Positions 1 to 64,000 of a stretch of 64,000 nucleotides of DNA are shown piece after piece. The translations under genes were made by a program, and so were the position numbers. Position 1 is the stretch's first letter. Each line of letters begins with the position of its first letter. This DNA is from an uncultured virus (IMG/VR IMGVR_UViG_3300032167_000103) (lineage: Duplodnaviria > Heunggongvirae > Uroviricota > Caudoviricetes), in the IMG/VR virus record IMGVR_UViG_3300032167_000103, positions 1-64,000 of that record; one strand, 5' to 3'. The notes under the pieces are model-generated. The model was given only the letters and a program-made list of their open reading frames with translations, made no database searches and had not been told where the DNA came from.

Positions 1-520
1 CTCACATTTAATAATATCGAGAACTTTAATACTGTTTCCAGCATTATGTACATTGATAAATATCATATCATTTCGGATAAAAGTTGGATGGTTCGTTCGG
101 TTGAAGAGCTCGCAAGTTTGACCCCCCATAGTTTCAATAGAGCCGCATGAAGCTGTTAAGATGATCCACAAAGTTATTTCACTATATGTTGCTATTAAGG
201 ATCGTCCTAAACGTACAAGAGTTGTGAGGAAGACTATCAAAAAGGAAGTTCCGGTGTCAAATACACCTAATGCACCGAAAGAGGAAAAAGATTACACAGT
301 GGCCAGAATTCTTAAACCTGCTAAAGAGGTAAAAGAATACGTTCAGAGAATGACAAAGCAATCCAGTGGATCTAGAAGACCTGCAGAATACACCGTTGAA
401 GAATGGGAACGTACAGCTCATCAACGACATTATGCAGATGGACGCGTTGTTTGGGTAAGAGGTACAATTTGTCACAGACAGTTGCCTCTTACTCAAAAAG
501 AAATTCACATCAAGCTGTAA
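1..520 (+). CDS. 3' part of hypothetical phage protein, apparently frameshifted at a C6 tract (122-127)
   Basis: Frame 1 is open from 1 to 147; frame 2 is open from 122 to 520; no RBS before the ATG at 161; C-terminal WERTAHQRHYADGRVVWVRG motif. Confidence 0.5.
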
Positions 521-525
521 AAACA

Positions 526-564
526 AAAAAAGAAAGGTGGTCGATCATGACCACCTTTCTTTTT
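526..564. terminator. bidirectional hairpin terminator
   Basis: AAGAAAGGTGGTC/GACCACCTTTCTT stem with A and T tracts, between convergent genes. Confidence 0.8.
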
Positions 565-1090
565 ATACAATTTGAAATGCTCTTGCCAAATAAAATCCAG
601 ACTCTGGAACTGGTCCTTCAAATTTCTTTTTTATTACTAAGGCTAATCTAGGAGATGAATAAACCTTATATGCAAAATTATTCAACTCTGCTTTCTTAAA
701 TCTTAAAACGAACAGAGTTTTATTAATTGGGATTTCATGCGTAAAACCAGGAATTGAAATATTAATTATATCGCCTTTTTGAAGAGATTCAGGATCCATT
801 TCAATCCATCCTTCATTTGATCTTGATAATTCTTCACCATAATACATTTTTTCTCTAGCATCAGTATTCTCTGGTTTAGATATATCTAATTCTGTCAAAT
901 TTATTTCAGGATCATCAATTAATGCATTCCATAATGCATTTTCTGGAATAATTAATACTGAAAAGTTTTTGGCTGTTTTAGATTGAATCACGTGATTCAA
1001 GTAAGTATATTCTTGTAAACCAATTCTACTCATTACATTTTTAAATCCGAGTACTGCGTCGGCAATACTAGGGACTTTCTTAGTTGCCAT
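563..1090 (-). CDS. hypothetical protein
   Basis: 175-aa ORF with AGGAGG RBS. Confidence 0.75.
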   Translation of the reverse strand: MATKKVPSIADAVLGFKNVMSRIGLQEYTYLNHVIQSKTAKNFSVLIIPENALWNALIDDPEINLTELDISKPENTDAREKMYYGEELSRSNEGWIEMDPESLQKGDIINISIPGFTHEIPINKTLFVLRFKKAELNNFAYKVYSSPRLALVIKKKFEGPVPESGFYLARAFQIV

Positions 1091-1836
1091 TTCTTACTAC
1101 CTCCTAACTTATTAATTGTAGCTGTACGTGGTACAAAAGGATTCACTTCCTTTAATTTTTCATAATAATAATTTGTCATAAGCTTAGAATACTTTTCATT
1201 GCTTTTACCTTGAGAAATTAATCTTGCTAAAAGTAATCCTAGTGTATAATTGAACTCTTTACCTGATGGTCCGAAAACAGCTAAATCCAAATCAATTCTG
1301 ACAGCTCTATCGAATTTATTTATCCTTAAATAATTCGATGAAAGTTTATCACTTAAGGTGATGATATCTACCATAGTTCTGATATTTTCTGGAAGTTCTA
1401 AGTACACTGGAAGAATCGGACATGAATGAAAGAATATTGGATATAATACTTCAATATCATCTAATTCAAGTTCTTTATTCAGAAATATACCTGCAGCTAA
1501 TGGATGTAATTGGATATCTGTATTGAAATAATCTCCAATATTAAACGTATCAAGAATATCAAGATTTTTTCTGACATAGAAATTATTGTTTTGAGGAATT
1601 ATAATTTCATTCCATTTCTTTTCGCCTGCAAGTGGATTAAGAGCTCTATCTTTAAATAAATCATGAGCCAAAGCTGCTAAAGCTAATTTTTCATCATCGC
1701 ATGGTTTTCCCAACTTTTCATTCAGTACATATGCATATTCTCGTACAAGTTGGATATGATTCATATGATATTCATATTTAAAATTATTACCATGAATAAA
1801 CTCGTTGAGTTCTAATAGTGTTTCTTGTGTAATCAT
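1033..1836 (-). CDS. HD-domain phosphohydrolase (YqeK-like)
   Basis: H...ALAHDLFK...LHPLAAG...FFHS...LSDKL motif series; GGAGG RBS. Confidence 0.7.
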   Translation of the reverse strand: MITQETLLELNEFIHGNNFKYEYHMNHIQLVREYAYVLNEKLGKPCDDEKLALAALAHDLFKDRALNPLAGEKKWNEIIIPQNNNFYVRKNLDILDTFNIGDYFNTDIQLHPLAAGIFLNKELELDDIEVLYPIFFHSCPILPVYLELPENIRTMVDIITLSDKLSSNYLRINKFDRAVRIDLDLAVFGPSGKEFNYTLGLLLARLISQGKSNEKYSKLMTNYYYEKLKEVNPFVPRTATINKLGGSKKWQLRKSLVLPTQYSDLKM

Positions 1837-1873
1837 AATTATATACCTCCGTTGTATTAGTTATTACACTAAT

Positions 1874-1883
1874 AGAATATATA
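1874..1883 (-). promoter_or_regulatory. putative phage promoter TATATATTCT
   Basis: Recurrent motif about 40 nt upstream of the HD gene. Confidence 0.55.
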
Positions 1884-1894
1884 ATTTATTTGGG

Positions 1895-1904
1895 TATATA
1901 TTAT
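1895..1904 (+). promoter_or_regulatory. putative phage promoter TATATATTAT
   Basis: Recurrent motif, divergent from the copy at 1874. Confidence 0.55.
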
Positions 1905-1962
1905 TATATTAGAAAGAATAAATAATTACTATCAATATTCAACATCCAAGGAGGAATTCATT

Positions 1963-2835
1963 ATGAATAACAACAAAAGAAATTTAAGAGTAAGAAGACG
2001 TTTAAATGCGAGAAGACGTCGTAGAATGACAATTAACACCATCAAATTTATACTATCTACACTCATTGTCATTGCACTTATTTTCATCGCACATGGTTTT
2101 ATTAGTAATGCTAAAAATGATGATCTAAAAATCGTTAATGTTACTACAGAGGAAATCAAAAATGCTAGTTATACTAATCCAACAGCAACAGAGATACCTC
2201 TGTCCAAAGATGCCTCGTACGTTAATATAGAGATACCTATTAGTACACAAGCACCTATTACTACACGACCTAAAACAGATCTTGAAATTTTAGAAGAGGA
2301 GTTAGGCAATAAGAAAATTAAACTTGATCATGAAATATTAATTAACTATGATCTGCCAAGTAAATATTACAATGATAAAGACTTTTCAAGTTTTCAGCCT
2401 TATATGGATTATCATCACATTACTGATGAAACATCTTCAGCATACGCAGTAACTCGTAGTGATAATGCATATGTGGATGAGTATGGAATGCTCAGATATT
2501 CATTAAAAGAAGATCAATTCAGTATTGACGGAAAGGATGATTTTGTAATTGCTCTTGGAACATTCTATAAATCATCTGAAAAATGTGGTGAGAGGTTCTT
2601 AATTGTTACGAGTACTGGTATGTATACTGCAACCACTGGTGATACAAAAGATGATAAACACACTGATCAATATCATATGTTTTCCAGTCATTGTAAAGGA
2701 ACAAAAGCTGGGCTAATTGAGTGGTTAGTTGATGTAGATAAATTGGAAGATCTTCCAAAACGAGCAGGTTCTATTACCTACTCATCTCATGAAGAATTAC
2801 AAGGAGAAATCCTTTACATATATAAAATTCAATAA
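1963..2835 (+). CDS. membrane-anchored extracellular protein, possibly cell-wall-acting
   Basis: Arg-rich N-terminus plus one TM helix, T/P-rich linker and a globular C-terminal domain; AGGAGG RBS. Confidence 0.5.
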   Translation: MNNNKRNLRVRRRLNARRRRRMTINTIKFILSTLIVIALIFIAHGFISNAKNDDLKIVNVTTEEIKNASYTNPTATEIPLSKDASYVNIEIPISTQAPITTRPKTDLEILEEELGNKKIKLDHEILINYDLPSKYYNDKDFSSFQPYMDYHHITDETSSAYAVTRSDNAYVDEYGMLRYSLKEDQFSIDGKDDFVIALGTFYKSSEKCGERFLIVTSTGMYTATTGDTKDDKHTDQYHMFSSHCKGTKAGLIEWLVDVDKLEDLPKRAGSITYSSHEELQGEILYIYKIQ

Positions 2836-2850
2836 AATATTCTTTCTGAT

Positions 2851-2886
2851 ATGGAGGCACAATTTTGTGCCTCCATTATTTTTTTT
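2851..2886 (+). terminator. intrinsic terminator
   Basis: ATGGAGGCAC/GTGCCTCCAT stem followed by a T tract. Confidence 0.8.
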
Positions 2887-2941
2887 CATTTTATGATATG
2901 ATTTACTAATTAGATAATAAATATAAAGGAGGTGTATACAT

Positions 2942-3499
2942 ATGGATTGGTATACATTTGGTAGTGCTATTATGGAACATATTATGATTCCAATAATCAT
3001 TGCTTTAGGAACAGCTCTTTTGCTTATTTTCAAAAATAGATTTGATAAAATCTCTAAGAGTATTGTTGCTAAGAATGAAATGGAAGAAATGGAAAAATCT
3101 ACAAATATCAGAAAACAACTGATTGATACCATTGAAACACAGGTAAAGGCATCTGTTGCTACAATAATGCCTATTGCTAATAGAATGAAAGAAAGAGGAG
3201 AAGGACTTAGTGATGAAGAAGGATTGATGTTAAAAGAAAAAGCTAAGAATTTAACATTAAATACTTTTCCACCTAGTCTTACTCAAGAGGGTGGAGTTCT
3301 ATTAGAGATTATAGGTGGTAGAGAACGTCTCGATTCTATTATTGATTCTTTGATAGAAAAACATGTTTTTGAGTATAAAGGATCACCAACACCACAGATA
3401 GTTCAAAGTTCTAACGTCGTAGAAAACAATAATACACGTCCAACTCGACAATATAAGAACAATGTTATGGCTACTCATTCTGATAATTCCGTAGGTTAA
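2942..3499 (+). CDS. single-TM protein, possibly LL-H-type holin-like
   Basis: N-terminal TM helix followed by a helical soluble region; AGGAGG RBS; holin call is tentative. Confidence 0.4.
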   Translation: MDWYTFGSAIMEHIMIPIIIALGTALLLIFKNRFDKISKSIVAKNEMEEMEKSTNIRKQLIDTIETQVKASVATIMPIANRMKERGEGLSDEEGLMLKEKAKNLTLNTFPPSLTQEGGVLLEIIGGRERLDSIIDSLIEKHVFEYKGSPTPQIVQSSNVVENNNTRPTRQYKNNVMATHSDNSVG

Positions 3500-3501
3500 T
3501 C

Positions 3502-3541
3502 AAATATGGAATGGGTGTAATAACACCCATTCCATATTTTT
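3502..3541 (+). terminator. hairpin terminator
   Basis: AAATATGGAATGGGTGT/ACACCCATTCCATATTT stem. Confidence 0.75.
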
Positions 3542-3598
3542 GTCATTATACGTAAAGTACCAAGTTCATAATACAAACTTTAGAGAGGTGATTAAATA

Positions 3599-6412
3599 AT
3601 GAGATTAGAAATTCTGGATATTGACAGATTAATTGCTGTCAATAAACTCCAAGAGGTAACATCTCCTCGTTTATTTTCAAATAAGATGATGTTTGATCCT
3701 CAAGGTATTTTATCAAATGAGATTTTTGGTATTTCTAAGAGTGATCGTAGATCTACTTTCGCTTATATCAATTTAAGACGACATTTCATTCATCCTCATA
3801 TCTATAATAAAGTTCTTAAAGGAATTTTTAGAGGTATAATCTACATTGTATCAGGACAAAAATATTATTCTGTAAAGAACGGATTGTTAGTCGAGGATCC
3901 TGATAATGGATGGACAGGACTGGAAAATCTTTATAATCATTGGAATGAAATTGATTGGAGTAAATCTCAATCAGCAAATAAGACGAATAAAAAGGTTTTG
4001 ATGAATATTACTCGTGATCAGGTATTCATTGATAAAATGCTGGTTTGTCCTCCAGCATATCGTGATGTAATGATTGCTGGCACAGTTGACTCATCTGACC
4101 ACGTAAATGAATTAAATGATCTTTATGTAAGATTAATTCGTTCAGTAGCTCTATTAAGCGAGGGTGGACTATTTGCTCGTACTCAATATGCTACACAGAC
4201 TAAGATTCAAGATACTCTTGTAGAAATTATGGAATATTTTAAGAAACAGATTTCTCGTAAACAAGGTCTTATCAGAAAGAATCTTATTGGTAAATCTGTA
4301 GACTATGGTGTACGTGCAGTTATTTCTGCTCCTTCGTATAATAATGAACGAATTGAAGACAATATCATTGATATTGAACATACTGCAGTACCAATTTCAA
4401 TGTGTTGTTCGATGTTTTATCCTTTTATCGAATCATATTTACGTAATTTCTTTACACGAGAAATTATTAATGATCCGAACTTGATCACATTCTATGATAT
4501 TGAAAATAAAAGAAGTTTTACTGCTCAAATTAAAGATCCTGATATTCAATTTTCTGAAAAGAATATAAGAAAGATGATAAACGATTATTGTTTAAATCCG
4601 GATAATAGATTCAGGGTTCTTTCAGTAGATGTTATTATTCCACAAGCTAGTGGAAATAAAACTGTAAAAGCTTCTCTTGTAATGAAGGGTAAACAAATTC
4701 TTCCTAATGATAGTACAACAATGTTGAATAGAGCTATGACTATTACAGATGTTTTATATTTAGCATGTGTTGATGCTTGTGAAAAACGTCATGTAATGGT
4801 GTCTCGATATCCAGTAGGTACTGACAAAGGTATTTACTTTAATAAGATTAGAGTTCAATCAACAATCAATCATATTAAATTAGTATTCAATGGAAAAGAA
4901 TATCCATATTACCCAGATATTGATTTCAAGATCGATCAGAATAAAGTTGGAGTTCAATTTATCGATACCCTTGTACTGTCAAATTCACATTGTGATGGTA
5001 TGGGTGCAGATTATGATGGTGACGTGTTATCAGCAAGAGGTATTTGGTCTGATGAAGCAAATATGGAAGCTGAAGAAATCATGAATCGTAAAATGTCTGC
5101 ATTAAACATTACTGGTGCGAATAGTAAAGTAGTAGCTAAAGAAGTATTTAACTCATTATATGAGTTAACAAAGATTGGTGAAAAACCTGTAGCAAAAGTT
5201 GTTAGACCTTTAGATGCTGAAATGTATCTAAAAATGAGTCCTTCTGATATTACACGTACTTTCTTAGCAGATACATTTGCAGATATGGTAGATTGCACAG
5301 TTAAAAATGTAGCTGGTAAAAATGCACCAAGATATAGAACTTGGGATAAAATTACAATTCCTGCTAAACATTTTTATGAAGGACAAAAAGAAATTGAAAC
5401 TACTATAGGTAGATACATTGCTAACAAATTTATGTTTGAAGGATCAAATATTATTGAACAAATTGGTTTCGTTAATGAAACTATGAATAAAAAAGTTGTT
5501 GGTAATATTGATACTAAAGTAGGTCAATTATATTTGGAAGATAATATTAATAGAACGCAATTCAATATGTATCTTGACAGAAGAGATACTCTCGGTTATT
5601 GGTTGAATGGTATGCTTGCACATACTATTTCTGAAAAGATGACTAAACCATTACCAGAAATTGAGAAAAAGAAAGCTGAACTTTGTAAGAAATATGAGAA
5701 AGAATTAGCTGAAGGTAATATCGATGTAATGACTCAGATTAGTGATGAATTAGTTGCTTATGCTAAAGAATTACTTAAAGGAGATCCCGGCATGGATCTA
5801 TATGATTCTGGTGACCTTGATTTTGGTAATAACTATAAAAACAATTCTATTATCAAGGGTGCAGTAATGAATAAAATCACTGGTGAGTTTGACTTTATTG
5901 ATACATCATTTATGGATGGTATTAATGTTAAAGATATTCCTGCTCATGCTAATTCAATTCTTGCTTCTCAGTATCCTGCATCTATTGCTACAGCTGATGC
6001 TGGTTATATGGGTAAAAAGTTATTAGCATTACTTCAGATGATGGAAGTTGATGAACCTGGAACTGATTGTGGCACAAAGAATCTCATTCCTGTAAATATT
6101 ACTAAACATAATATGAATGACATGCTTTATACTTATATCGAAGAAGGATCTCAACTGAAGATGTTAACACGTGAAAACATTGGATCCTATGTTGGTAAGA
6201 GTGTAATGATGAGATCTCCAATGTCTTGTAAGAATGAAAAGATTTGTTCAAAGTGTGCTGGACAATTATTCTATTTACTTGATGCTAAACATGCAGGATT
6301 GTTTGCAACTCAGATTTCACATGCTGCTCTTAACCTTGGATTGAAAGCTAAACACAATAGCTTAGTAGAACTATTTACTTTAAACCCAGATGTGCTTATT
6401 GAAGATCTATAA
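3599..6412 (+). CDS. rpoC: phage multisubunit RNA polymerase beta-prime subunit (N-terminus to trigger loop)
   Basis: GKSVDYGVRAVIS, SRYP, catalytic GADYDGD, bridge helix TADAGYMGKKL, DCGT...RSPMSC...CSKC Zn site, trigger loop ATQISHAALNLGLKAKH. Confidence 0.93.
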   Translation: MRLEILDIDRLIAVNKLQEVTSPRLFSNKMMFDPQGILSNEIFGISKSDRRSTFAYINLRRHFIHPHIYNKVLKGIFRGIIYIVSGQKYYSVKNGLLVEDPDNGWTGLENLYNHWNEIDWSKSQSANKTNKKVLMNITRDQVFIDKMLVCPPAYRDVMIAGTVDSSDHVNELNDLYVRLIRSVALLSEGGLFARTQYATQTKIQDTLVEIMEYFKKQISRKQGLIRKNLIGKSVDYGVRAVISAPSYNNERIEDNIIDIEHTAVPISMCCSMFYPFIESYLRNFFTREIINDPNLITFYDIENKRSFTAQIKDPDIQFSEKNIRKMINDYCLNPDNRFRVLSVDVIIPQASGNKTVKASLVMKGKQILPNDSTTMLNRAMTITDVLYLACVDACEKRHVMVSRYPVGTDKGIYFNKIRVQSTINHIKLVFNGKEYPYYPDIDFKIDQNKVGVQFIDTLVLSNSHCDGMGADYDGDVLSARGIWSDEANMEAEEIMNRKMSALNITGANSKVVAKEVFNSLYELTKIGEKPVAKVVRPLDAEMYLKMSPSDITRTFLADTFADMVDCTVKNVAGKNAPRYRTWDKITIPAKHFYEGQKEIETTIGRYIANKFMFEGSNIIEQIGFVNETMNKKVVGNIDTKVGQLYLEDNINRTQFNMYLDRRDTLGYWLNGMLAHTISEKMTKPLPEIEKKKAELCKKYEKELAEGNIDVMTQISDELVAYAKELLKGDPGMDLYDSGDLDFGNNYKNNSIIKGAVMNKITGEFDFIDTSFMDGINVKDIPAHANSILASQYPASIATADAGYMGKKLLALLQMMEVDEPGTDCGTKNLIPVNITKHNMNDMLYTYIEEGSQLKMLTRENIGSYVGKSVMMRSPMSCKNEKICSKCAGQLFYLLDAKHAGLFATQISHAALNLGLKAKHNSLVELFTLNPDVLIEDL

Positions 6413-6419
6413 AGATAAT

Positions 6420-6429
6420 TATATATTCT
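6420..6429 (+). promoter_or_regulatory. putative phage promoter TATATATTCT
   Basis: Recurrent motif upstream of 6513. Confidence 0.55.
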
Positions 6430-6512
6430 AACATTAGAGAAGTGGATAGAATATTAATTAATTCTGAACTTCACTAAGCAAATAACAATTTAACACAAGG
6501 AGGATTATTTAC

Positions 6513-7286
6513 ATGAGTACAATCAAACTTTCAACACAGTGCCCTAATTGTAAAAAACAAATCAATCTGTCTGCAGAAGTACCTAATACAGGTACAGTAG
6601 TCCCTGCAACACGAAGCAATCTCCAGCCAATCGGTGATATCTTAGTATATAAGATCACCTCTGAAGATCTTAAGAAATTTATTATGGAGAAGGCAAAATT
6701 CTATTGTAAAAACGTGAAAATGGAAATCGTTCCACGCTATTGTGAAAAGAAACGTAGACGTGATAATGAACCTCATCGTTCTTATGCTTCACTTCGTATT
6801 GCATTCTCTGAAGATATTCTTGTTAAGAAAGAAGATCTTGGCTGGTACGGAAAAATTGGCGAATCTGCTGATAATCTGAGAATTGAAAATTCTATCTTTA
6901 CTCATCTCATCAAGAAGTATGGGTATAACACTAAGGATCTTGAAGCATGGTTAAAGAGCTATCGTAATCTTGAGGAACTGGAAGAATGTCTTGGTATGAC
7001 TGAGAGTTACATTTCCGATCTTAAGACTTATTCAACTCCTCAGCGTATTACAACTACAAATGGTGAAAAGTGGATTTTCTTTGCAGCTGCAGCAGAAAAC
7101 GTAATCAAGGATATGTTAGAAGATCCTGAAACAGGTATGCTTCCTGGTCGTTTGCAGATTCATGATGTTTATAAGATCTCTGATGATATTGTGGAATTCG
7201 TTGTTTATCTCCATCCTCAGGAATTGAAGATGAAAGAGAATCCTCATGTACGTCAGATTCTTATGGGAAGCGACAAAAAGAAGTAA
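6513..7286 (+). CDS. hypothetical protein
   Basis: 257-aa ORF, AGGAGG RBS, N-terminal CPNC. Confidence 0.8.
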   Translation: MSTIKLSTQCPNCKKQINLSAEVPNTGTVVPATRSNLQPIGDILVYKITSEDLKKFIMEKAKFYCKNVKMEIVPRYCEKKRRRDNEPHRSYASLRIAFSEDILVKKEDLGWYGKIGESADNLRIENSIFTHLIKKYGYNTKDLEAWLKSYRNLEELEECLGMTESYISDLKTYSTPQRITTTNGEKWIFFAAAAENVIKDMLEDPETGMLPGRLQIHDVYKISDDIVEFVVYLHPQELKMKENPHVRQILMGSDKKK

Positions 7287-7355
7287 TGTATAATGATCTC
7301 ATAACGAGATCGTTTACATAATAAACATTAAAAACATCCAAGGAGGAAATTAACA

Positions 7356-7616
7356 ATGGCAACTATCAAAGGTAAGGTAAAGTGGTTTAATCCTAAGAAG
7401 CGTTACGGATACATTACAGACAGTGAAGGAAATGATCATTTCGTTCATGCTAGCGGAATTAAGGAAGCTCGTATGGTTCCTAGCTTTGAAGACGGTGATG
7501 AAGTTGAGTTCGAACTCACCAATGGTAAGAAGGGACAGCAGGCTACTAATGTTGTTCTTGTAACTAAGGTTGAAGATATGAAAGATAACGAAGAACCTAC
7601 TTGCAGCCCTGAATAA
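7356..7616 (+). CDS. csp: cold-shock domain protein
   Basis: KGKVKWFN, RNP1-like KRYGYI, RNP2-like HFVH, GDEVEFE...KGQQATNV. Confidence 0.92.
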   Translation: MATIKGKVKWFNPKKRYGYITDSEGNDHFVHASGIKEARMVPSFEDGDEVEFELTNGKKGQQATNVVLVTKVEDMKDNEEPTCSPE

Positions 7617-7634
7617 TAAATCATATAACAGTGT

Positions 7635-7676
7635 AATATCGGTTGGGAGCAATGTCTCCCAACCGATATTTTTTTT
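7635..7676 (+). terminator. intrinsic terminator
   Basis: AATATCGGTTGGGAG/CTCCCAACCGATATT stem followed by a long T tract. Confidence 0.85.
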
Positions 7677-7732
7677 ATTTTTTTTATTTTATAAACAGGA
7701 GTGTAAAAATATGAAAAGGAGATGATTACACA

Positions 7733-8185
7733 ATGCCTAGTTTCAAAGTAAATGGAAGTAATACTACTATAAAAAGTACACCTACTCCACCACCAAAATC
7801 AAAAAATAATTTTAAAGTAACTGATAATTCAGCTACTAAGAAGTCTGTTGTTTCTAAAAAAGTAGAAGAAAAAATACAATCTGTGGAAATTCCTAAAAAA
7901 GAAATAACTCCATCTACAGATCATAGAAAAGAAGAAGTTTCTAAATCAATGTCATTAAATGGTACATTTGCACCTATTCGTCGCAAAATGAGTAGAGATA
8001 CTGAAAGAAAGATTAATGAAGTAATTGAAGAAACTACAAAGGATAAAATTATCGCTTTAGATAAAGAAGGATTGAATACGTTTATGAATTCTATTGTGGA
8101 TATTCTGAGTGAAGAATTTGTTCATAGATCTGAAGTAGAATCAATTGTTCAGAAAACTTTACAAAAGATGGCGTTAGGGAAATAA
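7733..8185 (+). CDS. Lys/Ser-rich hypothetical protein
   Basis: 150-aa ORF, AAGGAG RBS. Confidence 0.7.
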   Translation: MPSFKVNGSNTTIKSTPTPPPKSKNNFKVTDNSATKKSVVSKKVEEKIQSVEIPKKEITPSTDHRKEEVSKSMSLNGTFAPIRRKMSRDTERKINEVIEETTKDKIIALDKEGLNTFMNSIVDILSEEFVHRSEVESIVQKTLQKMALGK

Positions 8186-8209
8186 TATCGTATATGATGA
8201 TAATAATAT

Positions 8210-8219
8210 AATATATTCT
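8210..8219 (+). promoter_or_regulatory. putative phage promoter AATATATTCT
   Basis: Recurrent motif upstream of 8279. Confidence 0.5.
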
Positions 8220-8278
8220 AAATATGTAATCAAGGCAAGGATACATTATAATCATTACATATTTGGAGGTAATTTTAT

Positions 8279-8665
8279 ATGAAGACCGCATTTATGATCG
8301 CTTTTGAGAAGGCTGCACAGACTGATGCTAACGCTGCTAAGATGCTCGATGATGCTAAGAAACTTCATCGTCGTAACATTGAAGAAGAGCGTGCTCGCAA
8401 GGCTATGGAAGAGAAGAGGAAGGCTGAAGAGAAAGCTATTGCTGATAAGAAATTGGCAGAGGAAATCAAGAAACTCAATTTATATGGATACCAAGTATCT
8501 CCATATCAGTATTCTCTCGAAACTGGAATTATTTGGGCTCGTGATATGGATGACGCTCATGATAAGTTAAGTCAGACATATGATGTGAAACATTCGTTCA
8601 GAGTTTCTATTTTCCCGATTGATCCAACTGTGGAACTCTATCGTATCGCAAAATACTATGAATAA
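8279..8665 (+). CDS. hypothetical protein with coiled-coil N-terminus
   Basis: 128-aa ORF, GGAGGT RBS. Confidence 0.75.
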   Translation: MKTAFMIAFEKAAQTDANAAKMLDDAKKLHRRNIEEERARKAMEEKRKAEEKAIADKKLAEEIKKLNLYGYQVSPYQYSLETGIIWARDMDDAHDKLSQTYDVKHSFRVSIFPIDPTVELYRIAKYYE

Positions 8666-8705
8666 AAAATAATGGGAGCCGTAAAAGCTCCCATTATTTT
8701 TTTTT
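8665..8705. terminator. bidirectional terminator
   Basis: AAAATAATGGGAGC/GCTCCCATTATTTT stem between convergent genes. Confidence 0.8.
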
Positions 8706-8709
8706 ATTT

Positions 8710-10023
8710 TTAATAATCCAATGCACGGTTATCGAAACCCGATTCATCAGGTTCTACAAATGATAGATGTTTTGTGAGTGTAGGAATAATAAATTTCTTA
8801 ATTGATTCCCAGATAGGTTTCTCATCTTTCTCTTTATTCAAATTCTTAAATGTAAATGTGAATGAATCGTCACCCTTGAATTTTAATCTTGAACGATTGC
8901 CTTCAATTAAACCATTATCCCTGCCATACATGATCATCGTTCTTAATGCATCAAAACCATATTTATGACTAAATACCATTTCAAATGATACACCCTTAGA
9001 GTTATTACCCGATTGATTAGAAGAACTCTTAATAGGTTCAACCATTACAACATGACCTGCAATACCATCTCCTTCTTCAGTGAAATCATCAGAAGGTTTA
9101 GCTGTTAATTTAATGATATTAAATGGATAATAAATCATGGTTTTTCCGCCAGGAATACTTTCATCTTGTTTCAAATAATTCTGTTGTTTAGCAACTGGAA
9201 TAAATGCGTTCATACTCATATTACTATTAATATGATTAATTCCATATATGATAATATTTGCTTCTTTACATAGAGGAATTATATCTTTGAAGAATCCTTT
9301 TAATGTTTTAGCATCTCTAGCTCCTTCTGTATTACCTCTCATTTTTTCAGCATCAGAAGCTTCTTTATTACTATCAGGATTAAATGTTTCATTAAGTACA
9401 GTGGTGATGGAGTCAATAATAATGATTGTTGGTTCAAAAATCATTACTTCATTTCCGAATTCATCTTTAAATCCAGATGGCACAATCATCTGATTTTTCA
9501 ATCTCATTTTTATTACATATGTTTTTACAATCATTTCCTGAATGATATCAAGACCAACAGCACCTGTACGAATAATGTATCTCTCATTAGTAAAGAATGA
9601 TGCAGGTAATTGTGTAATAGTTTCACATCTAGAAATATCAAAACGGTTTTCACAATCGAAATGAATACAGTTTGCGAACTTGTACTGTCTAATAATATTA
9701 GCTGCAATCTGAGCAGCTAGGGTAGTTTTGCCACTCCCAGAATTGCCTATAATTAGGTTAAATGTACCAGCAGCTTGTCCTACTCTAGGTTCCTGTTTAA
9801 TAATTTTTCCTAAATCATCGTGGATGTTAATTACAGACCCAAAATAATAATCAAACAGATGAAAACCAGTCTTTAGGAACGCAGTAGTAACATTTGTTTG
9901 AAAAAGGTTTTTCTTATCATTTTCTCTTAGTGCTGAAATTAGAGGATTATATGTTTGACGTTTATCCATCTGATCAGCAATTTTATCGAGAACATCTGTC
10001 TCGTTTTTCTTTTTAGTTGCCAT
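8710..10023 (-). CDS. uvsX: RecA/UvsX-family recombinase
   Basis: Walker A GNSGSGKTT, FDCE, Walker B IIIIDS, INH...IPGGK, all RecA-family motifs. Confidence 0.8.
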   Translation of the reverse strand: MATKKKNETDVLDKIADQMDKRQTYNPLISALRENDKKNLFQTNVTTAFLKTGFHLFDYYFGSVINIHDDLGKIIKQEPRVGQAAGTFNLIIGNSGSGKTTLAAQIAANIIRQYKFANCIHFDCENRFDISRCETITQLPASFFTNERYIIRTGAVGLDIIQEMIVKTYVIKMRLKNQMIVPSGFKDEFGNEVMIFEPTIIIIDSITTVLNETFNPDSNKEASDAEKMRGNTEGARDAKTLKGFFKDIIPLCKEANIIIYGINHINSNMSMNAFIPVAKQQNYLKQDESIPGGKTMIYYPFNIIKLTAKPSDDFTEEGDGIAGHVVMVEPIKSSSNQSGNNSKGVSFEMVFSHKYGFDALRTMIMYGRDNGLIEGNRSRLKFKGDDSFTFTFKNLNKEKDEKPIWESIKKFIIPTLTKHLSFVEPDESGFDNRALDY

Positions 10024-10070
10024 ATAAATAAGCTCCCTTCTTTTTATAAAGTGTTTATCTCATCAGGTTC

Positions 10071-10080
10071 AGAATATATA
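10071..10080 (-). promoter_or_regulatory. putative phage promoter TATATATTCT
   Basis: Recurrent motif about 48 nt upstream of the recombinase start. Confidence 0.55.
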
Positions 10081-10094
10081 AGTTAAGAATATTT

Positions 10095-10125
10095 ATATGA
10101 GGATGGGAACTTCCCATCCTCATAT
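10095..10125. terminator. palindromic hairpin
   Basis: ATATGAGGATGGGAA-C-TTCCCATCCTCATAT. Confidence 0.65.
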
Positions 10126-10127
10126 TC

Positions 10128-10967
10128 TTATATACTAACTCTTGGAAGAAAATTTGTAGATGTATAAATCATATTTGGTTTTTCTAACACGATATGCGGA
10201 ACTTGATTATGTGTAAAACAATTGTTATTTTCCAATGGAGTAACTTTTGTTACAACTACTTGGAAATGTGGATCAAGTTTTAAAACAGTTCTATCAGTAT
10301 CAATCATCTTTTCAATATAATCAATTTCATAAAAGAAACCAGGATAATATTTAAAATGACTTTCCACTTGTAATTTCCACATATTTATTTTATTAGCACG
10401 ATAGATATTAGATTTAATTCCCATTGAAGCTAACAATTTTTGAATCTGTTTAAATTTATCAAATTTTACATCAAATAATGATACTTCATCTGGAGATAGA
10501 TATGGTGAATAAGCTGTATCAAAAATTCCTCTAATGAATTGTCTTCTATCTTTATAACTCTGATACATATAATCATCAAAGATAATATCTTGACCTTTAT
10601 ACCAATTTATACCAGCATCGTATGGATGTAAATTATTACTTCTTTTAAAATGTCTTGAATCGAAAATAACTGGAAATAAATGTAATGGAAAATCTCCAGT
10701 AACTTTACATTCACAAGAAGGAAAATGTCTAGGAGATAAAATATCATCTAAATATAAAGCTTCATTAGAAGTTAAGAATTCTACTCTACCATCACTGTAT
10801 GTTATTTCATACATATTTTCATAATTCATCATCCAGATGTCTTTAATTTCTAATAGTCGACTAGTTCTCCACTCATATACATAGTCACCGATATTTACTT
10901 CAGATATCTTTTTAATACCTTTATTTGTTAGAATTTGTCTGTTATAGATTTCTTTAGAAATATTCAT
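10128..10967 (-). CDS. free-standing degenerate intein-like protein (Hint plus LAGLIDADG remnant)
   Basis: ILTNKGIKKISEVNIGDYV (block A-like), MYEITYSDGR (block B-like), FIRGIFDT, LLASMGI, HIVLEKPNMIYTSTNF (block F-like); no N-terminal Cys and no terminal HN; ATG at 10967 follows GAGGTG. Confidence 0.6.
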   Translation of the reverse strand: MNISKEIYNRQILTNKGIKKISEVNIGDYVYEWRTSRLLEIKDIWMMNYENMYEITYSDGRVEFLTSNEALYLDDILSPRHFPSCECKVTGDFPLHLFPVIFDSRHFKRSNNLHPYDAGINWYKGQDIIFDDYMYQSYKDRRQFIRGIFDTAYSPYLSPDEVSLFDVKFDKFKQIQKLLASMGIKSNIYRANKINMWKLQVESHFKYYPGFFYEIDYIEKMIDTDRTVLKLDPHFQVVVTKVTPLENNNCFTHNQVPHIVLEKPNMIYTSTNFLPRVSI

Positions 10968-11071
10968 ATCACTCACCTCTATTTTAATTCATAATATTAA
11001 CCATCAGTTTTTAAACAGGCTTATTAATGGTTAGATATTCGTAATCTACTACTCGAAAGGAGATAATTAAC

Positions 11072-12193
11072 ATGGCTAAAGTTACAAACACAACCTCAGA
11101 AGACGTAAGAGCTTCGATAGGTTCTATTTATGCTGATCTTCTAAGTAAACGACGTATTGAAAAAGAAGCGAAAGCTGAACAGAAACGAATGGAAGAAGAA
11201 TTACGCAAGGCTGAAAAAGAAGAAAAGAGTACCAAAGAAGATGGTACTAAAATGACTAAGAAAGAAAAAAGAGAAAAGGAACTAGATAATTGGAAGACTA
11301 TTGTAGTTGGTCTTACTGGTGACGATCTCGAATATTCTGGTAAGAAGAATAAGAAAAAAAAGTATCGTAAATGGATTGATGAAGAAGATACTGGAACTGT
11401 TATCGATCGTAAACCTAAAAAACATAAAAAGAGAAACTATAATAAAGAATTTGAACCTGAGTTAAATATGTTGAAAACATTGGTCGCAGAACAAAATCGA
11501 TTCACTGCTGATTTACAGAGAAGATTCCAACATGCAGCTGGACCTGCTACTAAAGATGCAGCTCCTCCTAATAAAACAATGGTTGAATTAGCTTCTGCTA
11601 TCACTAGTGGTAGAACTAATTCTCTTGGTATGCTTCGAGAGATCGGTAGTTTGAAGAAAACTATTGCTGATCTTTATATGAAACAGAAGAAGTTAGATGC
11701 TGATTTGGCTGGTGGATCTACATTTACTGATACTGGAGATTTAGCTCTAATGGGATCTAATATTGCTGCAAGTATGTTTGGAAATAGTAGCGTCGGCTTT
11801 ACACCATCAATCCAAAGTTCTGATGTATATGGATCTCAATCTCAGATGATGGCACCTATTATGCAAAATAACGGACAGTCTGTACAATCAGTTCAGCAAG
11901 TTCCTGTGAATGATGTACCTGTTTATCAAGCAACTGCATTTGATCCAGAAACTTGGGAAGGACCTCAGTTATCTAACACATTTACAGAATATGAAAATGT
12001 CCCTCATACAATCGTTGTAAAACGTAGTAAGGATACCGGTGATATGCGTTTTGCAGCTATCCGTAATGATAATGGTGAAGAAATTACAGGATGTAATATC
12101 CCTACCAGTGATCCTAATAAATTAAATATCAATGAAAAAGATATGACTGTAAAAGGTCAATTTGATGAGGTATACAGAATAGTTGAAGTATAA
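11072..12193 (+). CDS. hypothetical protein (charged N-terminus, Gln-rich linker)
   Basis: 373-aa ORF, AAGGAG RBS. Confidence 0.8.
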   Translation: MAKVTNTTSEDVRASIGSIYADLLSKRRIEKEAKAEQKRMEEELRKAEKEEKSTKEDGTKMTKKEKREKELDNWKTIVVGLTGDDLEYSGKKNKKKKYRKWIDEEDTGTVIDRKPKKHKKRNYNKEFEPELNMLKTLVAEQNRFTADLQRRFQHAAGPATKDAAPPNKTMVELASAITSGRTNSLGMLREIGSLKKTIADLYMKQKKLDADLAGGSTFTDTGDLALMGSNIAASMFGNSSVGFTPSIQSSDVYGSQSQMMAPIMQNNGQSVQSVQQVPVNDVPVYQATAFDPETWEGPQLSNTFTEYENVPHTIVVKRSKDTGDMRFAAIRNDNGEEITGCNIPTSDPNKLNINEKDMTVKGQFDEVYRIVEV

Positions 12194-12211
12194 CCAAGGA
12201 GGTGATTCACT

Positions 12212-15200
12212 GTGAGTAAATCAACTAAACAAAATGGACCACTTCAAAACTTATTTGTAGATATAAAAAAGATTCTTGATTTTACTGAATTTAAAGATCT
12301 AGCAGCTGCAAAGGCTGCTGAAACTGAACTTAGTAAAGGTATGGCAGAAGTTTGGATGAATGCTATTGTTAAAAATGATAATTATATCACCTACAAAAAA
12401 TGGTGGACAAAGGCAATGTTTCAAGAAATATCAAATAACATTAAGACTCTTGAATATAATTATTTCATAAATAATCCATTCAATGTTCCATTAAAATATA
12501 GAGAGAATCTTCTAATTAAAGGCAGAGAAGCTTTCTTGAATCAATATGTAGAACAGAACGATTATTATAGAAAGCTTAGTGGTTTACCACCTTTTGAAAC
12601 TCCTGAATCTGATTATATTTACATGAGTGAAGAATTGCGAGAAAAACTTCATGTAGAAAATATTCCAGTTCATGAAATGAATGTTTATATTCAAAATAAT
12701 TACATGAATACAGAAGAGTATCAGAATGTTTTAAAAAATAATCCAGAAAAAGAATACTTGAAGTATCTTGGCAGATATAAAATTGATATTTATACAGCAA
12801 GAAAAGCTAAAGATTTTGATATTATAAGATATCCTTCAAATAGAGCAGATATCAATCCAAACGTATTATCAGCATTTGCATCATTGTATACAGATTATCG
12901 TGAGTATGTAATGGTAGTATTATATAATTCCAAATTGGAAGAAACTCATGTAAACTATCGTACCTTTATGGGTGTTTTAATTATTTCATTTGCTTTATTA
13001 CAAATTGGAAACAAAGCTTTGGAATCTGTAAATAATCATAAATATCTTGATGATGCTGTTTTACACACAATTCTCTCAATGTATGGAATTCCAGAATCTT
13101 TATTGCTAACACAAGATGTTAGACGAGATCTTGCAGCTAATATCTTAAAACTCGTACGGAATAAAGGTACTGAAGATGTTTATTATGATCTAATGAGAAT
13201 TCTTGGATATCAGGATGTGACAATTAGTAAGTTGATGCTTATGAAAGGACAAGAATTCGATTCTGAAAATAATAATGCTGCTTTATCAAGTGTAAATCCG
13301 TACTTTTTACAGCTTGATTTGAAAGATGATAATCCATATGAAACCATTGCTTCTGGTAAGGCACATATATTTGATTATCATTCAATTATCGATAAAGATC
13401 CTACATGGTGGGATTTACCAGATGTTCAGAAAATTCTTAAAGAAAGTGCATACACATTAACTGATTCTAAATATATAATGATTGAATCTGTAGTGCATCA
13501 GATGAAATATGTTTTTGAGTCAATTTATTTTACGAGAATGATTCTGGATAATAAAACATTGACAGATGAATTCAATATTGAAGTTCCTGAATTATTTGGT
13601 AAAGAAATGATTTCAGTTTATGATCTGATTTTATTCGTGATATGTGCAACATGTATGACGAATGGATTATCAGGATTAATTAATACAGAAACTGATAAAT
13701 TGTTAGCTACAGCTGGTTTTAACTTTGATTTAGATATAGATTCATTTATTGAATTTCTAAATACTACTCGATATGTTGATAAAAATAGAATTATGAAATT
13801 TCTTGATAATTTATCAATGAATAATATCGATGATATTAATAGAATCTTTAATGATGTAATGTATCCAATGAGAGAATGGCTACAAGAGAAAATATCTTCA
13901 TCTACTATACGAGAAGAATATGTGGAATATGAAAGTATCTACAGAGCTTTATATACATATGATTTTTCTCGAAATAAATTTCTTGATGATTTTGAAATGC
14001 CAATTGAAACTATCAAAAAGAAATATAATTTAAGTGATGAAGATTTATTAGCTTTTAAACATTTCTATCCTAGATCAATTGATGGAAAAGCTGTAAGTGT
14101 TACTGAATATAATGCATCTGTAAATAATAGCAGGTATCATTATCCATTTTTATCATTGACGGAAAATATCGATTGGTATATTCATATAACACTTGATACT
14201 CCTGACGGTAAAGTTGATGATAGAGGATATTTATATTTTCATGATATCCTGAATTCTGATAATCTCTTAACTTTAACTAATCCGGACGGCACTAGGGTCT
14301 TTATGGATTATGAAGATGCTGAAATTGGTTGGGAAGTGAATAAACAAGCTGTTGATAAAGCTATTTCATTGATAAGTCAATTAGATGATAAAGCTTTAAA
14401 AAACGGATATTTCCAAGTATATACACCTATATTGAATAGTCATGGTAAATATTATTCTGATAAAGAAAAATTACCAGCTACTATTAGAAATAGCGGTATC
14501 TATAAAGATATATTAATTGATAAAATTATTATGGATACAAATGGTCTAGCTACTCAACCAAAAACATATTTTGAGGCTCTTTATAGAAAAAATGAAAATC
14601 TTTATAATCTTCTAATGAAAGATGATAGATTCAATAGAAATAAAGATGCTTGGATGAATGATATCATGACTATTGTTATGGCTATCGAAACTGGATTGAA
14701 TGTACATTTGAAGTATTTTGAACAGTCGGTATTAGGCGAAGAACTTTTCTTCAAACCATTGATTACATTAATTAAACATTTTAAATCAAAATTAGTTCAA
14801 ATTGCTAAGACTGGTCTAAAATATGTTTTTGATGATAAGATAGATGTCGGTGGTAATTCAAATATGTTCAAGATGTTTGATAATGTTCAATTCTTGGTAC
14901 ATTTCTCTACAATTGATCAGAAAGGTTATGATTCTCAGTTCGGATTTTATGATACAGAACGAAGAATAACTCATCATATCATAATGAAAGATAGATCGGA
15001 AATTCTACGAATGGTTTCAGGAGAAGGATTCTTAGCTGAAACAAGAGAATCAAGAATGGGCTCAATGCGATTAGTAGATGAAGTGAAATTATCTAAGAAT
15101 GGAACTCCGTTAGATCCTAATGGTCATTCCTCTGTATGGTTTAGTGGAGAACCTGGTACTGGACGTTGGAGTGAAGAAGATGATATTCTTATGAGAAATA

Positions 15201-15283
15201 GAAAATCATTTGAACGAATTCAAACAAAAACTGCTGATCTCGAAGGATGGAAAGACTTTGTAGAATCATATGTTCCAAATTAA
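12212..15283 (+). CDS. large putative virion protein, baseplate wedge-like
   Basis: 1023-aa ORF with GTG start and AGGAGG RBS; LVRNKGT...LMRILG resembles baseplate wedge motifs; function inferred. Confidence 0.45.
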   Translation: MSKSTKQNGPLQNLFVDIKKILDFTEFKDLAAAKAAETELSKGMAEVWMNAIVKNDNYITYKKWWTKAMFQEISNNIKTLEYNYFINNPFNVPLKYRENLLIKGREAFLNQYVEQNDYYRKLSGLPPFETPESDYIYMSEELREKLHVENIPVHEMNVYIQNNYMNTEEYQNVLKNNPEKEYLKYLGRYKIDIYTARKAKDFDIIRYPSNRADINPNVLSAFASLYTDYREYVMVVLYNSKLEETHVNYRTFMGVLIISFALLQIGNKALESVNNHKYLDDAVLHTILSMYGIPESLLLTQDVRRDLAANILKLVRNKGTEDVYYDLMRILGYQDVTISKLMLMKGQEFDSENNNAALSSVNPYFLQLDLKDDNPYETIASGKAHIFDYHSIIDKDPTWWDLPDVQKILKESAYTLTDSKYIMIESVVHQMKYVFESIYFTRMILDNKTLTDEFNIEVPELFGKEMISVYDLILFVICATCMTNGLSGLINTETDKLLATAGFNFDLDIDSFIEFLNTTRYVDKNRIMKFLDNLSMNNIDDINRIFNDVMYPMREWLQEKISSSTIREEYVEYESIYRALYTYDFSRNKFLDDFEMPIETIKKKYNLSDEDLLAFKHFYPRSIDGKAVSVTEYNASVNNSRYHYPFLSLTENIDWYIHITLDTPDGKVDDRGYLYFHDILNSDNLLTLTNPDGTRVFMDYEDAEIGWEVNKQAVDKAISLISQLDDKALKNGYFQVYTPILNSHGKYYSDKEKLPATIRNSGIYKDILIDKIIMDTNGLATQPKTYFEALYRKNENLYNLLMKDDRFNRNKDAWMNDIMTIVMAIETGLNVHLKYFEQSVLGEELFFKPLITLIKHFKSKLVQIAKTGLKYVFDDKIDVGGNSNMFKMFDNVQFLVHFSTIDQKGYDSQFGFYDTERRITHHIIMKDRSEILRMVSGEGFLAETRESRMGSMRLVDEVKLSKNGTPLDPNGHSSVWFSGEPGTGRWSEEDDILMRNRKSFERIQTKTADLEGWKDFVESYVPN

Positions 15284-15292
15284 TAAAAAAAT

Positions 15293-15332
15293 AAAAGATA
15301 AGGAGTGGTGTTAACACCACTCCTTATCTTTT
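15293..15332. terminator. bidirectional terminator
   Basis: AAAAGATAAGGAGTGGTGTT/AACACCACTCCTTATCTTTT perfect palindrome between convergent genes. Confidence 0.8.
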
Positions 15333-15902
15333 ATTATAAACCAATGAGTGGATTTTATCACTTATAGTACCCCATATAACATATTGGAAATATTCAATAC
15401 ATCTTATTCTTCTACATTCATATGGAATTTTAATATTATCATTGATGAATTGTGTTATTTTATTACTATAACATGGATTCTTTTTATCTGGATAATACCA
15501 TTTTGGTTTCTTCGTACTGATATAAAAATTTGGAATATCTTTGTAAAAATGTTGGAATTGACTAGATGTAGGATCTATATGAAAGTGATATCCGAGCATA
15601 CTTAATTCAACCCATGTATGTTCATAGAACCATTTATTTGATTTTAATACAGGAGTGTGTTTTTGTTCACCATGTACAATTTTTATTTTTATTTTGAAAC
15701 ACTGATATTGCCAGTGTTCGTCTAATTGTTGATAAAATTCGTATTCAAATAATTTTGAAGCTCTATCACATAATCCAGTTAGTTTTAAATTATCAGGATT
15801 TTCAGCTAGTAATTTATTTCGTACCCTTATTACAGCAGGTAAAATTAAATCATTTATTATTTTCTCTTTATTAGTTTTATGATTTAAATAATCATTATCC
15901 AT
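15324..15902 (-). CDS. transglutaminase-like (Cys-His-Asp) protein
   Basis: GLCDRAS ... HTWVE ... IDPT triad arrangement. Confidence 0.5.
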   Translation of the reverse strand: MDNDYLNHKTNKEKIINDLILPAVIRVRNKLLAENPDNLKLTGLCDRASKLFEYEFYQQLDEHWQYQCFKIKIKIVHGEQKHTPVLKSNKWFYEHTWVELSMLGYHFHIDPTSSQFQHFYKDIPNFYISTKKPKWYYPDKKNPCYSNKITQFINDNIKIPYECRRIRCIEYFQYVIWGTISDKIHSLVYNKR

Positions 15903-15929
15903 AATTCTTCTCTCCTCATATAAAAGAAA

Positions 15930-15957
15930 GGATTGGGGTTTATATAAACCCCAATCC
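15930..15957. terminator. perfect 28-nt palindrome
   Basis: GGATTGGGGTTTATATAAACCCCAATCC. Confidence 0.6.
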
Positions 15958-15967
15958 GTGTTAATGG

Positions 15968-16126
15968 TTACTCAGTGAAATATTCAAGTTCTGTCTGTTT
16001 ATTATTTTTTGTTTCAGTGATTGAATTATCTTTGATCTTTTTCTTTTCTTCCTCTTCTTTCATTTCCATAGAAAGTCGATATTTTAGATCATTATCACTA
16101 TTTGCTCTTACTGTCGTCTTTTCCAT
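15968..16126 (-). CDS. small charged protein (52 aa, not in ORF track)
   Basis: MEKTTVRANSDNDLKYRLSMEMKEEEEKKK...; AAGGAG RBS. Confidence 0.5.
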   Translation of the reverse strand: MEKTTVRANSDNDLKYRLSMEMKEEEEKKKIKDNSITETKNNKQTELEYFTE

Positions 16127-16289
16127 TTGTTAAAAACTCCTTTCCGCTCATTTTGACATTCTTATCAATTTTTACTAAATGTGAATATCTACCACATTTA
16201 ATTCTACCTGTTTTAATCTGAGATATAATTGAATCTAATGAAGTATCTTTATACTCCTCATATCTGTCTTGACAACGCATAAACTTCAA
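16098..16289 (-). CDS. small hypothetical protein
   Basis: About 60-aa ORF, AAGGAGG RBS, promoter motif upstream. Confidence 0.55.
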   Translation of the reverse strand: MKFMRCQDRYEEYKDTSLDSIISQIKTGRIKCGRYSHLVKIDKNVKMSGKEFLTNGKDDSKSK

Positions 16290-16304
16290 CCTCCTTCTAA
16301 CTAT

Positions 16305-16314
16305 AGAATATATA
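16305..16314 (-). promoter_or_regulatory. putative phage promoter TATATATTCT
   Basis: Recurrent motif. Confidence 0.5.
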
Positions 16315-16355
16315 AGTGAACTCGAAAATTAAATATTCAAATATTTTAAGAAAGG

Positions 16356-17414
16356 ATGTATAAAATGGATACAAATAATATTTTATCTCTCAATTTATGT
16401 GATAATATTATTGATGAGATATTCGGTAAAAAAGAATTTCTAGAATTCTCTTATGCACTGAATTTTTTAGATGAATACGGATCTCCAAAAACTTTTTTAG
16501 AAAAAGTTGAAGATGAAGAGTTTGGAATGCGTAAAAAGATGTCTAGAATTGCGAAGAATACTAAAGATACAGCTAGAGAAACTATAAAAGTATATGGACA
16601 ATTAACTGACGCCGGCGGTGGGTTAGTTAAAACTGGCTGGGATTTAATGATGAAATGTATTACCCTTGGTACAAAAACTATTTGGTTTATCATTAAAACA
16701 ATTACAAAAATACCTAAAGCTCTCCTGGATATCATTAATAAGATTGAACAAATTCCAAGCGATATTGTTAATAAAATCAAGGGTAATATTAAATTATACA
16801 TTACCGTTGATGATCTTGAAATGTTGTATAATAATTCTCTACTTAGACGCTTAGATGATTATATCGAAGTAATCACTGCATTAACTAAAGGAGAAATGTG
16901 GGGAACATTTTTCAATAAAATACAGCGTAGAAACGATACCGGTAAACCTTTTTCATTTAGAATCAATCAGAATGACATGAAATTATGTCGTAAGGCTGAA
17001 GCATTATATAACACAATAGAAAATATTAAATTTAGTCAAAGTGTAATTGAAATGAATAATCAAGAAGTTATTCAAACTTACTTTGGAAACGACAAACGAG
17101 TTATTTCATTTACAGATCTAAAAGGTAAACAACATCAAGGGACTTATTATGAAACATTAATTCAGTTAATGAAAGATATCGAAAGTCGTAAAAGTTCATT
17201 AGAACTTATACAAACTGATTTTGGTAAAAAATATGATGATAATCAACTTGCCCAGGAATTTGCTAAGTTAGGAGTAATGGCTCAGAATAGAGTTGTAACT
17301 ACTATGCAGCAGATATCCAAAGTTTTATCTATTATAGGGAACATAATAAAATATGTTACTACTGATATCAATACTATGGATACCACTATTAAGAAACTTT
17401 TGAAATCTAAATAA
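16356..17414 (+). CDS. hypothetical helical protein
   Basis: 352-aa ORF. Confidence 0.75.
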   Translation: MYKMDTNNILSLNLCDNIIDEIFGKKEFLEFSYALNFLDEYGSPKTFLEKVEDEEFGMRKKMSRIAKNTKDTARETIKVYGQLTDAGGGLVKTGWDLMMKCITLGTKTIWFIIKTITKIPKALLDIINKIEQIPSDIVNKIKGNIKLYITVDDLEMLYNNSLLRRLDDYIEVITALTKGEMWGTFFNKIQRRNDTGKPFSFRINQNDMKLCRKAEALYNTIENIKFSQSVIEMNNQEVIQTYFGNDKRVISFTDLKGKQHQGTYYETLIQLMKDIESRKSSLELIQTDFGKKYDDNQLAQEFAKLGVMAQNRVVTTMQQISKVLSIIGNIIKYVTTDINTMDTTIKKLLKSK

Positions 17415-17418
17415 AAAA

Positions 17419-17455
17419 ATAATACAAGGGAAGCATAATGCTTCCCTTGTATTAT
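17419..17455. terminator. bidirectional hairpin
   Basis: ATAATACAAGGGAAGCAT/ATGCTTCCCTTGTATTAT between convergent genes. Confidence 0.75.
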
Positions 17456-17458
17456 ATA

Positions 17459-18136
17459 TTAAATATTTGGAATCTGCCAATCTATTGTATGAGGTTGTGT
17501 TTCATATAAATATTCATTCGCTTTGATAAAGTGATTACAACCAAAGAATGCTCCTCCTGCAAGTGGACTTGGATGAGCAGCTTCTAATATTAGGTGAGTA
17601 TTTGGTTGAATTAAAGAAGCTTTTCTTCTTGCATAATTGCCCCATAACATAAATATTAGACTCTGATCTTTTTGTCCTAATGAATAGATAATGTAATCTG
17701 TTAATCGTTCCCAACCAATATTGTCATGTGAACGACTCTTACCTCTTTCAACTGACAATACTGAATTTAATAGAAGCACACCTTGTTCAGCCCATGGTAT
17801 TAAACAACCATTATTTGGAATATAACAACCAAGTTCATTATGAAGTTCTTTAAATATGTTCATTAATGATGGAGGTATCGGAACTCCTGGTTTTACTGAA
17901 AATGATAAACCGTGTGCTTGACCTGGATTGATATATGGATCCTGTCCAAGTATAACGACTTTTGTATTCTCATAAGATGTTAATTTTAAAGCATTAAACA
18001 TATCTTCTTTTGGAGGATATACTTCAATTCCTTTATCTCGTTCATTATCAACCCATCTTAAAAGATCTTGAATTTGTTTATCTTTGAATGCAGATTCTAA
18101 TACTTGATCCCAATCATTACCTATTAATGGAACCAT
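17459..18136 (-). CDS. ung: uracil-DNA glycosylase, family 1
   Basis: KVVILGQDPY, QAHGLSFSV, PPSL, GVLLLN, HPSPL; ATG at 18136 follows GGAGGT. Confidence 0.95.
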   Translation of the reverse strand: MVPLIGNDWDQVLESAFKDKQIQDLLRWVDNERDKGIEVYPPKEDMFNALKLTSYENTKVVILGQDPYINPGQAHGLSFSVKPGVPIPPSLMNIFKELHNELGCYIPNNGCLIPWAEQGVLLLNSVLSVERGKSRSHDNIGWERLTDYIIYSLGQKDQSLIFMLWGNYARRKASLIQPNTHLILEAAHPSPLAGGAFFGCNHFIKANEYLYETQPHTIDWQIPNI

Positions 18137-18143
18137 TTTGATT

Positions 18144-18518
18144 TTACCTCCATTCTTCAAAAGCTTCTTTAGACTTGAAATCTACAGTCATTAGAACTTC
18201 TTGATTATTCATTCTACGATATAACTCTGCTACAAAATCATCATTGGAAGCTACTCTAATTACATTTTCTTTGAATGTTTCTGGTTTATCTTTTAACCAA
18301 TTTAATATACAAACCATTTTACCAATATTATCTAAATCTTTAACTTGTGTATCTCTATAATCTACATCTTTTCCTGTATAATGTTCAAGAAGTACCTGAA
18401 TCTGTTTATCATCACTATTATAAATGATATAATGTAAATAGGAAGCAATCTTTTCTAAACCATCATCTGTTACTTTGTTTATGATTTTATTAGCTTGCTC
18501 TAAAGTCATTTCTTCCAT
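18144..18518 (-). CDS. hypothetical protein
   Basis: 124-aa ORF in a tight operon, AAGGAG RBS. Confidence 0.7.
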   Translation of the reverse strand: MEEMTLEQANKIINKVTDDGLEKIASYLHYIIYNSDDKQIQVLLEHYTGKDVDYRDTQVKDLDNIGKMVCILNWLKDKPETFKENVIRVASNDDFVAELYRRMNNQEVLMTVDFKSKEAFEEWR

Positions 18519-18520
18519 AT

Positions 18521-18964
18521 TTATTCTCCTTTCTTTTTAATGTCTTTTGGGTTATATCCTATAAAGTCTATAAATTTACCTGTAAATATATCTAAGTTTT
18601 CGAGAACATTTTCTTCATAACATCCAATGTTTCCTCTACCAACAATGGCTGTAGAATCATATAGTTTAACTTCTTCAATTTCCCACAGATTATTATCTTG
18701 AGATGGTTTAACTTTGATATGACCTCTTGTTGCACCTGGTACACGTAAAGCAATATAGAATTCACCTTTCACATGTATATCATCAGGATGCATCATATAT
18801 GTTTTCATTATGGCTTTAGTATGTTCATCAATTCCTTCAATTTCTGGTTTGAATAAATCAAGATATTCAGTGATATAACAATGAAATTGATTAGATGTAT
18901 GGCTATTGAGTCTTCCATAGGTTCTGAAAATTTGTACATCATTTATATTTTCCATTATCATCAC
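18521..18964 (-). CDS. hypothetical protein
   Basis: 147-aa ORF in operon. Confidence 0.7.
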   Translation of the reverse strand: MMIMENINDVQIFRTYGRLNSHTSNQFHCYITEYLDLFKPEIEGIDEHTKAIMKTYMMHPDDIHVKGEFYIALRVPGATRGHIKVKPSQDNNLWEIEEVKLYDSTAIVGRGNIGCYEENVLENLDIFTGKFIDFIGYNPKDIKKKGE

Positions 18965-18968
18965 CTCT

Positions 18969-19331
18969 TTAATTTACTTCATTCCATATACTTCTTGCTG
19001 CAATTTCGGTTCTAGGTGATGTATTAAATTTATACATCATTTTATGACATATATCGCATTCATAATACATAGTTCTATCTAGATTCATCTTTATTGTTGG
19101 AAGAACTCCACACTTACTGCATGGATGAAGTTCTATATCAAATATCGTTCTACTATCAAGTTCATCTGATTCTTTGTTAAACCATAATAAGATATCGTCA
19201 GGATTTGAAGAATCTAGAAGACGTCCATCTGCATAAATTGCATTATGAGATAAATTCATATGTATCATGACTAAATCTTCGGGATTGCTACAGTTGGTAA
19301 TTCTTTCAAAATTAGTCATTCTTTTCCTCAC
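18969..19331 (-). CDS. Lar-like (restriction alleviation) zinc-finger protein
   Basis: C-terminal LHPCSKCG...YECDICH...EIAARSIWN pattern. Confidence 0.5.
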   Translation of the reverse strand: MRKRMTNFERITNCSNPEDLVMIHMNLSHNAIYADGRLLDSSNPDDILLWFNKESDELDSRTIFDIELHPCSKCGVLPTIKMNLDRTMYYECDICHKMMYKFNTSPRTEIAARSIWNEVN

Positions 19332-20025
19332 TTTCTGACTTCATAAATGTTTCTAATGAGTCTTTAACAACTTTCTCAATATTCTTTGATAAAGTATATG
19401 TGAAATCTTTTTCAGTATAAGATCTAGCACATTCAAAAACCCCATGTTTCACTAGTTCAGAAATTTCTTCTGGATGTTCTTTGATATAATTATTTGCGAC
19501 TGTTTCCAAAGACCATTGAATTGAACGTGCAAATGATTTTTGATCTTCGTCATTCACTGCAGGTAATTCCATATTGATAACTTTCTTAAAGATTACTAAG
19601 AAATCTTCTTGATATTTGTCACCTAATCTATTGGCATAATCTTTTACAACTTCATACAGAATCTGTTGAGTAATACTGCCGTGACCATAATCAATTCTGT
19701 TTTGAAGGATTTCATCAACAAATGTTTCAATCTTACATTCGAATATTCTTTTAGCAATACTCTTCATTTCTTGTACACTGAGATAGTTAGTGATATCAAA
19801 TGGAGCTTCAAGATTAATACTACCTGGACAATATTCTCTACAATCTTCAGATTGTACGGTTATAATTAATTTATTTTCAGAATCTTCATCACTATCATCA
19901 ATGATCATATCATAGTCAATTAAACCACAAGGAAGCTGTTTGATTTCTTTAATTTCCCCAATACATCCTCTGTATTTACCTCTTGTGATGAGAAGTTTGT
20001 TTCCAACATGTGTAATAGCAGCCAT
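19312..20025 (-). CDS. hypothetical protein
   Basis: Start moved to MAAITHVG, which follows AAGGAGG. Confidence 0.7.
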   Translation of the reverse strand: MAAITHVGNKLLITRGKYRGCIGEIKEIKQLPCGLIDYDMIIDDSDEDSENKLIITVQSEDCREYCPGSINLEAPFDITNYLSVQEMKSIAKRIFECKIETFVDEILQNRIDYGHGSITQQILYEVVKDYANRLGDKYQEDFLVIFKKVINMELPAVNDEDQKSFARSIQWSLETVANNYIKEHPEEISELVKHGVFECARSYTEKDFTYTLSKNIEKVVKDSLETFMKSESEEKND

Positions 20026-20044
20026 AACTAATAATCCTCCTTTA

Positions 20045-20371
20045 TTATGAATAAAATGCAGTAGAATAAAAGTGAATAATTTTGCCTTTAGCTTTAGCAT
20101 ATTCAACTTCTCTGCGAGTATCATCACCAATATAACCACCGACATCAATTACATATACAATATCGCTCATATCAATTTTCTTATCATGAACATCATGGAG
20201 ATATTGAATTTCTTCATCTGTAAATTTTTCAATGTCTTCTTTATTGAAAGAGAAGTTTGGTGTAAAAACAATTTTAAATTCTTTTTGAAGTCGATTATAT
20301 TCTTTCATAATAGTATCGAAGAATCTTCTGCTTCCGCATAATGTAATCACTTCATGTTTTGATGTGCTCAT
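20045..20371 (-). CDS. nucleoside 2-deoxyribosyltransferase-like fold protein
   Basis: ITLCGSRRF...HDKKIDMSDIVYVI..GGYIG..TRREVEYA. Confidence 0.55.
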   Translation of the reverse strand: MSTSKHEVITLCGSRRFFDTIMKEYNRLQKEFKIVFTPNFSFNKEDIEKFTDEEIQYLHDVHDKKIDMSDIVYVIDVGGYIGDDTRREVEYAKAKGKIIHFYSTAFYS

Positions 20372-20461
20372 ATAAATAGCCCTCCTATGTTATAAAATTT
20401 ATTCAAGATAGTAAAGCAAACGTCATAATATAATTTAAGTCAAAGAAAGAAGGTGAATGTT

Positions 20462-21643
20462 ATGAATATCACAATGGATCAATATTTAGGTCTTACACAT
20501 TTAGAACAGTGGTATCGTAAATATAATCATCAATTTATTGAAATATCTGGAGTTATTGGAACAGGAGTATGGCAGATTGTCCAGAGATTCATTGATGATT
20601 TTGGATTTGATCCAAGGGAAATAATGTACCTAAGTTATGACCAAAAACAAGTATTGGAACTTGCTGCAAAACGTTATCATGCGTACTATCTTAATGGAAT
20701 AATATATAAGTATCACAGAGTTGTGAATTTAGATTCATTGCCGGTAATCAATCCTAACTCAAATGAAATCGAATATACATGGAAAAAAGAAGTACGTAAA
20801 AAGATTGATGAAAAATATAAACTAATAATCGTATTCGATTCAGTATTAATGAACCATGAGACATTAAGAGATTTAGGATCGTTCGGATTGCCTGTGATTC
20901 TTATAAGAGATCCAGCTTTAATACCATCCCCAGATTCATTTACTTATATACGAGAGCCTAATATAATATTAAATGAATTGAATGCTGATCTTATTCGTAA
21001 TCCGATTGTATATTTTGCAAATAAAGTATTACGAGGAGATAGAATTGATTTAGGTAACTATGATACAGTATCAGTAGTTCCACGAAAGCAATTAAATCTT
21101 TATAATTTAAAATCTTCAGAAATGGTAATTACTTTGAGTGATGAACTTAGTAAAACTATGAATACTATTTATAGAGAAAAAGTAATGCATTTAAAGGATA
21201 CTAAGAATATAGCTGGTGAAAGAGTAATTGTTATGAACAACATGTATGCTCATAAACTGGTCAATGAAGATGAGAAGAAAATTAAAGTTTATCTGACAAA
21301 AGGAACTGTTGGAACTATTAGTAAATGTAATAAACATGCTGAAATCACTAGATTCGTACCTATTGATTTCAAGACTGAATTTTATCATGAACCATTTACT
21401 GAGTTAATGATGGACAGACATTACCTGAACGGGGTAATGACCCCGTCCAGGCAACAAAAACCAGATGAATATATTGAATTACAATATGCATATGCTTTAT
21501 CAACATCTCTTAGTAGATTATCTCATTGGGATAAAGTTACTGTCATTGCTGATAACAATGAAGAGTATGATGAAGAAACACAACGAAGATTATTATACAA
21601 TGCTATTTCACGAGCGAAACGTTCTATGACATTAGTAATTTAA
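20462..21643 (+). CDS. Dda/RecD-like SF1B helicase homologue with degenerate ATPase motifs
   Basis: ISGVIGTGVW, IIVFDS, RDPALIPS, YAYALS..SRLSHWDKV and LLYNAISRAK line up with SF1B motifs I, II, III, V and VI. Confidence 0.7.
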   Translation: MNITMDQYLGLTHLEQWYRKYNHQFIEISGVIGTGVWQIVQRFIDDFGFDPREIMYLSYDQKQVLELAAKRYHAYYLNGIIYKYHRVVNLDSLPVINPNSNEIEYTWKKEVRKKIDEKYKLIIVFDSVLMNHETLRDLGSFGLPVILIRDPALIPSPDSFTYIREPNIILNELNADLIRNPIVYFANKVLRGDRIDLGNYDTVSVVPRKQLNLYNLKSSEMVITLSDELSKTMNTIYREKVMHLKDTKNIAGERVIVMNNMYAHKLVNEDEKKIKVYLTKGTVGTISKCNKHAEITRFVPIDFKTEFYHEPFTELMMDRHYLNGVMTPSRQQKPDEYIELQYAYALSTSLSRLSHWDKVTVIADNNEEYDEETQRRLLYNAISRAKRSMTLVI

Positions 21644-22947
21644 TTTTGTTTAGAACATTTCTTCAGAACTATTTGGTGTGATGATTTCATATACTGACCA
21701 GACTCTGCCATTATAAAATGATACGCATATGCAATACGGTAAGTAAATGAACCGTATTCTCGTTGTTTAGAGGCTTCTTCGAATACTAATTTGTATGTTT
21801 TATTTAAAGTGAATGCATTTATATCTAAATTTTCTCCACTGATATAAATTACACATTCATTTTCTTCCATACGAGCTTGTAAAATAGATGGTGTATACTT
21901 ATTGTCATCTTTACGTGTATAACGAATATACTCATTTCGTTGATTCATAAAAGACTGATCAGCAGAAGCTGTGTCAATAGTAATATCATCAGTAATAACT
22001 ACTTTAGCTTCACTACCCATTTCTGCATTTTTAGAAATAGATGGTTTTTGTGGACTAACATTTTCTTCAGGTATATCAATATAGAAAACTTTTTCTTCTG
22101 GTTTACGTACCATACCATTACCTGGTGTAGCTTTATCACGCACTGGAATAAGGAAAGTTGTTTCAGTCCACTCATCTTTTTCTTTAGCAGTAACTTTACC
22201 ATTGGTATTGATGATATAAAGTTTATTCAAATCATAAAATATTGAAGCTCCAAACTTATATAGTCCATAATATTGATCTAAGTATATCAATCCTTTATAT
22301 GCAGGATTAGATGGAACTAATAATTCTTGATATACCTCGTCATTTTCAATTGGACTCATTAAAACTTTTTTATGTCCAGTTTCTGTAAGTAATTCACCTA
22401 CAATATCTTGAAGTGGTGCAGAAGTAAATACTTTATTAAAAGTTTTATTTGAAGCATTTAATATTTTTGGATTGAATAGATATATATCAAAAGCCTCTTG
22501 AGATGTGAAATAATCTTCTCCTTCGAGATCATTAGAATTATATTCAGTACCAGTATCCATTTCCTCAGTTTGTTCCATAGACTTTGTGTCAATAGACTCA
22601 TCGTCATCATTTAAATAGATACTAAATTCTATGTTCCAAACCTCTTCTGGTCCTGTTATAATGGTCTCAGCTTCTCTGTCAAGACCAAGTTTATCTAACG
22701 CAAATTTTACAGTGATTTCTCTTTTATTTTTGATGACCCACAATTTATGTTTAGTATCCATACGTAGTTTGACCTTTAATATGGATCTAATATTAAATTC
22801 GAAATCATCGAGTTTTTCAATTGATAAAATATTAGTGAAATCTAATTCAAATTTTTCAGTACCTTTAGCAAGTATTAACATTGGTACATTATATTTACAA
22901 AGAAATACAGAGTCTTCTTTTTCATTAACTAATTCTTTTATAGCCAT
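21640..22947 (-). CDS. hypothetical protein, probably virion structural
   Basis: About 435-aa ORF, AAGGAGG RBS before MAIKEL. Confidence 0.6.
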   Translation of the reverse strand: MAIKELVNEKEDSVFLCKYNVPMLILAKGTEKFELDFTNILSIEKLDDFEFNIRSILKVKLRMDTKHKLWVIKNKREITVKFALDKLGLDREAETIITGPEEVWNIEFSIYLNDDDESIDTKSMEQTEEMDTGTEYNSNDLEGEDYFTSQEAFDIYLFNPKILNASNKTFNKVFTSAPLQDIVGELLTETGHKKVLMSPIENDEVYQELLVPSNPAYKGLIYLDQYYGLYKFGASIFYDLNKLYIINTNGKVTAKEKDEWTETTFLIPVRDKATPGNGMVRKPEEKVFYIDIPEENVSPQKPSISKNAEMGSEAKVVITDDITIDTASADQSFMNQRNEYIRYTRKDDNKYTPSILQARMEENECVIYISGENLDINAFTLNKTYKLVFEEASKQREYGSFTYRIAYAYHFIMAESGQYMKSSHQIVLKKCSKQN

Positions 22948-23038
22948 AAACAATAAACCTCCTTTAAATTAGGGGATAAATAATACTATTGATTAACTTA
23001 AGTTAAATATAAAGTAACATAGAAAGGAATGAGATAAA

Positions 23039-23989
23039 ATGTCTAAATTAATTCGAATGAAAGATAAAGTATCTACAATCGATGACAAGCAAATTGGCGG
23101 ATTACGTGGTGAAGTTATTTTTGGTATCGGACGTCATGATGTTCATTATACTGATCCATATGGTAACCCAGCAGTGAGATCAGAATTTGAAAAGGAACTA
23201 TTTAGAAGTGAAAATATTGTTCCTATTGGGGGTTATCAATTTGCCTTCGATAAACTGTTCAATATTGGATTAGATCAGAATACTACTTTACGAGTAGGAG
23301 ATCTCAATGATGAAGCTCCTCAAATGAAAATTGGTGTTCCAAGAGGTAGATATAAATCTATCCACTACAATGCTGAAACTAATATTGGGGGAACAGAAAA
23401 TCTTCCAAAAAACGGTGGAATTAACATTTCTGCGATGAATTTTGTATTTGGTTTCATGATTGGTGACGGTGGATGTAGAGAAGACAATATCACTCCTATT
23501 GCTCCTGATTATAAAAATAGATCTTTGTATAGACCTATTCCATTTAGAATGAGCAATGATGGTTATCCATTTCCAAGAGGTAAATATTTTGGCAAATCAG
23601 ATCTTTATAGTAATAACTCAAATATTATCACTTCATATTATGTAAAGAAATTTGATAATCCAGATCCTCATATTGTTCATGTTTGGGTTACTAATCGTAA
23701 TGGTGAAATGGAAATTGTTGATGATACAGTATTTTCCTCTACATCTAGTGCAGCGATTGAATCATATGTAGAAATGAATTTTTCTATTGATGAAAATGAT
23801 TGTAGAGGTTTCTTTACCACTACAGATAGTACTCCTAGAGTAAGTGAATTGGCTCTTGTATCTGGTTGGTACAACTCAGAAGAAGATGATTATGAATCAT
23901 TAAGAATTTTTACTAAATATACTCGTCCAGTTATTGCATTAGCTGAAGGAGATTCAATTGAAGGTATTTATCGTCTTTATGCAAGATAA
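23039..23989 (+). CDS. putative baseplate/tail structural protein
   Basis: 316-aa beta-rich ORF; N...IGDGG...SELALVSG pattern seen in baseplate proteins; function inferred. Confidence 0.45.
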   Translation: MSKLIRMKDKVSTIDDKQIGGLRGEVIFGIGRHDVHYTDPYGNPAVRSEFEKELFRSENIVPIGGYQFAFDKLFNIGLDQNTTLRVGDLNDEAPQMKIGVPRGRYKSIHYNAETNIGGTENLPKNGGINISAMNFVFGFMIGDGGCREDNITPIAPDYKNRSLYRPIPFRMSNDGYPFPRGKYFGKSDLYSNNSNIITSYYVKKFDNPDPHIVHVWVTNRNGEMEIVDDTVFSSTSSAAIESYVEMNFSIDENDCRGFFTTTDSTPRVSELALVSGWYNSEEDDYESLRIFTKYTRPVIALAEGDSIEGIYRLYAR

Positions 23990-23992
23990 TAT

Positions 23993-24026
23993 AAAGGAAT
24001 GGGGCTGTTTTAGCCCCATTCCTTTT
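23993..24026 (+). terminator. hairpin terminator
   Basis: AAAGGAATGGGGCT/AGCCCCATTCCTTT stem. Confidence 0.75.
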
Positions 24027-24112
24027 GTCATTTATTCAATAAAAAGTGGTTAACGTTTGAATAAAGGAATATCCTGATTGTTACAAAAATAAAGAAAAGG
24101 AGATGAGAAGAT

Positions 24113-24730
24113 ATGACACGTCCAAAAAATAAATCGTTTATAAATATTGAAACGATTCTAATTTTATCAATTGCAATCTGTATCATATTCCTCAATAGTT
24201 ACACTACTACTAAAATTGCTCAATTAGAACAAGCAGGTACTGAAGCAATGTTCATTAAAGAGGGTCTTGAATTCCCAGAAAGTCAAGAACTCGAAAGTGA
24301 AATTATTAAATACCGACCTGATGGGTGTAAAATGATTGAAATGTATAATGATGAATTTGAATTAATGTTTGCAATTCAATTTGATCAAGGTTATCATGAA
24401 CATGACACTGATATTACACAATACTCAGAAATGATTGAGATTCTAAGTAGTAACAAAGAGGGTCAAACATCAATTAACCATGATGATTATGAAGAAGAAG
24501 TTTATTTTCAATGGGTGACAAATGATGTCGGAGAAGATAGACTTGTAATTGTCTATAGTACGAAAGATAATGTAGAAAACATATGGGTATTTTCACTAGT
24601 ATGTTATCTAGTACTTATTCTGGTATTTGCATTACTAATTAGACTACATCTGAAAGAATACAATGCCAAAATTAATCACTATAAACAAATATCTAGCAAT
24701 GCTATAGATGAGGTTAATAGAAAACATTAA
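24113..24730 (+). CDS. two-TM membrane protein with extracytoplasmic sensor-like domain
   Basis: TM helices at about residues 10-28 and 157-178 flank an acidic ~125-aa loop; short cytoplasmic tail. Confidence 0.65.
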   Translation: MTRPKNKSFINIETILILSIAICIIFLNSYTTTKIAQLEQAGTEAMFIKEGLEFPESQELESEIIKYRPDGCKMIEMYNDEFELMFAIQFDQGYHEHDTDITQYSEMIEILSSNKEGQTSINHDDYEEEVYFQWVTNDVGEDRLVIVYSTKDNVENIWVFSLVCYLVLILVFALLIRLHLKEYNAKINHYKQISSNAIDEVNRKH

Positions 24731-24755
24731 AATTTCATCGAGGGGAGATATTTGT

Positions 24756-25400
24756 ATGAAGATTAATAAACCGAAATTCAATTTTAAAGATAAATTCAAA
24801 TGGATACGTTATGAAGTATTTCTGATGATTGCAATCATACTTGGTTTAATGTATATGAATCTATATGAGAATATGGTACACCATAATACATTTCTTAGTG
24901 TTTCACCAGATACTGTTAATATTGCTATTCTTCATAATTCTGAAGATGCACGAGTGTTTGCTGAACAAGGATGGCCAATTATAGAATTCCCTCTAGATGC
25001 AACTCAATTTATCACATTATATGATGAAAATCAAAATGAAATATCACAAATTATTCTTGGGGATATTTTCAATCTATATAATGATATTGATGGATTACAA
25101 AACTGGTGGGATATATTTGAAAGAAATGAATATGGATACATAAATCTCAGTTCAATGGGTTCAAATATGATAGTTAATTATCAATGGATACATTTTGATG
25201 ATACATCCTATTTGTTAGTATATAATACAGATATTTCCATGAAAAACATGTTAAATGCATTTAACATTGTTTCATATGCAACTATCATTCTTTCCTTCAT
25301 AGCGTTGGTGAGTGCAATATATTGGAGATATCATGGATTAACAAATACTTACAAGAAATTGAATGAAGAAGTTCAAAAAATCATTCACCAACGAGAATAA
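24756..25400 (+). CDS. two-TM membrane protein, probable paralogue of the upstream gene
   Basis: Same topology; shared LEFP/IEFP, IxxYxE and FQW/YQW...LVY motifs; start after GAGGGGAG. Confidence 0.65.
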   Translation: MKINKPKFNFKDKFKWIRYEVFLMIAIILGLMYMNLYENMVHHNTFLSVSPDTVNIAILHNSEDARVFAEQGWPIIEFPLDATQFITLYDENQNEISQIILGDIFNLYNDIDGLQNWWDIFERNEYGYINLSSMGSNMIVNYQWIHFDDTSYLLVYNTDISMKNMLNAFNIVSYATIILSFIALVSAIYWRYHGLTNTYKKLNEEVQKIIHQRE

Positions 25401-25441
25401 TGTAATAGATATTCAACCATAGGAAGGAGGACTGATGCATT

Positions 25442-25849
25442 GTGGATCAATATCTATCAACAGTTATTATTGCAATAATAACAGGTGTTTTTTCTGTGAT
25501 CACATTATTGATACAAAAGAAACAAGATAAAGTGATTAGTAAAATCGATGAACAAACATTATTCATTGAACGAGAAAAAGCACTTAAACAAAAATTAACA
25601 AAAAAGGAGACAGAACGTGAAACATTAATTCATGAAATTATGATTCTCATTCTTGACACTAATTTATATATCATGAAAAACACCAATGCAGGTGGTGATG
25701 TAACACCTACAGATGAAACCATGAAAGCTTCTGAGGATTTGAAGAATCGATTCAACTCCGTGTCAGATGAAATTGATGAACTCACGAAGGAATATGAAAT
25801 GATTCTTGATCTCAGTAAAGAATATCAAAAAGAAGTCAAGAAGCATTAA
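25442..25849 (+). CDS. single-TM coiled-coil protein
   Basis: GTG start after AAGGAGG; N-terminal TM helix followed by a coiled coil. Confidence 0.7.
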   Translation: MDQYLSTVIIAIITGVFSVITLLIQKKQDKVISKIDEQTLFIEREKALKQKLTKKETERETLIHEIMILILDTNLYIMKNTNAGGDVTPTDETMKASEDLKNRFNSVSDEIDELTKEYEMILDLSKEYQKEVKKH

Positions 25850-25867
25850 CCTCCTTTAAAGTCTATC

Positions 25868-25908
25868 AAATGTGTAAAGGTAGGGATAATCCCTACCTTT
25901 ACACATTT
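25868..25908. terminator. palindromic hairpin
   Basis: AAATGTGTAAAGGTAGGGAT-A-ATCCCTACCTTTACACATTT. Confidence 0.7.
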
Positions 25909-25914
25909 CTCATT

Positions 25915-25924
25915 TATATATTAT
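25915..25924 (+). promoter_or_regulatory. putative phage promoter TATATATTAT
   Basis: Recurrent motif just after the hairpin, upstream of 26063. Confidence 0.5.
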
Positions 25925-26062
25925 AGACTAAATGACTGGTAAAATATATAACTTTCACCTTTGTATTGATAAATTAAAAGTTATTTGATTATCTACTATG
26001 AGGGTAAAGTTGTGTAGCAACTGGTGATTTGCAAAAATATTATATTAAAGGAGGATTTACCC

Positions 26063-26632
26063 ATGAAGACGGTAAACGAAACACTAAGCAAGGTAAAAGG
26101 TAGCGACAAAGTTAATGACATTCTTACAGGCAAAGGCAGCTTCTCTCAGGCAGGATTTAGTGATCTTGTAAATGCAATGGTTAATGATACTACATTCAAG
26201 GTTACTACTTATGGCAAGGATGGTAAGGCCAATGGAGAACTCTCTATCAGTGAAATGATTAGAGATGACTTGAAGAAGACTCTTGACAAGGCTAAGTATC
26301 CTCAGAAGTCTGAAGCTGATGTACTTAACAATTGTGAGATTGTTACAAACGGACTTGCAAAGGCTATTCCTCAGATTGTAATGCAGCAGCTTGCATGCGG
26401 TAAGAAGTTTGATCTTCCTACTCAGGAAAAGATGGTAGGTAGTATCTATCTTGCTAATAATCCTGGTAAGGTTAAGGATGTACAGATTCGTGATCCTAAG
26501 ACTCAGGAAAATCTTGGTACAGCTACAATTACAACTCAGGATTCTATTCAGGTTCGTGTTAAGAGTCCTGTACCTCAGCATCTTTCCACAAAGGTTCGTA
26601 AGGATGTAAATGGTAAGGTAGTAAATCAGTAA
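26063..26632 (+). CDS. basic protein with HU/IHF-like C-terminal region
   Basis: LACGKKFDL...GSIYL...IRDPKTQENLG resembles the HU arm GRNPxTGE; AAG-biased codons; AAGGAGG RBS. Confidence 0.45.
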   Translation: MKTVNETLSKVKGSDKVNDILTGKGSFSQAGFSDLVNAMVNDTTFKVTTYGKDGKANGELSISEMIRDDLKKTLDKAKYPQKSEADVLNNCEIVTNGLAKAIPQIVMQQLACGKKFDLPTQEKMVGSIYLANNPGKVKDVQIRDPKTQENLGTATITTQDSIQVRVKSPVPQHLSTKVRKDVNGKVVNQ

Positions 26633-26649
26633 TTAATCAGCATCATTAA

Positions 26650-26685
26650 AATACAGAGGATCCCATTCATGGGATCCTCTGTATT
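26650..26685 (+). terminator. hairpin terminator
   Basis: AATACAGAGGATCCCAT/ATGGGATCCTCTGTATT stem. Confidence 0.7.
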
Positions 26686-26835
26686 ATTTGTTTCATGTAA
26701 TATTGACATTAATTGTTTTATAAAATTATTTTTAGTTACATGAATATACTAAAATGATAAAAGTTGCTCTATATGAGCAATGGTGAAATTTATAAGGCGT
26801 TTTTTTAATAAAAACTATTTTAGGAGGACAATCCG

Positions 26836-27624
26836 ATGTATATTGATAATCAAAATAATTTTATGAGACGTTTAATGATAATACTAATGGTCCATTTTAT
26901 TATGACATTTATACTTGTATATGGACCAATATATTCAAATGTAACTCAGCATACTGCAATGGTTGTAAATGCTGCTGGAAATAATATTGAATATAACGGT
27001 GTTGAATATACTAATATTAATACACTAACTGAGGAACCTGCCATTGAAACTGTTACAATACTTTTATCAATGTCTGGAAGTATTACATATGAAAGTTCAA
27101 TAGTAGAAGAAATTTCTGAACCAGTAGAAATTATTGAAACACCACCTGTAGTGGAAATCGCTTCTGAATCTGAGGAAATGTCCATAATGGAGAAAACTAT
27201 AGTTGATGAAGTTATCGAGGAAGAAACAACTCCAGAATTATCATATAACTTTAGTGAAGTTCCATTAAGTGAAGGAGATTTAGAAGCAGTAATTAATAAT
27301 TGTGAAAACTTTGGTATACCAATACCTATTGCTTTAGGTCTTATAGATGTCGAATCTGATTTTAATACAACTGCAGTATCATCTAGTGGATGTTATGGTT
27401 TGATGCAACTACATCCAAAATATTTTGACACAAGTACTTCTACTCAACAACAAATCCATGACGGATTCGAATATCTATCATCACATTATAAAAAGTATGA
27501 AGACTGGATTTCTGCTCTTAATTGTTACAATGCAGGTCATTACACAGGAGATACCAAATATCCAAATAAAGTAATGAGAGATGCTGAAAAATGGTCTGAA
27601 ATAACTGGAATTCCAATAGAGTAA
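26836..27624 (+). CDS. membrane-anchored lytic transglycosylase (SLT domain)
   Basis: LIDVESDFN (catalytic Glu), GCYGLMQL, ALNCYNAG; N-terminal TM helix and acidic linker. Confidence 0.88.
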   Translation: MYIDNQNNFMRRLMIILMVHFIMTFILVYGPIYSNVTQHTAMVVNAAGNNIEYNGVEYTNINTLTEEPAIETVTILLSMSGSITYESSIVEEISEPVEIIETPPVVEIASESEEMSIMEKTIVDEVIEEETTPELSYNFSEVPLSEGDLEAVINNCENFGIPIPIALGLIDVESDFNTTAVSSSGCYGLMQLHPKYFDTSTSTQQQIHDGFEYLSSHYKKYEDWISALNCYNAGHYTGDTKYPNKVMRDAEKWSEITGIPIE

Positions 27625-27657
27625 TAAAATCATAAACAATAAATCAAAGGAGGTTTA

Positions 27658-27900
27658 TTGTTTATGGACGCACACGATATCGAAATTCTAAAAGAATTTT
27701 TCAAAACAGAACCTATTCGTACCAGAGGAACTGCGGAAGGTATTATCGTAAAAGGGAGAAGAAAACAAATTAAAATTTACGATGGTCGAAATGGAACATA
27801 CCAGATCCAAGCTTTTAAAAACGGATCAACAATTCCATATCTTGTAGATGAAATACCTACGTATTCTCTTAGAGAATATATTGCCCGCTTGTATGAATAA
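27658..27900 (+). CDS. small hypothetical protein
   Basis: About 80-aa ORF after AAGGAGG. Confidence 0.6.
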   Translation: MFMDAHDIEILKEFFKTEPIRTRGTAEGIIVKGRRKQIKIYDGRNGTYQIQAFKNGSTIPYLVDEIPTYSLREYIARLYE

Positions 27901-27918
27901 AAAGAAAGGTGAAAACAT

Positions 27919-28074
27919 ATGAACGAACACCGAGATGAATTAAAATTTCCTTGTACATATAATGAAAATAAACTTACAACAGTTTCGTTATGTATGAGAT
28001 GTAAAGAATCTAACAATTGCGATTTATATGCAACAATGTTAGATGAAGCAGAAGAATATAATAAAGATGAATAA
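27919..28074 (+). CDS. 51-aa four-Cys protein (not in ORF track)
   Basis: MNEHRDELKFPCTYNENKLTTVSLCMRCKESNNCDLYATMLDEAEEYNKDE; GAAAGGTG RBS. Confidence 0.55.
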   Translation: MNEHRDELKFPCTYNENKLTTVSLCMRCKESNNCDLYATMLDEAEEYNKDE

Positions 28075-28111
28075 AAAATAATGGTGGGCGTTATACCCAC
28101 CATTATTTTTT
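28075..28111. terminator. bidirectional terminator
   Basis: AAAATAATGGTGGG/CCCACCATTATTTT between convergent genes. Confidence 0.8.
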
Positions 28112-28113
28112 AT

Positions 28114-28467
28114 TCATCTATCGTCATCTTTATCTTTTGATTTATGACAACTTCCACCTACAAAGATTCCCAACGCAAATGCTCCAACAATTCCAGCAAT
28201 AGCGAAGTTACGATTTCTAACGTTATTCTCGTATACACGATTTAACATTAAACCAAATTCGTCATTGTTATTCGAAGGGAACAAATCCGTAGAAATTGCA
28301 ATTACATCAGGAGCTTTCTCTTGTAGAGATTCTGAAGAATGAGGTTGGTATACAGTTGCCATAACTCGATTCAGATTTTTTCTACTAGGTGGTAGACCTT
28401 TTGTAACATAATCTACTATGTCATATTGGGTTTCGTATACTACGTTTTCTGGTTTTACTAATAACAT
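28114..28467 (-). CDS. hypothetical protein with C-terminal TM helix
   Basis: Start at MLLVKP after AAGGAGG; promoter motif at 28522-28531. Confidence 0.7.
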   Translation of the reverse strand: MLLVKPENVVYETQYDIVDYVTKGLPPSRKNLNRVMATVYQPHSSESLQEKAPDVIAISTDLFPSNNNDEFGLMLNRVYENNVRNRNFAIAGIVGAFALGIFVGGSCHKSKDKDDDR

Positions 28468-28613
28468 ATTATTTACCTCCTTATATGTGTTTTGAAGATA
28501 ATTATTAATCTTCTTATTCGTATAATATATCATCTTAGCATTACCATAAACGTATATGGTAGAACGGAATTAATAAAGATATATCGTAATAAACATAAGG
28601 AGGCTTCAGGATT

Positions 28614-30635
28614 ATGTCAGATAATACAAACCTAATGCGTGAACTTTATATCCTTGAGGATGAAAACAATCCTTATGGGTCTAGATCTAAAGGTATATGG
28701 CCACCTACTATATTAGATCAGGTATATGATAACTTATCTCCTACAAATAAAACACTGAGAACTATTTTAGAAGAATTAAGACATGATATTCTTACTGGGG
28801 GAATTGGCAATATTACATTTCCAGTCACAACTGTTAATGGAATGAATGGAGATGTAATTATTAATGCGAAACATTTAGGTTTAGAAAATGTTGATAATAC
28901 ATCTGATAATGAAAAACCATTATCAAAACCTCAACGTCTTGCAGTGATGGAACTTCTAAAAGGATTCAAATATGAAGTAGATTTAAGTGATTTATATGAC
29001 CATATTAGAGACTCAAATAATCCTCATGGAATAACTTTTGAACACATTAATCGAAATAATGAGATTGGAAATTATATCTCTCAATATATCTTGAAACATG
29101 AAAATGATCAAACATCTCATCAAGATATTAGAAATTTAATCAAGGATATTGATTATTCTGTTAAAAATATTCACAATGATGTTGAAGAAAGAATTTCTAT
29201 TGCTCTTAGAATTTTGGATCAACATTATGCAGATGAAGGAGCACATTCACCTTTATTTGATAAAAAAGAAGATGTATTGAATAAAGTATTTGATTTTGAA
29301 AATGTTGATCATAAACGATATCCATCCGTAAGAGCAGTTGTAGATTATGTAACATCCGTAGCTAATACTTTAAGATCTGAGATCACTACAATAGAAAACT
29401 GGATAGATGATATTATCGTTATTAGATCAAGAGATGATTTGCCATCTGCAAGTATTAAGACTTACCGTAAAGCATATTTCATTCGTAGAGGATTAAATAA
29501 TAATGATGAGATTGCCATTTGTCGAATAAATCCTGATAATACAACTTATTCTTGGGATATTTCTACATTTGATACGTATGCAAAATTTGATGAATCTTAT
29601 TTTATTAACACAGATGATGGTTTATCTCTAAATACAACTAATATAGCTGAAACATTAATCAATGAAGGAAATATGAATAAAGGTATTTCTGAAATTGTTA
29701 ATTCAGTATTATTTGAATCCACTGCAATAATCAATTTCAATATTAATGAACTAGGAGAATTAACTGTTGAATATGATGAAAGATATCCTGATCCTATTCT
29801 ATATATTGATGAAAATGGTGAATTGATACTAGAAGCAGATGATGGAACTCTTTCTGAATTCTTGGTTGAAAATTGTAACTTCGAAATTGTAAATGGACGA
29901 TTAATTCTTACAACTGAAGATATTGATATTGTAAATATTGGACATGGAAAGATTGCTAATTACTATACGAAGGATGAAATCGATGAATTTTCATTCATTA
30001 ATAGTATTCAGATATTATCAGGAACAGAGAATGGAACCATTCGATATTATATAAATAACGATATATCTACAATGTCTCCTGATATTAAAGTTACTGGTAT
30101 TAATAAACTCGCATTTCTTGAAAAGGTAACTGAAAATGAAATAGAAGACAACTCAGTCCATTCTCAACACATTCTAAACAGGGCAATTCAATATCGTCAT
30201 ATGGGAGAAAAGGCAGTATCTGCTGAAAATATGAGAGGATCTTACAATACTATATTTGGCAATGTTGAAGATTCTCAAGGTAACACGGTTAGAGAGATTC
30301 CTTTGACATATCTTGTAGAAGTTTTTCAGCCATATATTAAAGATTTTATTGCTCAGTATTTAACATCTTCTCCTGAAATGAAGTCAATACTAAAGGATAT
30401 CTATGAAGAAATAATTGCTGAGGAAATCATGAGTGAAGCTCCTATTACATTAACCATTCAAGATGGTTCATTAATAGCAACTTATGATGAGACTCAGTAT
30501 AGTGAACCTGATATTGAAATTGATAAAGACGGGTATTTGATTTTAAATTCATCAGATACTGCAATTGATCAATACTTGGAAAGTATTTTCTTTAATATAG
30601 TTGATTCAACGTTAGTAATGACCGTAAATGAATAA
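28614..30635 (+). CDS. tail fibre/receptor-binding-associated protein
   Basis: VTTVNG, LGLENVDNTSDNEKPLS and HIRDSNNPHG motifs typical of tail fibres; shared with ORF 40116-44633. Confidence 0.6.
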   Translation: MSDNTNLMRELYILEDENNPYGSRSKGIWPPTILDQVYDNLSPTNKTLRTILEELRHDILTGGIGNITFPVTTVNGMNGDVIINAKHLGLENVDNTSDNEKPLSKPQRLAVMELLKGFKYEVDLSDLYDHIRDSNNPHGITFEHINRNNEIGNYISQYILKHENDQTSHQDIRNLIKDIDYSVKNIHNDVEERISIALRILDQHYADEGAHSPLFDKKEDVLNKVFDFENVDHKRYPSVRAVVDYVTSVANTLRSEITTIENWIDDIIVIRSRDDLPSASIKTYRKAYFIRRGLNNNDEIAICRINPDNTTYSWDISTFDTYAKFDESYFINTDDGLSLNTTNIAETLINEGNMNKGISEIVNSVLFESTAIINFNINELGELTVEYDERYPDPILYIDENGELILEADDGTLSEFLVENCNFEIVNGRLILTTEDIDIVNIGHGKIANYYTKDEIDEFSFINSIQILSGTENGTIRYYINNDISTMSPDIKVTGINKLAFLEKVTENEIEDNSVHSQHILNRAIQYRHMGEKAVSAENMRGSYNTIFGNVEDSQGNTVREIPLTYLVEVFQPYIKDFIAQYLTSSPEMKSILKDIYEEIIAEEIMSEAPITLTIQDGSLIATYDETQYSEPDIEIDKDGYLILNSSDTAIDQYLESIFFNIVDSTLVMTVNE

Positions 30636-30637
30636 TG

Positions 30638-30670
30638 GTATGGAGAGGCTTATCATAAGCCTCTCCATAC
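30638..30670 (+). terminator. hairpin
   Basis: GTATGGAGAGGCTTA/TAAGCCTCTCCATAC stem. Confidence 0.7.
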
Positions 30671-30712
30671 TTTACTATTTTATTAATTATTCTCATTTTG
30701 GAGGGATTAAAT

Positions 30713-33019
30713 ATGCAACATTTTAAGTTAGAAAAAGATTGTGTATTGTACAAAACACAATTTGAAAAGTATATGCTTGATATATTTGGAGACCACCGTC
30801 TGGATAGATATTCTTTAGATTTAGATGGAATTTTATTTAGAATTAAATATATGACTAAGCATAAAAGAGATCTTGATAAGATTCCAGAATTACAAGAGAA
30901 ATTTACTAATATTGCAATCCAGTTAAGAAAATGCTTTGGTGAATTTCTCTTTAACTTCTTAGCTCAGATTATAACAATTCCTGAACCATTTAAACTTGAC
31001 AATATTGTTGATATTCTTGCTCATGATGTGAAGATGGATCCGAATTATGTAAAGTTTAAAATGATATTAATTTCAGATAGTAAAGAATATATTGAATATG
31101 TAGATTCAGCTTTTCCAGATAATGAAGTATTTAATATGTTTCCAAACGAATACTTTAGATTTTATACTGATTCATACAATGATGGAATTGCTAAAGCATA
31201 TCCAGAACTATTTGAAAATAAACATCAGGACAAGATTGGTGTTGGAGCTGATGGAGATGTATTCTGCCACAACTTTACTTTTCAGACAGGAGAACGTTGT
31301 TCACTGAACTGTACGTATTGTGTTCCAGATGGTACCAAAGTTACATTACCAGATTATTCAATGAAAAATATTGAAGATATCCAAGTAGGTGATAAAGTAT
31401 TGGCAGTAGATGAACATCATCCTGTTGGTAAAGAACATACATTACGAGAATCTGAAGTTACACATGTTTTCAAAAGGGAAACAAATGGTTATTTTAAGAT
31501 ATCTCATAGAGCTTTAAAAGAACCTATTTGTATTACTGGTGAGCATCCTGTAAAAACAGAGAGACGTGGATGGATACCTGTAAATATGTTAAGATCAACG
31601 GATAAAATTTTGATATCTTCAATAGATCCATATGATTTTTATTCTACGAATTTTAAAAATCCATCATTTATAATGAATAAAATCTCAAATTCATATCATT
31701 ACTATAAAACGCAATACATTGGTGGATTTAAACTTGAAAATATTAAAGAAAAATGTACAGTGTATAATTTGGAAACAACTGAACATACTTACGCTATTGG
31801 AAGATTATTAGTTCATAATTGTTATCAGTTTAATAAATCAGAAATGAGAATGAGTTTTGAAACTGCAAAGAAGTTTATTGATAATTTATTGACTGATCAA
31901 TATGGATATATTAATCAATATAATTCTCCTGCCATCATTATGGAGTTTATTGGTGGCGAACCTTTGCTTGAAATTAATCTTACAAGAAAGATTTATGAAT
32001 ATTTTCTTGATAGATGTTACGAATTAAATCATCCTTGGTTTACTCTTCATAGACTTTCAATATGTTCTAATGGTATGCAATATTTCGATAAAGAAGTTCA
32101 AGATTTTTTTAAAGAATATTCTTCACAAATTTCATTCAATATTTCCATTGATGGAAATAAAGAATTACATGATGCTTGTAGAGTTCAACCAAATGGAGAA
32201 GGAAGTTATGATATTGATATATGTGCACTGAATCATTATAATAAACATTTTACACCAGAGAGAAATTCTAAGATGACTTTGGCTCCATCTAATATTTCAT
32301 ATCTATTTGATTCAGTCGTAAACTTTATTAACAACGGAATGACAGTTATTAATATTAACTGCATTTTCGAAGAGGGTTGGAACCAAGAGACTGCACGAAT
32401 TGAATATTATCAGTTAAAGAAATTAGCTGAGTATATATTAGAGAATGATTTAGATCATCTTTATATAGCCATATTTAATGAACGTCAAGAAGACGTGATG
32501 CCTAAAGAACAGGATGGATCATTTTGTGGAGGTGCCGGTTCCATGCTTGCTATGAGACCTAATGGACAGTTTTATCCATGTATTCGTTACATGCCATCTT
32601 CTGTTGGTAATAATGTAAAAGATCTTTGTATTGGAACTGTCGATACAGGTATTCATGGACGAGAAGAAGGATCTGATATCATTAGAATGTTAGATAGAAT
32701 TACACGACGTGCACAAAACAATGACATCTGTTATGAATGTCCAATTTCAAATGATTGTGCTTCTTGTTTAGCATTAGGACATACAGTATTTGGTACTCCT
32801 AATAAGAGAACAAACTTCATCTGTATCCAAATGATTGCTGAGGCGTTAGCTAATGTATTTTACTGGAATGCATTATTAATCAAACATCCAGAATATAATC
32901 TCGATGTAAGAAAAAATAATGTTCCAGATAAATGGGCTCTCTTAGTAATAGATGAAGAAGAACTTGATTATTTGAAAAAACTTGAAGCATATGCAATGAT
33001 CATAAAGATGGAAAGATAA
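30713..33019 (+). CDS. radical SAM/SPASM peptide maturase (CXXX-repeat target type), intein-containing
   Basis: After intein removal reads CSLNCTYCYQ; EFIGGEPLL, SNG, ISIDG; SPASM region CGGAG...YPCIRY...CYECPISNDCASC...C; about 190-aa N-terminal extension. Confidence 0.88.
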   Translation: MQHFKLEKDCVLYKTQFEKYMLDIFGDHRLDRYSLDLDGILFRIKYMTKHKRDLDKIPELQEKFTNIAIQLRKCFGEFLFNFLAQIITIPEPFKLDNIVDILAHDVKMDPNYVKFKMILISDSKEYIEYVDSAFPDNEVFNMFPNEYFRFYTDSYNDGIAKAYPELFENKHQDKIGVGADGDVFCHNFTFQTGERCSLNCTYCVPDGTKVTLPDYSMKNIEDIQVGDKVLAVDEHHPVGKEHTLRESEVTHVFKRETNGYFKISHRALKEPICITGEHPVKTERRGWIPVNMLRSTDKILISSIDPYDFYSTNFKNPSFIMNKISNSYHYYKTQYIGGFKLENIKEKCTVYNLETTEHTYAIGRLLVHNCYQFNKSEMRMSFETAKKFIDNLLTDQYGYINQYNSPAIIMEFIGGEPLLEINLTRKIYEYFLDRCYELNHPWFTLHRLSICSNGMQYFDKEVQDFFKEYSSQISFNISIDGNKELHDACRVQPNGEGSYDIDICALNHYNKHFTPERNSKMTLAPSNISYLFDSVVNFINNGMTVININCIFEEGWNQETARIEYYQLKKLAEYILENDLDHLYIAIFNERQEDVMPKEQDGSFCGGAGSMLAMRPNGQFYPCIRYMPSSVGNNVKDLCIGTVDTGIHGREEGSDIIRMLDRITRRAQNNDICYECPISNDCASCLALGHTVFGTPNKRTNFICIQMIAEALANVFYWNALLIKHPEYNLDVRKNNVPDKWALLVIDEEELDYLKKLEAYAMIIKMER
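31319..31819 (+). mobile_element. 167-aa mini-intein inside the CxxxCxxC motif
   Basis: Starts CVPDGTKV...IEDIQVGDKV; block B ITGEHP; ends VYNLET...LLVHN followed by Cys+1; no endonuclease domain. Confidence 0.92.
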
Positions 33020-33025
33020 AATGAT

Positions 33026-33055
33026 ACACAGGAGAGGGATTTCCCTCTCCTGTGT
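33026..33055. terminator. bidirectional hairpin
   Basis: ACACAGGAGAGGGA/TCCCTCTCCTGTGT between convergent genes. Confidence 0.7.
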
Positions 33056-33076
33056 TTATACACTAACTTATGATAA

Positions 33077-33604
33077 TTAAGCAGTTGTATCAGGTTCAGT
33101 TGTTTCTGTACCATCTTCTGCAGGTTCTTCAGATTCATTAGAATCTTCTGCACCTGCATCGGTACCAGCGTCTTCATCTTCTGCATCCTTAGTATAAGTT
33201 ACAGTAACTTCAACGCCTTCAGCTACCATATCACCAGTCAATAAAGTCTGATCAGCAGTATAACCTACGAAACTAGGAGGTGCATACGTGTATTCACCGC
33301 CAACATTGAACATTCTTTCTACAGGATCAGGAACTGTTAGATCTTCAGGACCTTCGAATGTTACTTTAAGAGCTGCACGAGCTGCAACTACATCGATGTC
33401 ATTACCAGGACCTTCTTTTTCTTCAGATGCTTCAGCTTCAGGATCTTCCATTTTAGCTACAAGCTCAGGAACAATCTGTTTGAATTCCTCACGAGTGATC
33501 TGAATTCCAGGTACACTGTTGAAAAGATAATGCAAAGCATTAAACAATTCATTTGCTGCACCGGCAGTATCACCAGCAGCAATACATTCATTAATTTTAG
33601 CCAT
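33077..33604 (-). CDS. acidic protein with MucBP-like domain
   Basis: GGEYTYAPPSFVGYTADQ...GDM...VEVTVTYTKD; start MAKINE after AAAGGAG. Confidence 0.55.
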   Translation of the reverse strand: MAKINECIAAGDTAGAANELFNALHYLFNSVPGIQITREEFKQIVPELVAKMEDPEAEASEEKEGPGNDIDVVAARAALKVTFEGPEDLTVPDPVERMFNVGGEYTYAPPSFVGYTADQTLLTGDMVAEGVEVTVTYTKDAEDEDAGTDAGAEDSNESEEPAEDGTETTEPDTTA

Positions 33605-33733
33605 ATTAAAGACTCCTTTCATGATTTACTTTTGTTTTATCCAGTTTATTTCCCAGGATTAATTATCTGTAATTAGAAAATTATGAATGAAAACGACTAT
33701 TTAATTATTGATTTCTATCGTGGAGGTGTTAAT

Positions 33734-35983
33734 ATGAATAAAGATCTTTATTCAAATCAAGAATTCACTGAATTAAAACACCGATTAAATCAGGAAATAC
33801 AGAGAAGAAGTACATTTTCTTGGTGGGATCCGCTAACAACACCATCTGTTGGAGAAGATAAATCATCTCCAATGTCATTACCTGATATCGGTCAACGAGT
33901 TTCAGTTGATGATAAAACATATACAATCAATAATCCTTCTGAGGGATCTATTGAAAGGACTAAAAATATTCATTATCAAAATCATGGAGATAGTCCATCA
34001 GGTGATGATAGTGAATTTATTTCAACAGTTCCAAATACATCTGCAGCTAAAATGGATGCAGATGAAATGAGAAACTTTTTGGTTGGTTTATCTAAAATAA
34101 AAGATATCAATCTTTTTTATGGTAGAGATGAAATCCCAGGTCTTGCTTATAGAGATCCATCTGGAATAGAAGAAGTACTAACAAGTGCTGAAAAAGATAA
34201 ATTACATGAATATATTGTAGGTGAATATTCAAAGAATGATCCTAATAATGGAGCTAACGATCATTTAGACGGAAATTATCCTAGTAATATTCACGAAGTT
34301 CATTACGATATTGAAAATGGAATTGCTGTAATGAAATCCGGAGAATATGATGGAGAAGAATTAAACACCCATGATGGTTTAGGTCCTAATAATTTCTTTG
34401 ATGATTATGGGGCAGAACCAGGAGATGGTGATTTTCATCCTTATAACAGAGGATATACTCCACAAAGTAGACGAGATTGGAAAATACATAATAATCAACG
34501 TAAAACAGAAAAGGTTTATGTTACTGAAGGAGGAATACCAACTTCTTCTTTTGGACCAAATCCTAGAAATCCAGTCCAAGGTAAAGAATATAAATCTCGT
34601 CCAGTATTTAAAGGATCTCCAAGTACTTGTCAGGTTGCTTGTACTGGTCTATGTAGCGTTACTTGTGATGATCAATGTTCAGAATCTTGTTCTTCAACAT
34701 GTTGGAGTCGATGTGGTAATGCTTGTACTTCTTCATGTGGTAATGCTTGCACAGGTTGTAGTACTTTATGTTATACATCTTGCAAAACTAAATGTGAAAA
34801 CATTTCTGGATATGCTTGTGTAACTGCTGGAGCAAAAGCTATTAAAATAACAACATCTGGTGGCACTAATGGTGTACCTGCAAAAAATGAAATCCAAGCA
34901 GAAACATATTCATGTCAAGGATGTTCATATAGTTGTCAATTTTATCCTAATAAAAAGACAACTTGTTGGGATGCTGGATGTATGGGTAATTGTTTTATCT
35001 CTTGTAACACAGCATGTTCAACTGCCTGTACTGGTGGTTGTATTAATAATACAGCTGAAGAAGGTACTTCATATAAAACTGGTAAAGGCAGAGGATGTTC
35101 TTCTGGATGTACATTAAACTGTATTGGAAATTGTTCTGGGACATGTGAAGGACAATGTGTGACAACTTGTTGGCATGCATGTAAAGAAACATGTACTGAC
35201 AATTGTACATTCGAATGTTCTACAAATTGTGGAAGTGGTTGTGCTAGTGGATGTAAAGATGGTTGTACAGGATGTACAGGAACTTGTGAATCTTATTGTG
35301 AAGGACAAACCGATTCAATAGGATGTACAGGTTGTAGCACAAAAGGCGGTTGTACATCTACTTGTCAGCATGGCTGTAATAAAAATTGTGTTGGTATAGG
35401 ATGTAGATCAATTTGTGGTATTGAAGCTGCTGGAGCTTGTGAAGCTAATTGTAGAATCAATTGTATGAGTTCTAGTTGTTCAGCTATGTGTTCTAATCAA
35501 TGTTCAGATCAATGTACAACATGTGTCAATACCTGTGGATTTGGATGTGGGTATTGTTCTTCCGTATGTTCTTCTGGTTGTGATGCTGCTTGTGAAATCA
35601 CGTGTAGTGAGAAGTGTGAACATTCTTGTGAAAATAATTGTGTTCAGTCTTGTAGTGAAGAATGTGGCGGATGTTCTTCATTATGCTTCTCATGTGTTGG
35701 AATGTGTATTGGAGTTTGTAGTGTACATTGTGAAAATGGATGTACCAGTTGTTCAGTAATGTGCGGATGGTGGTGTGATTCTTCATGTAATCAACAATGC
35801 TTTGCAAATTGTGACACTTTCTGTATATCTGATTGCTCTGGTTCTTGTATAACATTCTTAATGAGTAAAGCTAATACTACCATTGGACCTGAAAATAACC
35901 CTACAGCTGAAGGATATAAGTGTCCTCATCCTTCTAATAGAGAAGAGGAACGTGAATCATTTATTATTAGGAAGGATGAATAA
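33734..35983 (+). CDS. giant Cys-rich CxxxC-repeat protein, putative radical SAM substrate
   Basis: About 750 aa: ~300-aa Cys-free N-terminal region, then about 89 Cys (manual count) mostly every fourth residue; ATG at 33734 after GGAGGTG. Confidence 0.85.
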   Translation: MNKDLYSNQEFTELKHRLNQEIQRRSTFSWWDPLTTPSVGEDKSSPMSLPDIGQRVSVDDKTYTINNPSEGSIERTKNIHYQNHGDSPSGDDSEFISTVPNTSAAKMDADEMRNFLVGLSKIKDINLFYGRDEIPGLAYRDPSGIEEVLTSAEKDKLHEYIVGEYSKNDPNNGANDHLDGNYPSNIHEVHYDIENGIAVMKSGEYDGEELNTHDGLGPNNFFDDYGAEPGDGDFHPYNRGYTPQSRRDWKIHNNQRKTEKVYVTEGGIPTSSFGPNPRNPVQGKEYKSRPVFKGSPSTCQVACTGLCSVTCDDQCSESCSSTCWSRCGNACTSSCGNACTGCSTLCYTSCKTKCENISGYACVTAGAKAIKITTSGGTNGVPAKNEIQAETYSCQGCSYSCQFYPNKKTTCWDAGCMGNCFISCNTACSTACTGGCINNTAEEGTSYKTGKGRGCSSGCTLNCIGNCSGTCEGQCVTTCWHACKETCTDNCTFECSTNCGSGCASGCKDGCTGCTGTCESYCEGQTDSIGCTGCSTKGGCTSTCQHGCNKNCVGIGCRSICGIEAAGACEANCRINCMSSSCSAMCSNQCSDQCTTCVNTCGFGCGYCSSVCSSGCDAACEITCSEKCEHSCENNCVQSCSEECGGCSSLCFSCVGMCIGVCSVHCENGCTSCSVMCGWWCDSSCNQQCFANCDTFCISDCSGSCITFLMSKANTTIGPENNPTAEGYKCPHPSNREEERESFIIRKDE
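34628..35848 (+). repeat. Cys-Xaa3 periodic coding repeat
   Basis: TGT/TGC recurring with a 12-nt (sometimes 9-nt) period, in blocks separated by short linkers. Confidence 0.9.
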
Positions 35984-35985
35984 AT

Positions 35986-36252
35986 ATGGGAAGAATAAGT
36001 GAAGTAAAATATATACAAGTTGATCCAATTGATTATGATGTACATGAAGCTGCTCAACACTATTTTCATTCTAATGTAATTCCGATTCATGAAATGTTTT
36101 ATGTTGGATATGAAGAATATGAATTAAAACAAAATTCTATTCGTAATAACATCACTAGAGATAATAGGGACGATAGTCTAAAATTGAATACGTCTACATT
36201 TGGGATATCGATAAAAAATAATCAAGTCATTCTGGTAATCGATAAAGCATAA
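35986..36252 (+). CDS. hypothetical protein directly downstream of the Cys-rich gene
   Basis: 88-aa ORF starting 2 nt after the upstream stop. Confidence 0.6.
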   Translation: MGRISEVKYIQVDPIDYDVHEAAQHYFHSNVIPIHEMFYVGYEEYELKQNSIRNNITRDNRDDSLKLNTSTFGISIKNNQVILVIDKA

Positions 36253-36255
36253 CAT

Positions 36256-36287
36256 TTAAGAGAGGAGCTATATAGCTCCTCTCTTAA
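36256..36287. terminator. bidirectional palindromic hairpin
   Basis: TTAAGAGAGGAGCTATATAGCTCCTCTCTTAA. Confidence 0.7.
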
Positions 36288-36293
36288 TCATCT

Positions 36294-36593
36294 TTACATC
36301 ATTTCATATACTTGAATTGAATTTCCGGAAACTTCATATCCATCATAATTCCAGACATATTGAGAAAATCTAAAATGTTCAGGAACAAACTCATTTGTGA
36401 TTCTGTATTTGATAGCTTCAATTTTAGAAGTAATCGGAATAAGAGATTCTTCAAGCTTCTCAAATTTATTAGGATCATCTGCTACCTGTGTTAATACTCT
36501 CGTACGGATTGTTTCCTTTGTTAGTAATTCAGATAATTCTCTAGCAAGTTCATCAGGAATTGTAAAATTTCCTCGTAATACTTGATTGATCAT
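36294..36593 (-). CDS. possible CXXX-repeat modification system accessory protein
   Basis: 99 aa; two long helices (ELSELLTKE...KFEKLEESL) then WNYD...IQVY; resembles the TIGR04116-type partner from memory. Confidence 0.45.
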   Translation of the reverse strand: MINQVLRGNFTIPDELARELSELLTKETIRTRVLTQVADDPNKFEKLEESLIPITSKIEAIKYRITNEFVPEHFRFSQYVWNYDGYEVSGNSIQVYEMM

Positions 36594-36614
36594 GTTAATA
36601 ACCTCCTCTGATTA

Positions 36615-37601
36615 TCATATTAACTTCAGTAGTTCCCCTCTGAAACTTTTAATATTCTTAGTTTCTTTTACAACATCTGAAGCAGAAATATTGATAATAT
36701 TGTTACCAGCTAGAAGAGTAATACACATGAAAATCAAGTATTCAATGTTATCAACTGCAAGTGTAGAAGGAATATAATAATAATTGATCCAATCATTTAG
36801 TAAAGTTCCTAAGTGTGCAGATCTCATACGAGGAGAAGCTGTTTTAAGTAAATCAATTAATTCACTGACCTTGTGAGGATTTGCATTATCATATTCATGA
36901 ACAATTTCATTAGCTCTCATTTCATCAAGATATTTAATATGAGCTTTTGAAATTGTATTAATATTTTCTGCAGTATCATTAGATTCAAAGATATTCTCTA
37001 AGAAAAATCTATTAATCCAATATTGAATAGTATCGAATGTGATCTTATCTGCAGCTACAGAAAATTGTCTGTTAATAATTCTCGTAAAGAACTTTGTGTA
37101 AATTTCCATCAGAATTTTCTGTAGATATTGATTTCTTGCAAGATTAGCATAATTATTCTTTAATCCATTTGCAATCAATGCACCAGTTAAAAGATCTCTC
37201 AATACAGGTGCTTGCATTGATAATACACCATCTCTGGAAACCTGAATGTACTTATCAACAAACACGTATGTTACAAATCCTCGTTTTGTTTTAAGTGTAA
37301 TGAATGGAATTGCTTGTGTTAATGATAATGATTGAACGTTATTGTAGATTAAAACTACTCTTTCTTCATCAAATGCTTTCATTGCAGCTCTTGTTAGAGA
37401 ATCACTAATCTGCTTGACAGCAATATATGCTGCTTCAATATCCTCATTTGTGAGGTGTTTAGCAGTTTTAATTAGATCAATAGCTTTGTCTAATGTAGTT
37501 CTACTTTTATCCATGTGATTTATTCCACTGGATCCACTTCCATCTCCATTAAATACTTCAGAGTGTACTAATGAAGATTCCATATAACCTGTAATAGCCA
37601 T
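36615..37601 (-). CDS. hypothetical protein
   Basis: About 330-aa ORF, AAAGGAG RBS. Confidence 0.75.
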   Translation of the reverse strand: MAITGYMESSLVHSEVFNGDGSGSSGINHMDKSRTTLDKAIDLIKTAKHLTNEDIEAAYIAVKQISDSLTRAAMKAFDEERVVLIYNNVQSLSLTQAIPFITLKTKRGFVTYVFVDKYIQVSRDGVLSMQAPVLRDLLTGALIANGLKNNYANLARNQYLQKILMEIYTKFFTRIINRQFSVAADKITFDTIQYWINRFFLENIFESNDTAENINTISKAHIKYLDEMRANEIVHEYDNANPHKVSELIDLLKTASPRMRSAHLGTLLNDWINYYYIPSTLAVDNIEYLIFMCITLLAGNNIINISASDVVKETKNIKSFRGELLKLI

Positions 37602-37644
37602 AAAGTTAAACACTCCTTTCTATAATTAAGTTTCTGTCTTGACT

Positions 37645-37887
37645 TTATACGATTGCATTTGTAACCTTTTGAACAATCTCAGGTAGTTCATCATTTACTT
37701 CTGTTAGTTTATAAATTATGAGCACTTCTCTATTATCATCTCTATATTGTGGATGAATGAGAGAATTAAATTTTATATCTACAATTTCTACATTGTATCT
37801 AGAATCTTCTTGTATTTTTAATAAGAATTCATTAATTCTACTTTCTAATACTTCATATTTACATTGTATAAATTTTACTTTTAACAT
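37645..37887 (-). CDS. Cse60-like small protein
   Basis: MLKVKFI...LESRINEFL...IVDIKF...VLIIY pattern. Confidence 0.5.
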   Translation of the reverse strand: MLKVKFIQCKYEVLESRINEFLLKIQEDSRYNVEIVDIKFNSLIHPQYRDDNREVLIIYKLTEVNDELPEIVQKVTNAIV

Positions 37888-37889
37888 TT

Positions 37890-38789
37890 TTATTTCACCT
37901 CAATTTTATCTAATCTTTGTGGAAGTAATGAGAAACGCATTACATCTATCAATGAGTATAATTCTAATTCATGTATTACATCATATAGCTCATCTGGAAA
38001 TGGTTCTGTACGATATAACATATCGACAGAAAGATCTAAAAGTTTATAGTCAGTTACAATGGTTACCAGTTTTCTAGTAAATTCTATGTCTTTTTCTCCG
38101 GCTATTAATCTTTCTCGAATTTTCATTTTAATCTCAGTAAGTCTTCTATAAATAGATTCTAAAGATCCAAATTTATTCATTAATTCTAATGCAGTTCTTT
38201 CTCCAATTCCATGAATGCCAATAATATTATCAGAACGATCCCCTTGTAAAATCTTTAATTCAATCCATTGTTCTGGAGTGAGATTATATTTTTCTCTCAT
38301 AAAATCTTTATCAACGAAATCACTATTTCTAGGTGACTGAATAAAAGTATGATCTGTTACAAGTTGATACATATCTTTATCTGAAGAAATAATTATAACA
38401 TCCATATCATTGTCTTCACCTAAACGTGAAATCATACCCAATACATCATCAGCTTCATAAAGTTCATTATTCAAAGTTTGAAATCCTAATAGAGCAATTA
38501 ATTGAGATATGTATCTCATTTGATCTATAATATCTTGATCATGTTTTTTACGTTGTGCTTTGTATCCTGGATACATCTTCCTTCTAAATGTACGTTTTCT
38601 ACTAATATCATTAGCGAATACAATAAAGTCTGGCTCAAAAGTTTCTTTTAACATTTTTAATTTAAAGAAAAACCCTTTAATTGCATTAACATTGATACCC
38701 TTAGAGTTGACTAAGTGTTGTCCATAATAACTAGCAAATGCCACGTTATTAAAGTCAATTGCTAGTATTAATTTTCTTTTTTCTTCCAT
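37890..38789 (-). CDS. 5'-3' exonuclease / flap endonuclease (PolA N-terminal-like)
   Basis: AIDFNN, FRRKMYPGYKAQR, YEADDV, SSDKDMYQL, LQGDRSDNIIGIHGIGERTA. Confidence 0.95.
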   Translation of the reverse strand: MEEKRKLILAIDFNNVAFASYYGQHLVNSKGINVNAIKGFFFKLKMLKETFEPDFIVFANDISRKRTFRRKMYPGYKAQRKKHDQDIIDQMRYISQLIALLGFQTLNNELYEADDVLGMISRLGEDNDMDVIIISSDKDMYQLVTDHTFIQSPRNSDFVDKDFMREKYNLTPEQWIELKILQGDRSDNIIGIHGIGERTALELMNKFGSLESIYRRLTEIKMKIRERLIAGEKDIEFTRKLVTIVTDYKLLDLSVDMLYRTEPFPDELYDVIHELELYSLIDVMRFSLLPQRLDKIEVK

Positions 38790-38866
38790 ATTATTTTATC
38801 CTTTCTATAAGTAAGTAAATAATAGTAATTTAGAAACGAGTTTATATTTCGTCCATAATTAATGCG

Positions 38867-38876
38867 ATAATATATA
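38867..38876 (-). promoter_or_regulatory. putative phage promoter TATATATTAT
   Basis: Recurrent motif upstream of the exonuclease. Confidence 0.55.
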
Positions 38877-38881
38877 AACAA

Positions 38882-38913
38882 GATTAGGAGGAGTCAATTG
38901 ACTCCTCCTAATC
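38882..38913. terminator. perfect palindrome
   Basis: GATTAGGAGGAGTCAATTGACTCCTCCTAATC. Confidence 0.7.
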
Positions 38914-38915
38914 AA

Positions 38916-39677
38916 TTACTTATAAACTTCTATTTTGAAAGGTAGATGCTTTCCATTTACAGTTATTGATTCGATGGTGTGTTCTAATAATCCGTATGAA
39001 CCTACCATATTATGATTAGGATCGGACATATTACGAGCAATACCTATTGCAGCTACTGGATAAAAATCTGAATCTCTACGATATGATGGTAATAAAATCA
39101 TTGAAGAAAATTTTGATACATTACGTTCACTGTTTATCTCATATTGAGGTAAATTATCATTTTTCTTAAACATTCTATTCCATCCAGTTACATATGGACC
39201 ATATGATTCATAAACGGTATATCCTGAAATATTTATTGCAATATTATCAAACTCACAACTCATTGGATTATCATTAATATCTGAAATAGAAATAGAAGAT
39301 CCATCCGAAAGTATTGCATATAATCTTCCTATGAAAAGAAAATTACCTTCCACCTCATATTTATCTTTAGAATATTCAAATAATAAAGTTTTTGTGTTAA
39401 GATTTTCTTCTTTATCATAATGAATTTGTAAAATATTTTCAAGATCTTCATTAAATTCTAATTCAGGATACATTGGATGATGAATTTGTTTGTTCAGTAA
39501 ATAAACCATACGAAAACTCATAATATCTTCAGCTTTAAAAGTCTTCTTTGGAGTATCTCTTCGCCATATACCATTTATGTTCATCCATTGTTCTGTATCT
39601 CTCCATATACCATTAATACATGTCTGTGGATTATCTACTTCTCTCCATATGTTATTTATATTGACAGGAACTGACAT
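38916..39677 (-). CDS. tail-associated hypothetical protein
   Basis: Three N-terminal INxIWR repeats; downstream of the tail fibre gene. Confidence 0.6.
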   Translation of the reverse strand: MSVPVNINNIWREVDNPQTCINGIWRDTEQWMNINGIWRRDTPKKTFKAEDIMSFRMVYLLNKQIHHPMYPELEFNEDLENILQIHYDKEENLNTKTLLFEYSKDKYEVEGNFLFIGRLYAILSDGSSISISDINDNPMSCEFDNIAINISGYTVYESYGPYVTGWNRMFKKNDNLPQYEINSERNVSKFSSMILLPSYRRDSDFYPVAAIGIARNMSDPNHNMVGSYGLLEHTIESITVNGKHLPFKIEVYK

Positions 39678-39692
39678 TTTTAGATACCTCCT

Positions 39693-40097
39693 TTAATTTG
39701 AAATATTAGGAGGTATCCAGTTACCATTTAAATATAATTGATACTCTTCATATGTCAATTGAGCAATATTTATCACATGAATATTTTCAAACTCATCCTG
39801 TGAAATAAATCCTGGCATTTTATCAACTTTTCTAGTTTCAGTTCTACTAGATATAAAAATATTATATCCTTCTGCAATTAGTGTTTTTACATTGGATTCA
39901 TTTTCATAATTCATATATGAATAAAGATGATTAGTTTTGCCAGGATTATTAAATATAGATGTAAGTTCTTTGAGATCCATATAGGAAGGATCTATTTCAA
40001 TGGATAATGTGTCTCTTGTAATTCCATTGATTATTCGAGGACCTCCAAGAATGCGAATTACTTCAAGTTGAGTTGAATCATTTAATTCTAAAATCAT
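39693..40097 (-). CDS. hypothetical protein, possible tail fibre chaperone
   Basis: 134-aa ORF directly after the fibre gene; AAGGAGG RBS. Confidence 0.6.
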   Translation of the reverse strand: MILELNDSTQLEVIRILGGPRIINGITRDTLSIEIDPSYMDLKELTSIFNNPGKTNHLYSYMNYENESNVKTLIAEGYNIFISSRTETRKVDKMPGFISQDEFENIHVINIAQLTYEEYQLYLNGNWIPPNISN

Positions 40098-40115
40098 TTT
40101 AAACCCCTCCTTCCT

Positions 40116-43100
40116 TTATGAATAACGGAACCAGATATCACCATTCTGTCCATCGGTAGGTCTTCTATAAGAAATAATAGTATTTCTAATAGCTCTTCTT
40201 TCAAGATCAGAATGCTTTTTAACTGTTGTATATGCAGGTAATTCAATTTCTTGAACAAGTTTATCTCCATTGATGGATTCATCTTGCATTTTACTCATAG
40301 AAATAGATTTATCTGCAATCTTTTCTTCTGTTACAGATTCATTTCTAATTTTACTATTATCGATAGCATTATCTAGAATATGAACTGTATTGATCATTTC
40401 TTCATTAGCAAGTTTCTGAGCACCGATTGAAAAATCTTGAATCTTATTACCTTTGATAGAATTCATTTGAATCTTATCATCATTAATACTTTCATTTTCA
40501 ATCATTTCAGAATTAACTTTAACCCAATCAACTTTACCAGTTTCTTTATTCATAGAAATAACTGTATTTGGATCTTCAGAATCCTTGAATAAATCAGGGG
40601 TTAAAGTTTCTTTTTCAACCATTTCTCCAGTTATATTTGTCCATACTGGGTCAGTATTCGCATCAGTAACTGCAAGTACTTTATTAGGTTGCTCACTAGT
40701 GAATAATTTCTTACCTGTAACTGCACGATCGTTGATATAATCTGTAATTACAGAATCTTCTTTTAGTATTGCACCCTTTTGTTCATTATATCCATATCCA
40801 GTGATGTCAATCATTGGTTCTGATTCAGGTTCAATTTCTCCAGTAATGATACCACGAATTCTAGATACATCAATAGGAGCAATCTCGTTTTCTTTTACTT
40901 CAAAGGAACTAGAAGCATATGTAACTTCTAATGTTCCGTCAACCATGTCACTGATATCTTTATTAGAAATACTTAGTACTTCATCACCATAGTCAGTGTA
41001 CATAGATGGATTATTTGTAACTACTTGATCATTATTAAGTATAGCATACATTGTATCTTGTGAAATAGGAATAATATAAGAGTAATCAACTCCAGAACCA
41101 TTTCCACATCCACAATTACAAGACGAACCAGAATTTCCTTCAAGAGTAAGATTAATACTACCATCTTCAGTATCTTCAACAGAAACTTCACCATCGATAA
41201 TAGCACGAATTCTTTCTGCAGAAATTGGTTCTATAACAATATCACCAATTTGTGTACTTTCAGAAGATTCCTCAACAATTAATTCCTCATCAACGATAGC
41301 TTCGAGAATAGATTCATCAATACGATCAAATTCAACGTCATTATACGTAAATGATTCATTTGAACTTGCTTCAGTTTCACCTGCAAGTATACTTAGAATG
41401 GTTTCATCACTGATGTCATCTATGGTGATATTTCTAGTAACACTAGAACTTGAATCATTACCAGAATCTCCAGTACCTGGTGAACCACCGCTATTCAATC
41501 CACCATAACAAGGAATTCTTGATTGTAGATTAGAATTGAATTTTGCCAAATGCTCGATAATTCTATCAATAACCCACTGACAGTCCGGTATTAATTCACC
41601 ATCACCATTATCATCACTTGCTTGTGGTGCTGGACGAACTTCTACTTTCGGTGAACCAAGTAATTCAATACTTCTTACCAGCTTATCTCTGGTAATAGAA
41701 GCATTTTCAATCATGTCCTCGACTACTTTCATATATTGAGGAGCTGAACCGGCTTCACTTACTCCAAGAATTACATTAGATACTTCCGAAGATTTAAGTT
41801 TAGATATATCTATTAATCCATCTGGTAAAATTACTTCTCCTTCATGAGAATAATTACCCATCATAGATTTAATAGTTTTTCGCACCCAAGCAGTATCAGG
41901 AATAGAATTATCATTTGAATATTCGGCTGGTCTATCGGCAATTCGTGTATTACCATAAAATAGTAAATCGTGTTTTAATTTAGAATGACCAATAGATCCA
42001 TCTTCAATAAACTCTTCCGTGATCTGAATAAAATCAGGTACATCTCCAATATTAACAGAACCTAATACTCTGAAAGGTCTTTCACTTCTGAATATTTTTT
42101 CACCAGTAACAGACATATCTTCGATCATATCTGTTTGAATTTGCATCCATTTTATTTGATCACTATCTTTTCCGATACCAATAATTCTACTCTTTATATC
42201 AGGAATTGCTAATTTGCTTATTTCTATTGAATGATCGGCAATATGTTCATTAATAATAACCTCTGGTAGAATATGCGTAGAATCAATTATCTGCTTTGCT
42301 AAATATTTAGAGGTGATAGATTCATCTTTAATGTTAGAAATGTCAAACTTAACATCTTCTCCTAACATTTTAGAAGTAATCTTCATATATTTAGCAGGTG
42401 TATTAGCATCTTCAACAGCAAGTACCATATCAGAGATACTACTACTAAATATCTTCTCACCAGTAACGGAATAATCCTCGATGAAATCTGTAGTAAGTTT
42501 CATCCATTTTGGAGTTCTATTAATTAAATCAAAACCCAAAATAGATTTATTGATATCAGGAATTGCTAGTTTTTCTTCAGTTATGGATTCATCAATAATA
42601 GCATCAGTTCCAACAGAAGCTGTAGCCATCATTTCTCTTGTGATCTGAGAATATTGAGGGTGTCCACCATCTGGACCAACAGCTAGTACTCTATTAGGGA
42701 TTTCAGATTTAAAAATCTTTTCACTAGTTACAGAAGATTCTTCAAGAGCTAATGTAGAAACAGAATCTTTATCGAGAACTCTTTTAGATACTGATCTATT
42801 CGCTAATTTTTCTTCAGTAACTGCATTAGATTTAATATTGTGGGAATCTACAGATTCATCATCCAACATATCTGAATTAATTCTGCCCCAGTAAGCATCT
42901 CCATTAACTTCAGTAACTATTAAAGCTCTATTTTTCAATGGAGAAGAAAAAAGATGTTCTCCGCTTACTGAATGCGGAGCAATATTTTTTCCAGTAATAG
43001 TAATATTGCTGAATAACTTACGAACCCATGATGTATCAGGAATACTGTTATCATCAGATTCTAATACAGGAGATTCATTTAATTTAACATTACGCAATAC

Positions 43101-44633
43101 TGCATATTGAGCAATCTTATCTCCAGTAACTGCATTTTCTCTGATGTTATTTGTATCAACTGCAGTATCTGCAATTTTTTCATGAGTTACTGATTTATCT
43201 GATAATTTGGATGTAGATATAGCATTATCAGCAATCATCTCATTAATTACTTGCATCCACTCTGCATCTGATCCAGCTTCTTTTACAGCTAAAATCCTAT
43301 TAGATATTTCAGATGTAAATAATACTCTACCTGTAAGTGTATGAGTTTCAATATTAGAATCTTTAATAGTTCCATCTGCAATCTTTTCTGTTGTAATAGA
43401 TCCATCAGCATAGTTGATGGTAGTAATTGTTAAATCAGCTATCTTATTACCAGTAATAGATTTATCGGCATACACAGAATTACCTAAAGAATTATCTAAT
43501 ATCTCATTAGAAGTAATGCTCTTTGGAATAATTGAAGCACTTATAAGATTTGCATCTTTATTTACTTCAATTTTGATATGGGTTCCAATTGTACCTATAT
43601 ATTTCTGAACTAGATTCTGAATACTGATACGCTTAGAAGATCCATTTAATTCAGTAATAACCAATTCATTAGTTTCCTGATCTACAGTAATTTCATCAAC
43701 TAAACCATCAGTAACAATTGGAATAGATACGACTGAAGTATCATTAAAAGATATCAATAATCTACCTTTTGTTTGATCATAATTGATATCAATTACATAT
43801 TTCAAGTCACCATATAAACCACTAATTCCAGAAATTAATGCATTTAAATTATCTAATGCATTCTTAGTTGCTCTAGAAATAGGTTTATCAATATCGGAAG
43901 TATTATCTACATTACTTAACCCAATCTGATCTTTAGTTACTTCATGTGGATTATTTTTATCAAGAGTATGATTTTCAAAAGTAACTAAATCTACTGCACC
44001 AATCTGTTTAGCTGTTACATGATGAGGATTTTCATAATCAGATATATGTTTAGTAATATTAACTCCGAATTGAGTAGAATCAATTTCTGTTATTATATTA
44101 GACATTTCTTTTCTAATATCAGAAATTAATTTTGTTATCGCAGCTTGAGAAACAATACCTGTTTCATCATCGCCTAATTCATTATATATTTCTGGCCTAC
44201 CAACAATTGCAGTCCATAGTAATTTGGTCGTGTCATCACCAGTAGCATTTCCATTATTATCTACAAAGCCATATTTACGAAGTAATTCACCTACAGCTTT
44301 TTCTGTTGGAATTCTATCACTTCGTTGAGAAGCTTCATCGTATGGAATTTTAGTACTAATTTGAATAGATCCAATAGCACCAGCTGCTCCACCATAAGTT
44401 ACTAAATTATCAGCTGATTTAGCAGGGATAAGAGGTTGACGTCCATTCAAATCAGAATTAATTTGTTCTAATACTTCTGCTAATGTAGGACTATCCTCAT
44501 CGTACATATCCTGTCGTACAGCTTTAAATACAGTAATAGGAAATGTGTTCTTATAATTTAGATTAGGTGGAGGAGTGGCGTTGGGATCTATCCACACACG
44601 TGATTGAATAATTTCATGTCCTATTAGTCCCAT
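40116..44633 (-). CDS. long tail fibre-like repeat protein
   Basis: 1505 aa; NPHxVT..QIGL.NVDNTSD..KP motif; many 10-aa (S/A)IT.EKI.D. repeats; C-terminal PTDGQNGDIWF. Confidence 0.7.
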   Translation of the reverse strand: MGLIGHEIIQSRVWIDPNATPPPNLNYKNTFPITVFKAVRQDMYDEDSPTLAEVLEQINSDLNGRQPLIPAKSADNLVTYGGAAGAIGSIQISTKIPYDEASQRSDRIPTEKAVGELLRKYGFVDNNGNATGDDTTKLLWTAIVGRPEIYNELGDDETGIVSQAAITKLISDIRKEMSNIITEIDSTQFGVNITKHISDYENPHHVTAKQIGAVDLVTFENHTLDKNNPHEVTKDQIGLSNVDNTSDIDKPISRATKNALDNLNALISGISGLYGDLKYVIDINYDQTKGRLLISFNDTSVVSIPIVTDGLVDEITVDQETNELVITELNGSSKRISIQNLVQKYIGTIGTHIKIEVNKDANLISASIIPKSITSNEILDNSLGNSVYADKSITGNKIADLTITTINYADGSITTEKIADGTIKDSNIETHTLTGRVLFTSEISNRILAVKEAGSDAEWMQVINEMIADNAISTSKLSDKSVTHEKIADTAVDTNNIRENAVTGDKIAQYAVLRNVKLNESPVLESDDNSIPDTSWVRKLFSNITITGKNIAPHSVSGEHLFSSPLKNRALIVTEVNGDAYWGRINSDMLDDESVDSHNIKSNAVTEEKLANRSVSKRVLDKDSVSTLALEESSVTSEKIFKSEIPNRVLAVGPDGGHPQYSQITREMMATASVGTDAIIDESITEEKLAIPDINKSILGFDLINRTPKWMKLTTDFIEDYSVTGEKIFSSSISDMVLAVEDANTPAKYMKITSKMLGEDVKFDISNIKDESITSKYLAKQIIDSTHILPEVIINEHIADHSIEISKLAIPDIKSRIIGIGKDSDQIKWMQIQTDMIEDMSVTGEKIFRSERPFRVLGSVNIGDVPDFIQITEEFIEDGSIGHSKLKHDLLFYGNTRIADRPAEYSNDNSIPDTAWVRKTIKSMMGNYSHEGEVILPDGLIDISKLKSSEVSNVILGVSEAGSAPQYMKVVEDMIENASITRDKLVRSIELLGSPKVEVRPAPQASDDNGDGELIPDCQWVIDRIIEHLAKFNSNLQSRIPCYGGLNSGGSPGTGDSGNDSSSSVTRNITIDDISDETILSILAGETEASSNESFTYNDVEFDRIDESILEAIVDEELIVEESSESTQIGDIVIEPISAERIRAIIDGEVSVEDTEDGSINLTLEGNSGSSCNCGCGNGSGVDYSYIIPISQDTMYAILNNDQVVTNNPSMYTDYGDEVLSISNKDISDMVDGTLEVTYASSSFEVKENEIAPIDVSRIRGIITGEIEPESEPMIDITGYGYNEQKGAILKEDSVITDYINDRAVTGKKLFTSEQPNKVLAVTDANTDPVWTNITGEMVEKETLTPDLFKDSEDPNTVISMNKETGKVDWVKVNSEMIENESINDDKIQMNSIKGNKIQDFSIGAQKLANEEMINTVHILDNAIDNSKIRNESVTEEKIADKSISMSKMQDESINGDKLVQEIELPAYTTVKKHSDLERRAIRNTIISYRRPTDGQNGDIWFRYS

Positions 44634-44755
44634 TTTGTAATCACTCCTTCTTTATAAACTGTGATATCTTTAAAGAAGGGTTGCTCACGAATACTGAACC
44701 AAGACCATTCTTTAAAGATATGCTTGGAGTATACAAGTAAACTAAATAAAGGAGG

Positions 44756-45346
44756 ATGGCAGAAATGAGCAATAATGTATATCAATTTCTTGATGATCTT
44801 GGAACACAAGAATTCATCGATGTTGTAAAAGAAATCGCTGAAGAAAATTTGGAAAAATCCATATGTACAGATATAGATTCTGAAAGTACGGATAATGAAA
44901 TGCCTAGTGCTAAAAGTGTATTATCATTGATAGATCAGGTTATTAATGTCATTAATAATACGACTGGAGAAATTTCAGATGTCAAAAAATCTTTACAAGA
45001 TGCATGTGGATACTGTGGTATAACAGTTGCTGGTATTGGTGCTTCTAGTATTATGGAACATCTTAAGTTCAGTTTTATTACTGGTGATATCAATACATTA
45101 GTGACTAATCCGGATAGTTCAATATTATATTTCCAACATGATTCAGAAGATGATAATACATGGACAATGTATATTTACAAAGATAAATGGTTAGCTGTAG
45201 GAGAAACTAAATATGATCTTCTGAATTACTGGAGTAAAGATAATGATGAAATACTACAGGAAGTATATAATCGTGTAATTGGATCTATTGCATCGAATAA
45301 TATAAAAACAAAAGCAACTTCAGCATATACTAAGATCGTTAAATAA
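44756..45346 (+). CDS. paralogous family member 1 (probably structural)
   Basis: FLDDLG...PSAK...TGDI...YFQHDSEDDNTWTMYIY..W..VGET..DL.NYWSK. Confidence 0.7.
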   Translation: MAEMSNNVYQFLDDLGTQEFIDVVKEIAEENLEKSICTDIDSESTDNEMPSAKSVLSLIDQVINVINNTTGEISDVKKSLQDACGYCGITVAGIGASSIMEHLKFSFITGDINTLVTNPDSSILYFQHDSEDDNTWTMYIYKDKWLAVGETKYDLLNYWSKDNDEILQEVYNRVIGSIASNNIKTKATSAYTKIVK

Positions 45347-45357
45347 CAAAGGTGAAA

Positions 45358-45389
45358 TAGTAGGACGAGGCAATTGCCTCGTCCTACTA
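45358..45389. terminator. bidirectional perfect palindrome
   Basis: TAGTAGGACGAGGCAATTGCCTCGTCCTACTA. Confidence 0.7.
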
Positions 45390-45422
45390 CCTCTATATCT
45401 TTATTATATATCGGAGGATATA

Positions 45423-46286
45423 TTAGTCAAGATAAGCGTTGTCGCCAGTGTAAGGATCAGTGTTAGCAAATGCAGTAGCAACAGCAGAGCTGATGGTATC
45501 TTCTGCAATAGCTTCCATGATCAAGTTCTTCAACTCGTTAACGCTTGCATCGCTCTTATCCCAGTAATTGGACAAGGAGATGGAAGTGTCACCAACACAA
45601 AGCCATTCGTAAGTATCTTCACCAGTCTTGTTGTAGATGTAAAGGTTGTAAGTAGTGTCTTCAACCTGAGCAACGTTTGCATAGATTGCATCGTCATCAG
45701 CTACAACATCAGTAGTTACAGTACCGTCTACAACCTTGTATACAACACCAGTATCAGGATCTACGTAAGCTTCGTATCCATCACTAGCAGCATGAGAACC
45801 ATCTGCAGCCAACAGGAAACCATCGTTACCTACAGAGTAGCTAGGTTCATCATGCTGAAGATAGATCACGTCAGTCTTAGCTTCACCAGCAGGTACCTGA
45901 GTTTCGATGTCACCAGTTACTACCTGATAAGTCAAGTGAGTAAGAGCAGAGATTTCAGTACGAACCTTTGCAATTTCACCATATACAGTAGCAGTAGTAG
46001 CACCGTCAGCTGCAGTACCAATTGCATTCTTAAGAGCCTTAACCTTGTCAAGTACAGTATTACCAGTACCGTCAATAGTAGTATCGAAGTTATCGATATT
46101 ACCAATCAAGCCAAGCAATACCTTTGCAGCAAGAACGTGATTGTCATCATTGTATGCATCAGCAGTGATGCCTACAGTAGAATCAATGATACGTTCCTTG
46201 ATACGAGAGTTAGCTCCACGCAGGATATAAGTCGCTAGTGCCTGCACACCAGATTCATCGAGGAAATTGAATTTTTCAACTGCCAT
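45423..46286 (-). CDS. paralogous family member 2 (probably structural)
   Basis: FLDESG...TGDI...IYLQHD...DTTYNLYIY...WLCVGDT...LSNYWDK. Confidence 0.75.
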   Translation of the reverse strand: MAVEKFNFLDESGVQALATYILRGANSRIKERIIDSTVGITADAYNDDNHVLAAKVLLGLIGNIDNFDTTIDGTGNTVLDKVKALKNAIGTAADGATTATVYGEIAKVRTEISALTHLTYQVVTGDIETQVPAGEAKTDVIYLQHDEPSYSVGNDGFLLAADGSHAASDGYEAYVDPDTGVVYKVVDGTVTTDVVADDDAIYANVAQVEDTTYNLYIYNKTGEDTYEWLCVGDTSISLSNYWDKSDASVNELKNLIMEAIAEDTISSAVATAFANTDPYTGDNAYLD

Positions 46287-46372
46287 AATTGAGTCATCCT
46301 TTCTATTCTTTTTATAGTTTTGAGATTTGTTATAATGGATATTCCACTATTACATTATTTGTTATTCTGTAA

Positions 46373-47167
46373 TTATTCTGTAGTAACCGTAGAAGTATAC
46401 TCTACGTTAATAGTAGCATCTTCCTTAGGCATTACACCACTAATTACAGTTTGAGTAGTTGTGTAACCATCAACTACTGGGGATTCAACTTCATAGTCTT
46501 CACCAGAAGTTACCTTAGCTGAATATGCTTCAGCAACAGAATTTCCTTCAGTATCAACATAGTTAATAGTTAAAGTGAACTGAGATGGGAATGCATCTGT
46601 TTTAAGCATAGCTTCATCAAGAATTGCAGTAAGTTCATCAGCTTCAATACCATTGAGATCTTCAGAACTTACTTTACCACCTACAACTTCAGCCAAAGCT
46701 TCGATGTCACTAGTAATTGTATCAATTCCAAGTGCAACACGGAGCTCAGCGATGTCTCCTTCTGATTTGGACCAGTAACCACTTAGATCAATATCAGTAT
46801 TACCAAGGCAGAACCAACTACCAGTAGTTTCTTCTTCAGTAGTATCTGTGATCCAAACGTACATCATCCAAGTTGTATCTTCTTCAGAGTCACGCTGTAG
46901 ATATATGAAATTACTAGATCTTTCAGCTTCAGGAACCTGAACATCAATATCTCCAGTGACAGTTTTAAAGCTAGTATGTTTGCTATTCTGAATAGCTTTA
47001 TACACAGCTAATGCACTAGGAGTATGATTATCATCACTAGAAGCATTTACTTCAGTAACAATACGTTCTGCAATCTTAGTATTGACACTCTGTAAGATGC
47101 CTTTAGTAAGTTCTTTCACACCTGCACGATCTAGAAATTCATATTTCATAATTTCATTGATATCCAT
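46373..47167 (-). CDS. paralogous family member 3 with C-terminal MucBP-like domain
   Basis: Family motifs plus FTLTINYVDTEGNSVAEAY...GEDYEVESPVVDGYT...GVMPKEDATINVEY. Confidence 0.75.
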   Translation of the reverse strand: MDINEIMKYEFLDRAGVKELTKGILQSVNTKIAERIVTEVNASSDDNHTPSALAVYKAIQNSKHTSFKTVTGDIDVQVPEAERSSNFIYLQRDSEEDTTWMMYVWITDTTEEETTGSWFCLGNTDIDLSGYWSKSEGDIAELRVALGIDTITSDIEALAEVVGGKVSSEDLNGIEADELTAILDEAMLKTDAFPSQFTLTINYVDTEGNSVAEAYSAKVTSGEDYEVESPVVDGYTTTQTVISGVMPKEDATINVEYTSTVTTE

Positions 47168-47215
47168 ACTTTTTACCCTCCTTCTTTCAGATTTATAGAC
47201 TTGTTTCGTCTACAT

Positions 47216-47359
47216 TTATTCTTCTAATAAGGAGGTATCTTCTTCAATATTTTCAGATTTTATGAATCGTTCATCAATTCTTGTATTTATTGCTTTAAAC
47301 ATCTCTTCAGCAAATTTTTGGATTTCTTCCACAGTCATGAGTTTCATAATATCATCCAT
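47216..47359 (-). CDS. 47-aa ORF resembling the N-terminus of the paralogous family (not in ORF track)
   Basis: MDDIMKLMTVEEIQKFAEEMFKAINTRIDERFI; GGGAGGG RBS. Confidence 0.55.
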   Translation of the reverse strand: MDDIMKLMTVEEIQKFAEEMFKAINTRIDERFIKSENIEEDTSLLEE

Positions 47360-47388
47360 ATGAATATTATCCCTCCCTAAATAAAAGC

Positions 47389-48819
47389 TTACTCTTCAAA
47401 TGAATCTCCCGTATCTTCATCCAGGCTTTCAAGCATTTCACTTATCCAATCATGAGAAATCGGAGCAATTACTTCTTCTAATGTTTCTGTGACTGAATCA
47501 GAAATCTCTTCATCAATAGAATCATCGAATTTCTTTAATTCTTCAACTTCTTTTTGCAATTCATCAATTTTCTTTAATAAAGCTTTAATAAACTTAGCTT
47601 TACTAGGAGGAATATTTGGTTTGATTGGAGGTTTTGTAGGCTTCTCAGGAAGTTCTGGAATCTCAGGATTTACTGTCTCTCCGCTTTCAGGATGTAAATC
47701 TTTAATCACAGAGACAAGTGTCTGAATACTTTCATTCAACTGATTGATGACTGTATTCTGTTCATAATCCATTTTGTTAATTCCAGATTGATTGTTCTGA
47801 GGATTACAATTACAAGAAGTATTTCCTTGAGTTTGATAATATGGAGATTTCAAAGCTTCTGCTATATAAGAGGAATCATTTACTACAATAATGTCATTCT
47901 TCCATATAGAGAATTTGAAAATAATTCTATGACCAGGATTGATTAAAAATGTTCTGTTCACATGAATAGTTCCACATGCCATTGCAAGTGTTTTAGTTCC
48001 CTTATGATTGATTTCTTCTAAATGAAGAATCATATCTTTATTTTCTTCGTCATAATGGTAGAATCTATTAAAGAAAGTCCATGTAGGAGGACAAAAACTT
48101 CTTTGGAAAGATTCATCAAACGAATGTCTTGTTTGAACCTGTTGGTGATAATTGTAAATATCAGATTCACAACCATAAAAATATTCAACCATTTTAGGAT
48201 CGTAGATCATACTCTGTTTAACTCTAGGAGTTTTTGGATCATTTTTAACACATTCATAGAACATCTGAATTGATGTAATACGAAGCATCATCGGTTCAGT
48301 ACCATGAGTAAATTGATCAATAGTTGAAACCATTGAATTACAGAAGTTTACAACAATAGCATTGTCATTAATATCACTCTGGTTAATAGCCATGAAATAA
48401 TTGCGTTCAGGAATCCTGATTGTTTCAATTGCAGAACGAAGAACTTGACCAGTTCTCTTATTTTCTAACTGATAATTTACTCTCAACATTATACCTTTAC
48501 GAAACACAGGTAACTGATGTTCAAGCATATCATAATTATTTTTAATAAGAGTAATCAAATCATTCTGTTTTGTCATATTACCAATGATATTGAGACCACC
48601 ATCAGAAGCACGTTTTCCAATATCGTCAATACTAATATCAACAATAGTTCTCATACATTCAGATTGATCAATAAAGATTTCACTCTTAATGATGGAACTA
48701 TCTATTTGTTGAAAAGATCTTTGATCTAGGTACTCTGCTACAAGATAAGGAATCCCATTTAAATTGAGATATGCATTTGTATGTACAGAATTCTGATCAC
48801 AACACGTACAGTTGTTCAT
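47389..48819 (-). CDS. hypothetical protein, probably structural
   Basis: 476-aa ORF with a Pro-rich linker and acidic coiled tail. Confidence 0.75.
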   Translation of the reverse strand: MNNCTCCDQNSVHTNAYLNLNGIPYLVAEYLDQRSFQQIDSSIIKSEIFIDQSECMRTIVDISIDDIGKRASDGGLNIIGNMTKQNDLITLIKNNYDMLEHQLPVFRKGIMLRVNYQLENKRTGQVLRSAIETIRIPERNYFMAINQSDINDNAIVVNFCNSMVSTIDQFTHGTEPMMLRITSIQMFYECVKNDPKTPRVKQSMIYDPKMVEYFYGCESDIYNYHQQVQTRHSFDESFQRSFCPPTWTFFNRFYHYDEENKDMILHLEEINHKGTKTLAMACGTIHVNRTFLINPGHRIIFKFSIWKNDIIVVNDSSYIAEALKSPYYQTQGNTSCNCNPQNNQSGINKMDYEQNTVINQLNESIQTLVSVIKDLHPESGETVNPEIPELPEKPTKPPIKPNIPPSKAKFIKALLKKIDELQKEVEELKKFDDSIDEEISDSVTETLEEVIAPISHDWISEMLESLDEDTGDSFEE

Positions 48820-48879
48820 ATCTATATCTCCTTTCTTAAAATAAATTGGAATTCAATGTTATCCATTACTGATCTGTTT

Positions 48880-50091
48880 TCAGTTAAGTCCGAGGATTTT
48901 ACGCATAATAAATATGATAATTGGTGTATAAAGATAAATATCTTTATGATATACGGAAGATATTAATGCATCTGCTGTATATAATGAAATATCAGTCATT
49001 GAAATATCTGATTTATTAATATACTTCCAAATCAATTTTTCATATTCGTTAATAGGTTCTTCACTTGTATTCATGAAAGCATTAAATTGGACATCATCGA
49101 AATATGAATATTGAAGATGTCTATCATTGGTATTGAGAGGATGTATTACTTGAACATCATCTTCTCCCCATTCTACAAAAGAAGAATATCTATATTCAGA
49201 TGCATATCGTAAATTGAAATTAAATTTCTGAAGTAATCTTGCAGGTGCACCTAATTCCAGCCAACTGAAAATAGAATTATTATATTTAATTGGTAACATT
49301 GAATCTCTTAGCTTATCTTGTAATACTATTACTTTACCTGAATTTGAGAAGTTCATTAAACTATATTTGCCGATAAACTCATTGGCACACATATCAAACC
49401 ATCGATCACCATTTTCATCTTTGTATAAAAAACAATTATGTTTTTCATCATAGAACAATGCTCTATATGATACAATCATCTGGTTAATCATTTGAAGAAT
49501 CTGACCTTTAGTCACGAAATCATCTTCTCTAATAATTGGATTTAAATTTGTACCAATGGCATTTAATTCAGTATGATATTTATCAATGACTTGATATGTT
49601 CTTAATTTCTGAATTGATTCATGAGATGTGGTTTGTAAATGATATCTAATCTTATAAAATCCATCAGGTTTCATACTATCATAAGATACATTGGTTACCT
49701 GAAATAGATGAATCATTTTCAAATGTTTTACGATGAAAAGGTCCATTGGTTTAGGAACTATAGTAGATGGCAATATAGTACATTCACCATCAACATTGAT
49801 ATCTTCAATTTGTTGTTCATCAGTATTCTCTGGATTTGCTTGTCCAAAATCATATAATGGAAAATTATCAATTTCATTATATCTGATAGGGGCATGTTTA
49901 CCAAATAACTCATCTATATCTTTTGTACCACGATCAACAGTTGAAGAGTTTTCATCTTGTGAAAAATATGTAGTAAGAATAGCACCACTACCGTGATATT
50001 TATTCATTTGAGAATTTAAACGTTCTTCAAATTTAAATATATTCCCATTAATGAGAGTACTTTCATCAAAAATTAATTGACTCATAATCAC
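48880..50091 (-). CDS. hypothetical protein, probably structural
   Basis: About 400-aa ORF. Confidence 0.75.
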   Translation of the reverse strand: MIMSQLIFDESTLINGNIFKFEERLNSQMNKYHGSGAILTTYFSQDENSSTVDRGTKDIDELFGKHAPIRYNEIDNFPLYDFGQANPENTDEQQIEDINVDGECTILPSTIVPKPMDLFIVKHLKMIHLFQVTNVSYDSMKPDGFYKIRYHLQTTSHESIQKLRTYQVIDKYHTELNAIGTNLNPIIREDDFVTKGQILQMINQMIVSYRALFYDEKHNCFLYKDENGDRWFDMCANEFIGKYSLMNFSNSGKVIVLQDKLRDSMLPIKYNNSIFSWLELGAPARLLQKFNFNLRYASEYRYSSFVEWGEDDVQVIHPLNTNDRHLQYSYFDDVQFNAFMNTSEEPINEYEKLIWKYINKSDISMTDISLYTADALISSVYHKDIYLYTPIIIFIMRKILGLN

Positions 50092-50145
50092 ACTTCCTTT
50101 CTTAATATTTCAATAAAGTTGTTATAAGGAGGTCCGAAAATAAAA

Positions 50146-50181
50146 AATAAAGGATGGGAGATATATCTCCCATCCTTTATT
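50146..50181. terminator. perfect palindrome
   Basis: AATAAAGGATGGGAGATATATCTCCCATCCTTTATT. Confidence 0.7.
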
Positions 50182-50183
50182 AA

Positions 50184-50441
50184 TTATCGATTAACTACAC
50201 CAACTTGATCAGCAAGGTTCATGATATTAATAGAGGATTGAACTCTAGATTTCAGCATTGAATACATTGGAATACTTGTAGGATATAACCTCATACCTTC
50301 ATCAATATTTCCAATAATTTCTTCTAGAATTGATTTTCTCTTGATATAATAAACTCTACTTTCAACATTTCCAGAACTCAGTGATTTTAGCTCTTCGATT
50401 CCTTTTAATACGTTTTCATGAATTTCGTTAAATGTTCTCAT
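50184..50441 (-). CDS. hypothetical protein
   Basis: 85-aa ORF, AGGAGG RBS. Confidence 0.65.
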   Translation of the reverse strand: MRTFNEIHENVLKGIEELKSLSSGNVESRVYYIKRKSILEEIIGNIDEGMRLYPTSIPMYSMLKSRVQSSINIMNLADQVGVVNR

Positions 50442-50456
50442 AATAAACCTCCTATG

Positions 50457-50753
50457 TTAATTAATCTTTCTAAAACCAGCAAACATTGCTAAACCTGCAG
50501 ATCCATCGTTACATTTACAAGGAACATGTAACGGTACTTGATACAAATATGGATTTCCTTGAAACATTTGATTCTGGATTACCATTCCTAATAATTCTGG
50601 TAACTTGTCATATGGAATTTCTCGAGGATTACCTACAACAAGCATACGTCCGCAAAGTGGACATTTATAACATGGCTGATATAAAGATTTTCCAGTTTCT
50701 TGTTTTACTGACATTGGTGAATTATTTTCTGTTTTCTTTTTAAATAGATTCAT
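50457..50753 (-). CDS. small putative Zn-binding protein
   Basis: YKCPLCG ... PCKC; AGGAGG RBS. Confidence 0.65.
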   Translation of the reverse strand: MNLFKKKTENNSPMSVKQETGKSLYQPCYKCPLCGRMLVVGNPREIPYDKLPELLGMVIQNQMFQGNPYLYQVPLHVPCKCNDGSAGLAMFAGFRKIN

Positions 50754-50783
50754 TATTATAAAATCCTCCTTTTTAAACTTTAA

Positions 50784-50820
50784 ATATACAGAAGAGGACT
50801 AATAGTCCTCTTCTGTATAT
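50784..50820. terminator. palindromic hairpin
   Basis: ATATACAGAAGAGGACTA-A-TAGTCCTCTTCTGTATAT. Confidence 0.7.
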
Positions 50821-50825
50821 AGTTA

Positions 50826-52499
50826 TTATTTTAGCATGTTATAATATACTCCATGCTTTTCTACTAGTTCTTGATGACTTCCTGATTCTACCACTGTACC
50901 GTTTTGGATCACATAAATTATATCACAATTTTGTATAGTTGATAATCTATGAGCGATTGTTATTATAGTCTTTCCTTCCAAGGCATCTACTGCATCTTGA
51001 ATGATAGTTTCAGATTCATTATCGAGAGCACTTGTGGCTTCGTCTAGTAGTATAATTTCCGGGTTCTTAAGAAATAATCTTGCTAAAGATATTCTCTGTT
51101 TCTGTCCACCTGATAGTTTTAAACCTCTTGGCCCAACTTCTGTGTCAAACTTCTTGTCCAATGACAATATGAATTCTAGAATATGAGCTTTGTTGCAGGC
51201 ATCTAATAATTCATTTTCAGTAGCATGAGATGAACCATACATGATATTTTCTTTAATAGTTCCAGGAAAGATTATGTTTTCCTGATGTACAGATCCAACG
51301 TGTTTTCTATAACTATCAAGTGTTATCTCGTTTAACGGAACTCCATCAATTGTTATTTCTCCACCCTTATGATCATAGAAACGATTCAGAAGTTTAAATA
51401 AAGTTGATTTTCCACCACCACTAGTTCCACAAATTCCTATTTTCTGCCCTTTCTTAATTTTCATATTAACGCCAGCTAATGTATTGTTAGAATTATCATA
51501 TGAAAATGTTACATTTTTGAGATTAATTTCATCCTTAAATTCTAACAACTCTACAGACCCATCTCTCATCAAACCAGGATATTCAATAATATTTTTATAT
51601 TCATCTTTCAATGACATGTTATCAGAAATATCAGATATAAAATCAAGTATTGCTAACATTGGATCCATGAGTTTAAATACTAGCATTATTAAACTCATTG
51701 CTTGAGCTTGATTAAGAGCTTCAAGAGAAAGCTGATAAATTGTATATCCAATTACAATAATTAATCCAACTGCTTCAACACCATCTATTGATCCATATAA
51801 TATTGAATTAATTTTTGCTTTCTTTATTTGGTTTCCGCATATTTCTTGATTTTTATTTCTTATAGAAATTCGATGTTCTTCAACTGTATTAAATGATCTA
51901 ACCTCGGCAAATCCATTAATGATGTTTTCTACTTCCTGATTCCTTTTTCTTTTGACAACTGTAAACGCTTCATCAATTTTCATATACTCTTTATAAACTT
52001 TACTGAAAATTATCATTCCTATGAAATAAATGATGATTATTGGAATTATCATATCTCCACCAATTTGATACATTGTAAACAATGTTATGATTATCGCACA
52101 GCAACGAATGATGAAAGCTCCGGTATTCATACCGATACTAGAAATCTTACTGAGAAATTCTTGAGCAGTATTAATTCGAGCAACCGAATATTTAGTAAAC
52201 ATTTTGTATTCAGCACCTAGAATTTTATCTACATATCTATTGATCAATGTAGTATACACTTGTTTGATACTAGCTGTTCGTAAATAACCAACAAGAGAAC
52301 TTGCAATTATATTCGTGATTAGTACGAATACGAGTGTGATCAAATGATTAATCCAATTTTCAATATCACCGAAAATATTGGATATCATTATCACTAAATA
52401 GTTACTGATTACCACTGTTACAAGATTACAGATAAACCAACATAACAACATCATGCAAGCTTTCTTATCTTGTAACCATTCTTTGAAAATAAATTTCAT
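50826..52499 (-). CDS. ABC exporter, fused TMD-NBD (MsbA/ABCB-like)
   Basis: About six TM helices; Walker A GTSGGGKST, LSGGQKQR signature, ILLDEATSALD, IAHRLST; no N-terminal C39 peptidase. Confidence 0.95.
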   Translation of the reverse strand: MKFIFKEWLQDKKACMMLLCWFICNLVTVVISNYLVIMISNIFGDIENWINHLITLVFVLITNIIASSLVGYLRTASIKQVYTTLINRYVDKILGAEYKMFTKYSVARINTAQEFLSKISSIGMNTGAFIIRCCAIIITLFTMYQIGGDMIIPIIIIYFIGMIIFSKVYKEYMKIDEAFTVVKRKRNQEVENIINGFAEVRSFNTVEEHRISIRNKNQEICGNQIKKAKINSILYGSIDGVEAVGLIIVIGYTIYQLSLEALNQAQAMSLIMLVFKLMDPMLAILDFISDISDNMSLKDEYKNIIEYPGLMRDGSVELLEFKDEINLKNVTFSYDNSNNTLAGVNMKIKKGQKIGICGTSGGGKSTLFKLLNRFYDHKGGEITIDGVPLNEITLDSYRKHVGSVHQENIIFPGTIKENIMYGSSHATENELLDACNKAHILEFILSLDKKFDTEVGPRGLKLSGGQKQRISLARLFLKNPEIILLDEATSALDNESETIIQDAVDALEGKTIITIAHRLSTIQNCDIIYVIQNGTVVESGSHQELVEKHGVYYNMLK

Positions 52500-52532
52500 T
52501 TTAAGCACCTTCCTTTTCTTTATTATACATTA

Positions 52533-52542
52533 ATAATATATT
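52533..52542 (-). promoter_or_regulatory. putative phage promoter AATATATTAT
   Basis: Recurrent motif upstream of the ABC gene. Confidence 0.5.
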
Positions 52543-52567
52543 TACATAAAAAGAAATGATGCGTTTA

Positions 52568-52610
52568 AAATAATATGGAGAGAGGATTAAATCCTCTCTC
52601 CATATTATTT
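52568..52610. terminator. palindromic hairpin
   Basis: AAATAATATGGAGAGAGGATT/AATCCTCTCTCCATATTATTT. Confidence 0.75.
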
Positions 52611-52613
52611 GTA

Positions 52614-53723
52614 TTATTCGCTAACGGATTCAGATTCTTCTGTGATTGGAGGTGTTACTTCGTGTTCAGTTTCAGGTTCCTTAATGAAATCAATAAACTG
52701 ATCTTCAAAAGCAATGATATTATTAAGCAGATTCTGCTTTCTTTCCTCTCTCCAAGTATTGCGGATAAATGCATCTAAAGCAATAACCATACAAACAGTC
52801 TTCACACGACCATCATCTTCAGGATCACTTGCTTTACAATATCCACATGTTGCCATGAAATATAATAGAAGAACATTGTTAGCTTTATGATATTTCTCAG
52901 GAAGGAATCTCTGTTCAAACTGTGCAATTTCCAAAATGAACTTCTGAGAAATCTTTAACTGGGAAAGTTTTGTTCTACATCTTTCAAGCCAATATTCAAT
53001 CTTCTTTGGATCTCCAAGTGCTTTGAGAATACGATCTCTTTCATCTTCTGCAAAAGGTTTAGCTAACCATCCAAGGAATTTTCGATCATAATAAAGATCG
53101 ATACTTTCCTGCATCTTAGCTTTCTTTTCAGGATCTTCTTCCTCTTCAGCCTTTGCTTTGAGAACTTCAATATTCTTTTCTTCTTCTACTTCAAGTAGTT
53201 CAAGATAAGCATCATGAATCTGACGATATTCACGCATAGTTGTTAACCAACCAAAGAAGTCATTACAAGCAGCCTTAATTCGATCAACTGTCTGAGAGAA
53301 CATAACACCATGAATAGGATGCTCCTCACCAAAGATTCTATTTACTTCTTCTTCAGTAATACAGTCAATACCATTTAAATGATCCCAGTTATTTCTTTCT
53401 TCTTCACTGATATCTTCAGGCATAGGAGTACGATGATCATCGTTCCATTTACCAAGTTCTTTCATATGAGTATCATTAATATGTAACTCACGAGCAGAAG
53501 CACTCCACTGATTCTGCATAATCTGAACCATCATTTCAGCCTGCTTCATAAGTTCTTCAATCTGTTTCATACTCATTTCATTAATTGGGTTTTCAGGATC
53601 CAATTCAATAGGACCACTTTCCGCAATCTCTTCCTGAACTGCTTCTACAGTTTCGTTTTCTTTAATTTCTTCTTGTGCAGTTTCACTACCAGGAAATGCA
53701 ATTACTTTACTTTCGTCACTCAT
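52614..53723 (-). CDS. acidic helical hypothetical protein
   Basis: 369-aa ORF, AAGGAGG RBS. Confidence 0.8.
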   Translation of the reverse strand: MSDESKVIAFPGSETAQEEIKENETVEAVQEEIAESGPIELDPENPINEMSMKQIEELMKQAEMMVQIMQNQWSASARELHINDTHMKELGKWNDDHRTPMPEDISEEERNNWDHLNGIDCITEEEVNRIFGEEHPIHGVMFSQTVDRIKAACNDFFGWLTTMREYRQIHDAYLELLEVEEEKNIEVLKAKAEEEEDPEKKAKMQESIDLYYDRKFLGWLAKPFAEDERDRILKALGDPKKIEYWLERCRTKLSQLKISQKFILEIAQFEQRFLPEKYHKANNVLLLYFMATCGYCKASDPEDDGRVKTVCMVIALDAFIRNTWREERKQNLLNNIIAFEDQFIDFIKEPETEHEVTPPITEESESVSE

Positions 53724-53746
53724 GTTAAATATCCTCCTTAAACATG

Positions 53747-54199
53747 TTAAATTTCATCTACTGTTTTTGATAGTAGATCTTTAATGGTATCCATTGTTAT
53801 ACGAATAATATATGATTCGTAAAACTCTTTAGTGAATAGTGTGTCATCAAATATGATTCTATCAGCATTAATACTGTCATGTACTTCATTACTGATATCT
53901 GCCACTAAAGTTCTGATATTTTCTTTCGTTGTCATTTCAACTTTATGATTGTCAATGAAATCTCTGAAATGCAAGAAAGTTACTTGGGTTGTAAACATAC
54001 GAACATATTTCAATATATCTTCAGAATATTGAGTGTTCTTTCGTTCACTATCTTTCTTTAATTTTGCATTTAGTTCTTGTAATTCTTCTTCTCTCTTTTT
54101 TAATATGAGATAGTTTCGGAGCACACATAAAAATGCTCCGAAACTAATCAACATTGATACAGAGAGAATAGGAATAATGATTTTATAAATTTCTTCCAT
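53747..54199 (-). CDS. single-TM hypothetical protein
   Basis: 150-aa ORF with an N-terminal TM helix. Confidence 0.7.
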   Translation of the reverse strand: MEEIYKIIIPILSVSMLISFGAFLCVLRNYLILKKREEELQELNAKLKKDSERKNTQYSEDILKYVRMFTTQVTFLHFRDFIDNHKVEMTTKENIRTLVADISNEVHDSINADRIIFDDTLFTKEFYESYIIRITMDTIKDLLSKTVDEI

Positions 54200-54216
54200 A
54201 TCATTTACCTCTCTTT

Positions 54217-54727
54217 TTATTTGCTGATAGCGAAATCTTCCAAATGAGTCTTAAACAAGTTGATTATATTATCAGTGAGATATTTCTTCTTGAATGGAAG
54301 ATTTTCTACTACATAGTCCCAAACTTCGTCAACATCATCAATATCTCCAGGATTCTCTTTAAGATATCTTCTGTATATTTTACCAAGTTTCTTGAGATGA
54401 TACATTTCATTAGATGTGCAGAAGATTGTACTATTACCTACTACAAATCCTACACTATCTTCATCGTGTTCTGCCTCACCGATATATTCATCTTCATCGA
54501 TGATTGTTTCCATACGTACTCCTAATGATTTCAGATATACCTGAAGAACTTCTACAGATCGTTGAGTAAAATTATCCGGAATATTATAATGACCATCTTC
54601 TGATAATATAGCTTCATACATATAACGTCTTCCATCAATTGAAGATCTGTATAGTGCACTAACTAATGCGAAGTCTTGAGGATCTGTAATTACAAGGAAA
54701 TTAGGCGTTTCGTACTCCCCAAATCTA
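54217..54727 (-). CDS. rpoB: RNAP beta (C-terminal subunit), exon 3
   Basis: RFGEYE corresponds to bacterial RFGEME; SVEVLQVYLKSLG; frame restored by splicing. Confidence 0.88.
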
Positions 54728-54947
54728 CAAGGGATTTTCTTAACTTTCAATTTCGTGAATAGATTAGACTATATCTTCAAATAATATCTATTACCAATAT
54801 TATTTGCCCTCCATTTCCATATTGCACTATTTATCATTCCACTATAAATAGACTAATGAATTCATTAGCTGTACTCTACTGACTGTATTAGTATCGTATT
54901 TCTCGAATACTACAGTTGGTCGATAGTCGTTGAACTTTATACTGTGT

Positions 54948-55796
54948 TTATTGACGTTTAACTGGTATACTATATAAACAACTAATATGTTTCCATGATC
55001 TTTTAGTATTAATATCATAAATTAACGTTTTAGGAACATTCATAATCTCAGATATTTCCATTATTTTCACATTTGGATTTTCTAACATTTTACAAATATT
55101 ATGAATTTTATCTTCTGAATATTCATTTCTAAAATTTATCGAAGGAATATTATATTCAGAAGAAATATGTGTCCATGTTTCACCTTTTCTAATATGATAA
55201 ATAATTATAGATGAAACACCTGTTAATTCTGATATTAAAGCTGGATTACTATTAGTATTTTCTAACATTTCACATACTAATCTAATTTGTTCTTCAGTAT
55301 ACACATTTTCTGGATGTTTAATACCTTTAATGTCTAAAAGACCAGTATCTACTGCATGTTGCATATTTTCTTGAATTGTGACCCATTCTAAGTTCCCAAC
55401 CCAATTACATGTTTTAATACCATTCTTGTGATTTACAAATGGTTTATTCTCTGGATTTGGAATAAATGCTTCAGCTACTAACCTATGTATGGAACGTTTA
55501 TATGGTTTTTCTTTTAGACCATAAATATTTATCATCAGATATCCAGCATTTGTAACAGCACCTTGAATAGTTTGATTTTTAACATTTATCACAACGCCTG
55601 TATTACTAATCTTATATCCTGAATCTTTACCATCAATAATCACTGGTTTCCATACAGGATTATTCAGATCATGAATGTATTGATTTAACAATTGTATTTC
55701 TGCAATTTGTAATTCATAATCATTCTTGTTAAATAGATATTGAGAATGTTTATTTCTTTCTTCTTGTAATAATTTATCTAATTTAGATAGTTTCAT
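54948..55796 (-). CDS. intron-encoded NUMOD4/HNH homing endonuclease
   Basis: WKPV...YKISNTG; IHRLVAEAFIPNPENKPFVNHKNGIKTCNWVGNLEWVTIQENMQHA; two C-terminal helical repeats; ATG after AAGGAGGT. Confidence 0.92.
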   Translation of the reverse strand: MKLSKLDKLLQEERNKHSQYLFNKNDYELQIAEIQLLNQYIHDLNNPVWKPVIIDGKDSGYKISNTGVVINVKNQTIQGAVTNAGYLMINIYGLKEKPYKRSIHRLVAEAFIPNPENKPFVNHKNGIKTCNWVGNLEWVTIQENMQHAVDTGLLDIKGIKHPENVYTEEQIRLVCEMLENTNSNPALISELTGVSSIIIYHIRKGETWTHISSEYNIPSINFRNEYSEDKIHNICKMLENPNVKIMEISEIMNVPKTLIYDINTKRSWKHISCLYSIPVKRQ

Positions 55797-55818
55797 ATTG
55801 ATTACCTCCTTTCTATAT

Positions 55819-55828
55819 AGAATATATG
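55819..55828 (-). promoter_or_regulatory. intron-internal putative promoter CATATATTCT
   Basis: Recurrent motif just upstream of the HNH RBS. Confidence 0.5.
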
Positions 55829-56015
55829 ATTTGATTTTAGTCAATAATATACACAGTATTTTAGCTGCGGATTATCCAATCTTATAACGTTTTTACCATC
55901 CCTAACCCATTACAGTTAGTACTAACACTGTCCATTACTGGCAGCTGTGGTAGTTATAAGCTCTAAGGAACTTCCCGCAATTAAAAGGGTTTAAAGCCAA
56001 CTAGATTTGTAGTTA

Positions 56016-56722
56016 ATCGGCTTTGTTGATTTCCAATCTCTACCAGTTTTATTCGAGTTACTCTTCTCAGGTAGAGATTCATCACCAATGGCTCCAGAAG
56101 ATCTAACAGAGAAACCTTTCTCACCGGACTGTTTAAGCATCATGATATATTGATATCCAACATAATCGTCACCAATCCAAATATCCCTTCCCCACTTTGG
56201 TTTAGGAGCAAAGATATGATAAGGTTTAATAATATCACCATACTTTTCATATATCTCTAAGATAGAATCTCGTAATGACCATTCTTCATTGAAAGGTTCC
56301 CATCTTGAATATAATCCATTATTGGTGATAAGTAATCCATTTCTATCTACAGAGATACAGTCTTGAATGAAATGTTTCTTTTGATAATCTGATAAACCAT
56401 CATAAATATCTTCTAAATCTTTAGTCTGTTTAGGATTTAAGATTCGTAATATATCGAACATAAATTCTTTTTGTTCTTCTATAGTATCTAAAGTTGCTGC
56501 ATGTTTTCTAGCACGATCTAGAATAAATGTAACTGATCCTTCATACATAACCATTGGAATAGTACGATTGATAATAGCCAATGGATTAGTTATTAAATCT
56601 ACTCGTTCTCGTACTCCTTTAGCATGTTTTACACCATATTGATCAGTTGTCATTTCTGTAGTTAAATATGGCATTTCTTCATCTGGCCATATACTACATG
56701 TCACAGTCTTGTTTCCATGCCT
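56016..56722 (-). CDS. rpoB: RNAP beta (C-terminal subunit), exon 2
   Basis: RHGNKTV...EEMPY, DLITNPLAIINR, VGYQYIMMLKQ...SVRSSG. Confidence 0.9.
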
Positions 56723-57150
56723 CGGTTTCTTACACATTGATTCGCAACATCAATGCAGCAACTTAATGCTTCTTATGCTTTCACATAACGACAGTAGAAT
56801 TTCACTACTGAAGGATCTTTCGATCGTCGAGATCATATCTTTCATAGTAATTATACTATGACCGGCATTTCGATTTAAGGGATTCTCACCCACCTCTTAG
56901 ACCTTATTCAGTCCTGCTTAGGCCCTACTCCTATTGATAATATTAATTTATTAATATTATCCAAGGGATGATCGTTGAACTCATATCCTGTTTAGGATAC
57001 TTCGCTGCGTCGGTTGTCCCTATTTCTAACATTTTTACTATACCTTTGGAATTACCCATTGCCCCATAGTATATCACTATCTATGGTTAGTAGTTAGAAC
57101 TTAACAGGAGTTTCCCGCAATTAGCACGATTTTACGTCGGCATGCATTTT
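56723..57150 (-). mobile_element. group I intron 1 (428 nt, no ORF)
   Basis: P1 GUCGGU/GCCGAC with U.G at the 5' splice site; P AAUUGCGGGAAA; R GUUCAACGAUCA and S AAGAUAUGAUC; terminal G; splicing gives KIVG-RHGNK. Confidence 0.92.
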
Positions 57151-58293
57151 ACCGACTATTTTGCGGCCGACTTTGACGGTTTCTTTACTTCTAATCAGAA
57201 TCTCTACCATAATATTTGAAAATACAGAATCATTGAAAGCCCATTGAGCATCTGTATCCAAATAGTTCATAGCTTTACGTTTCCATCTATTGATTTCCTT
57301 GTCGATATTTTTGGAACCGCTTTTCAGAATTTTCTTACATACTTTATACACATCAGTGTAGAACCATCTTGCATCATTGTAATACTGAATAAGTTGTTTT
57401 GTAACCTTATTGGTTTTGATATTAGGATTATTGCAGTATACATTGATATCGATAATTTCAGAATCTTTAGGACAGTAATATTTAGCATCTGATTGATTGA
57501 TATGATGTAAAGAAATATCTCTCATGTCAGAAAACATTCTACTTTCTTTAATCTGACGAGTAGCTGCTAAAATACCATCACTGATAATATCACCTATATT
57601 CGGAAGACCTTGATATTCTCCTTCTTTACCATAGAGATTCAGAAGAATAGTATTTTCACTAATAGGTATGGTCTTTGATGTTACATTATTTGCTACCATT
57701 CTTTTTGCAAAAGATTCTGATAGAATAATGGCATCATCCTGTACAGCTGGATGTGCACCATATAGAATTCGACCATTTACACCAATTGAAGTATTTCCGT
57801 ATTCATCATAAGATGTAGTTGAATATAACATTGTACCTTCAGGAATAATTTCACCAACTTCTGCAGCATCAAGAAAATCATTCTTGTAATCGAAACCAAA
57901 ATTCTCAGTAAGATTTTCTACTTGATTTCTCTCTACTACTGTATACGAGTCATCCTGCCTGCAATATAAGAAGTATAAAGCAACGTTACATTTACCTTTT
58001 AGAAGGTTTTCATATTTCTTACAGATTGCATATACTTCATATTCCTTATCTGCTCTTTTATAGAATGAAGAATGTTCACCGGTAATATTTTCTTTACCAT
58101 CATACAGGAATGGAAACTCTGGATTATCTAATGTAAGATGTTGCGTATGATGTTTAATGTTCATCGTACTACGCATTACATTGTTACCTCCATAGAAATC
58201 ACCTTGACCTGTTAATGCTAATTTCTTTTTCCCTTTGAGCTCTTCATTTTTTCGTTGCAGTTCTTGGATGAGGTTATACTTTTCTCTAACCAT
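57151..58293 (-). CDS. rpoB: RNAP beta (C-terminal subunit), exon 1; spliced product 786 aa
   Basis: NVMRSTMN..HHTQ, GVN...QDDAIILSESFA, GLPNIGD, KVGRKIVG. Confidence 0.9.
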
Positions 58294-58376
58294 TTTATAT
58301 CCTCCTTTTCTGTGTTGAGTGTTAATAAATTAAGACGGTGAGTGAATTAAACATTGTTGTCTTAATTGTTAAGGGC

Positions 58377-58386
58377 AGAATATATA
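58377..58386 (-). promoter_or_regulatory. putative phage promoter TATATATTCT
   Basis: Recurrent motif upstream of the beta gene. Confidence 0.55.
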
Positions 58387-58408
58387 AATATTTATTTGGA
58401 CAAAAAAT

Positions 58409-58444
58409 GATACAATCCAGAGGGAATTCCCTCTGGATTGTATC
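58409..58444. terminator. perfect palindrome after the tail tube gene
   Basis: GATACAATCCAGAGGGAATTCCCTCTGGATTGTATC. Confidence 0.75.
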
Positions 58445-58488
58445 TGTATATATTTAAGGAAAGGAAGTGGTAGTAAACCGTTATGGGA

Positions 58489-59565
58489 TTATTCCTGTGC
58501 AAAACCATCCCAAGAAGTTCCAGCAGATCTTCCTGGCTGACCAGCAAGTTTGCCATCAACCATACTCTTGAGACCAATGTTCTTAGTAACAGGTGCAGTA
58601 GTGGTAGTAAATACAGGAACGTTACCGATATTAGTACCAGTTGCACTATCAACCGGAACAGCACCAAGAGACCTATTAAACAAGTTAGCATTACCGTTTG
58701 CATATACAGCATCACCAAGTTCAGGGTTGAAGTTCAGTGAGTTAGATACAATACGATACTGTTTTAACAAGTCATTTGCAATTGCTGTGATGATAGGAGA
58801 TCTGTACACAACGCAGTTGAAAGTAACGTCATAAGTTACGTTATCATGAGTTCCGCCCTGAGCCATATCAAGGATTGCTCCCTGATTAATTCCCTTAGGA
58901 TAACAGTCTGCAAGTAATACAGCACGTTCAACTTGAGCACCGGAACGATCATGCATGATATAGATGAATTCTGCAGTATGATTTGCTTCATTGAATGCAA
59001 TACCATCTGTACTTTCACCATTACGTGCATACAAACGTTTCTCTTTACCATCTGCGTCAGTACCACCTGAAATCCAGCCACCATAAGTAGCAAGACCACT
59101 GTTCTCATCACCGATGGCGTTCATCCAACCATCAATAACAGTGAATACAGGTGCACCCACCATTTCATACAAACCAATAGTAATTTCATTGGTTGTTTCT
59201 TTAGTTACTGTAGGAGTAAAGAACTGGCGACCTGCAAAACCACCCTGAATAGGTGTAGATGCATTTTCAATTGTTTTCTCCTGGAAACCAGTAACAGATC
59301 TATTCATATATTCAAGCATGTGCTTAAATTGAATGAACAAAGAGTTTGTGTTATACAAGTCATCTCCACCAGCAAACATTTTAGCGATTGCTAAAGGAGG
59401 ACGTACCATAAATAATCGACCGAAACCATTGAGCATTGGAGAATAGTTACGTAATGCATGATGAGTTGCATTAGTACCACCAACGAACATAGAGTATTTG
59501 GTGAAGTCAGGAGCATCAAACTGACGACCTCCGGTCTGACTGGTGATTACATTTTTAAGAGCCAT
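58489..59565 (-). CDS. putative tail tube protein
   Basis: Coupled to the sheath gene (TAATG overlap); ITIGLYE...GWMNAIGD...LADCYP...YDVTF tube-like pattern. Confidence 0.65.
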   Translation of the reverse strand: MALKNVITSQTGGRQFDAPDFTKYSMFVGGTNATHHALRNYSPMLNGFGRLFMVRPPLAIAKMFAGGDDLYNTNSLFIQFKHMLEYMNRSVTGFQEKTIENASTPIQGGFAGRQFFTPTVTKETTNEITIGLYEMVGAPVFTVIDGWMNAIGDENSGLATYGGWISGGTDADGKEKRLYARNGESTDGIAFNEANHTAEFIYIMHDRSGAQVERAVLLADCYPKGINQGAILDMAQGGTHDNVTYDVTFNCVVYRSPIITAIANDLLKQYRIVSNSLNFNPELGDAVYANGNANLFNRSLGAVPVDSATGTNIGNVPVFTTTTAPVTKNIGLKSMVDGKLAGQPGRSAGTSWDGFAQE

Positions 59566-62024
59566 TAACTTTCACCTCCATCAGAATAATCAGGTCTCTG
59601 GATATTAATTTCAAGAATGATTCTCTTAATAATATCACGGAATTTAACTACACAGTAGCAGTGCATAATCATGCGTTCCTGCTCCCACTCATTAGCTTTG
59701 AACTCAATGTTGATATCCTGAACCATTGTACCAATCCAAGGACGATAAATCGCCATCTGAGCATCAGTATAACCCTTACGAGCTTCAGGTTCATTCCAGT
59801 TGTACAGATAATTGCGGTTAGCCTGTTCAAGACCTTTCTTAAGTCTGTTAAGAACACGAACGTTATTCTCTTCAAGCAATGCAGAAGCATCAAGCTGACG
59901 AGTATTCTGAACAGCACGCTGAACAATTCTACCCTCTTCACGAGTTAAGTAGTAATTGAAACGATTTGTGAACAGAAGTTCCTTAACATCCCAGTCGATA
60001 AGATCAATATCAGGTTGGAAGGTATCACGAATCATAGAGTTAGCTGCAGTAAGTGCATTATTCTTCTGAACGCAAGTTAACTGAGCAAGACCATATACGA
60101 AAGGTTTGTTCAAACCTTCATGGATGATATGATTGATCAATTCTTTAGCAATGAAGTAAGAAGTTGTAACTTTAACTCGTCTGCCAGTATAAGGATCAAA
60201 AATATCATAACAACCCAAGTCGATAGAAGTTGCACGTCCAGTGAACTCACTAAACATTTCAATGATATCCATCAACTCAGTAGAAGCATTAACATTCTTA
60301 ATACCTACATTACCACAGTCAAGATATAAAGAACAACCAGCACCCATGTCTTCTGCAATAGTCATACCATTGCGGTTTCTGAATTCGTTAAGATCGTACA
60401 TAGCACGTTTAACGTTAATATCAGTAACATCAATGGCACCAGAACTTGCAGTAATTGCTAACTGCTGATAATCTGCATCTGTCAGGACAGTACTATTACT
60501 ATATAGATTCTGGATAGAATCATCAAGTGTCAAGTCACCTTCAGAAGTCATATTATAGTTAGCATCGAACATGAAATCAAGGTTTACTCTTGCAGGACTT
60601 AAGATCTTACGATCCTTATATCCACGGAATGCAGAAACATATTCACGAGAGAGTAATAGTTTCATTTCTGCAGCAGTAGGAGCACGAGTTACTCCATCAA
60701 CAGTAATCTCTTCGAAATCACCATCATGACCGCCAGTAAACATGATACCTCTAGAATTAGTGATATCAATACCATCGTACTGATCGTCATCAGCAGCAGC
60801 TTCTACACCTTCATCGTATGTAATGTTTCCTGCATCAGTATCAATATGAGATACAGTATAACGCCAACGATATCCACCATTGTTTTCATCTGCAAGTACA
60901 AGTACAGAAGCACCTACAGTTGCAGTAGCCCAATCGGATAGATTCTGAGGCATCATAGATGCATTTGCAACTTCCATATCAGGAGCAACATAAGGACCAG
61001 TGCTCTTCATTGTGTAGTTTCTGTAGTAAGGAATAATCTCGTTAGAACGAGTATTCAATACAGTACCAAACATAGGATCGAAAGTTTCTTCACTAATTGC
61101 CATAGCAATTTCAAGATCAGCTAACTGATCATCAGTAGAAGCATTCTGAGCCAAGTAAGTCTGGTTAGATTCTACAATCTTCTTATAGAAGTCATAAAGT
61201 TTCAGATAATTATCTTCGAAAGGATAAATATATACAGGACAGCTACCAGTAGCAAACTGATCTAATACGTCACTAATTAAAGTAGACATATTGAAACGAG
61301 TTGTCTGATATAAAGAACCAGAGAAGATATTGGATACACGAGATACACCAGCTGTATTAGTAATCAAAGACCACTTATACATCTTCATCTCATATTCTTT
61401 TTCTGCATCAGTGTCTCTACGGAAACACATAGCATATTTATTACCATATTTACCACGACCGACAGAACGAACGTAAGCAAGAGGTAATGTCATATAACCA
61501 GTCTGAGCATCAGGTACTTCACTTGCAAGAGAATTAGCAACTTCAAGAATTGCCATATCATCAGTGCTACCTTCAGTCAAACGAGGTTTGCCAGCATACG
61601 CAACATCGAATTTGATTTCGAAACGTTTTAGACCAGTTTCCTGACCTAAATCATCTAATTCATTACCTTCACGATATTTCGCAAGAAGAATCATGTTTGC
61701 ATAAGTAGCATTATCAGGAAGAACGCGGCAGAACCAAACGTTCGTACTTCCGTTGAATAAAAGATCAGCCTGTAGAGAAGCCTGACCATATTTCTGGAAG
61801 TTACCCTGACCGAATAAAGCTTTCTTTGTTGGTAGATCACTTATACGAACGAAAGTATTGTCAATACCCTGATCAGCACCAGTAACTACGACTGTCGCAT
61901 AAGGGAGTTCGCTAGTATCACTAGGCTGAGCAGTAGTTTCATCGTAAAAAGTGTCATCAAGAATTACCGTATGCACATGAGGATGTGCATAGTACGGAAT
62001 AATTTGGACGCTAGATTCACCCAT
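59565..62024 (-). CDS. contractile tail sheath protein
   Basis: 819 aa; C-terminal LLEENNVRVL...IEF...VKFRDIIKRIILEINI; lies between terminase and tube genes. Confidence 0.78.
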   Translation of the reverse strand: MGESSVQIIPYYAHPHVHTVILDDTFYDETTAQPSDTSELPYATVVVTGADQGIDNTFVRISDLPTKKALFGQGNFQKYGQASLQADLLFNGSTNVWFCRVLPDNATYANMILLAKYREGNELDDLGQETGLKRFEIKFDVAYAGKPRLTEGSTDDMAILEVANSLASEVPDAQTGYMTLPLAYVRSVGRGKYGNKYAMCFRRDTDAEKEYEMKMYKWSLITNTAGVSRVSNIFSGSLYQTTRFNMSTLISDVLDQFATGSCPVYIYPFEDNYLKLYDFYKKIVESNQTYLAQNASTDDQLADLEIAMAISEETFDPMFGTVLNTRSNEIIPYYRNYTMKSTGPYVAPDMEVANASMMPQNLSDWATATVGASVLVLADENNGGYRWRYTVSHIDTDAGNITYDEGVEAAADDDQYDGIDITNSRGIMFTGGHDGDFEEITVDGVTRAPTAAEMKLLLSREYVSAFRGYKDRKILSPARVNLDFMFDANYNMTSEGDLTLDDSIQNLYSNSTVLTDADYQQLAITASSGAIDVTDINVKRAMYDLNEFRNRNGMTIAEDMGAGCSLYLDCGNVGIKNVNASTELMDIIEMFSEFTGRATSIDLGCYDIFDPYTGRRVKVTTSYFIAKELINHIIHEGLNKPFVYGLAQLTCVQKNNALTAANSMIRDTFQPDIDLIDWDVKELLFTNRFNYYLTREEGRIVQRAVQNTRQLDASALLEENNVRVLNRLKKGLEQANRNYLYNWNEPEARKGYTDAQMAIYRPWIGTMVQDINIEFKANEWEQERMIMHCYCVVKFRDIIKRIILEINIQRPDYSDGGES

Positions 62025-62105
62025 AATTGTACACTCCTTTACTATATTTTTTGATGAATTTAATGAGACATCTTCATTATTAATCTGGTTCTATATTTTC
62101 TATGA

Positions 62106-62819
62106 TCAATAGTGAATGATTTTCTCTAATGGTGATACAGGTTCTTCAATATTTTCGGCAGAATTGTTAATACCATTTGATATCATAGTACCGATATCTT
62201 CAAAGACCATACCACTAAATGTTGATAGATCTTTAACTACAGATCTTACATTTCCTGTTTGATAATCATAACCATTAGGTTTTGATTGTCGAGCATAATA
62301 TTGCCCATAACGTTCTTTCATATTGTTTGGATTACGATAAATGCTTGCAATGATCATTTCATATATTTTTGATGGAACTTTATAACTTACACCAGAAATT
62401 TCCAAGTTTCTCCACCAAATGTCAATCACCTTTGTATAGTTTAAAGTACGAGGAAGTTTACCAGATAACATACTATCTAGGAATGCACCTGCTACTTCTC
62501 TTCCTTTAGGTAATGTTTGGTGGATAATATAAGAATCTTTCATGTACTGTAAAGTCATTACAGAAATAATCTTTCCGTGTACTTTAATATTTTCTACTTT
62601 AGATTCATATACTATGAAATTTGTAATAACTGGAACATTGAAGAGTTTTAACTCTCCTTCTTGTCCATTAGGAAACGCTCGTGTATAAACAATACCGAGT
62701 GCTTCAATAGATGCACCTCTGTTTACAGCAATTCCTGAGTTGAAATATTCCATTGGGATATATATTTCCATATAATCGTTGCAATAAATTTTTCCTGATT
62801 TTGCGTATAAAATACCCAT
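62106..62819 (-). CDS. putative RNAP beta-prime C-terminal fragment
   Basis: ISGVSYKVPSKIYEMIIASI and NVRSVVKDLSTFSGMVFEDIGTMISNG...SPLEKII resemble beta-prime QGVKINDKHIEVIVRQM and [25 protein letters not shown]...LKENVI. Confidence 0.6.
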   Translation of the reverse strand: MGILYAKSGKIYCNDYMEIYIPMEYFNSGIAVNRGASIEALGIVYTRAFPNGQEGELKLFNVPVITNFIVYESKVENIKVHGKIISVMTLQYMKDSYIIHQTLPKGREVAGAFLDSMLSGKLPRTLNYTKVIDIWWRNLEISGVSYKVPSKIYEMIIASIYRNPNNMKERYGQYYARQSKPNGYDYQTGNVRSVVKDLSTFSGMVFEDIGTMISNGINNSAENIEEPVSPLEKIIHY

Positions 62820-62837
62820 GTTTATTGTTACACCTCC

Positions 62838-63032
62838 TTACTCGATTTGTAGATATCTTATTACCTTTGGATTATTTTTCATATCATCCAACGCTTCTTC
62901 TATTGTATTAAACTTACAAGGACAAATATGACCTTTCGTAGTATTTATATAACTATATCCGGATCCATCTTTGTGAGGAAGAAGTAATACTTCAATATTA
63001 TCATCTTCTCGTTCTACTAAAAATTTTAACAT
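62838..63032 (-). CDS. small hypothetical protein
   Basis: 64-aa ORF, AGGAGG RBS. Confidence 0.6.
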   Translation of the reverse strand: MLKFLVEREDDNIEVLLLPHKDGSGYSYINTTKGHICPCKFNTIEEALDDMKNNPKVIRYLQIE

Positions 63033-63998
63033 TTAATATCTTCCTCCTGTTCCATTAATATCATCAAAGAACCATGAGCCTAGATCCACAGTATCAGAAG
63101 GATTAAAATCTCTATCTTCTCTAGAGTAAATTGGATCATTCATAAAAGATAAAGTATCACATAAAGTTCTAATTTGAGATTCCATTCTTGCAGAAGCATC
63201 CATAACTTCAGCGTCATATGAAACTACTTCTTTGCCTCCTGAATTAACTAATGCAGTTTCTTGAGAAGTGATTCCTCCAGCAGGAGGTTCTTCAGGTAAC
63301 TGAATTGGTCCATATAATGGATTATCACCTTTAATGATACCAAATGTTTCAAGATTATCTCCAGTATAATAAATATAGATGGCATGTAGATATGCCATTA
63401 CACAGTCATCATGTTCACCCTTATCGGCTTCAATACGTCCAGTAGATGTTTTAATCAATTTACACAAATCATCTACTAAGTATTCAGTAGTAAGAATATC
63501 TTTACATACATCGACATGTTGGAATAACAATTCAAACATTGCATCACGGACTTTCTTGCTTAAGAATGTACCGTATTTTCTATACTGTTCTGACAATGAT
63601 TTCAATTCTTGTGTTCCGTCTTCTGATGTTAATTCCTCTAATTCTTGAGCTTTTCTAGACCAATACAAGTTATCTCTAATATCAGTCTCTAATAGCATCT
63701 GAATTAAATAAATACCCATTGAGTTCTTTTCTGGAATTAATACTGCCTTAGGAATATATTCATGAACTAATTCAATCAACATTCGAACTGCATTAGGTCC
63801 AGAAATATATGGAGATTTAAATTCAGCAGCAATCTTCAAGTTAAATGGGTTAATAATATACACTGAGAAGTTATCTCCTCCGCCACCGCCAGCAGGGTCA
63901 ATACCAACAAGATACGGGATATTTTCATCAAGATCTTTAGGACGACCGAATTGGTATCCTGCTCCATGTTCGTAAAGTTTATATAACCATTTTCCACA
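63033..63998 (-). CDS. terL: large terminase subunit, C-terminal nuclease domain (5' end beyond window)
   Basis: Frame open to the window end; YLVGIDPAGGGGGDNFS, IPEKNSMG and GEHDDCVMA RNase-H-like motifs. Confidence 0.85.
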   Translation of the reverse strand, partial: CGKWLYKLYEHGAGYQFGRPKDLDENIPYLVGIDPAGGGGGDNFSVYIINPFNLKIAAEFKSPYISGPNAVRMLIELVHEYIPKAVLIPEKNSMGIYLIQMLLETDIRDNLYWSRKAQELEELTSEDGTQELKSLSEQYRKYGTFLSKKVRDAMFELLFQHVDVCKDILTTEYLVDDLCKLIKTSTGRIEADKGEHDDCVMAYLHAIYIYYTGDNLETFGIIKGDNPLYGPIQLPEEPPAGGITSQETALVNSGGKEVVSYDAEVMDASARMESQIRTLCDTLSFMNDPIYSREDRDFNPSDTVDLGSWFFDDINGTGGRY

Positions 63999-64000
63999 AA

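Follow-up and report, generated by a model that had tools for sequence, protein, structure and literature searches.

What does a radical SAM (rSAM)/SPASM enzyme do beside a giant cysteine-rich protein in the tail-fibre region of a phage genome? The question is raised by the stretch analysed here (the window), 64,000 nt covering positions 1 to 64,000 of IMGVR_UViG_3300032167_000103, where the enzyme and ladder genes belong to a giant (jumbo) gut phage. A preliminary description had listed the enzyme, a protein of about 750 aa with about 89 periodic cysteines, an 88-aa ORF, a 99-aa candidate partner, a MucBP-like gene and tail-fibre-like flanks. All these elements are indeed present (Table 1). 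We consider, with somewhat better than even confidence, that enzyme and ladder protein form an enzyme-substrate pair, in which the spliced rSAM enzyme would staple the ladder with thioethers to yield a tail or host-binding part.

Table 1. Position of the genes, protein segments and hairpins of the locus within the window
Feature	Positions	Strand	Remarks
Tail-fibre-like gene, 673 aa, context	28614..30635	+	weak tail-fibre PHROG matches, best phrog_35419 E 2.3e-5
Terminator-like hairpin between the 28614 gene and the rSAM gene	30637..30671	+	16-pair stem, then T-rich tail
rSAM/SPASM maturase gene	30713..33019	+	768 aa from ATG 30713; TIGR04115, phrog_1802
N-extein of rSAM enzyme	30713..31318	+	alignment with orthologues
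Mini-intein, 167 aa	31319..31819	+	no endonuclease domain; before third Cys of CxxxCxxC
C-extein: third cluster Cys, rSAM barrel, SPASM domain	31820..33019	+	TIGR04115 profile positions 14-359
Terminator-like hairpin between convergent rSAM and MucBP-like genes	33026..33055	.	13-pair stem, 8 GC pairs
MucBP-like gene, 181 aa	33077..33622	-	Pfam MucBP E 2.2e-4, 22.3 bits, just below cut-off 23
Cysteine-ladder protein gene	33734..35983	+	749 aa from ATG 33734; PF27846 on identical P0001
Ladder-protein N-terminal helix motif LYSNQEFTELKHRLNQEIQRRS	33746..33811	+	candidate leader-like recognition element
Cysteine ladder	34628..35848	+	407 residues, 88 Cys
88-aa ORF	35986..36252	+	begins two bases past ladder-gene stop codon
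Terminator-like hairpin closing ladder gene + 88-aa ORF unit	36256..36287	+	14-pair stem
99-aa ORF	36294..36593	-	tied to virion-protein gene 36615-37613
Large tail-fibre gene, 1505 aa, context	40116..44633	-	phrog_892 E 1.3e-33; phrog_28766 E 1.4e-25

A maturase with an intein in its iron-sulfur motif

The longest rSAM ORF (30698-33019) opens at TTG 30698, and the likely start is ATG 30713, with a GGAGGG ribosome-binding site 8 nt upstream. The enzyme matches TIGR04115 with E 2.1e-94 and 317 bits (317-320 across profile searches), below the 350-bit cut-off of this model, and phrog_1802 with E 1e-43. The intein-free orthologue of L005 attains 363 bits, above the cut-off; phage orthologues score 329-363 bits and the Segatella copri enzyme 632. 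The next-best families, all maturases of thioethers or peptides, are the PapB model (128 bits), CcpM (80), the QhpD type (68) and the SCIFF maturase (63). With 317 bits against 44 for the sulfatase maturase model TIGR03942, the enzyme groups with the CXXX-repeat maturases, as had been supposed. Seven cysteines of its SPASM domain (C610, C628, C678, C681, C687, C690 and C709) do not vary among 41 aligned sequences. The AlphaFold2 (AF2) model of orthologue P0151 (pLDDT 83) superimposes on CteB (5wgg) with Z 27.3 over 345 residues and rmsd 3.9, and the sequence itself matches the same PDB entry (E 4.4e-22).

The N-extein consists of a clade-specific N-terminal domain of ~185 aa followed by the first two cysteines of CxxxCxxC (CSLNCTY). 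For this domain, the family profile search gave no match and the structure search returned generic helical folds only (Z ~6.4). The window enzyme and its L004 and L006 orthologues carry an insert at the junction of CSLNCTY and CYQFNK, whereas in the intein-free orthologues of L003 and L005 these segments are joined, making the exact junction visible. The insert starts with Cys, contains a TGEH block and ends with HN followed by Cys; its Hint-type Pfam matches score below gathering cut-offs. This mini-intein inside the rSAM iron-sulfur motif is new here; it had been overlooked in the preliminary description. We infer that it is excised by protein splicing. The model NF038136 (intein-containing Rv2578c family radical SAM protein) matches window residues 192-254, which comprise the cluster motif and the intein start, through its positions 60-119 (E 2.4e-6), suggesting an intein at the equivalent place. 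Nevertheless, NF038136 describes an unrelated rSAM family (26.7 bits on the window enzyme against a cut-off of 700), and the window insert is a 167-aa mini-intein of a phage gene whose presence varies among orthologues.

A fixed cysteine ladder among tail-fibre genes

The longest ladder ORF (33683-35983) has 766 codons for amino acids; the likely start, ATG 33734, is preceded by GGAGGT and gives a 749-aa protein identical to database protein P0001, which is annotated with Pfam PF27846 'tSAM_targ_Cxxx_rpt'. The size and cysteine count first described were accurate: of its 89 Cys, successive ones are spaced by exactly 4 in 68 of 88 cases, against a mean of 9.1 (sd 2.9, maximum 20) in 5000 shuffles of the ladder region. 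A scan of the window for Cys ladders found this ORF only. In 119 of 120 listed homologues the Cys count is 83-100, with gap 4 occurring 66-71 times, gap 3 6-10 times and gap 5 2-4 times; P0107, the exception, is a 449-aa fragment. Nearly every ladder Cys column is invariant in 62 aligned sequences, many non-Cys positions are conserved as well, and DNA-level tandem repeats do not go beyond 18-31 nt. The near-invariant Cys pattern across the 120 listed homologues makes it a fixed architecture and not a sloppy repeat, a feature which is new here.

The inter-Cys residues are small (Ser, Thr, Gly, Asn), and AF2 could not fold the ladder alone (pLDDT < 40). The ladder is preceded by a 300-aa N-domain without signal peptide; the variable C-terminal extension of most homologues is absent from the window protein. 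The N-terminal motif LYSNQEFTELKHRLNQEIQRRS is predicted to be helical (pLDDT 69-86) and shares 12 of 22 residues with the N-terminus of an unrelated phage's 193-aa ladder protein (pairwise E 5e-5). Elsewhere, giant ladder proteins occur with fused extracellular-type domains: Listeria-Bacteroides repeats in seven of eight, RHS repeats in one protein.

The tail-fibre context announced in the preliminary description is clear for the gene at 40116 and weak for that at 28614. Moreover, the 332-aa gene at 36615-37613 matches phrog_21032, a virion structural protein (E 9e-14). In the window, 0.7 kb separates the 3' end of the rSAM gene from the ladder gene start. As had been anticipated, both genes co-occur in relatives, with a TIGR04115-type gene in all 12 related IMG/VR records having the ladder gene and both genes in five of five complete genomes (~250-290 kb). 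The ladder gene lies among tail-fibre genes in the 12 records. The rSAM gene is directly upstream of it in nine; in the remaining three the distance is 44-87 kb, and the neighbours of the ladder gene are nevertheless homologues of tail-fibre or virion-protein genes. In 8 of the 12 loci a homologue of the 28614 gene immediately precedes the rSAM gene; in L030 the homologue is on the strand opposite to the ladder gene, 8.4 kb upstream from it. In MT835573, an unrelated 30-kb phage record, genes for a ladder protein of 193 aa and for an rSAM enzyme lie among tail-fibre genes. New here are the co-occurrence in the related records and in MT835573, the lasting tail-fibre position of the ladder gene despite a distant rSAM gene, and the pairing in 76 of 80 bacterial loci.

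A tblastn search of the INPHARED phage collection gave no match to the ladder protein, so that we know of no isolated relative with this gene. Our search within the phage clade found no relatives without the rSAM and ladder genes. Both are core, so co-occurrence within the clade cannot part function from shared ancestry. Could the genes be neighbours by descent only, the rSAM substrate lying elsewhere and the ladder being self-folding or disulfide-linked? Their core status, the 44-87 kb distances and the separate transcription units of the window, with an opposite-strand gene in between, would agree with this. We judge it very improbable: of the 80 bacterial loci sampled, 76 have a Cys-ladder ORF beside an enzyme of this family, as does an unrelated phage, curated models pair the rSAM and target families by name, and the window contains no other Cys-repeat ORF.

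The synteny also bears on whether the ladder protein belongs to the virion. It could be a secreted or intracellular product, for example a giant RiPP-like precursor from which cross-linked peptides are released, or an effector, itself cross-linked, whose target would be the host or competitors. In favour of this, the rSAM family bears a peptide-maturase annotation, and ladder modules are fused elsewhere to extracellular-type domains. Neither the ladder protein nor its N-domain resembled a known virion protein or fold: VIA reached Z 3.0 at best, and a Foldseek search of BFVD had no match at E <= 0.001. Such a product nonetheless appears distinctly unlikely, given the tail-fibre synteny in 12 related records and MT835573 and the fixed non-repetitive architecture with conserved non-Cys positions, which is no identical-core array. 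In addition, PHROGs profiles, run on the 61 ORFs of the window, identified neither a peptidase nor a peptide exporter among the genes adjoining the system.

A homologue of the 88-aa ORF (33-40% identity) comes after the ladder gene in 8 of the 12 related records; one of these is L025, whose rSAM gene is 62 kb off. It is probably co-transcribed with the ladder gene and is a possible helper or assembly factor; it had no family match in NCBIfam, Pfam and PHROGs profile searches. Other candidates were discarded. The 99-aa ORF, suggested as a partner, travels with the 332-aa virion-protein gene and not with the system: wherever both were found (9 loci) it neighbours the homologue of that gene, and in L025 a match cut off at the locus end is 1.1 kb from it. 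The MucBP-like gene has, among related loci examined, a homologue only in L027 (42% identity) and was rejected as a conserved part.

Relation to bacterial and characterised systems

In bacteria, the CXXX-repeat radical SAM system comprises the TIGR04115 maturase, a second maturase (TIGR04119) and targets of TIGR04114 or TIGR04117. The TIGR04115 enzymes were sampled in 80 bacterial loci (Segatella copri and 79 others, mostly Bacteroidales). A same-strand Cys-ladder ORF is found in 76, usually just upstream. The pairing put forward in the preliminary description is thus borne out, but its short peptides are too narrow a picture, the targets having 82-346 aa and 10-74 Cys. TAT-like signals are present on 67 of the 76 targets. 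TAT is a route typical of cofactor-bearing folded proteins, and its use fits an exported cross-linked protein and equally a cofactor-loaded one. To our knowledge, this bacterial system has not been characterised to date, and literature searches for such work found none.

The phage pair shares with it the enzyme family and a target in which every fourth residue is Cys. It differs by the 749-aa target with its 300-aa N-domain and no signal peptide, by the extra ~185-aa N-domain of the enzyme (in the window also the intein), and by the lack of TIGR04119 and TIGR04116. Of the profile searches with TIGR04114-04119, which had been proposed as a check, several recovered the system in part: TIGR04115 at 317 bits and eight TIGR04114 repeat matches on the ladder, all sub-threshold, while no ORF matched the expected TIGR04116 partner and the second maturase TIGR04119 was above cut-off in none of six phage records.

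Short leader-dependent peptides bearing 1-6 links are the substrates of PapB and CteB, which are ranthipeptide and sactipeptide maturases. The PapB (freyrasin) model is the closest characterised sequence family (128-155 bits on phage enzymes) and CteB (SCIFF) the closest solved fold, although phage scores are far below the models' own cut-offs of 340 and 425 and CteB aligns only from residue 87, that is, minus the N-terminal domain. A PapB-like Cys-Asp/Glu rule for every CxxxC unit was rejected: Asp or Glu occurs within 20 of 68 units, so the rule cannot cover all. QhpD (TIGR03906) is an rSAM/SPASM enzyme of quinohemoprotein amine dehydrogenase that cross-links Cys to Asp/Glu in the QhpC subunit, which is then exported. 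Its model scores 68-88 bits on phage enzymes. These links, too, lie inside a protein, as the stapling model would have it for the phage, but they are few, the subunit carrying them is a small one from an enzyme complex, and the system is not viral.

PapB and CteB are both thioether-forming SPASM enzymes (PMC12373016; PDB title). A closer precedent in substrate size comes from archaea. According to Dieter et al. 2026 (PMC13692751), the substrate of CrpC, a SPASM rSAM enzyme of the TIGR04463 family from Methanococcus voltae, is the 28.8-kDa Cys-repeat protein CrpA, into which it introduces ranthionine thioethers. Like the reading preferred here, it acts on a whole Cys-repeat protein and not a short peptide, and CrpA also has a leader-like N-terminus, a C-terminal Cys repeat region and low AlphaFold confidence across the latter; docking is thought to use whole domains (PMC13692751 discussion). 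The rSAM family differs, however (TIGR04463 gives 33.6 bits on the window enzyme), and CrpA is cellular, with a 17-residue motif occurring 10 times with C-X-X-Q/D (PMC13692751), whereas the 88 Cys of the phage ladder follow a period of 4 residues and lack a constant acceptor residue. The words phage and viral are absent from the text of PMC13692751. The claim of an undescribed system holds in part: both families are already named in Pfam, NCBI and JGI and CrpC/CrpA is an archaeal precedent, while literature searches found no paper on a CXXX-repeat rSAM system in phages.

In their discussion, Dieter et al. suspect that CrpA binds metal, since its gene cluster is up-regulated on pyrite (PMC13692751). 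The phage ladder could likewise be a metal- or iron-sulfur-binding module, metallothionein- or polyferredoxin-like, the rSAM enzyme making few or no links or preparing metal loading. The 89 Cys separated by small residues, the TAT-type signals of bacterial homologues and the failure of AF2 to fold the ladder by itself are compatible with this, and its use for the phage would then be metal handling or redox chemistry instead of a stapled structural rod. We take it as a serious but unlikely option, since the closest families and solved structure of the enzyme are thioether-forming maturases and the ladder gene keeps its position among tail-fibre genes. We also know of no classical ferredoxin or metallothionein motif with CxxxC spacing.

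A proposed stapled tail part for the anoxic gut

In the stapling model, the rSAM precursor would be translated with its [4Fe-4S]-binding CxxxCxxC split by the mini-intein. Splicing would join CSLNCTY to CYQFNK and thereby give an active radical SAM/SPASM enzyme. Docking would probably involve the N-terminal helix and domain of the ladder protein together with the extra N-terminal domain of the enzyme. The enzyme would then work along the 88-Cys ladder, most likely introducing many intramolecular Cys-S-to-carbon (thioether) bridges. Given that the ladder gene keeps its position in the tail-fibre region, its product most likely belongs to the tail or to the host-binding apparatus. The stapled module would resist reductants and proteases, and perhaps provide the phage with a stiff tail part, stabilised in the anoxic gut without oxygen-dependent disulfides.

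Radical SAM maturase and its intein

All the elements named in the preliminary description, from the radical SAM (rSAM) enzyme and the giant Cys-rich protein to the small ORFs and flanking fibre-like genes, were found in the window. They are listed in the Table together with further features discussed below.

Table. Features of the window discussed in the text (nucleotide positions of the window).
Feature	Position	Strand	Remarks
Gene divided in relatives	3599-6412
673-aa fibre-like gene	28614-30635	+
Terminator-like hairpin	30637-30671
rSAM gene	30713-33019	+	radical SAM/SPASM maturase, 768 aa
Mini-intein	31319-31819	+	167 aa, residues 208-374 of the long ORF; splits CSLNCTY from CYQFNK, before the third Cys of CxxxCxxC
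Terminator-like hairpin	33026-33055
MucBP-like gene	33077-33622	-	181 aa
Ladder gene	33734-35983	+	Cys-rich protein, 749 aa
88-aa ORF	35986-36252	+
Terminator-like hairpin	36256-36287
99-aa ORF	36294-36593	-
332-aa virion-protein gene	36615-37613	-
1505-aa tail fibre gene	40116-44633	-
Cys cluster of the tail fibre gene	41021-41206	-
ABC-transporter-like gene	50826-52508	-	560 aa; phrog_2392, E 3.8e-124
RNA polymerase beta-type stretch	54948-58293	-
HNH endonuclease gene	54948-55844	-
RNA polymerase beta-type ORF	55991-56737	-	PHROG positions 400-608
RNA polymerase beta-type ORF	57121-58293	-	PHROG positions 25-399

The rSAM gene, whose start was placed at ATG 30713 by its ribosome-binding site, matches by far best the family TIGR04115, ‘radical SAM peptide maturase, CXXX-repeat target family’ (E 2.1e-94). 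The unspliced sequence reaches 317-320 bits against a curated cut-off of 350, over profile positions 14-359 only, because the intein separates positions 1-13. Of the intein-free orthologues from related loci, that of L005 exceeds the cut-off with 363 bits, and that of L003 stays under it with 329 bits. The runner-up models are all thioether or peptide maturases: PapB (128 bits), CcpM (80), QhpD-type (68) and SCIFF maturase (63). Scores stay below the cut-offs of the thioether families (PapB 128 versus 340, SCIFF maturase 63 versus 425, TIGR04463 33.6 versus 525 bits), and by these profiles the enzyme resembles the thioether-forming maturases PapB, CteB and CrpC without being a member of their families. 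Grouping with sulfatase maturases, which the preliminary description had named as the outcome that would speak against its proposal, was rejected, TIGR03942 scoring 44 bits versus 317 for TIGR04115.

The CxxxCxxC cluster motif reads CSLNCTY, intein, C375 in the window and is contiguous, CSLNCTYC, in L003 and L005; C201, C205 and C375 are invariant in the alignment of rSAM orthologues. So are all seven SPASM cysteines (C610-x12-G-x4-C628, C678-x2-C681-x5-C687-x2-C690, C709) in 41 sequences. The AF2 model of an orthologue, P0151 (pLDDT 83), superimposes on the thioether synthase CteB with Z 27.3 over 345 residues (rmsd 3.9), the next fold matches being anSME (Z 23.7) and ChlB (Z 23.5). The first ~185 residues of the enzyme are predicted by AF2 as a confident extra domain, which bacterial and small-phage enzymes do not have; within the P0151 model, fold search returned nothing specific for it, only generic helical matches with Z about 6.4.

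The insert that interrupts the cluster motif starts with Cys (CVPDG...), ends with HN (...LLVHN) and is followed by Cys at +1; inside, ITGEH forms a TGEH block corresponding to the block B pattern TxxH. Five Hint-type Pfam models match this stretch, every one below its gathering score, among them Hint (24.1 bits, cut-off 29.7), PT-HINT (21.6, cut-off 27.7) and Intein_splicing (17.1, cut-off 35.8). In one and the same alignment, exactly this stretch is missing from the L003 and L005 orthologues, which read CSLNCTYCYQFNK, and a homologous insert occupies the same point in L004 and L006. By these comparisons the insert is a canonical mini-intein without endonuclease domain. It is absent from L022 and L031 as well, and in L023, L024, L026 and L027 a single HSP extends across it. 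The CxxxCxxC motif of the window would be complete only once the intein is spliced out, and this splicing, which would turn the 768-aa precursor into an enzyme of about 601 aa, is itself presumed from sequence.

The orthologous gene of another phage record, G014 (L033:2931-6380, 1149 aa), contains two inteins. The first, large and with an endonuclease-like middle part, lies at the same CxxxCxxC site, and the second directly before the first SPASM Cys (...DSNF|C...AIN|CGGGSG). By these positions, the inteins of this enzyme family are located at iron-sulfur ligand cysteines.

The cysteine ladder and its association with the enzyme

The ladder protein, starting at ATG 33734 according to its ribosome-binding site, is identical to the database protein P0001. 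It contains 89 Cys, and 68 of the 88 successive Cys-Cys spacings measure 4 residues; when the 407 residues of the ladder were shuffled 5000 times, 9.1 +/- 2.9 such spacings were obtained, with a maximum of 20. Three parts can be distinguished: an N-terminal region of ~300 aa, the 407-residue ladder with 88 Cys, and a 44-residue tail. The predicted structure gives pLDDT 60-86 for residues 21-330 and less than 40 for the Cys ladder. Fold searches with this model, in which only the N-domain has any confidence, reached Z 3.0 at best with VIA, and in BFVD no structure matched it at E <= 0.001.

A recent expansion of DNA repeats was considered as the origin of the ladder and rejected, since tandem repeats at the DNA level reach only 18-31 nt. 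Among the 120 homologues listed, 119 possess 83-100 Cys; their spacings of 4 residues number 66-71, those of 3 residues 6-10 and those of 5 residues 2-4. These 119 are 43-65% identical in their N-terminal regions, and the one outside these ranges is a 449-aa fragment (P0107). Almost all Cys columns are invariant in a 62-sequence alignment, and one fifth of the inter-Cys positions are at least 90% conserved. The ladder is a defined architecture, every Cys having its own place. The residues between cysteines are mainly Ser, Thr, Gly and Asn. Asp or Glu occurs in just 20 of the 68 CxxxC units, so that a strict PapB-like rule linking Cys to Asp/Glu cannot hold throughout; backbone or generic acceptors seem more likely. 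Most homologues carry a variable C-terminal extension of 130-280 aa, which the window's protein does not have.

Phage proteins of both kinds, enzyme and target, are already labelled by Pfam, NCBI and JGI. PF27846 is precomputed on P0001 and named tSAM_targ_Cxxx_rpt in the ESM Atlas output, where the closest clusters, with a score of only 0.80, are mostly viral and called ‘Modification target Cys-rich repeat domain-containing protein’. With hmmscan, no NCBIfam model matched the ladder protein at E values up to 10; TIGR04114, searched in six frames, matched eight times within the ladder ORF, the best at 13.7 bits versus a cut-off of 20. The Pfam scan gave no match, and the sole PHROGs family, on the ladder, is phrog_6085, of unknown function.

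The ladder gene too is an intein host: ten of the 120 listed homologues (P0009, P0012, P0019, P0021, P0037, P0056, P0095, P0114, P0117 and P0119; 1223-1340 aa) have Hint domains within their Cys ladder and, in some cases, LAGLIDADG domains as well. Bigger ladder proteins (1461-1803 aa), in which 98-163 Cys form a ladder at the C-terminus, were found in a protein library that gives no genomic context (P0280, P0281, P0282, P0284, P0285, P0287, P0292 and P0311); the 89-Cys ladder of the window is thus not the largest. Seven of these eight include a Listeria-Bacteroides repeat domain, and another protein, P0335, has a 60-Cys ladder fused to RHS repeats. In a complete 246-kb phage (G012, L031:3635-12943), the ladder gene is divided into two ORFs, one of 551 aa with 52 Cys and one of 421 aa with 78; the region upstream encodes three additional paralogues of the rSAM enzyme (444, 373 and 278 aa) as well as a 140-aa protein with CxCxC repeats at its end.

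The ladder gene of the window, which has no other Cys-ladder ORF, starts 0.7 kb downstream of the rSAM gene. Co-occurrence in relatives, on which the preliminary description had made its proposal depend, is borne out: all 12 IMG/VR records with a ladder gene, including the five complete genomes among them, also have a TIGR04115-type gene. It lies directly upstream in 9 of the 12 and at a distance of 62 kb in G001, 87 kb in G011 and 44 kb in G013; a 50%-complete fragment, G003, has the enzyme only. A search for relatives devoid of these genes, via an RNA-polymerase subunit, returned the same set of contigs and none without them, so that co-occurrence within the clade could by itself reflect shared ancestry, enzyme and ladder genes being mere neighbours by descent. 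We regard this last explanation as very improbable: the link is decided by independent contexts and not by co-occurrence within the clade.

The first of these is an unrelated 30-kb faecal phage contig (GenBank MT835573), where a 193-aa ladder protein with 22 Cys is encoded 0.9 kb upstream of a TIGR04115-like enzyme (446 aa, 301 bits), among tail and tail-fibre genes. The second is bacterial. A profile search using the phage rSAM alignment alone found nothing; with a broader alignment, 80 loci with this enzyme were recovered, mostly from Bacteroidales, and 76 of them contain a same-strand ladder ORF (82-346 aa, 10-74 Cys). A TAT-like RRxFF signal is present on 67 of these 76 ORFs, whereas the phage target has no RRxFF motif at its N-terminus. 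The TAT signals on bacterial homologues are consistent with a ladder that binds metal or Fe-S, as is the suspicion of metal binding expressed by the authors who described the archaeal Cys-repeat protein CrpA (PMC13692751); we consider such a role for the phage ladder unlikely.

At matching positions near their N-termini, the window's ladder protein (residues 5-26) and the 193-aa protein have a helix motif in common (12/22 identical, pairwise E 5e-5), a candidate recognition element comparable with the leader-like N-terminus of CrpA (PMC13692751). Further relatives of the small protein amount to just three near-identical sequences. Complex prediction with P0151 (604 aa) and residues 1-350 of a ladder homologue, P0022, gave 0.00 in two runs and counts neither for nor against an interaction.

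Tail-gene neighbourhood and source phage

In the same-strand part of the locus, the 673-aa fibre-like gene is followed by the rSAM gene, the ladder gene and the 88-aa ORF; on the opposite strand come the 99-aa ORF, the 332-aa virion-protein gene, an exonuclease gene and the 1505-aa tail fibre gene. Nine of the 12 related records keep this arrangement wholly or for the most part. In all 12, including those where the rSAM gene is distant, a homologue of at least one of the fibre-like genes (673 or 1505 aa) or of the 332-aa virion-protein gene is found no more than about 10 kb from the ladder gene. These facts of gene position, rather than homology or proteomics, favour a structural, tail-associated role. 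That the ladder protein would instead be a secreted product outside the virion, or a giant precursor, is in our view quite unlikely.

The three terminator-like hairpins bound three units: the first contains nothing but the rSAM gene, the second the MucBP-like gene on the opposite strand, and the third both the ladder gene and the 88-aa ORF. Insertion of the MucBP-like gene is occasional; among the other related loci it was detected in L027 only. The 88-aa ORF, without match in NCBIfam, Pfam, PHROGs or ESM Atlas, follows the ladder gene in 8 of the 12 records; it is kept there even in G001, where the enzyme is distant, so that it may be a helper or assembly factor. The 99-aa ORF, put forward in the preliminary description as a candidate partner, is no partner of the system and accompanies instead the 332-aa virion-protein gene: wherever both were detected (9 loci) the two adjoin, and a match to the 99-aa ORF, cut off by the end of L025, lies 1.1 kb from the 332-aa homologue. 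The 1505-aa tail fibre is poor in Cys except for one short cluster of them (…SSCNCGCGNGSG…).

The window comes from an IMG/VR viral contig of 71.5 kb, estimated by CheckV as 26% complete; complete relatives span 246-292 kb. It has the features of a jumbo myovirus, with divided genes for a multisubunit RNA polymerase, a tail sheath, numerous virion structural proteins and a G+C content of about 30%. To judge by MAG labels alone, the host probably belongs to the Clostridia. Metagenomes of animal gut and faeces contain near-identical sequence (20 rows out of 13 studies; 11 runs with half or more of the sampled words), and no RNA dataset was listed among the public runs containing it. INPHARED phages gave no match to the locus or the ladder protein by blastn and tblastn, and the window contains no Rfam family and no tRNA.

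Two RNA polymerase beta-type ORFs of the window match successive halves of one PHROG and are adjoined by an HNH endonuclease gene; no group I intron was detected by Rfam. The homologue of the first gene of the Table is found in relatives L039-L042 as two matched pieces 0.2-1.3 kb apart, which are separate ORFs in three of the four. The ABC-transporter-like gene lies among jumbo-phage structural genes.

Relation to known systems and possible function

The phage system is a variant of the CXXX-repeat system of bacteria, its enzyme being of the same family and its target of the same type. Additions in the phage are large N-domains in both proteins and, in many cases, an intein. The second maturase of the bacterial system, TIGR04119 (CXXX_matur), scores 235 bits in Segatella copri, whereas the window's record and five complete relatives have none above the cut-off of 150 bits. 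Five of these six phage records give a single match of 27-34 bits, in the SPASM domain of the rSAM itself, and G012 gives two further ones of 52 and 62 bits, also below the cut-off, in its extra rSAM paralogues. The associated protein of the complete bacterial system, TIGR04116 (CXXX_rpt_assoc, 90 positions), which the preliminary description had cited as the partner, is absent: no match was found at E <= 10 in the 71-kb record, nor in the 88-aa or 99-aa ORFs. A 6.8-kb entry filed as ‘Bacteriophage sp.’ (MT837480.1, L035) encodes the full bacterial set: TIGR04115, TIGR04119 and a target with a TAT signal. Over the rSAM gene it is 100% identical to a locus on a Segatella copri chromosome (L057), and it is probably bacterial DNA.

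The closest proven case in functional terms is CrpC/CrpA, where ranthionine links are made in a 28.8-kDa Cys-repeat protein (PMC13692751). CrpC belongs to the family TIGR04463, differing in this from the phage enzyme, and that paper does not mention phages (PMC13692751). Literature searches combining CXXX-repeat, TIGR04115 or radical SAM with phage retrieved no paper on the system in phages.

On balance, we lean towards the following course of events. The intein would splice itself out, completing the cluster motif; the enzyme would dock on the ladder protein, at its N-terminal part, and install many thioether links, and the stapled module would work in the tail apparatus of a phage living where disulfides cannot form. 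A more specific reading, advanced tentatively and rather doubtful as a whole, is that jumbo phages infecting anaerobes of the gut staple a part of their host-binding apparatus with dozens of thioethers (up to about 88) by means of their own intein-gated rSAM enzyme. The thioethers would then be an oxygen-independent and irreversible stand-in for disulfides, and the intein in the iron-sulfur motif would gate the enzyme. Redox-dependent splicing is known for other inteins, and by analogy Cys1 of this intein and the +1 Cys could tie splicing to reducing conditions. The intein would also offer a natural case of an enzyme unable to bind its cluster before splicing.

These proposals are directly testable because the CrpC/CrpA work gives a ready protocol (PMC13692751). 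If they are true, protein engineers would gain an enzyme placing dozens of links on a defined 400-residue scaffold. The reach of RiPP-type radical chemistry would grow, beyond small peptides and a single archaeal protein, to a large protein encoded by a phage; this protein may sit on the virus particle and would then be the first virion component matured in this manner. Viruses of strict anaerobes would thereby have a way to stabilise their extracellular structures without disulfides.

Follow-up and report, generated by a model that had tools for sequence, protein, structure and literature searches.

Described virion RNA polymerases

The core of the phage virion RNA polymerase (RNAP) is described as 'at least five polypeptides' (PMC7598289; PMC13282480). 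A split between the N-terminal (N) and middle (M) parts of beta-prime is treated as common to the two phage enzymes and cyanobacteria, and no virion RNAP had been purified according to the same 2020 review (PMC7598289). The phage enzymes have also been argued not to derive from the splitting of cellular subunits (PMC7824862). In Bacillus phage AR9, gp125 is counted among five virion RNAP subunits, as a beta-prime piece, and all five are encoded by late genes (PMC5312081). In phage SPN3US, gp244 was named the fifth virion RNAP subunit, i.e. the 'missing' C-terminal piece of beta-prime, on the basis of its presence in heads, its loss on knockout of the beta subunit gp241 and a match at E 0.05 to region a20, to which a clamp-hinge role is ascribed (PMC5105663). 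phiKZ gp176 is given as the equivalent of gp244 (PMC5105663); it is elsewhere called a virion RNAP subunit, and its knockdown leads to lower ChmA (PMC12571901).

Here we analysed a 64,000-nucleotide stretch of DNA from an uncultured virus of the Caudoviricetes, a giant phage (hereafter the window; positions 1 to 64,000 of IMG/VR record IMGVR_UViG_3300032167_000103) and, in particular, an ORF of 237 aa near its end (Table 1). We conclude, with a probability of roughly 93%, that this ORF encodes the C-terminal piece of beta-prime of the phage's virion RNAP. The initial annotation had read it as the missing beta-prime C-terminus, and this is supported by (i) orthology with gp125, (ii) natural single chains that include the piece and (iii) a predicted interface that passes its controls.

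Table 1. Features of the window discussed in the text, with strand and basis of assignment
Feature	Position	Strand	Basis and remarks
237-aa ORF, very probably the virion RNAP beta-prime C-terminal subunit (gp244/gp125 family)	62106..62819	-	homology, fusions, fold, complex
Residues 1-103 of the 237-aa ORF, beta-strand domain, probably jaw-like	62511..62819	-	model; weak fold matches to SI3-type beta-prime inserts
Residues 145-162, helix in register with E. coli RpoC 1245-1262; core of predicted interface with 937-aa chain	62334..62387	-	profile ranking, complex
Residues 199-221, in register with E. coli RpoC 1318-1340	62157..62225	-	profile ranking; putative a20/H clamp-hinge mapping
Ribosome-binding site AGGAGG	62833..62838	-	read from sequence; abuts stop codon of upstream 64-aa ORF
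64-aa ORF	62838..63032	-	ORF list; homologue in 4/19 related loci, 3 of these identical to window
Terminase large subunit, C-terminal part	63033..63998	-	phrog_2, E 3.4e-7; frame runs on to 64388 in G000
Tail sheath	59565..62024	-	phrog_19666, E 2e-26
Tail tube	58489..59565	-	PF23806, E 2.7e-10
Non-virion RNAP beta C gene, three pieces	57121-58293, 55991-56737, 54217-54750	-	profile matches
HNH/NUMOD4 ORF within the non-virion beta C gene region	54948-55844		
Virion RNAP beta-prime N + middle parts, one 937-aa chain	3599..6412	+	phrog_2986 at 2-522, phrog_2962 at 516-932

Gene neighbourhood

The 237-aa ORF is a stand-alone gene with its own ribosome-binding site, the AGGAGG lying 13 nt upstream of the ATG, and purine-rich sites likewise precede the gene in related loci. 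As the initial annotation had stated, it lies between terminase and sheath, with the 64-aa ORF intervening on the terminase side. The same arrangement, with terminase upstream and sheath downstream of the homologue, recurs in 19/19 viral loci, three of which are identical to the window and several others of which look like near-duplicates of one another; in two of the 19 the sheath match begins about 2 kb further on. In AR9, the gene for gp125 (248 aa) likewise follows terminase, with sheath and tube coming immediately after it. By contrast, the gene for SPN3US gp244 (240 aa), the C-terminal part of a three-piece beta-prime, lies near the beta gene gp241. Gene position is thus weak evidence for an RNAP role, since gp244 is encoded beside neither terminase nor sheath. 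From AR9 and SPN3US we infer, by analogy, that the 237-aa protein would be expressed late and packaged in the virion; a promoter scan found 26 sites against 30.3 expected and is therefore uninformative on late expression.

Two irregularities were seen in this region. In record G000 (26% complete), which runs beyond the window, the terminase at 63033-66748 is interrupted: a 189-aa ORF separates its two ORFs. Terminase is contiguous in L091-L094 and others, which makes an intron or a comparable insert likely. The copy of the 237-aa ORF at L094 6033-6743 contains two in-frame stops, probably a sequence error; the similar copy in L106 is intact.

Homologues and orthology

The ORF had been called an orphan, which proved incorrect: 266 of the 447 scored candidates match it, as do PHROG 2926 (E 1.4e-20, ORF residues 8-236) and 20 phage records, and a wider search gave 407 representatives at E up to 0.001. 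The 120 close homologues listed have 237-246 aa. The best cultured match is AR9 gp125 (AMS01209.1; 31.6% identity over 96% of the ORF, E 2e-24). SPN3US gp244 is matched over most of its length by our family profile A2 (HHalign 86%, E 5e-6 with a single target; about 12% identity in the alignment) and is found by hmmsearch at E 6e-8 (among 5 targets). Homology to both gp244 and gp125 is thus full-length, and the 237-aa ORF is their orthologue, a member of an already known gene family described in 2016.

Three of the 20 phage records are labelled 'viral RNA polymerase beta-prime subunit', and the note of the Madawaska record adds 'C-terminal'. PHROG 2926 and the AR9 record, on the other hand, bear the labels 'virion structural protein' or 'virion protein'. 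Together with the invariant terminase and sheath neighbours, these labels would fit an ordinary structural protein encoded in the head-tail operon, one with no relation to RNAP and resembling RpoC motifs by chance. This is contradicted in SPN3US, where gp244 disappears from heads along with gp241 (PMC5105663) and its gene stands in a block after the beta gene gp241, away from sheath. With the fusions and structure predictions described below, we consider a mere structural role exceedingly improbable.

The beta-prime chain probably completed by the ORF

Virion-type N and M parts of beta-prime are present in the genome and end short of the C region. They form one 937-aa chain, encoded 55.7 kb from the 237-aa ORF, with the catalytic DxDGD at residues 471-475. 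This chain corresponds to two AR9 proteins annotated as virion subunits, gp145 over the first half and gp264 over the second, and its end coincides with that of gp264. In AR9 the partner is thus divided between two genes, which lie about 100 kb from each other. N and M form one ORF in the window and in 119/119 other homologues among 120 of the 602 matches listed, and none of these 119 homologues (922-962 aa) contains the C domain. Compared with the five-polypeptide virion RNAP, there is no N/M split here, and the enzyme would work like that one with one split fewer.

Among cultured phages, the fused N+M form was found in Fusobacterium phages only: of 313 records, theirs are the four that cover 80% or more of the 937-aa query. 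Phages JD-Fnp1, 4, 6 and 7 have N and M likewise fused in a gene of about 930 aa, whose product shares 28% identity with the 937-aa protein and is annotated as 'subunit alpha' or left unannotated; their C piece matches the 237-aa ORF weakly (E 0.03-0.4). The label 'RNA polymerase subunit alpha' on JDFnp4_84 (ON464764.1), a homologue of the 937-aa chain, is a mislabel.

The window also encodes part of the non-virion RNAP: its beta C pieces (54217-58293) lie on the same strand, 4 kb from the 237-aa ORF and just downstream of the tube gene. The ORF might accordingly be read as completing the non-virion enzyme instead. However, in relatives a separate gene of 708-736 aa encodes the non-virion beta-prime C part, matches AR9 gp154 up to residue 617-630 and has its own copy of the tail (4/5 records, 3/3 complete). 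Moreover, a perfect 16-pair hairpin, terminator-like on both strands, occupies the gap between tube and non-virion beta gene at 58409-58444. Since fused forms (below) also attach the domain to virion-type N and M parts, completion of the non-virion enzyme has almost no chance of being correct. The virion enzyme is thus without the segment, and the non-virion enzyme has it. Orthology, chain order and complementarity follow from computation. The non-virion beta C gene itself likely contains two introns, because its pieces are contiguous in L093 and L104.

Natural fusions

Among the 150 homologues listed, five (P0146, P0149, P0151, P0172 and P0233) carry the domain at the end of a virion-type beta-prime chain. 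In P0146 (1167 aa), residues 1-919 match the 937-aa protein (35%) and residues 930-1162 match the 237-aa ORF (31%), so that the junction sets the end of the one against the start of the other; the other four are partial chains with the same order of parts. The fusion in P0146 is unlikely to be an assembly error, because the 1167-aa form is found in 11 of the 15 members listed of its cluster, on contigs of up to 234,790 bases. Some relatives therefore carry beta-prime whole, and in these the 237-aa piece corresponds to what comes after the 937-aa chain. In all three complete relatives, one N+M locus and one separate C gene together tile P0146, and matches to gp241 (the virion beta N gene) and gp154 are present. 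The initial annotation had proposed that the ORF complements the 937-aa beta-prime about 56 kb away; the fusions, the complementarity of the two proteins, the weak fold matches to phage non-virion beta-prime C chains and the predicted interface support this, and the fusions largely refute a structural protein unrelated to RNAP.

A model of P0146 (pLDDT 77.5, under 50 in the last 73 residues, 1095-1167) follows cellular beta-prime chains over residues 4 to about 1120 (750-790 residues aligned at a Z of about 20 and an rmsd of about 16); for Thermus thermophilus beta-prime, residues 4-1120 lie on 11-1469 (Z 20.4, rmsd 15.8, 754 aligned). Through the fusions and this model the piece holds the same place in the chain as the cellular RpoC C-terminal region, and the fold of the piece alone is weakly matched.

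The same three complete relatives show an interruption of the N+M gene (G002:103319-106488, G003:70153-74263 and G004:182159-186296) at about P0146 residue 465-476. The break adjoins the catalytic motif, measures about 370-1320 bases and looks like an intron.

Homologues of 330 aa or longer number eight among the 150 matches listed. A separate search for longer homologues returned none among 6763 candidates despite these eight carriers from the other search, which is taken as a sensitivity limit, so that the five fusions give no frequency. The three carriers other than the fusions, i.e. P0127 (991 aa), P0128/P0428 (633/1968 aa) and P0129 (1558 aa), are long multi-domain proteins in which the domain comes last, behind GNAT, DUF362 and unassigned regions. 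They form one branch in a quick tree (support 100). An E-A step stands just ahead of the domain, as in a possible prohead-protease site; ES dipeptides were observed/expected at 9/5.2, 13/7.9 and 14/10.4, which lends weak support to protease cleavage of these carriers.

Since these 3 of 150 matches listed end proteins unrelated to RNAP, it might be argued that the 237-aa protein descends from the beta-prime C-terminus and now only assembles or packages the polymerase, outside the transcribing enzyme. Its strong divergence from RpoC agrees with such a role, and the published genetic evidence is of co-packaging, not of catalysis (PMC5105663). Against this, five relatives have the domain joined covalently to the rest of beta-prime, and the segment is absent from the 937-aa chain and its 119 other homologues listed; the predicted interface also wraps the zinc-site/trigger-helix region and reaches the clamp. 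A role confined to assembly or packaging is thus very unlikely.

The quick tree comprised 138 C domains, with fragments and rows outside 225-262 aa excluded and long carriers trimmed to the domain. It places the five fused forms in two positions among short forms; four of them group together (support 97) inside a branch of support 99 that also holds the clade of the window ORF. The root of this tree depends on one very long branch, and its short rows are presumed to stand alone. The two positions hint at repeated re-fusion. We put at about even odds a history in which virion beta-prime is found as three chains, two or one, the single chain having been restored by secondary fusion on at least two occasions, each at the same junction. 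If so, a virion enzyme of some three chains would be expected in phages with the 1167-aa form; this would offer the easiest way to purify and solve a virion RNAP for the first time, and beta-prime splits would be reversible, not fixed relics.

Likeness to cellular RpoC

The initial annotation had noted RpoC-like motifs in two segments. With ungapped profiles from 139 homologues, residues 145-162 placed E. coli RpoC window 1245 first of 2715 RpoC and RpoB windows (z 4.6) and residues 199-221 placed window 1318 first of 2705 (z 4.3), the two windows being in the same order as the motifs of the ORF; the query ranges were picked to fit the earlier claim, so that only the target side of this ranking is blind. 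By contrast, the 'LKENVI-like' end (residues 229-236) ranked 136 of 2735 and did not hold up. The two motifs occur in register and in order in cellular RpoC a17-a20, the AR9 gp154 tail and the phiKZ non-virion tail, with which the ORF also shares, by weak structural matches, the same helical fold. It differs from RpoC a17-a20 in being a separate polypeptide (12% identity), in lacking the stretch that E. coli RpoC has between the two motifs, and in having no recognisable final motif.

Likeness at the level of whole profiles was not significant: HHalign against an 81-row alignment of proteobacterial RpoC C-termini gave 0.3% and E 0.2, a result that also fits an unrelated structural protein. This direct match is about as weak as that published for gp244 (E 0.05). 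E. coli RpoC was missing from the hmmsearch results with the family profile, at a cutoff of E 10. No Pfam family matches the ORF, and over 139 family members no RNAP family was among the best 25 of 30 weak Pfam families. Sequence searches of the PDB (E up to 10) gave 0, 1 and 1 matches, both unrelated to RNAP.

Predicted fold and complex

The 237-aa ORF is modelled (pLDDT 87) as a beta-strand domain, residues 1-103, followed by a helical half. The N domain superposes weakly on 8h02_A (Z 3.7, rmsd 3.2, 71 aligned) and 2auk_A (Z 3.0, rmsd 3.7, 72 aligned). For the whole model, Foldseek ranks D chains of the AR9 and phiKZ non-virion RNAPs in the first three places (E 8.6e-4, 5.6e-3 and 1.8e-2) and E. 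coli beta-prime fourth; the superpositions are loose (TM 0.38-0.43, rmsd 10-14), and only the first row has an E under 0.001. VIA-align over 48,161 chains stayed below Z 5 throughout. Ranked first is phiKZ non-virion chain D, with residues 104-237 on 552-673 (Z 4.6, rmsd 3.4, 120 aligned), tied in Z with an unrelated retrotransposon capsid. The top fold matches are thus non-virion beta-prime C chains of phages, weak in degree (best Z 4.6, Foldseek rmsd 10-14). That RNAP chains top both searches argues against an unrelated structural protein. That the best matches are non-virion chains could favour completion of the non-virion enzyme; however, these are the nearest folds on offer, because the PDB sequence searches gave no phage virion beta-prime chain.

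A complex of the 237-aa protein with the 937-aa chain was predicted with a score of 0.82, against 0.00 for the best of three controls; the mark used was reached by 116 of 157 solved pairs and 2 of 215 mismatched pairs. The input consisted of our own alignments and partner residues 175-937 (residues 1-174 left out); contacts agreed by at least 94% between runs, and partner pLDDT was at least 82. In the model, residues 127-161 of the 237-aa protein pack on partner residues 804-914, residues 194-237 lie in the interface, as do 211-232 and 503-507, and the end of the partner (923-937) contacts the start of the 237-aa protein (2-6). We take jaw, bridge helix, zinc site, trigger helices and clamp to be suitable names for the residue ranges concerned, from knowledge of RNAP structure. 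The complex passing its controls speaks, as a prediction, against an unrelated structural protein; the pass may be owed to likeness with solved RNAPs, as the halves of a split gene can pass in this way.

Proposed role and implications

For the beta-prime C-terminal piece we propose the following mechanism: (i) the 237-aa protein would be made late, with terminase, sheath and tube; (ii) it would bind the 937-aa chain non-covalently, its helices 127-162 packing behind the bridge helix, zinc site and trigger helices and its tail 194-237 completing the clamp hinge; (iii) with two beta pieces this would give a four-chain core, packed in the head; and (iv) the core would be injected with the DNA and transcribe early genes without the host polymerase.

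The published assignment of the C-terminal piece rested on co-packaging and a profile match at E 0.05 (PMC5105663). The natural fusions now identify the 237-aa piece as the end of virion beta-prime by sequence alone. With beta-prime in two chains or one, these virion enzymes differ from the 'at least five polypeptides' given in the reviews of 2020 and 2026. They are simpler targets for expression, and they are relevant to the question of whether the splits in phage enzymes are old or recurrently gained and lost. Neither fused nor four-subunit virion RNAPs were found in the openly available main texts searched; the supplement of PMC7824862, which covers RNAP subunits of 224 jumbo phages, may record fused forms.

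Other features of the window

Three further ORFs or genes were observed: a radical SAM-like protein with a Hint/intein-like segment (30698-33019, + strand), near it a very cysteine-rich ORF of 766 aa (33683-35983, + strand), and a phage-borne ABC transporter with membrane and ATPase domains (50826-52508, - strand).
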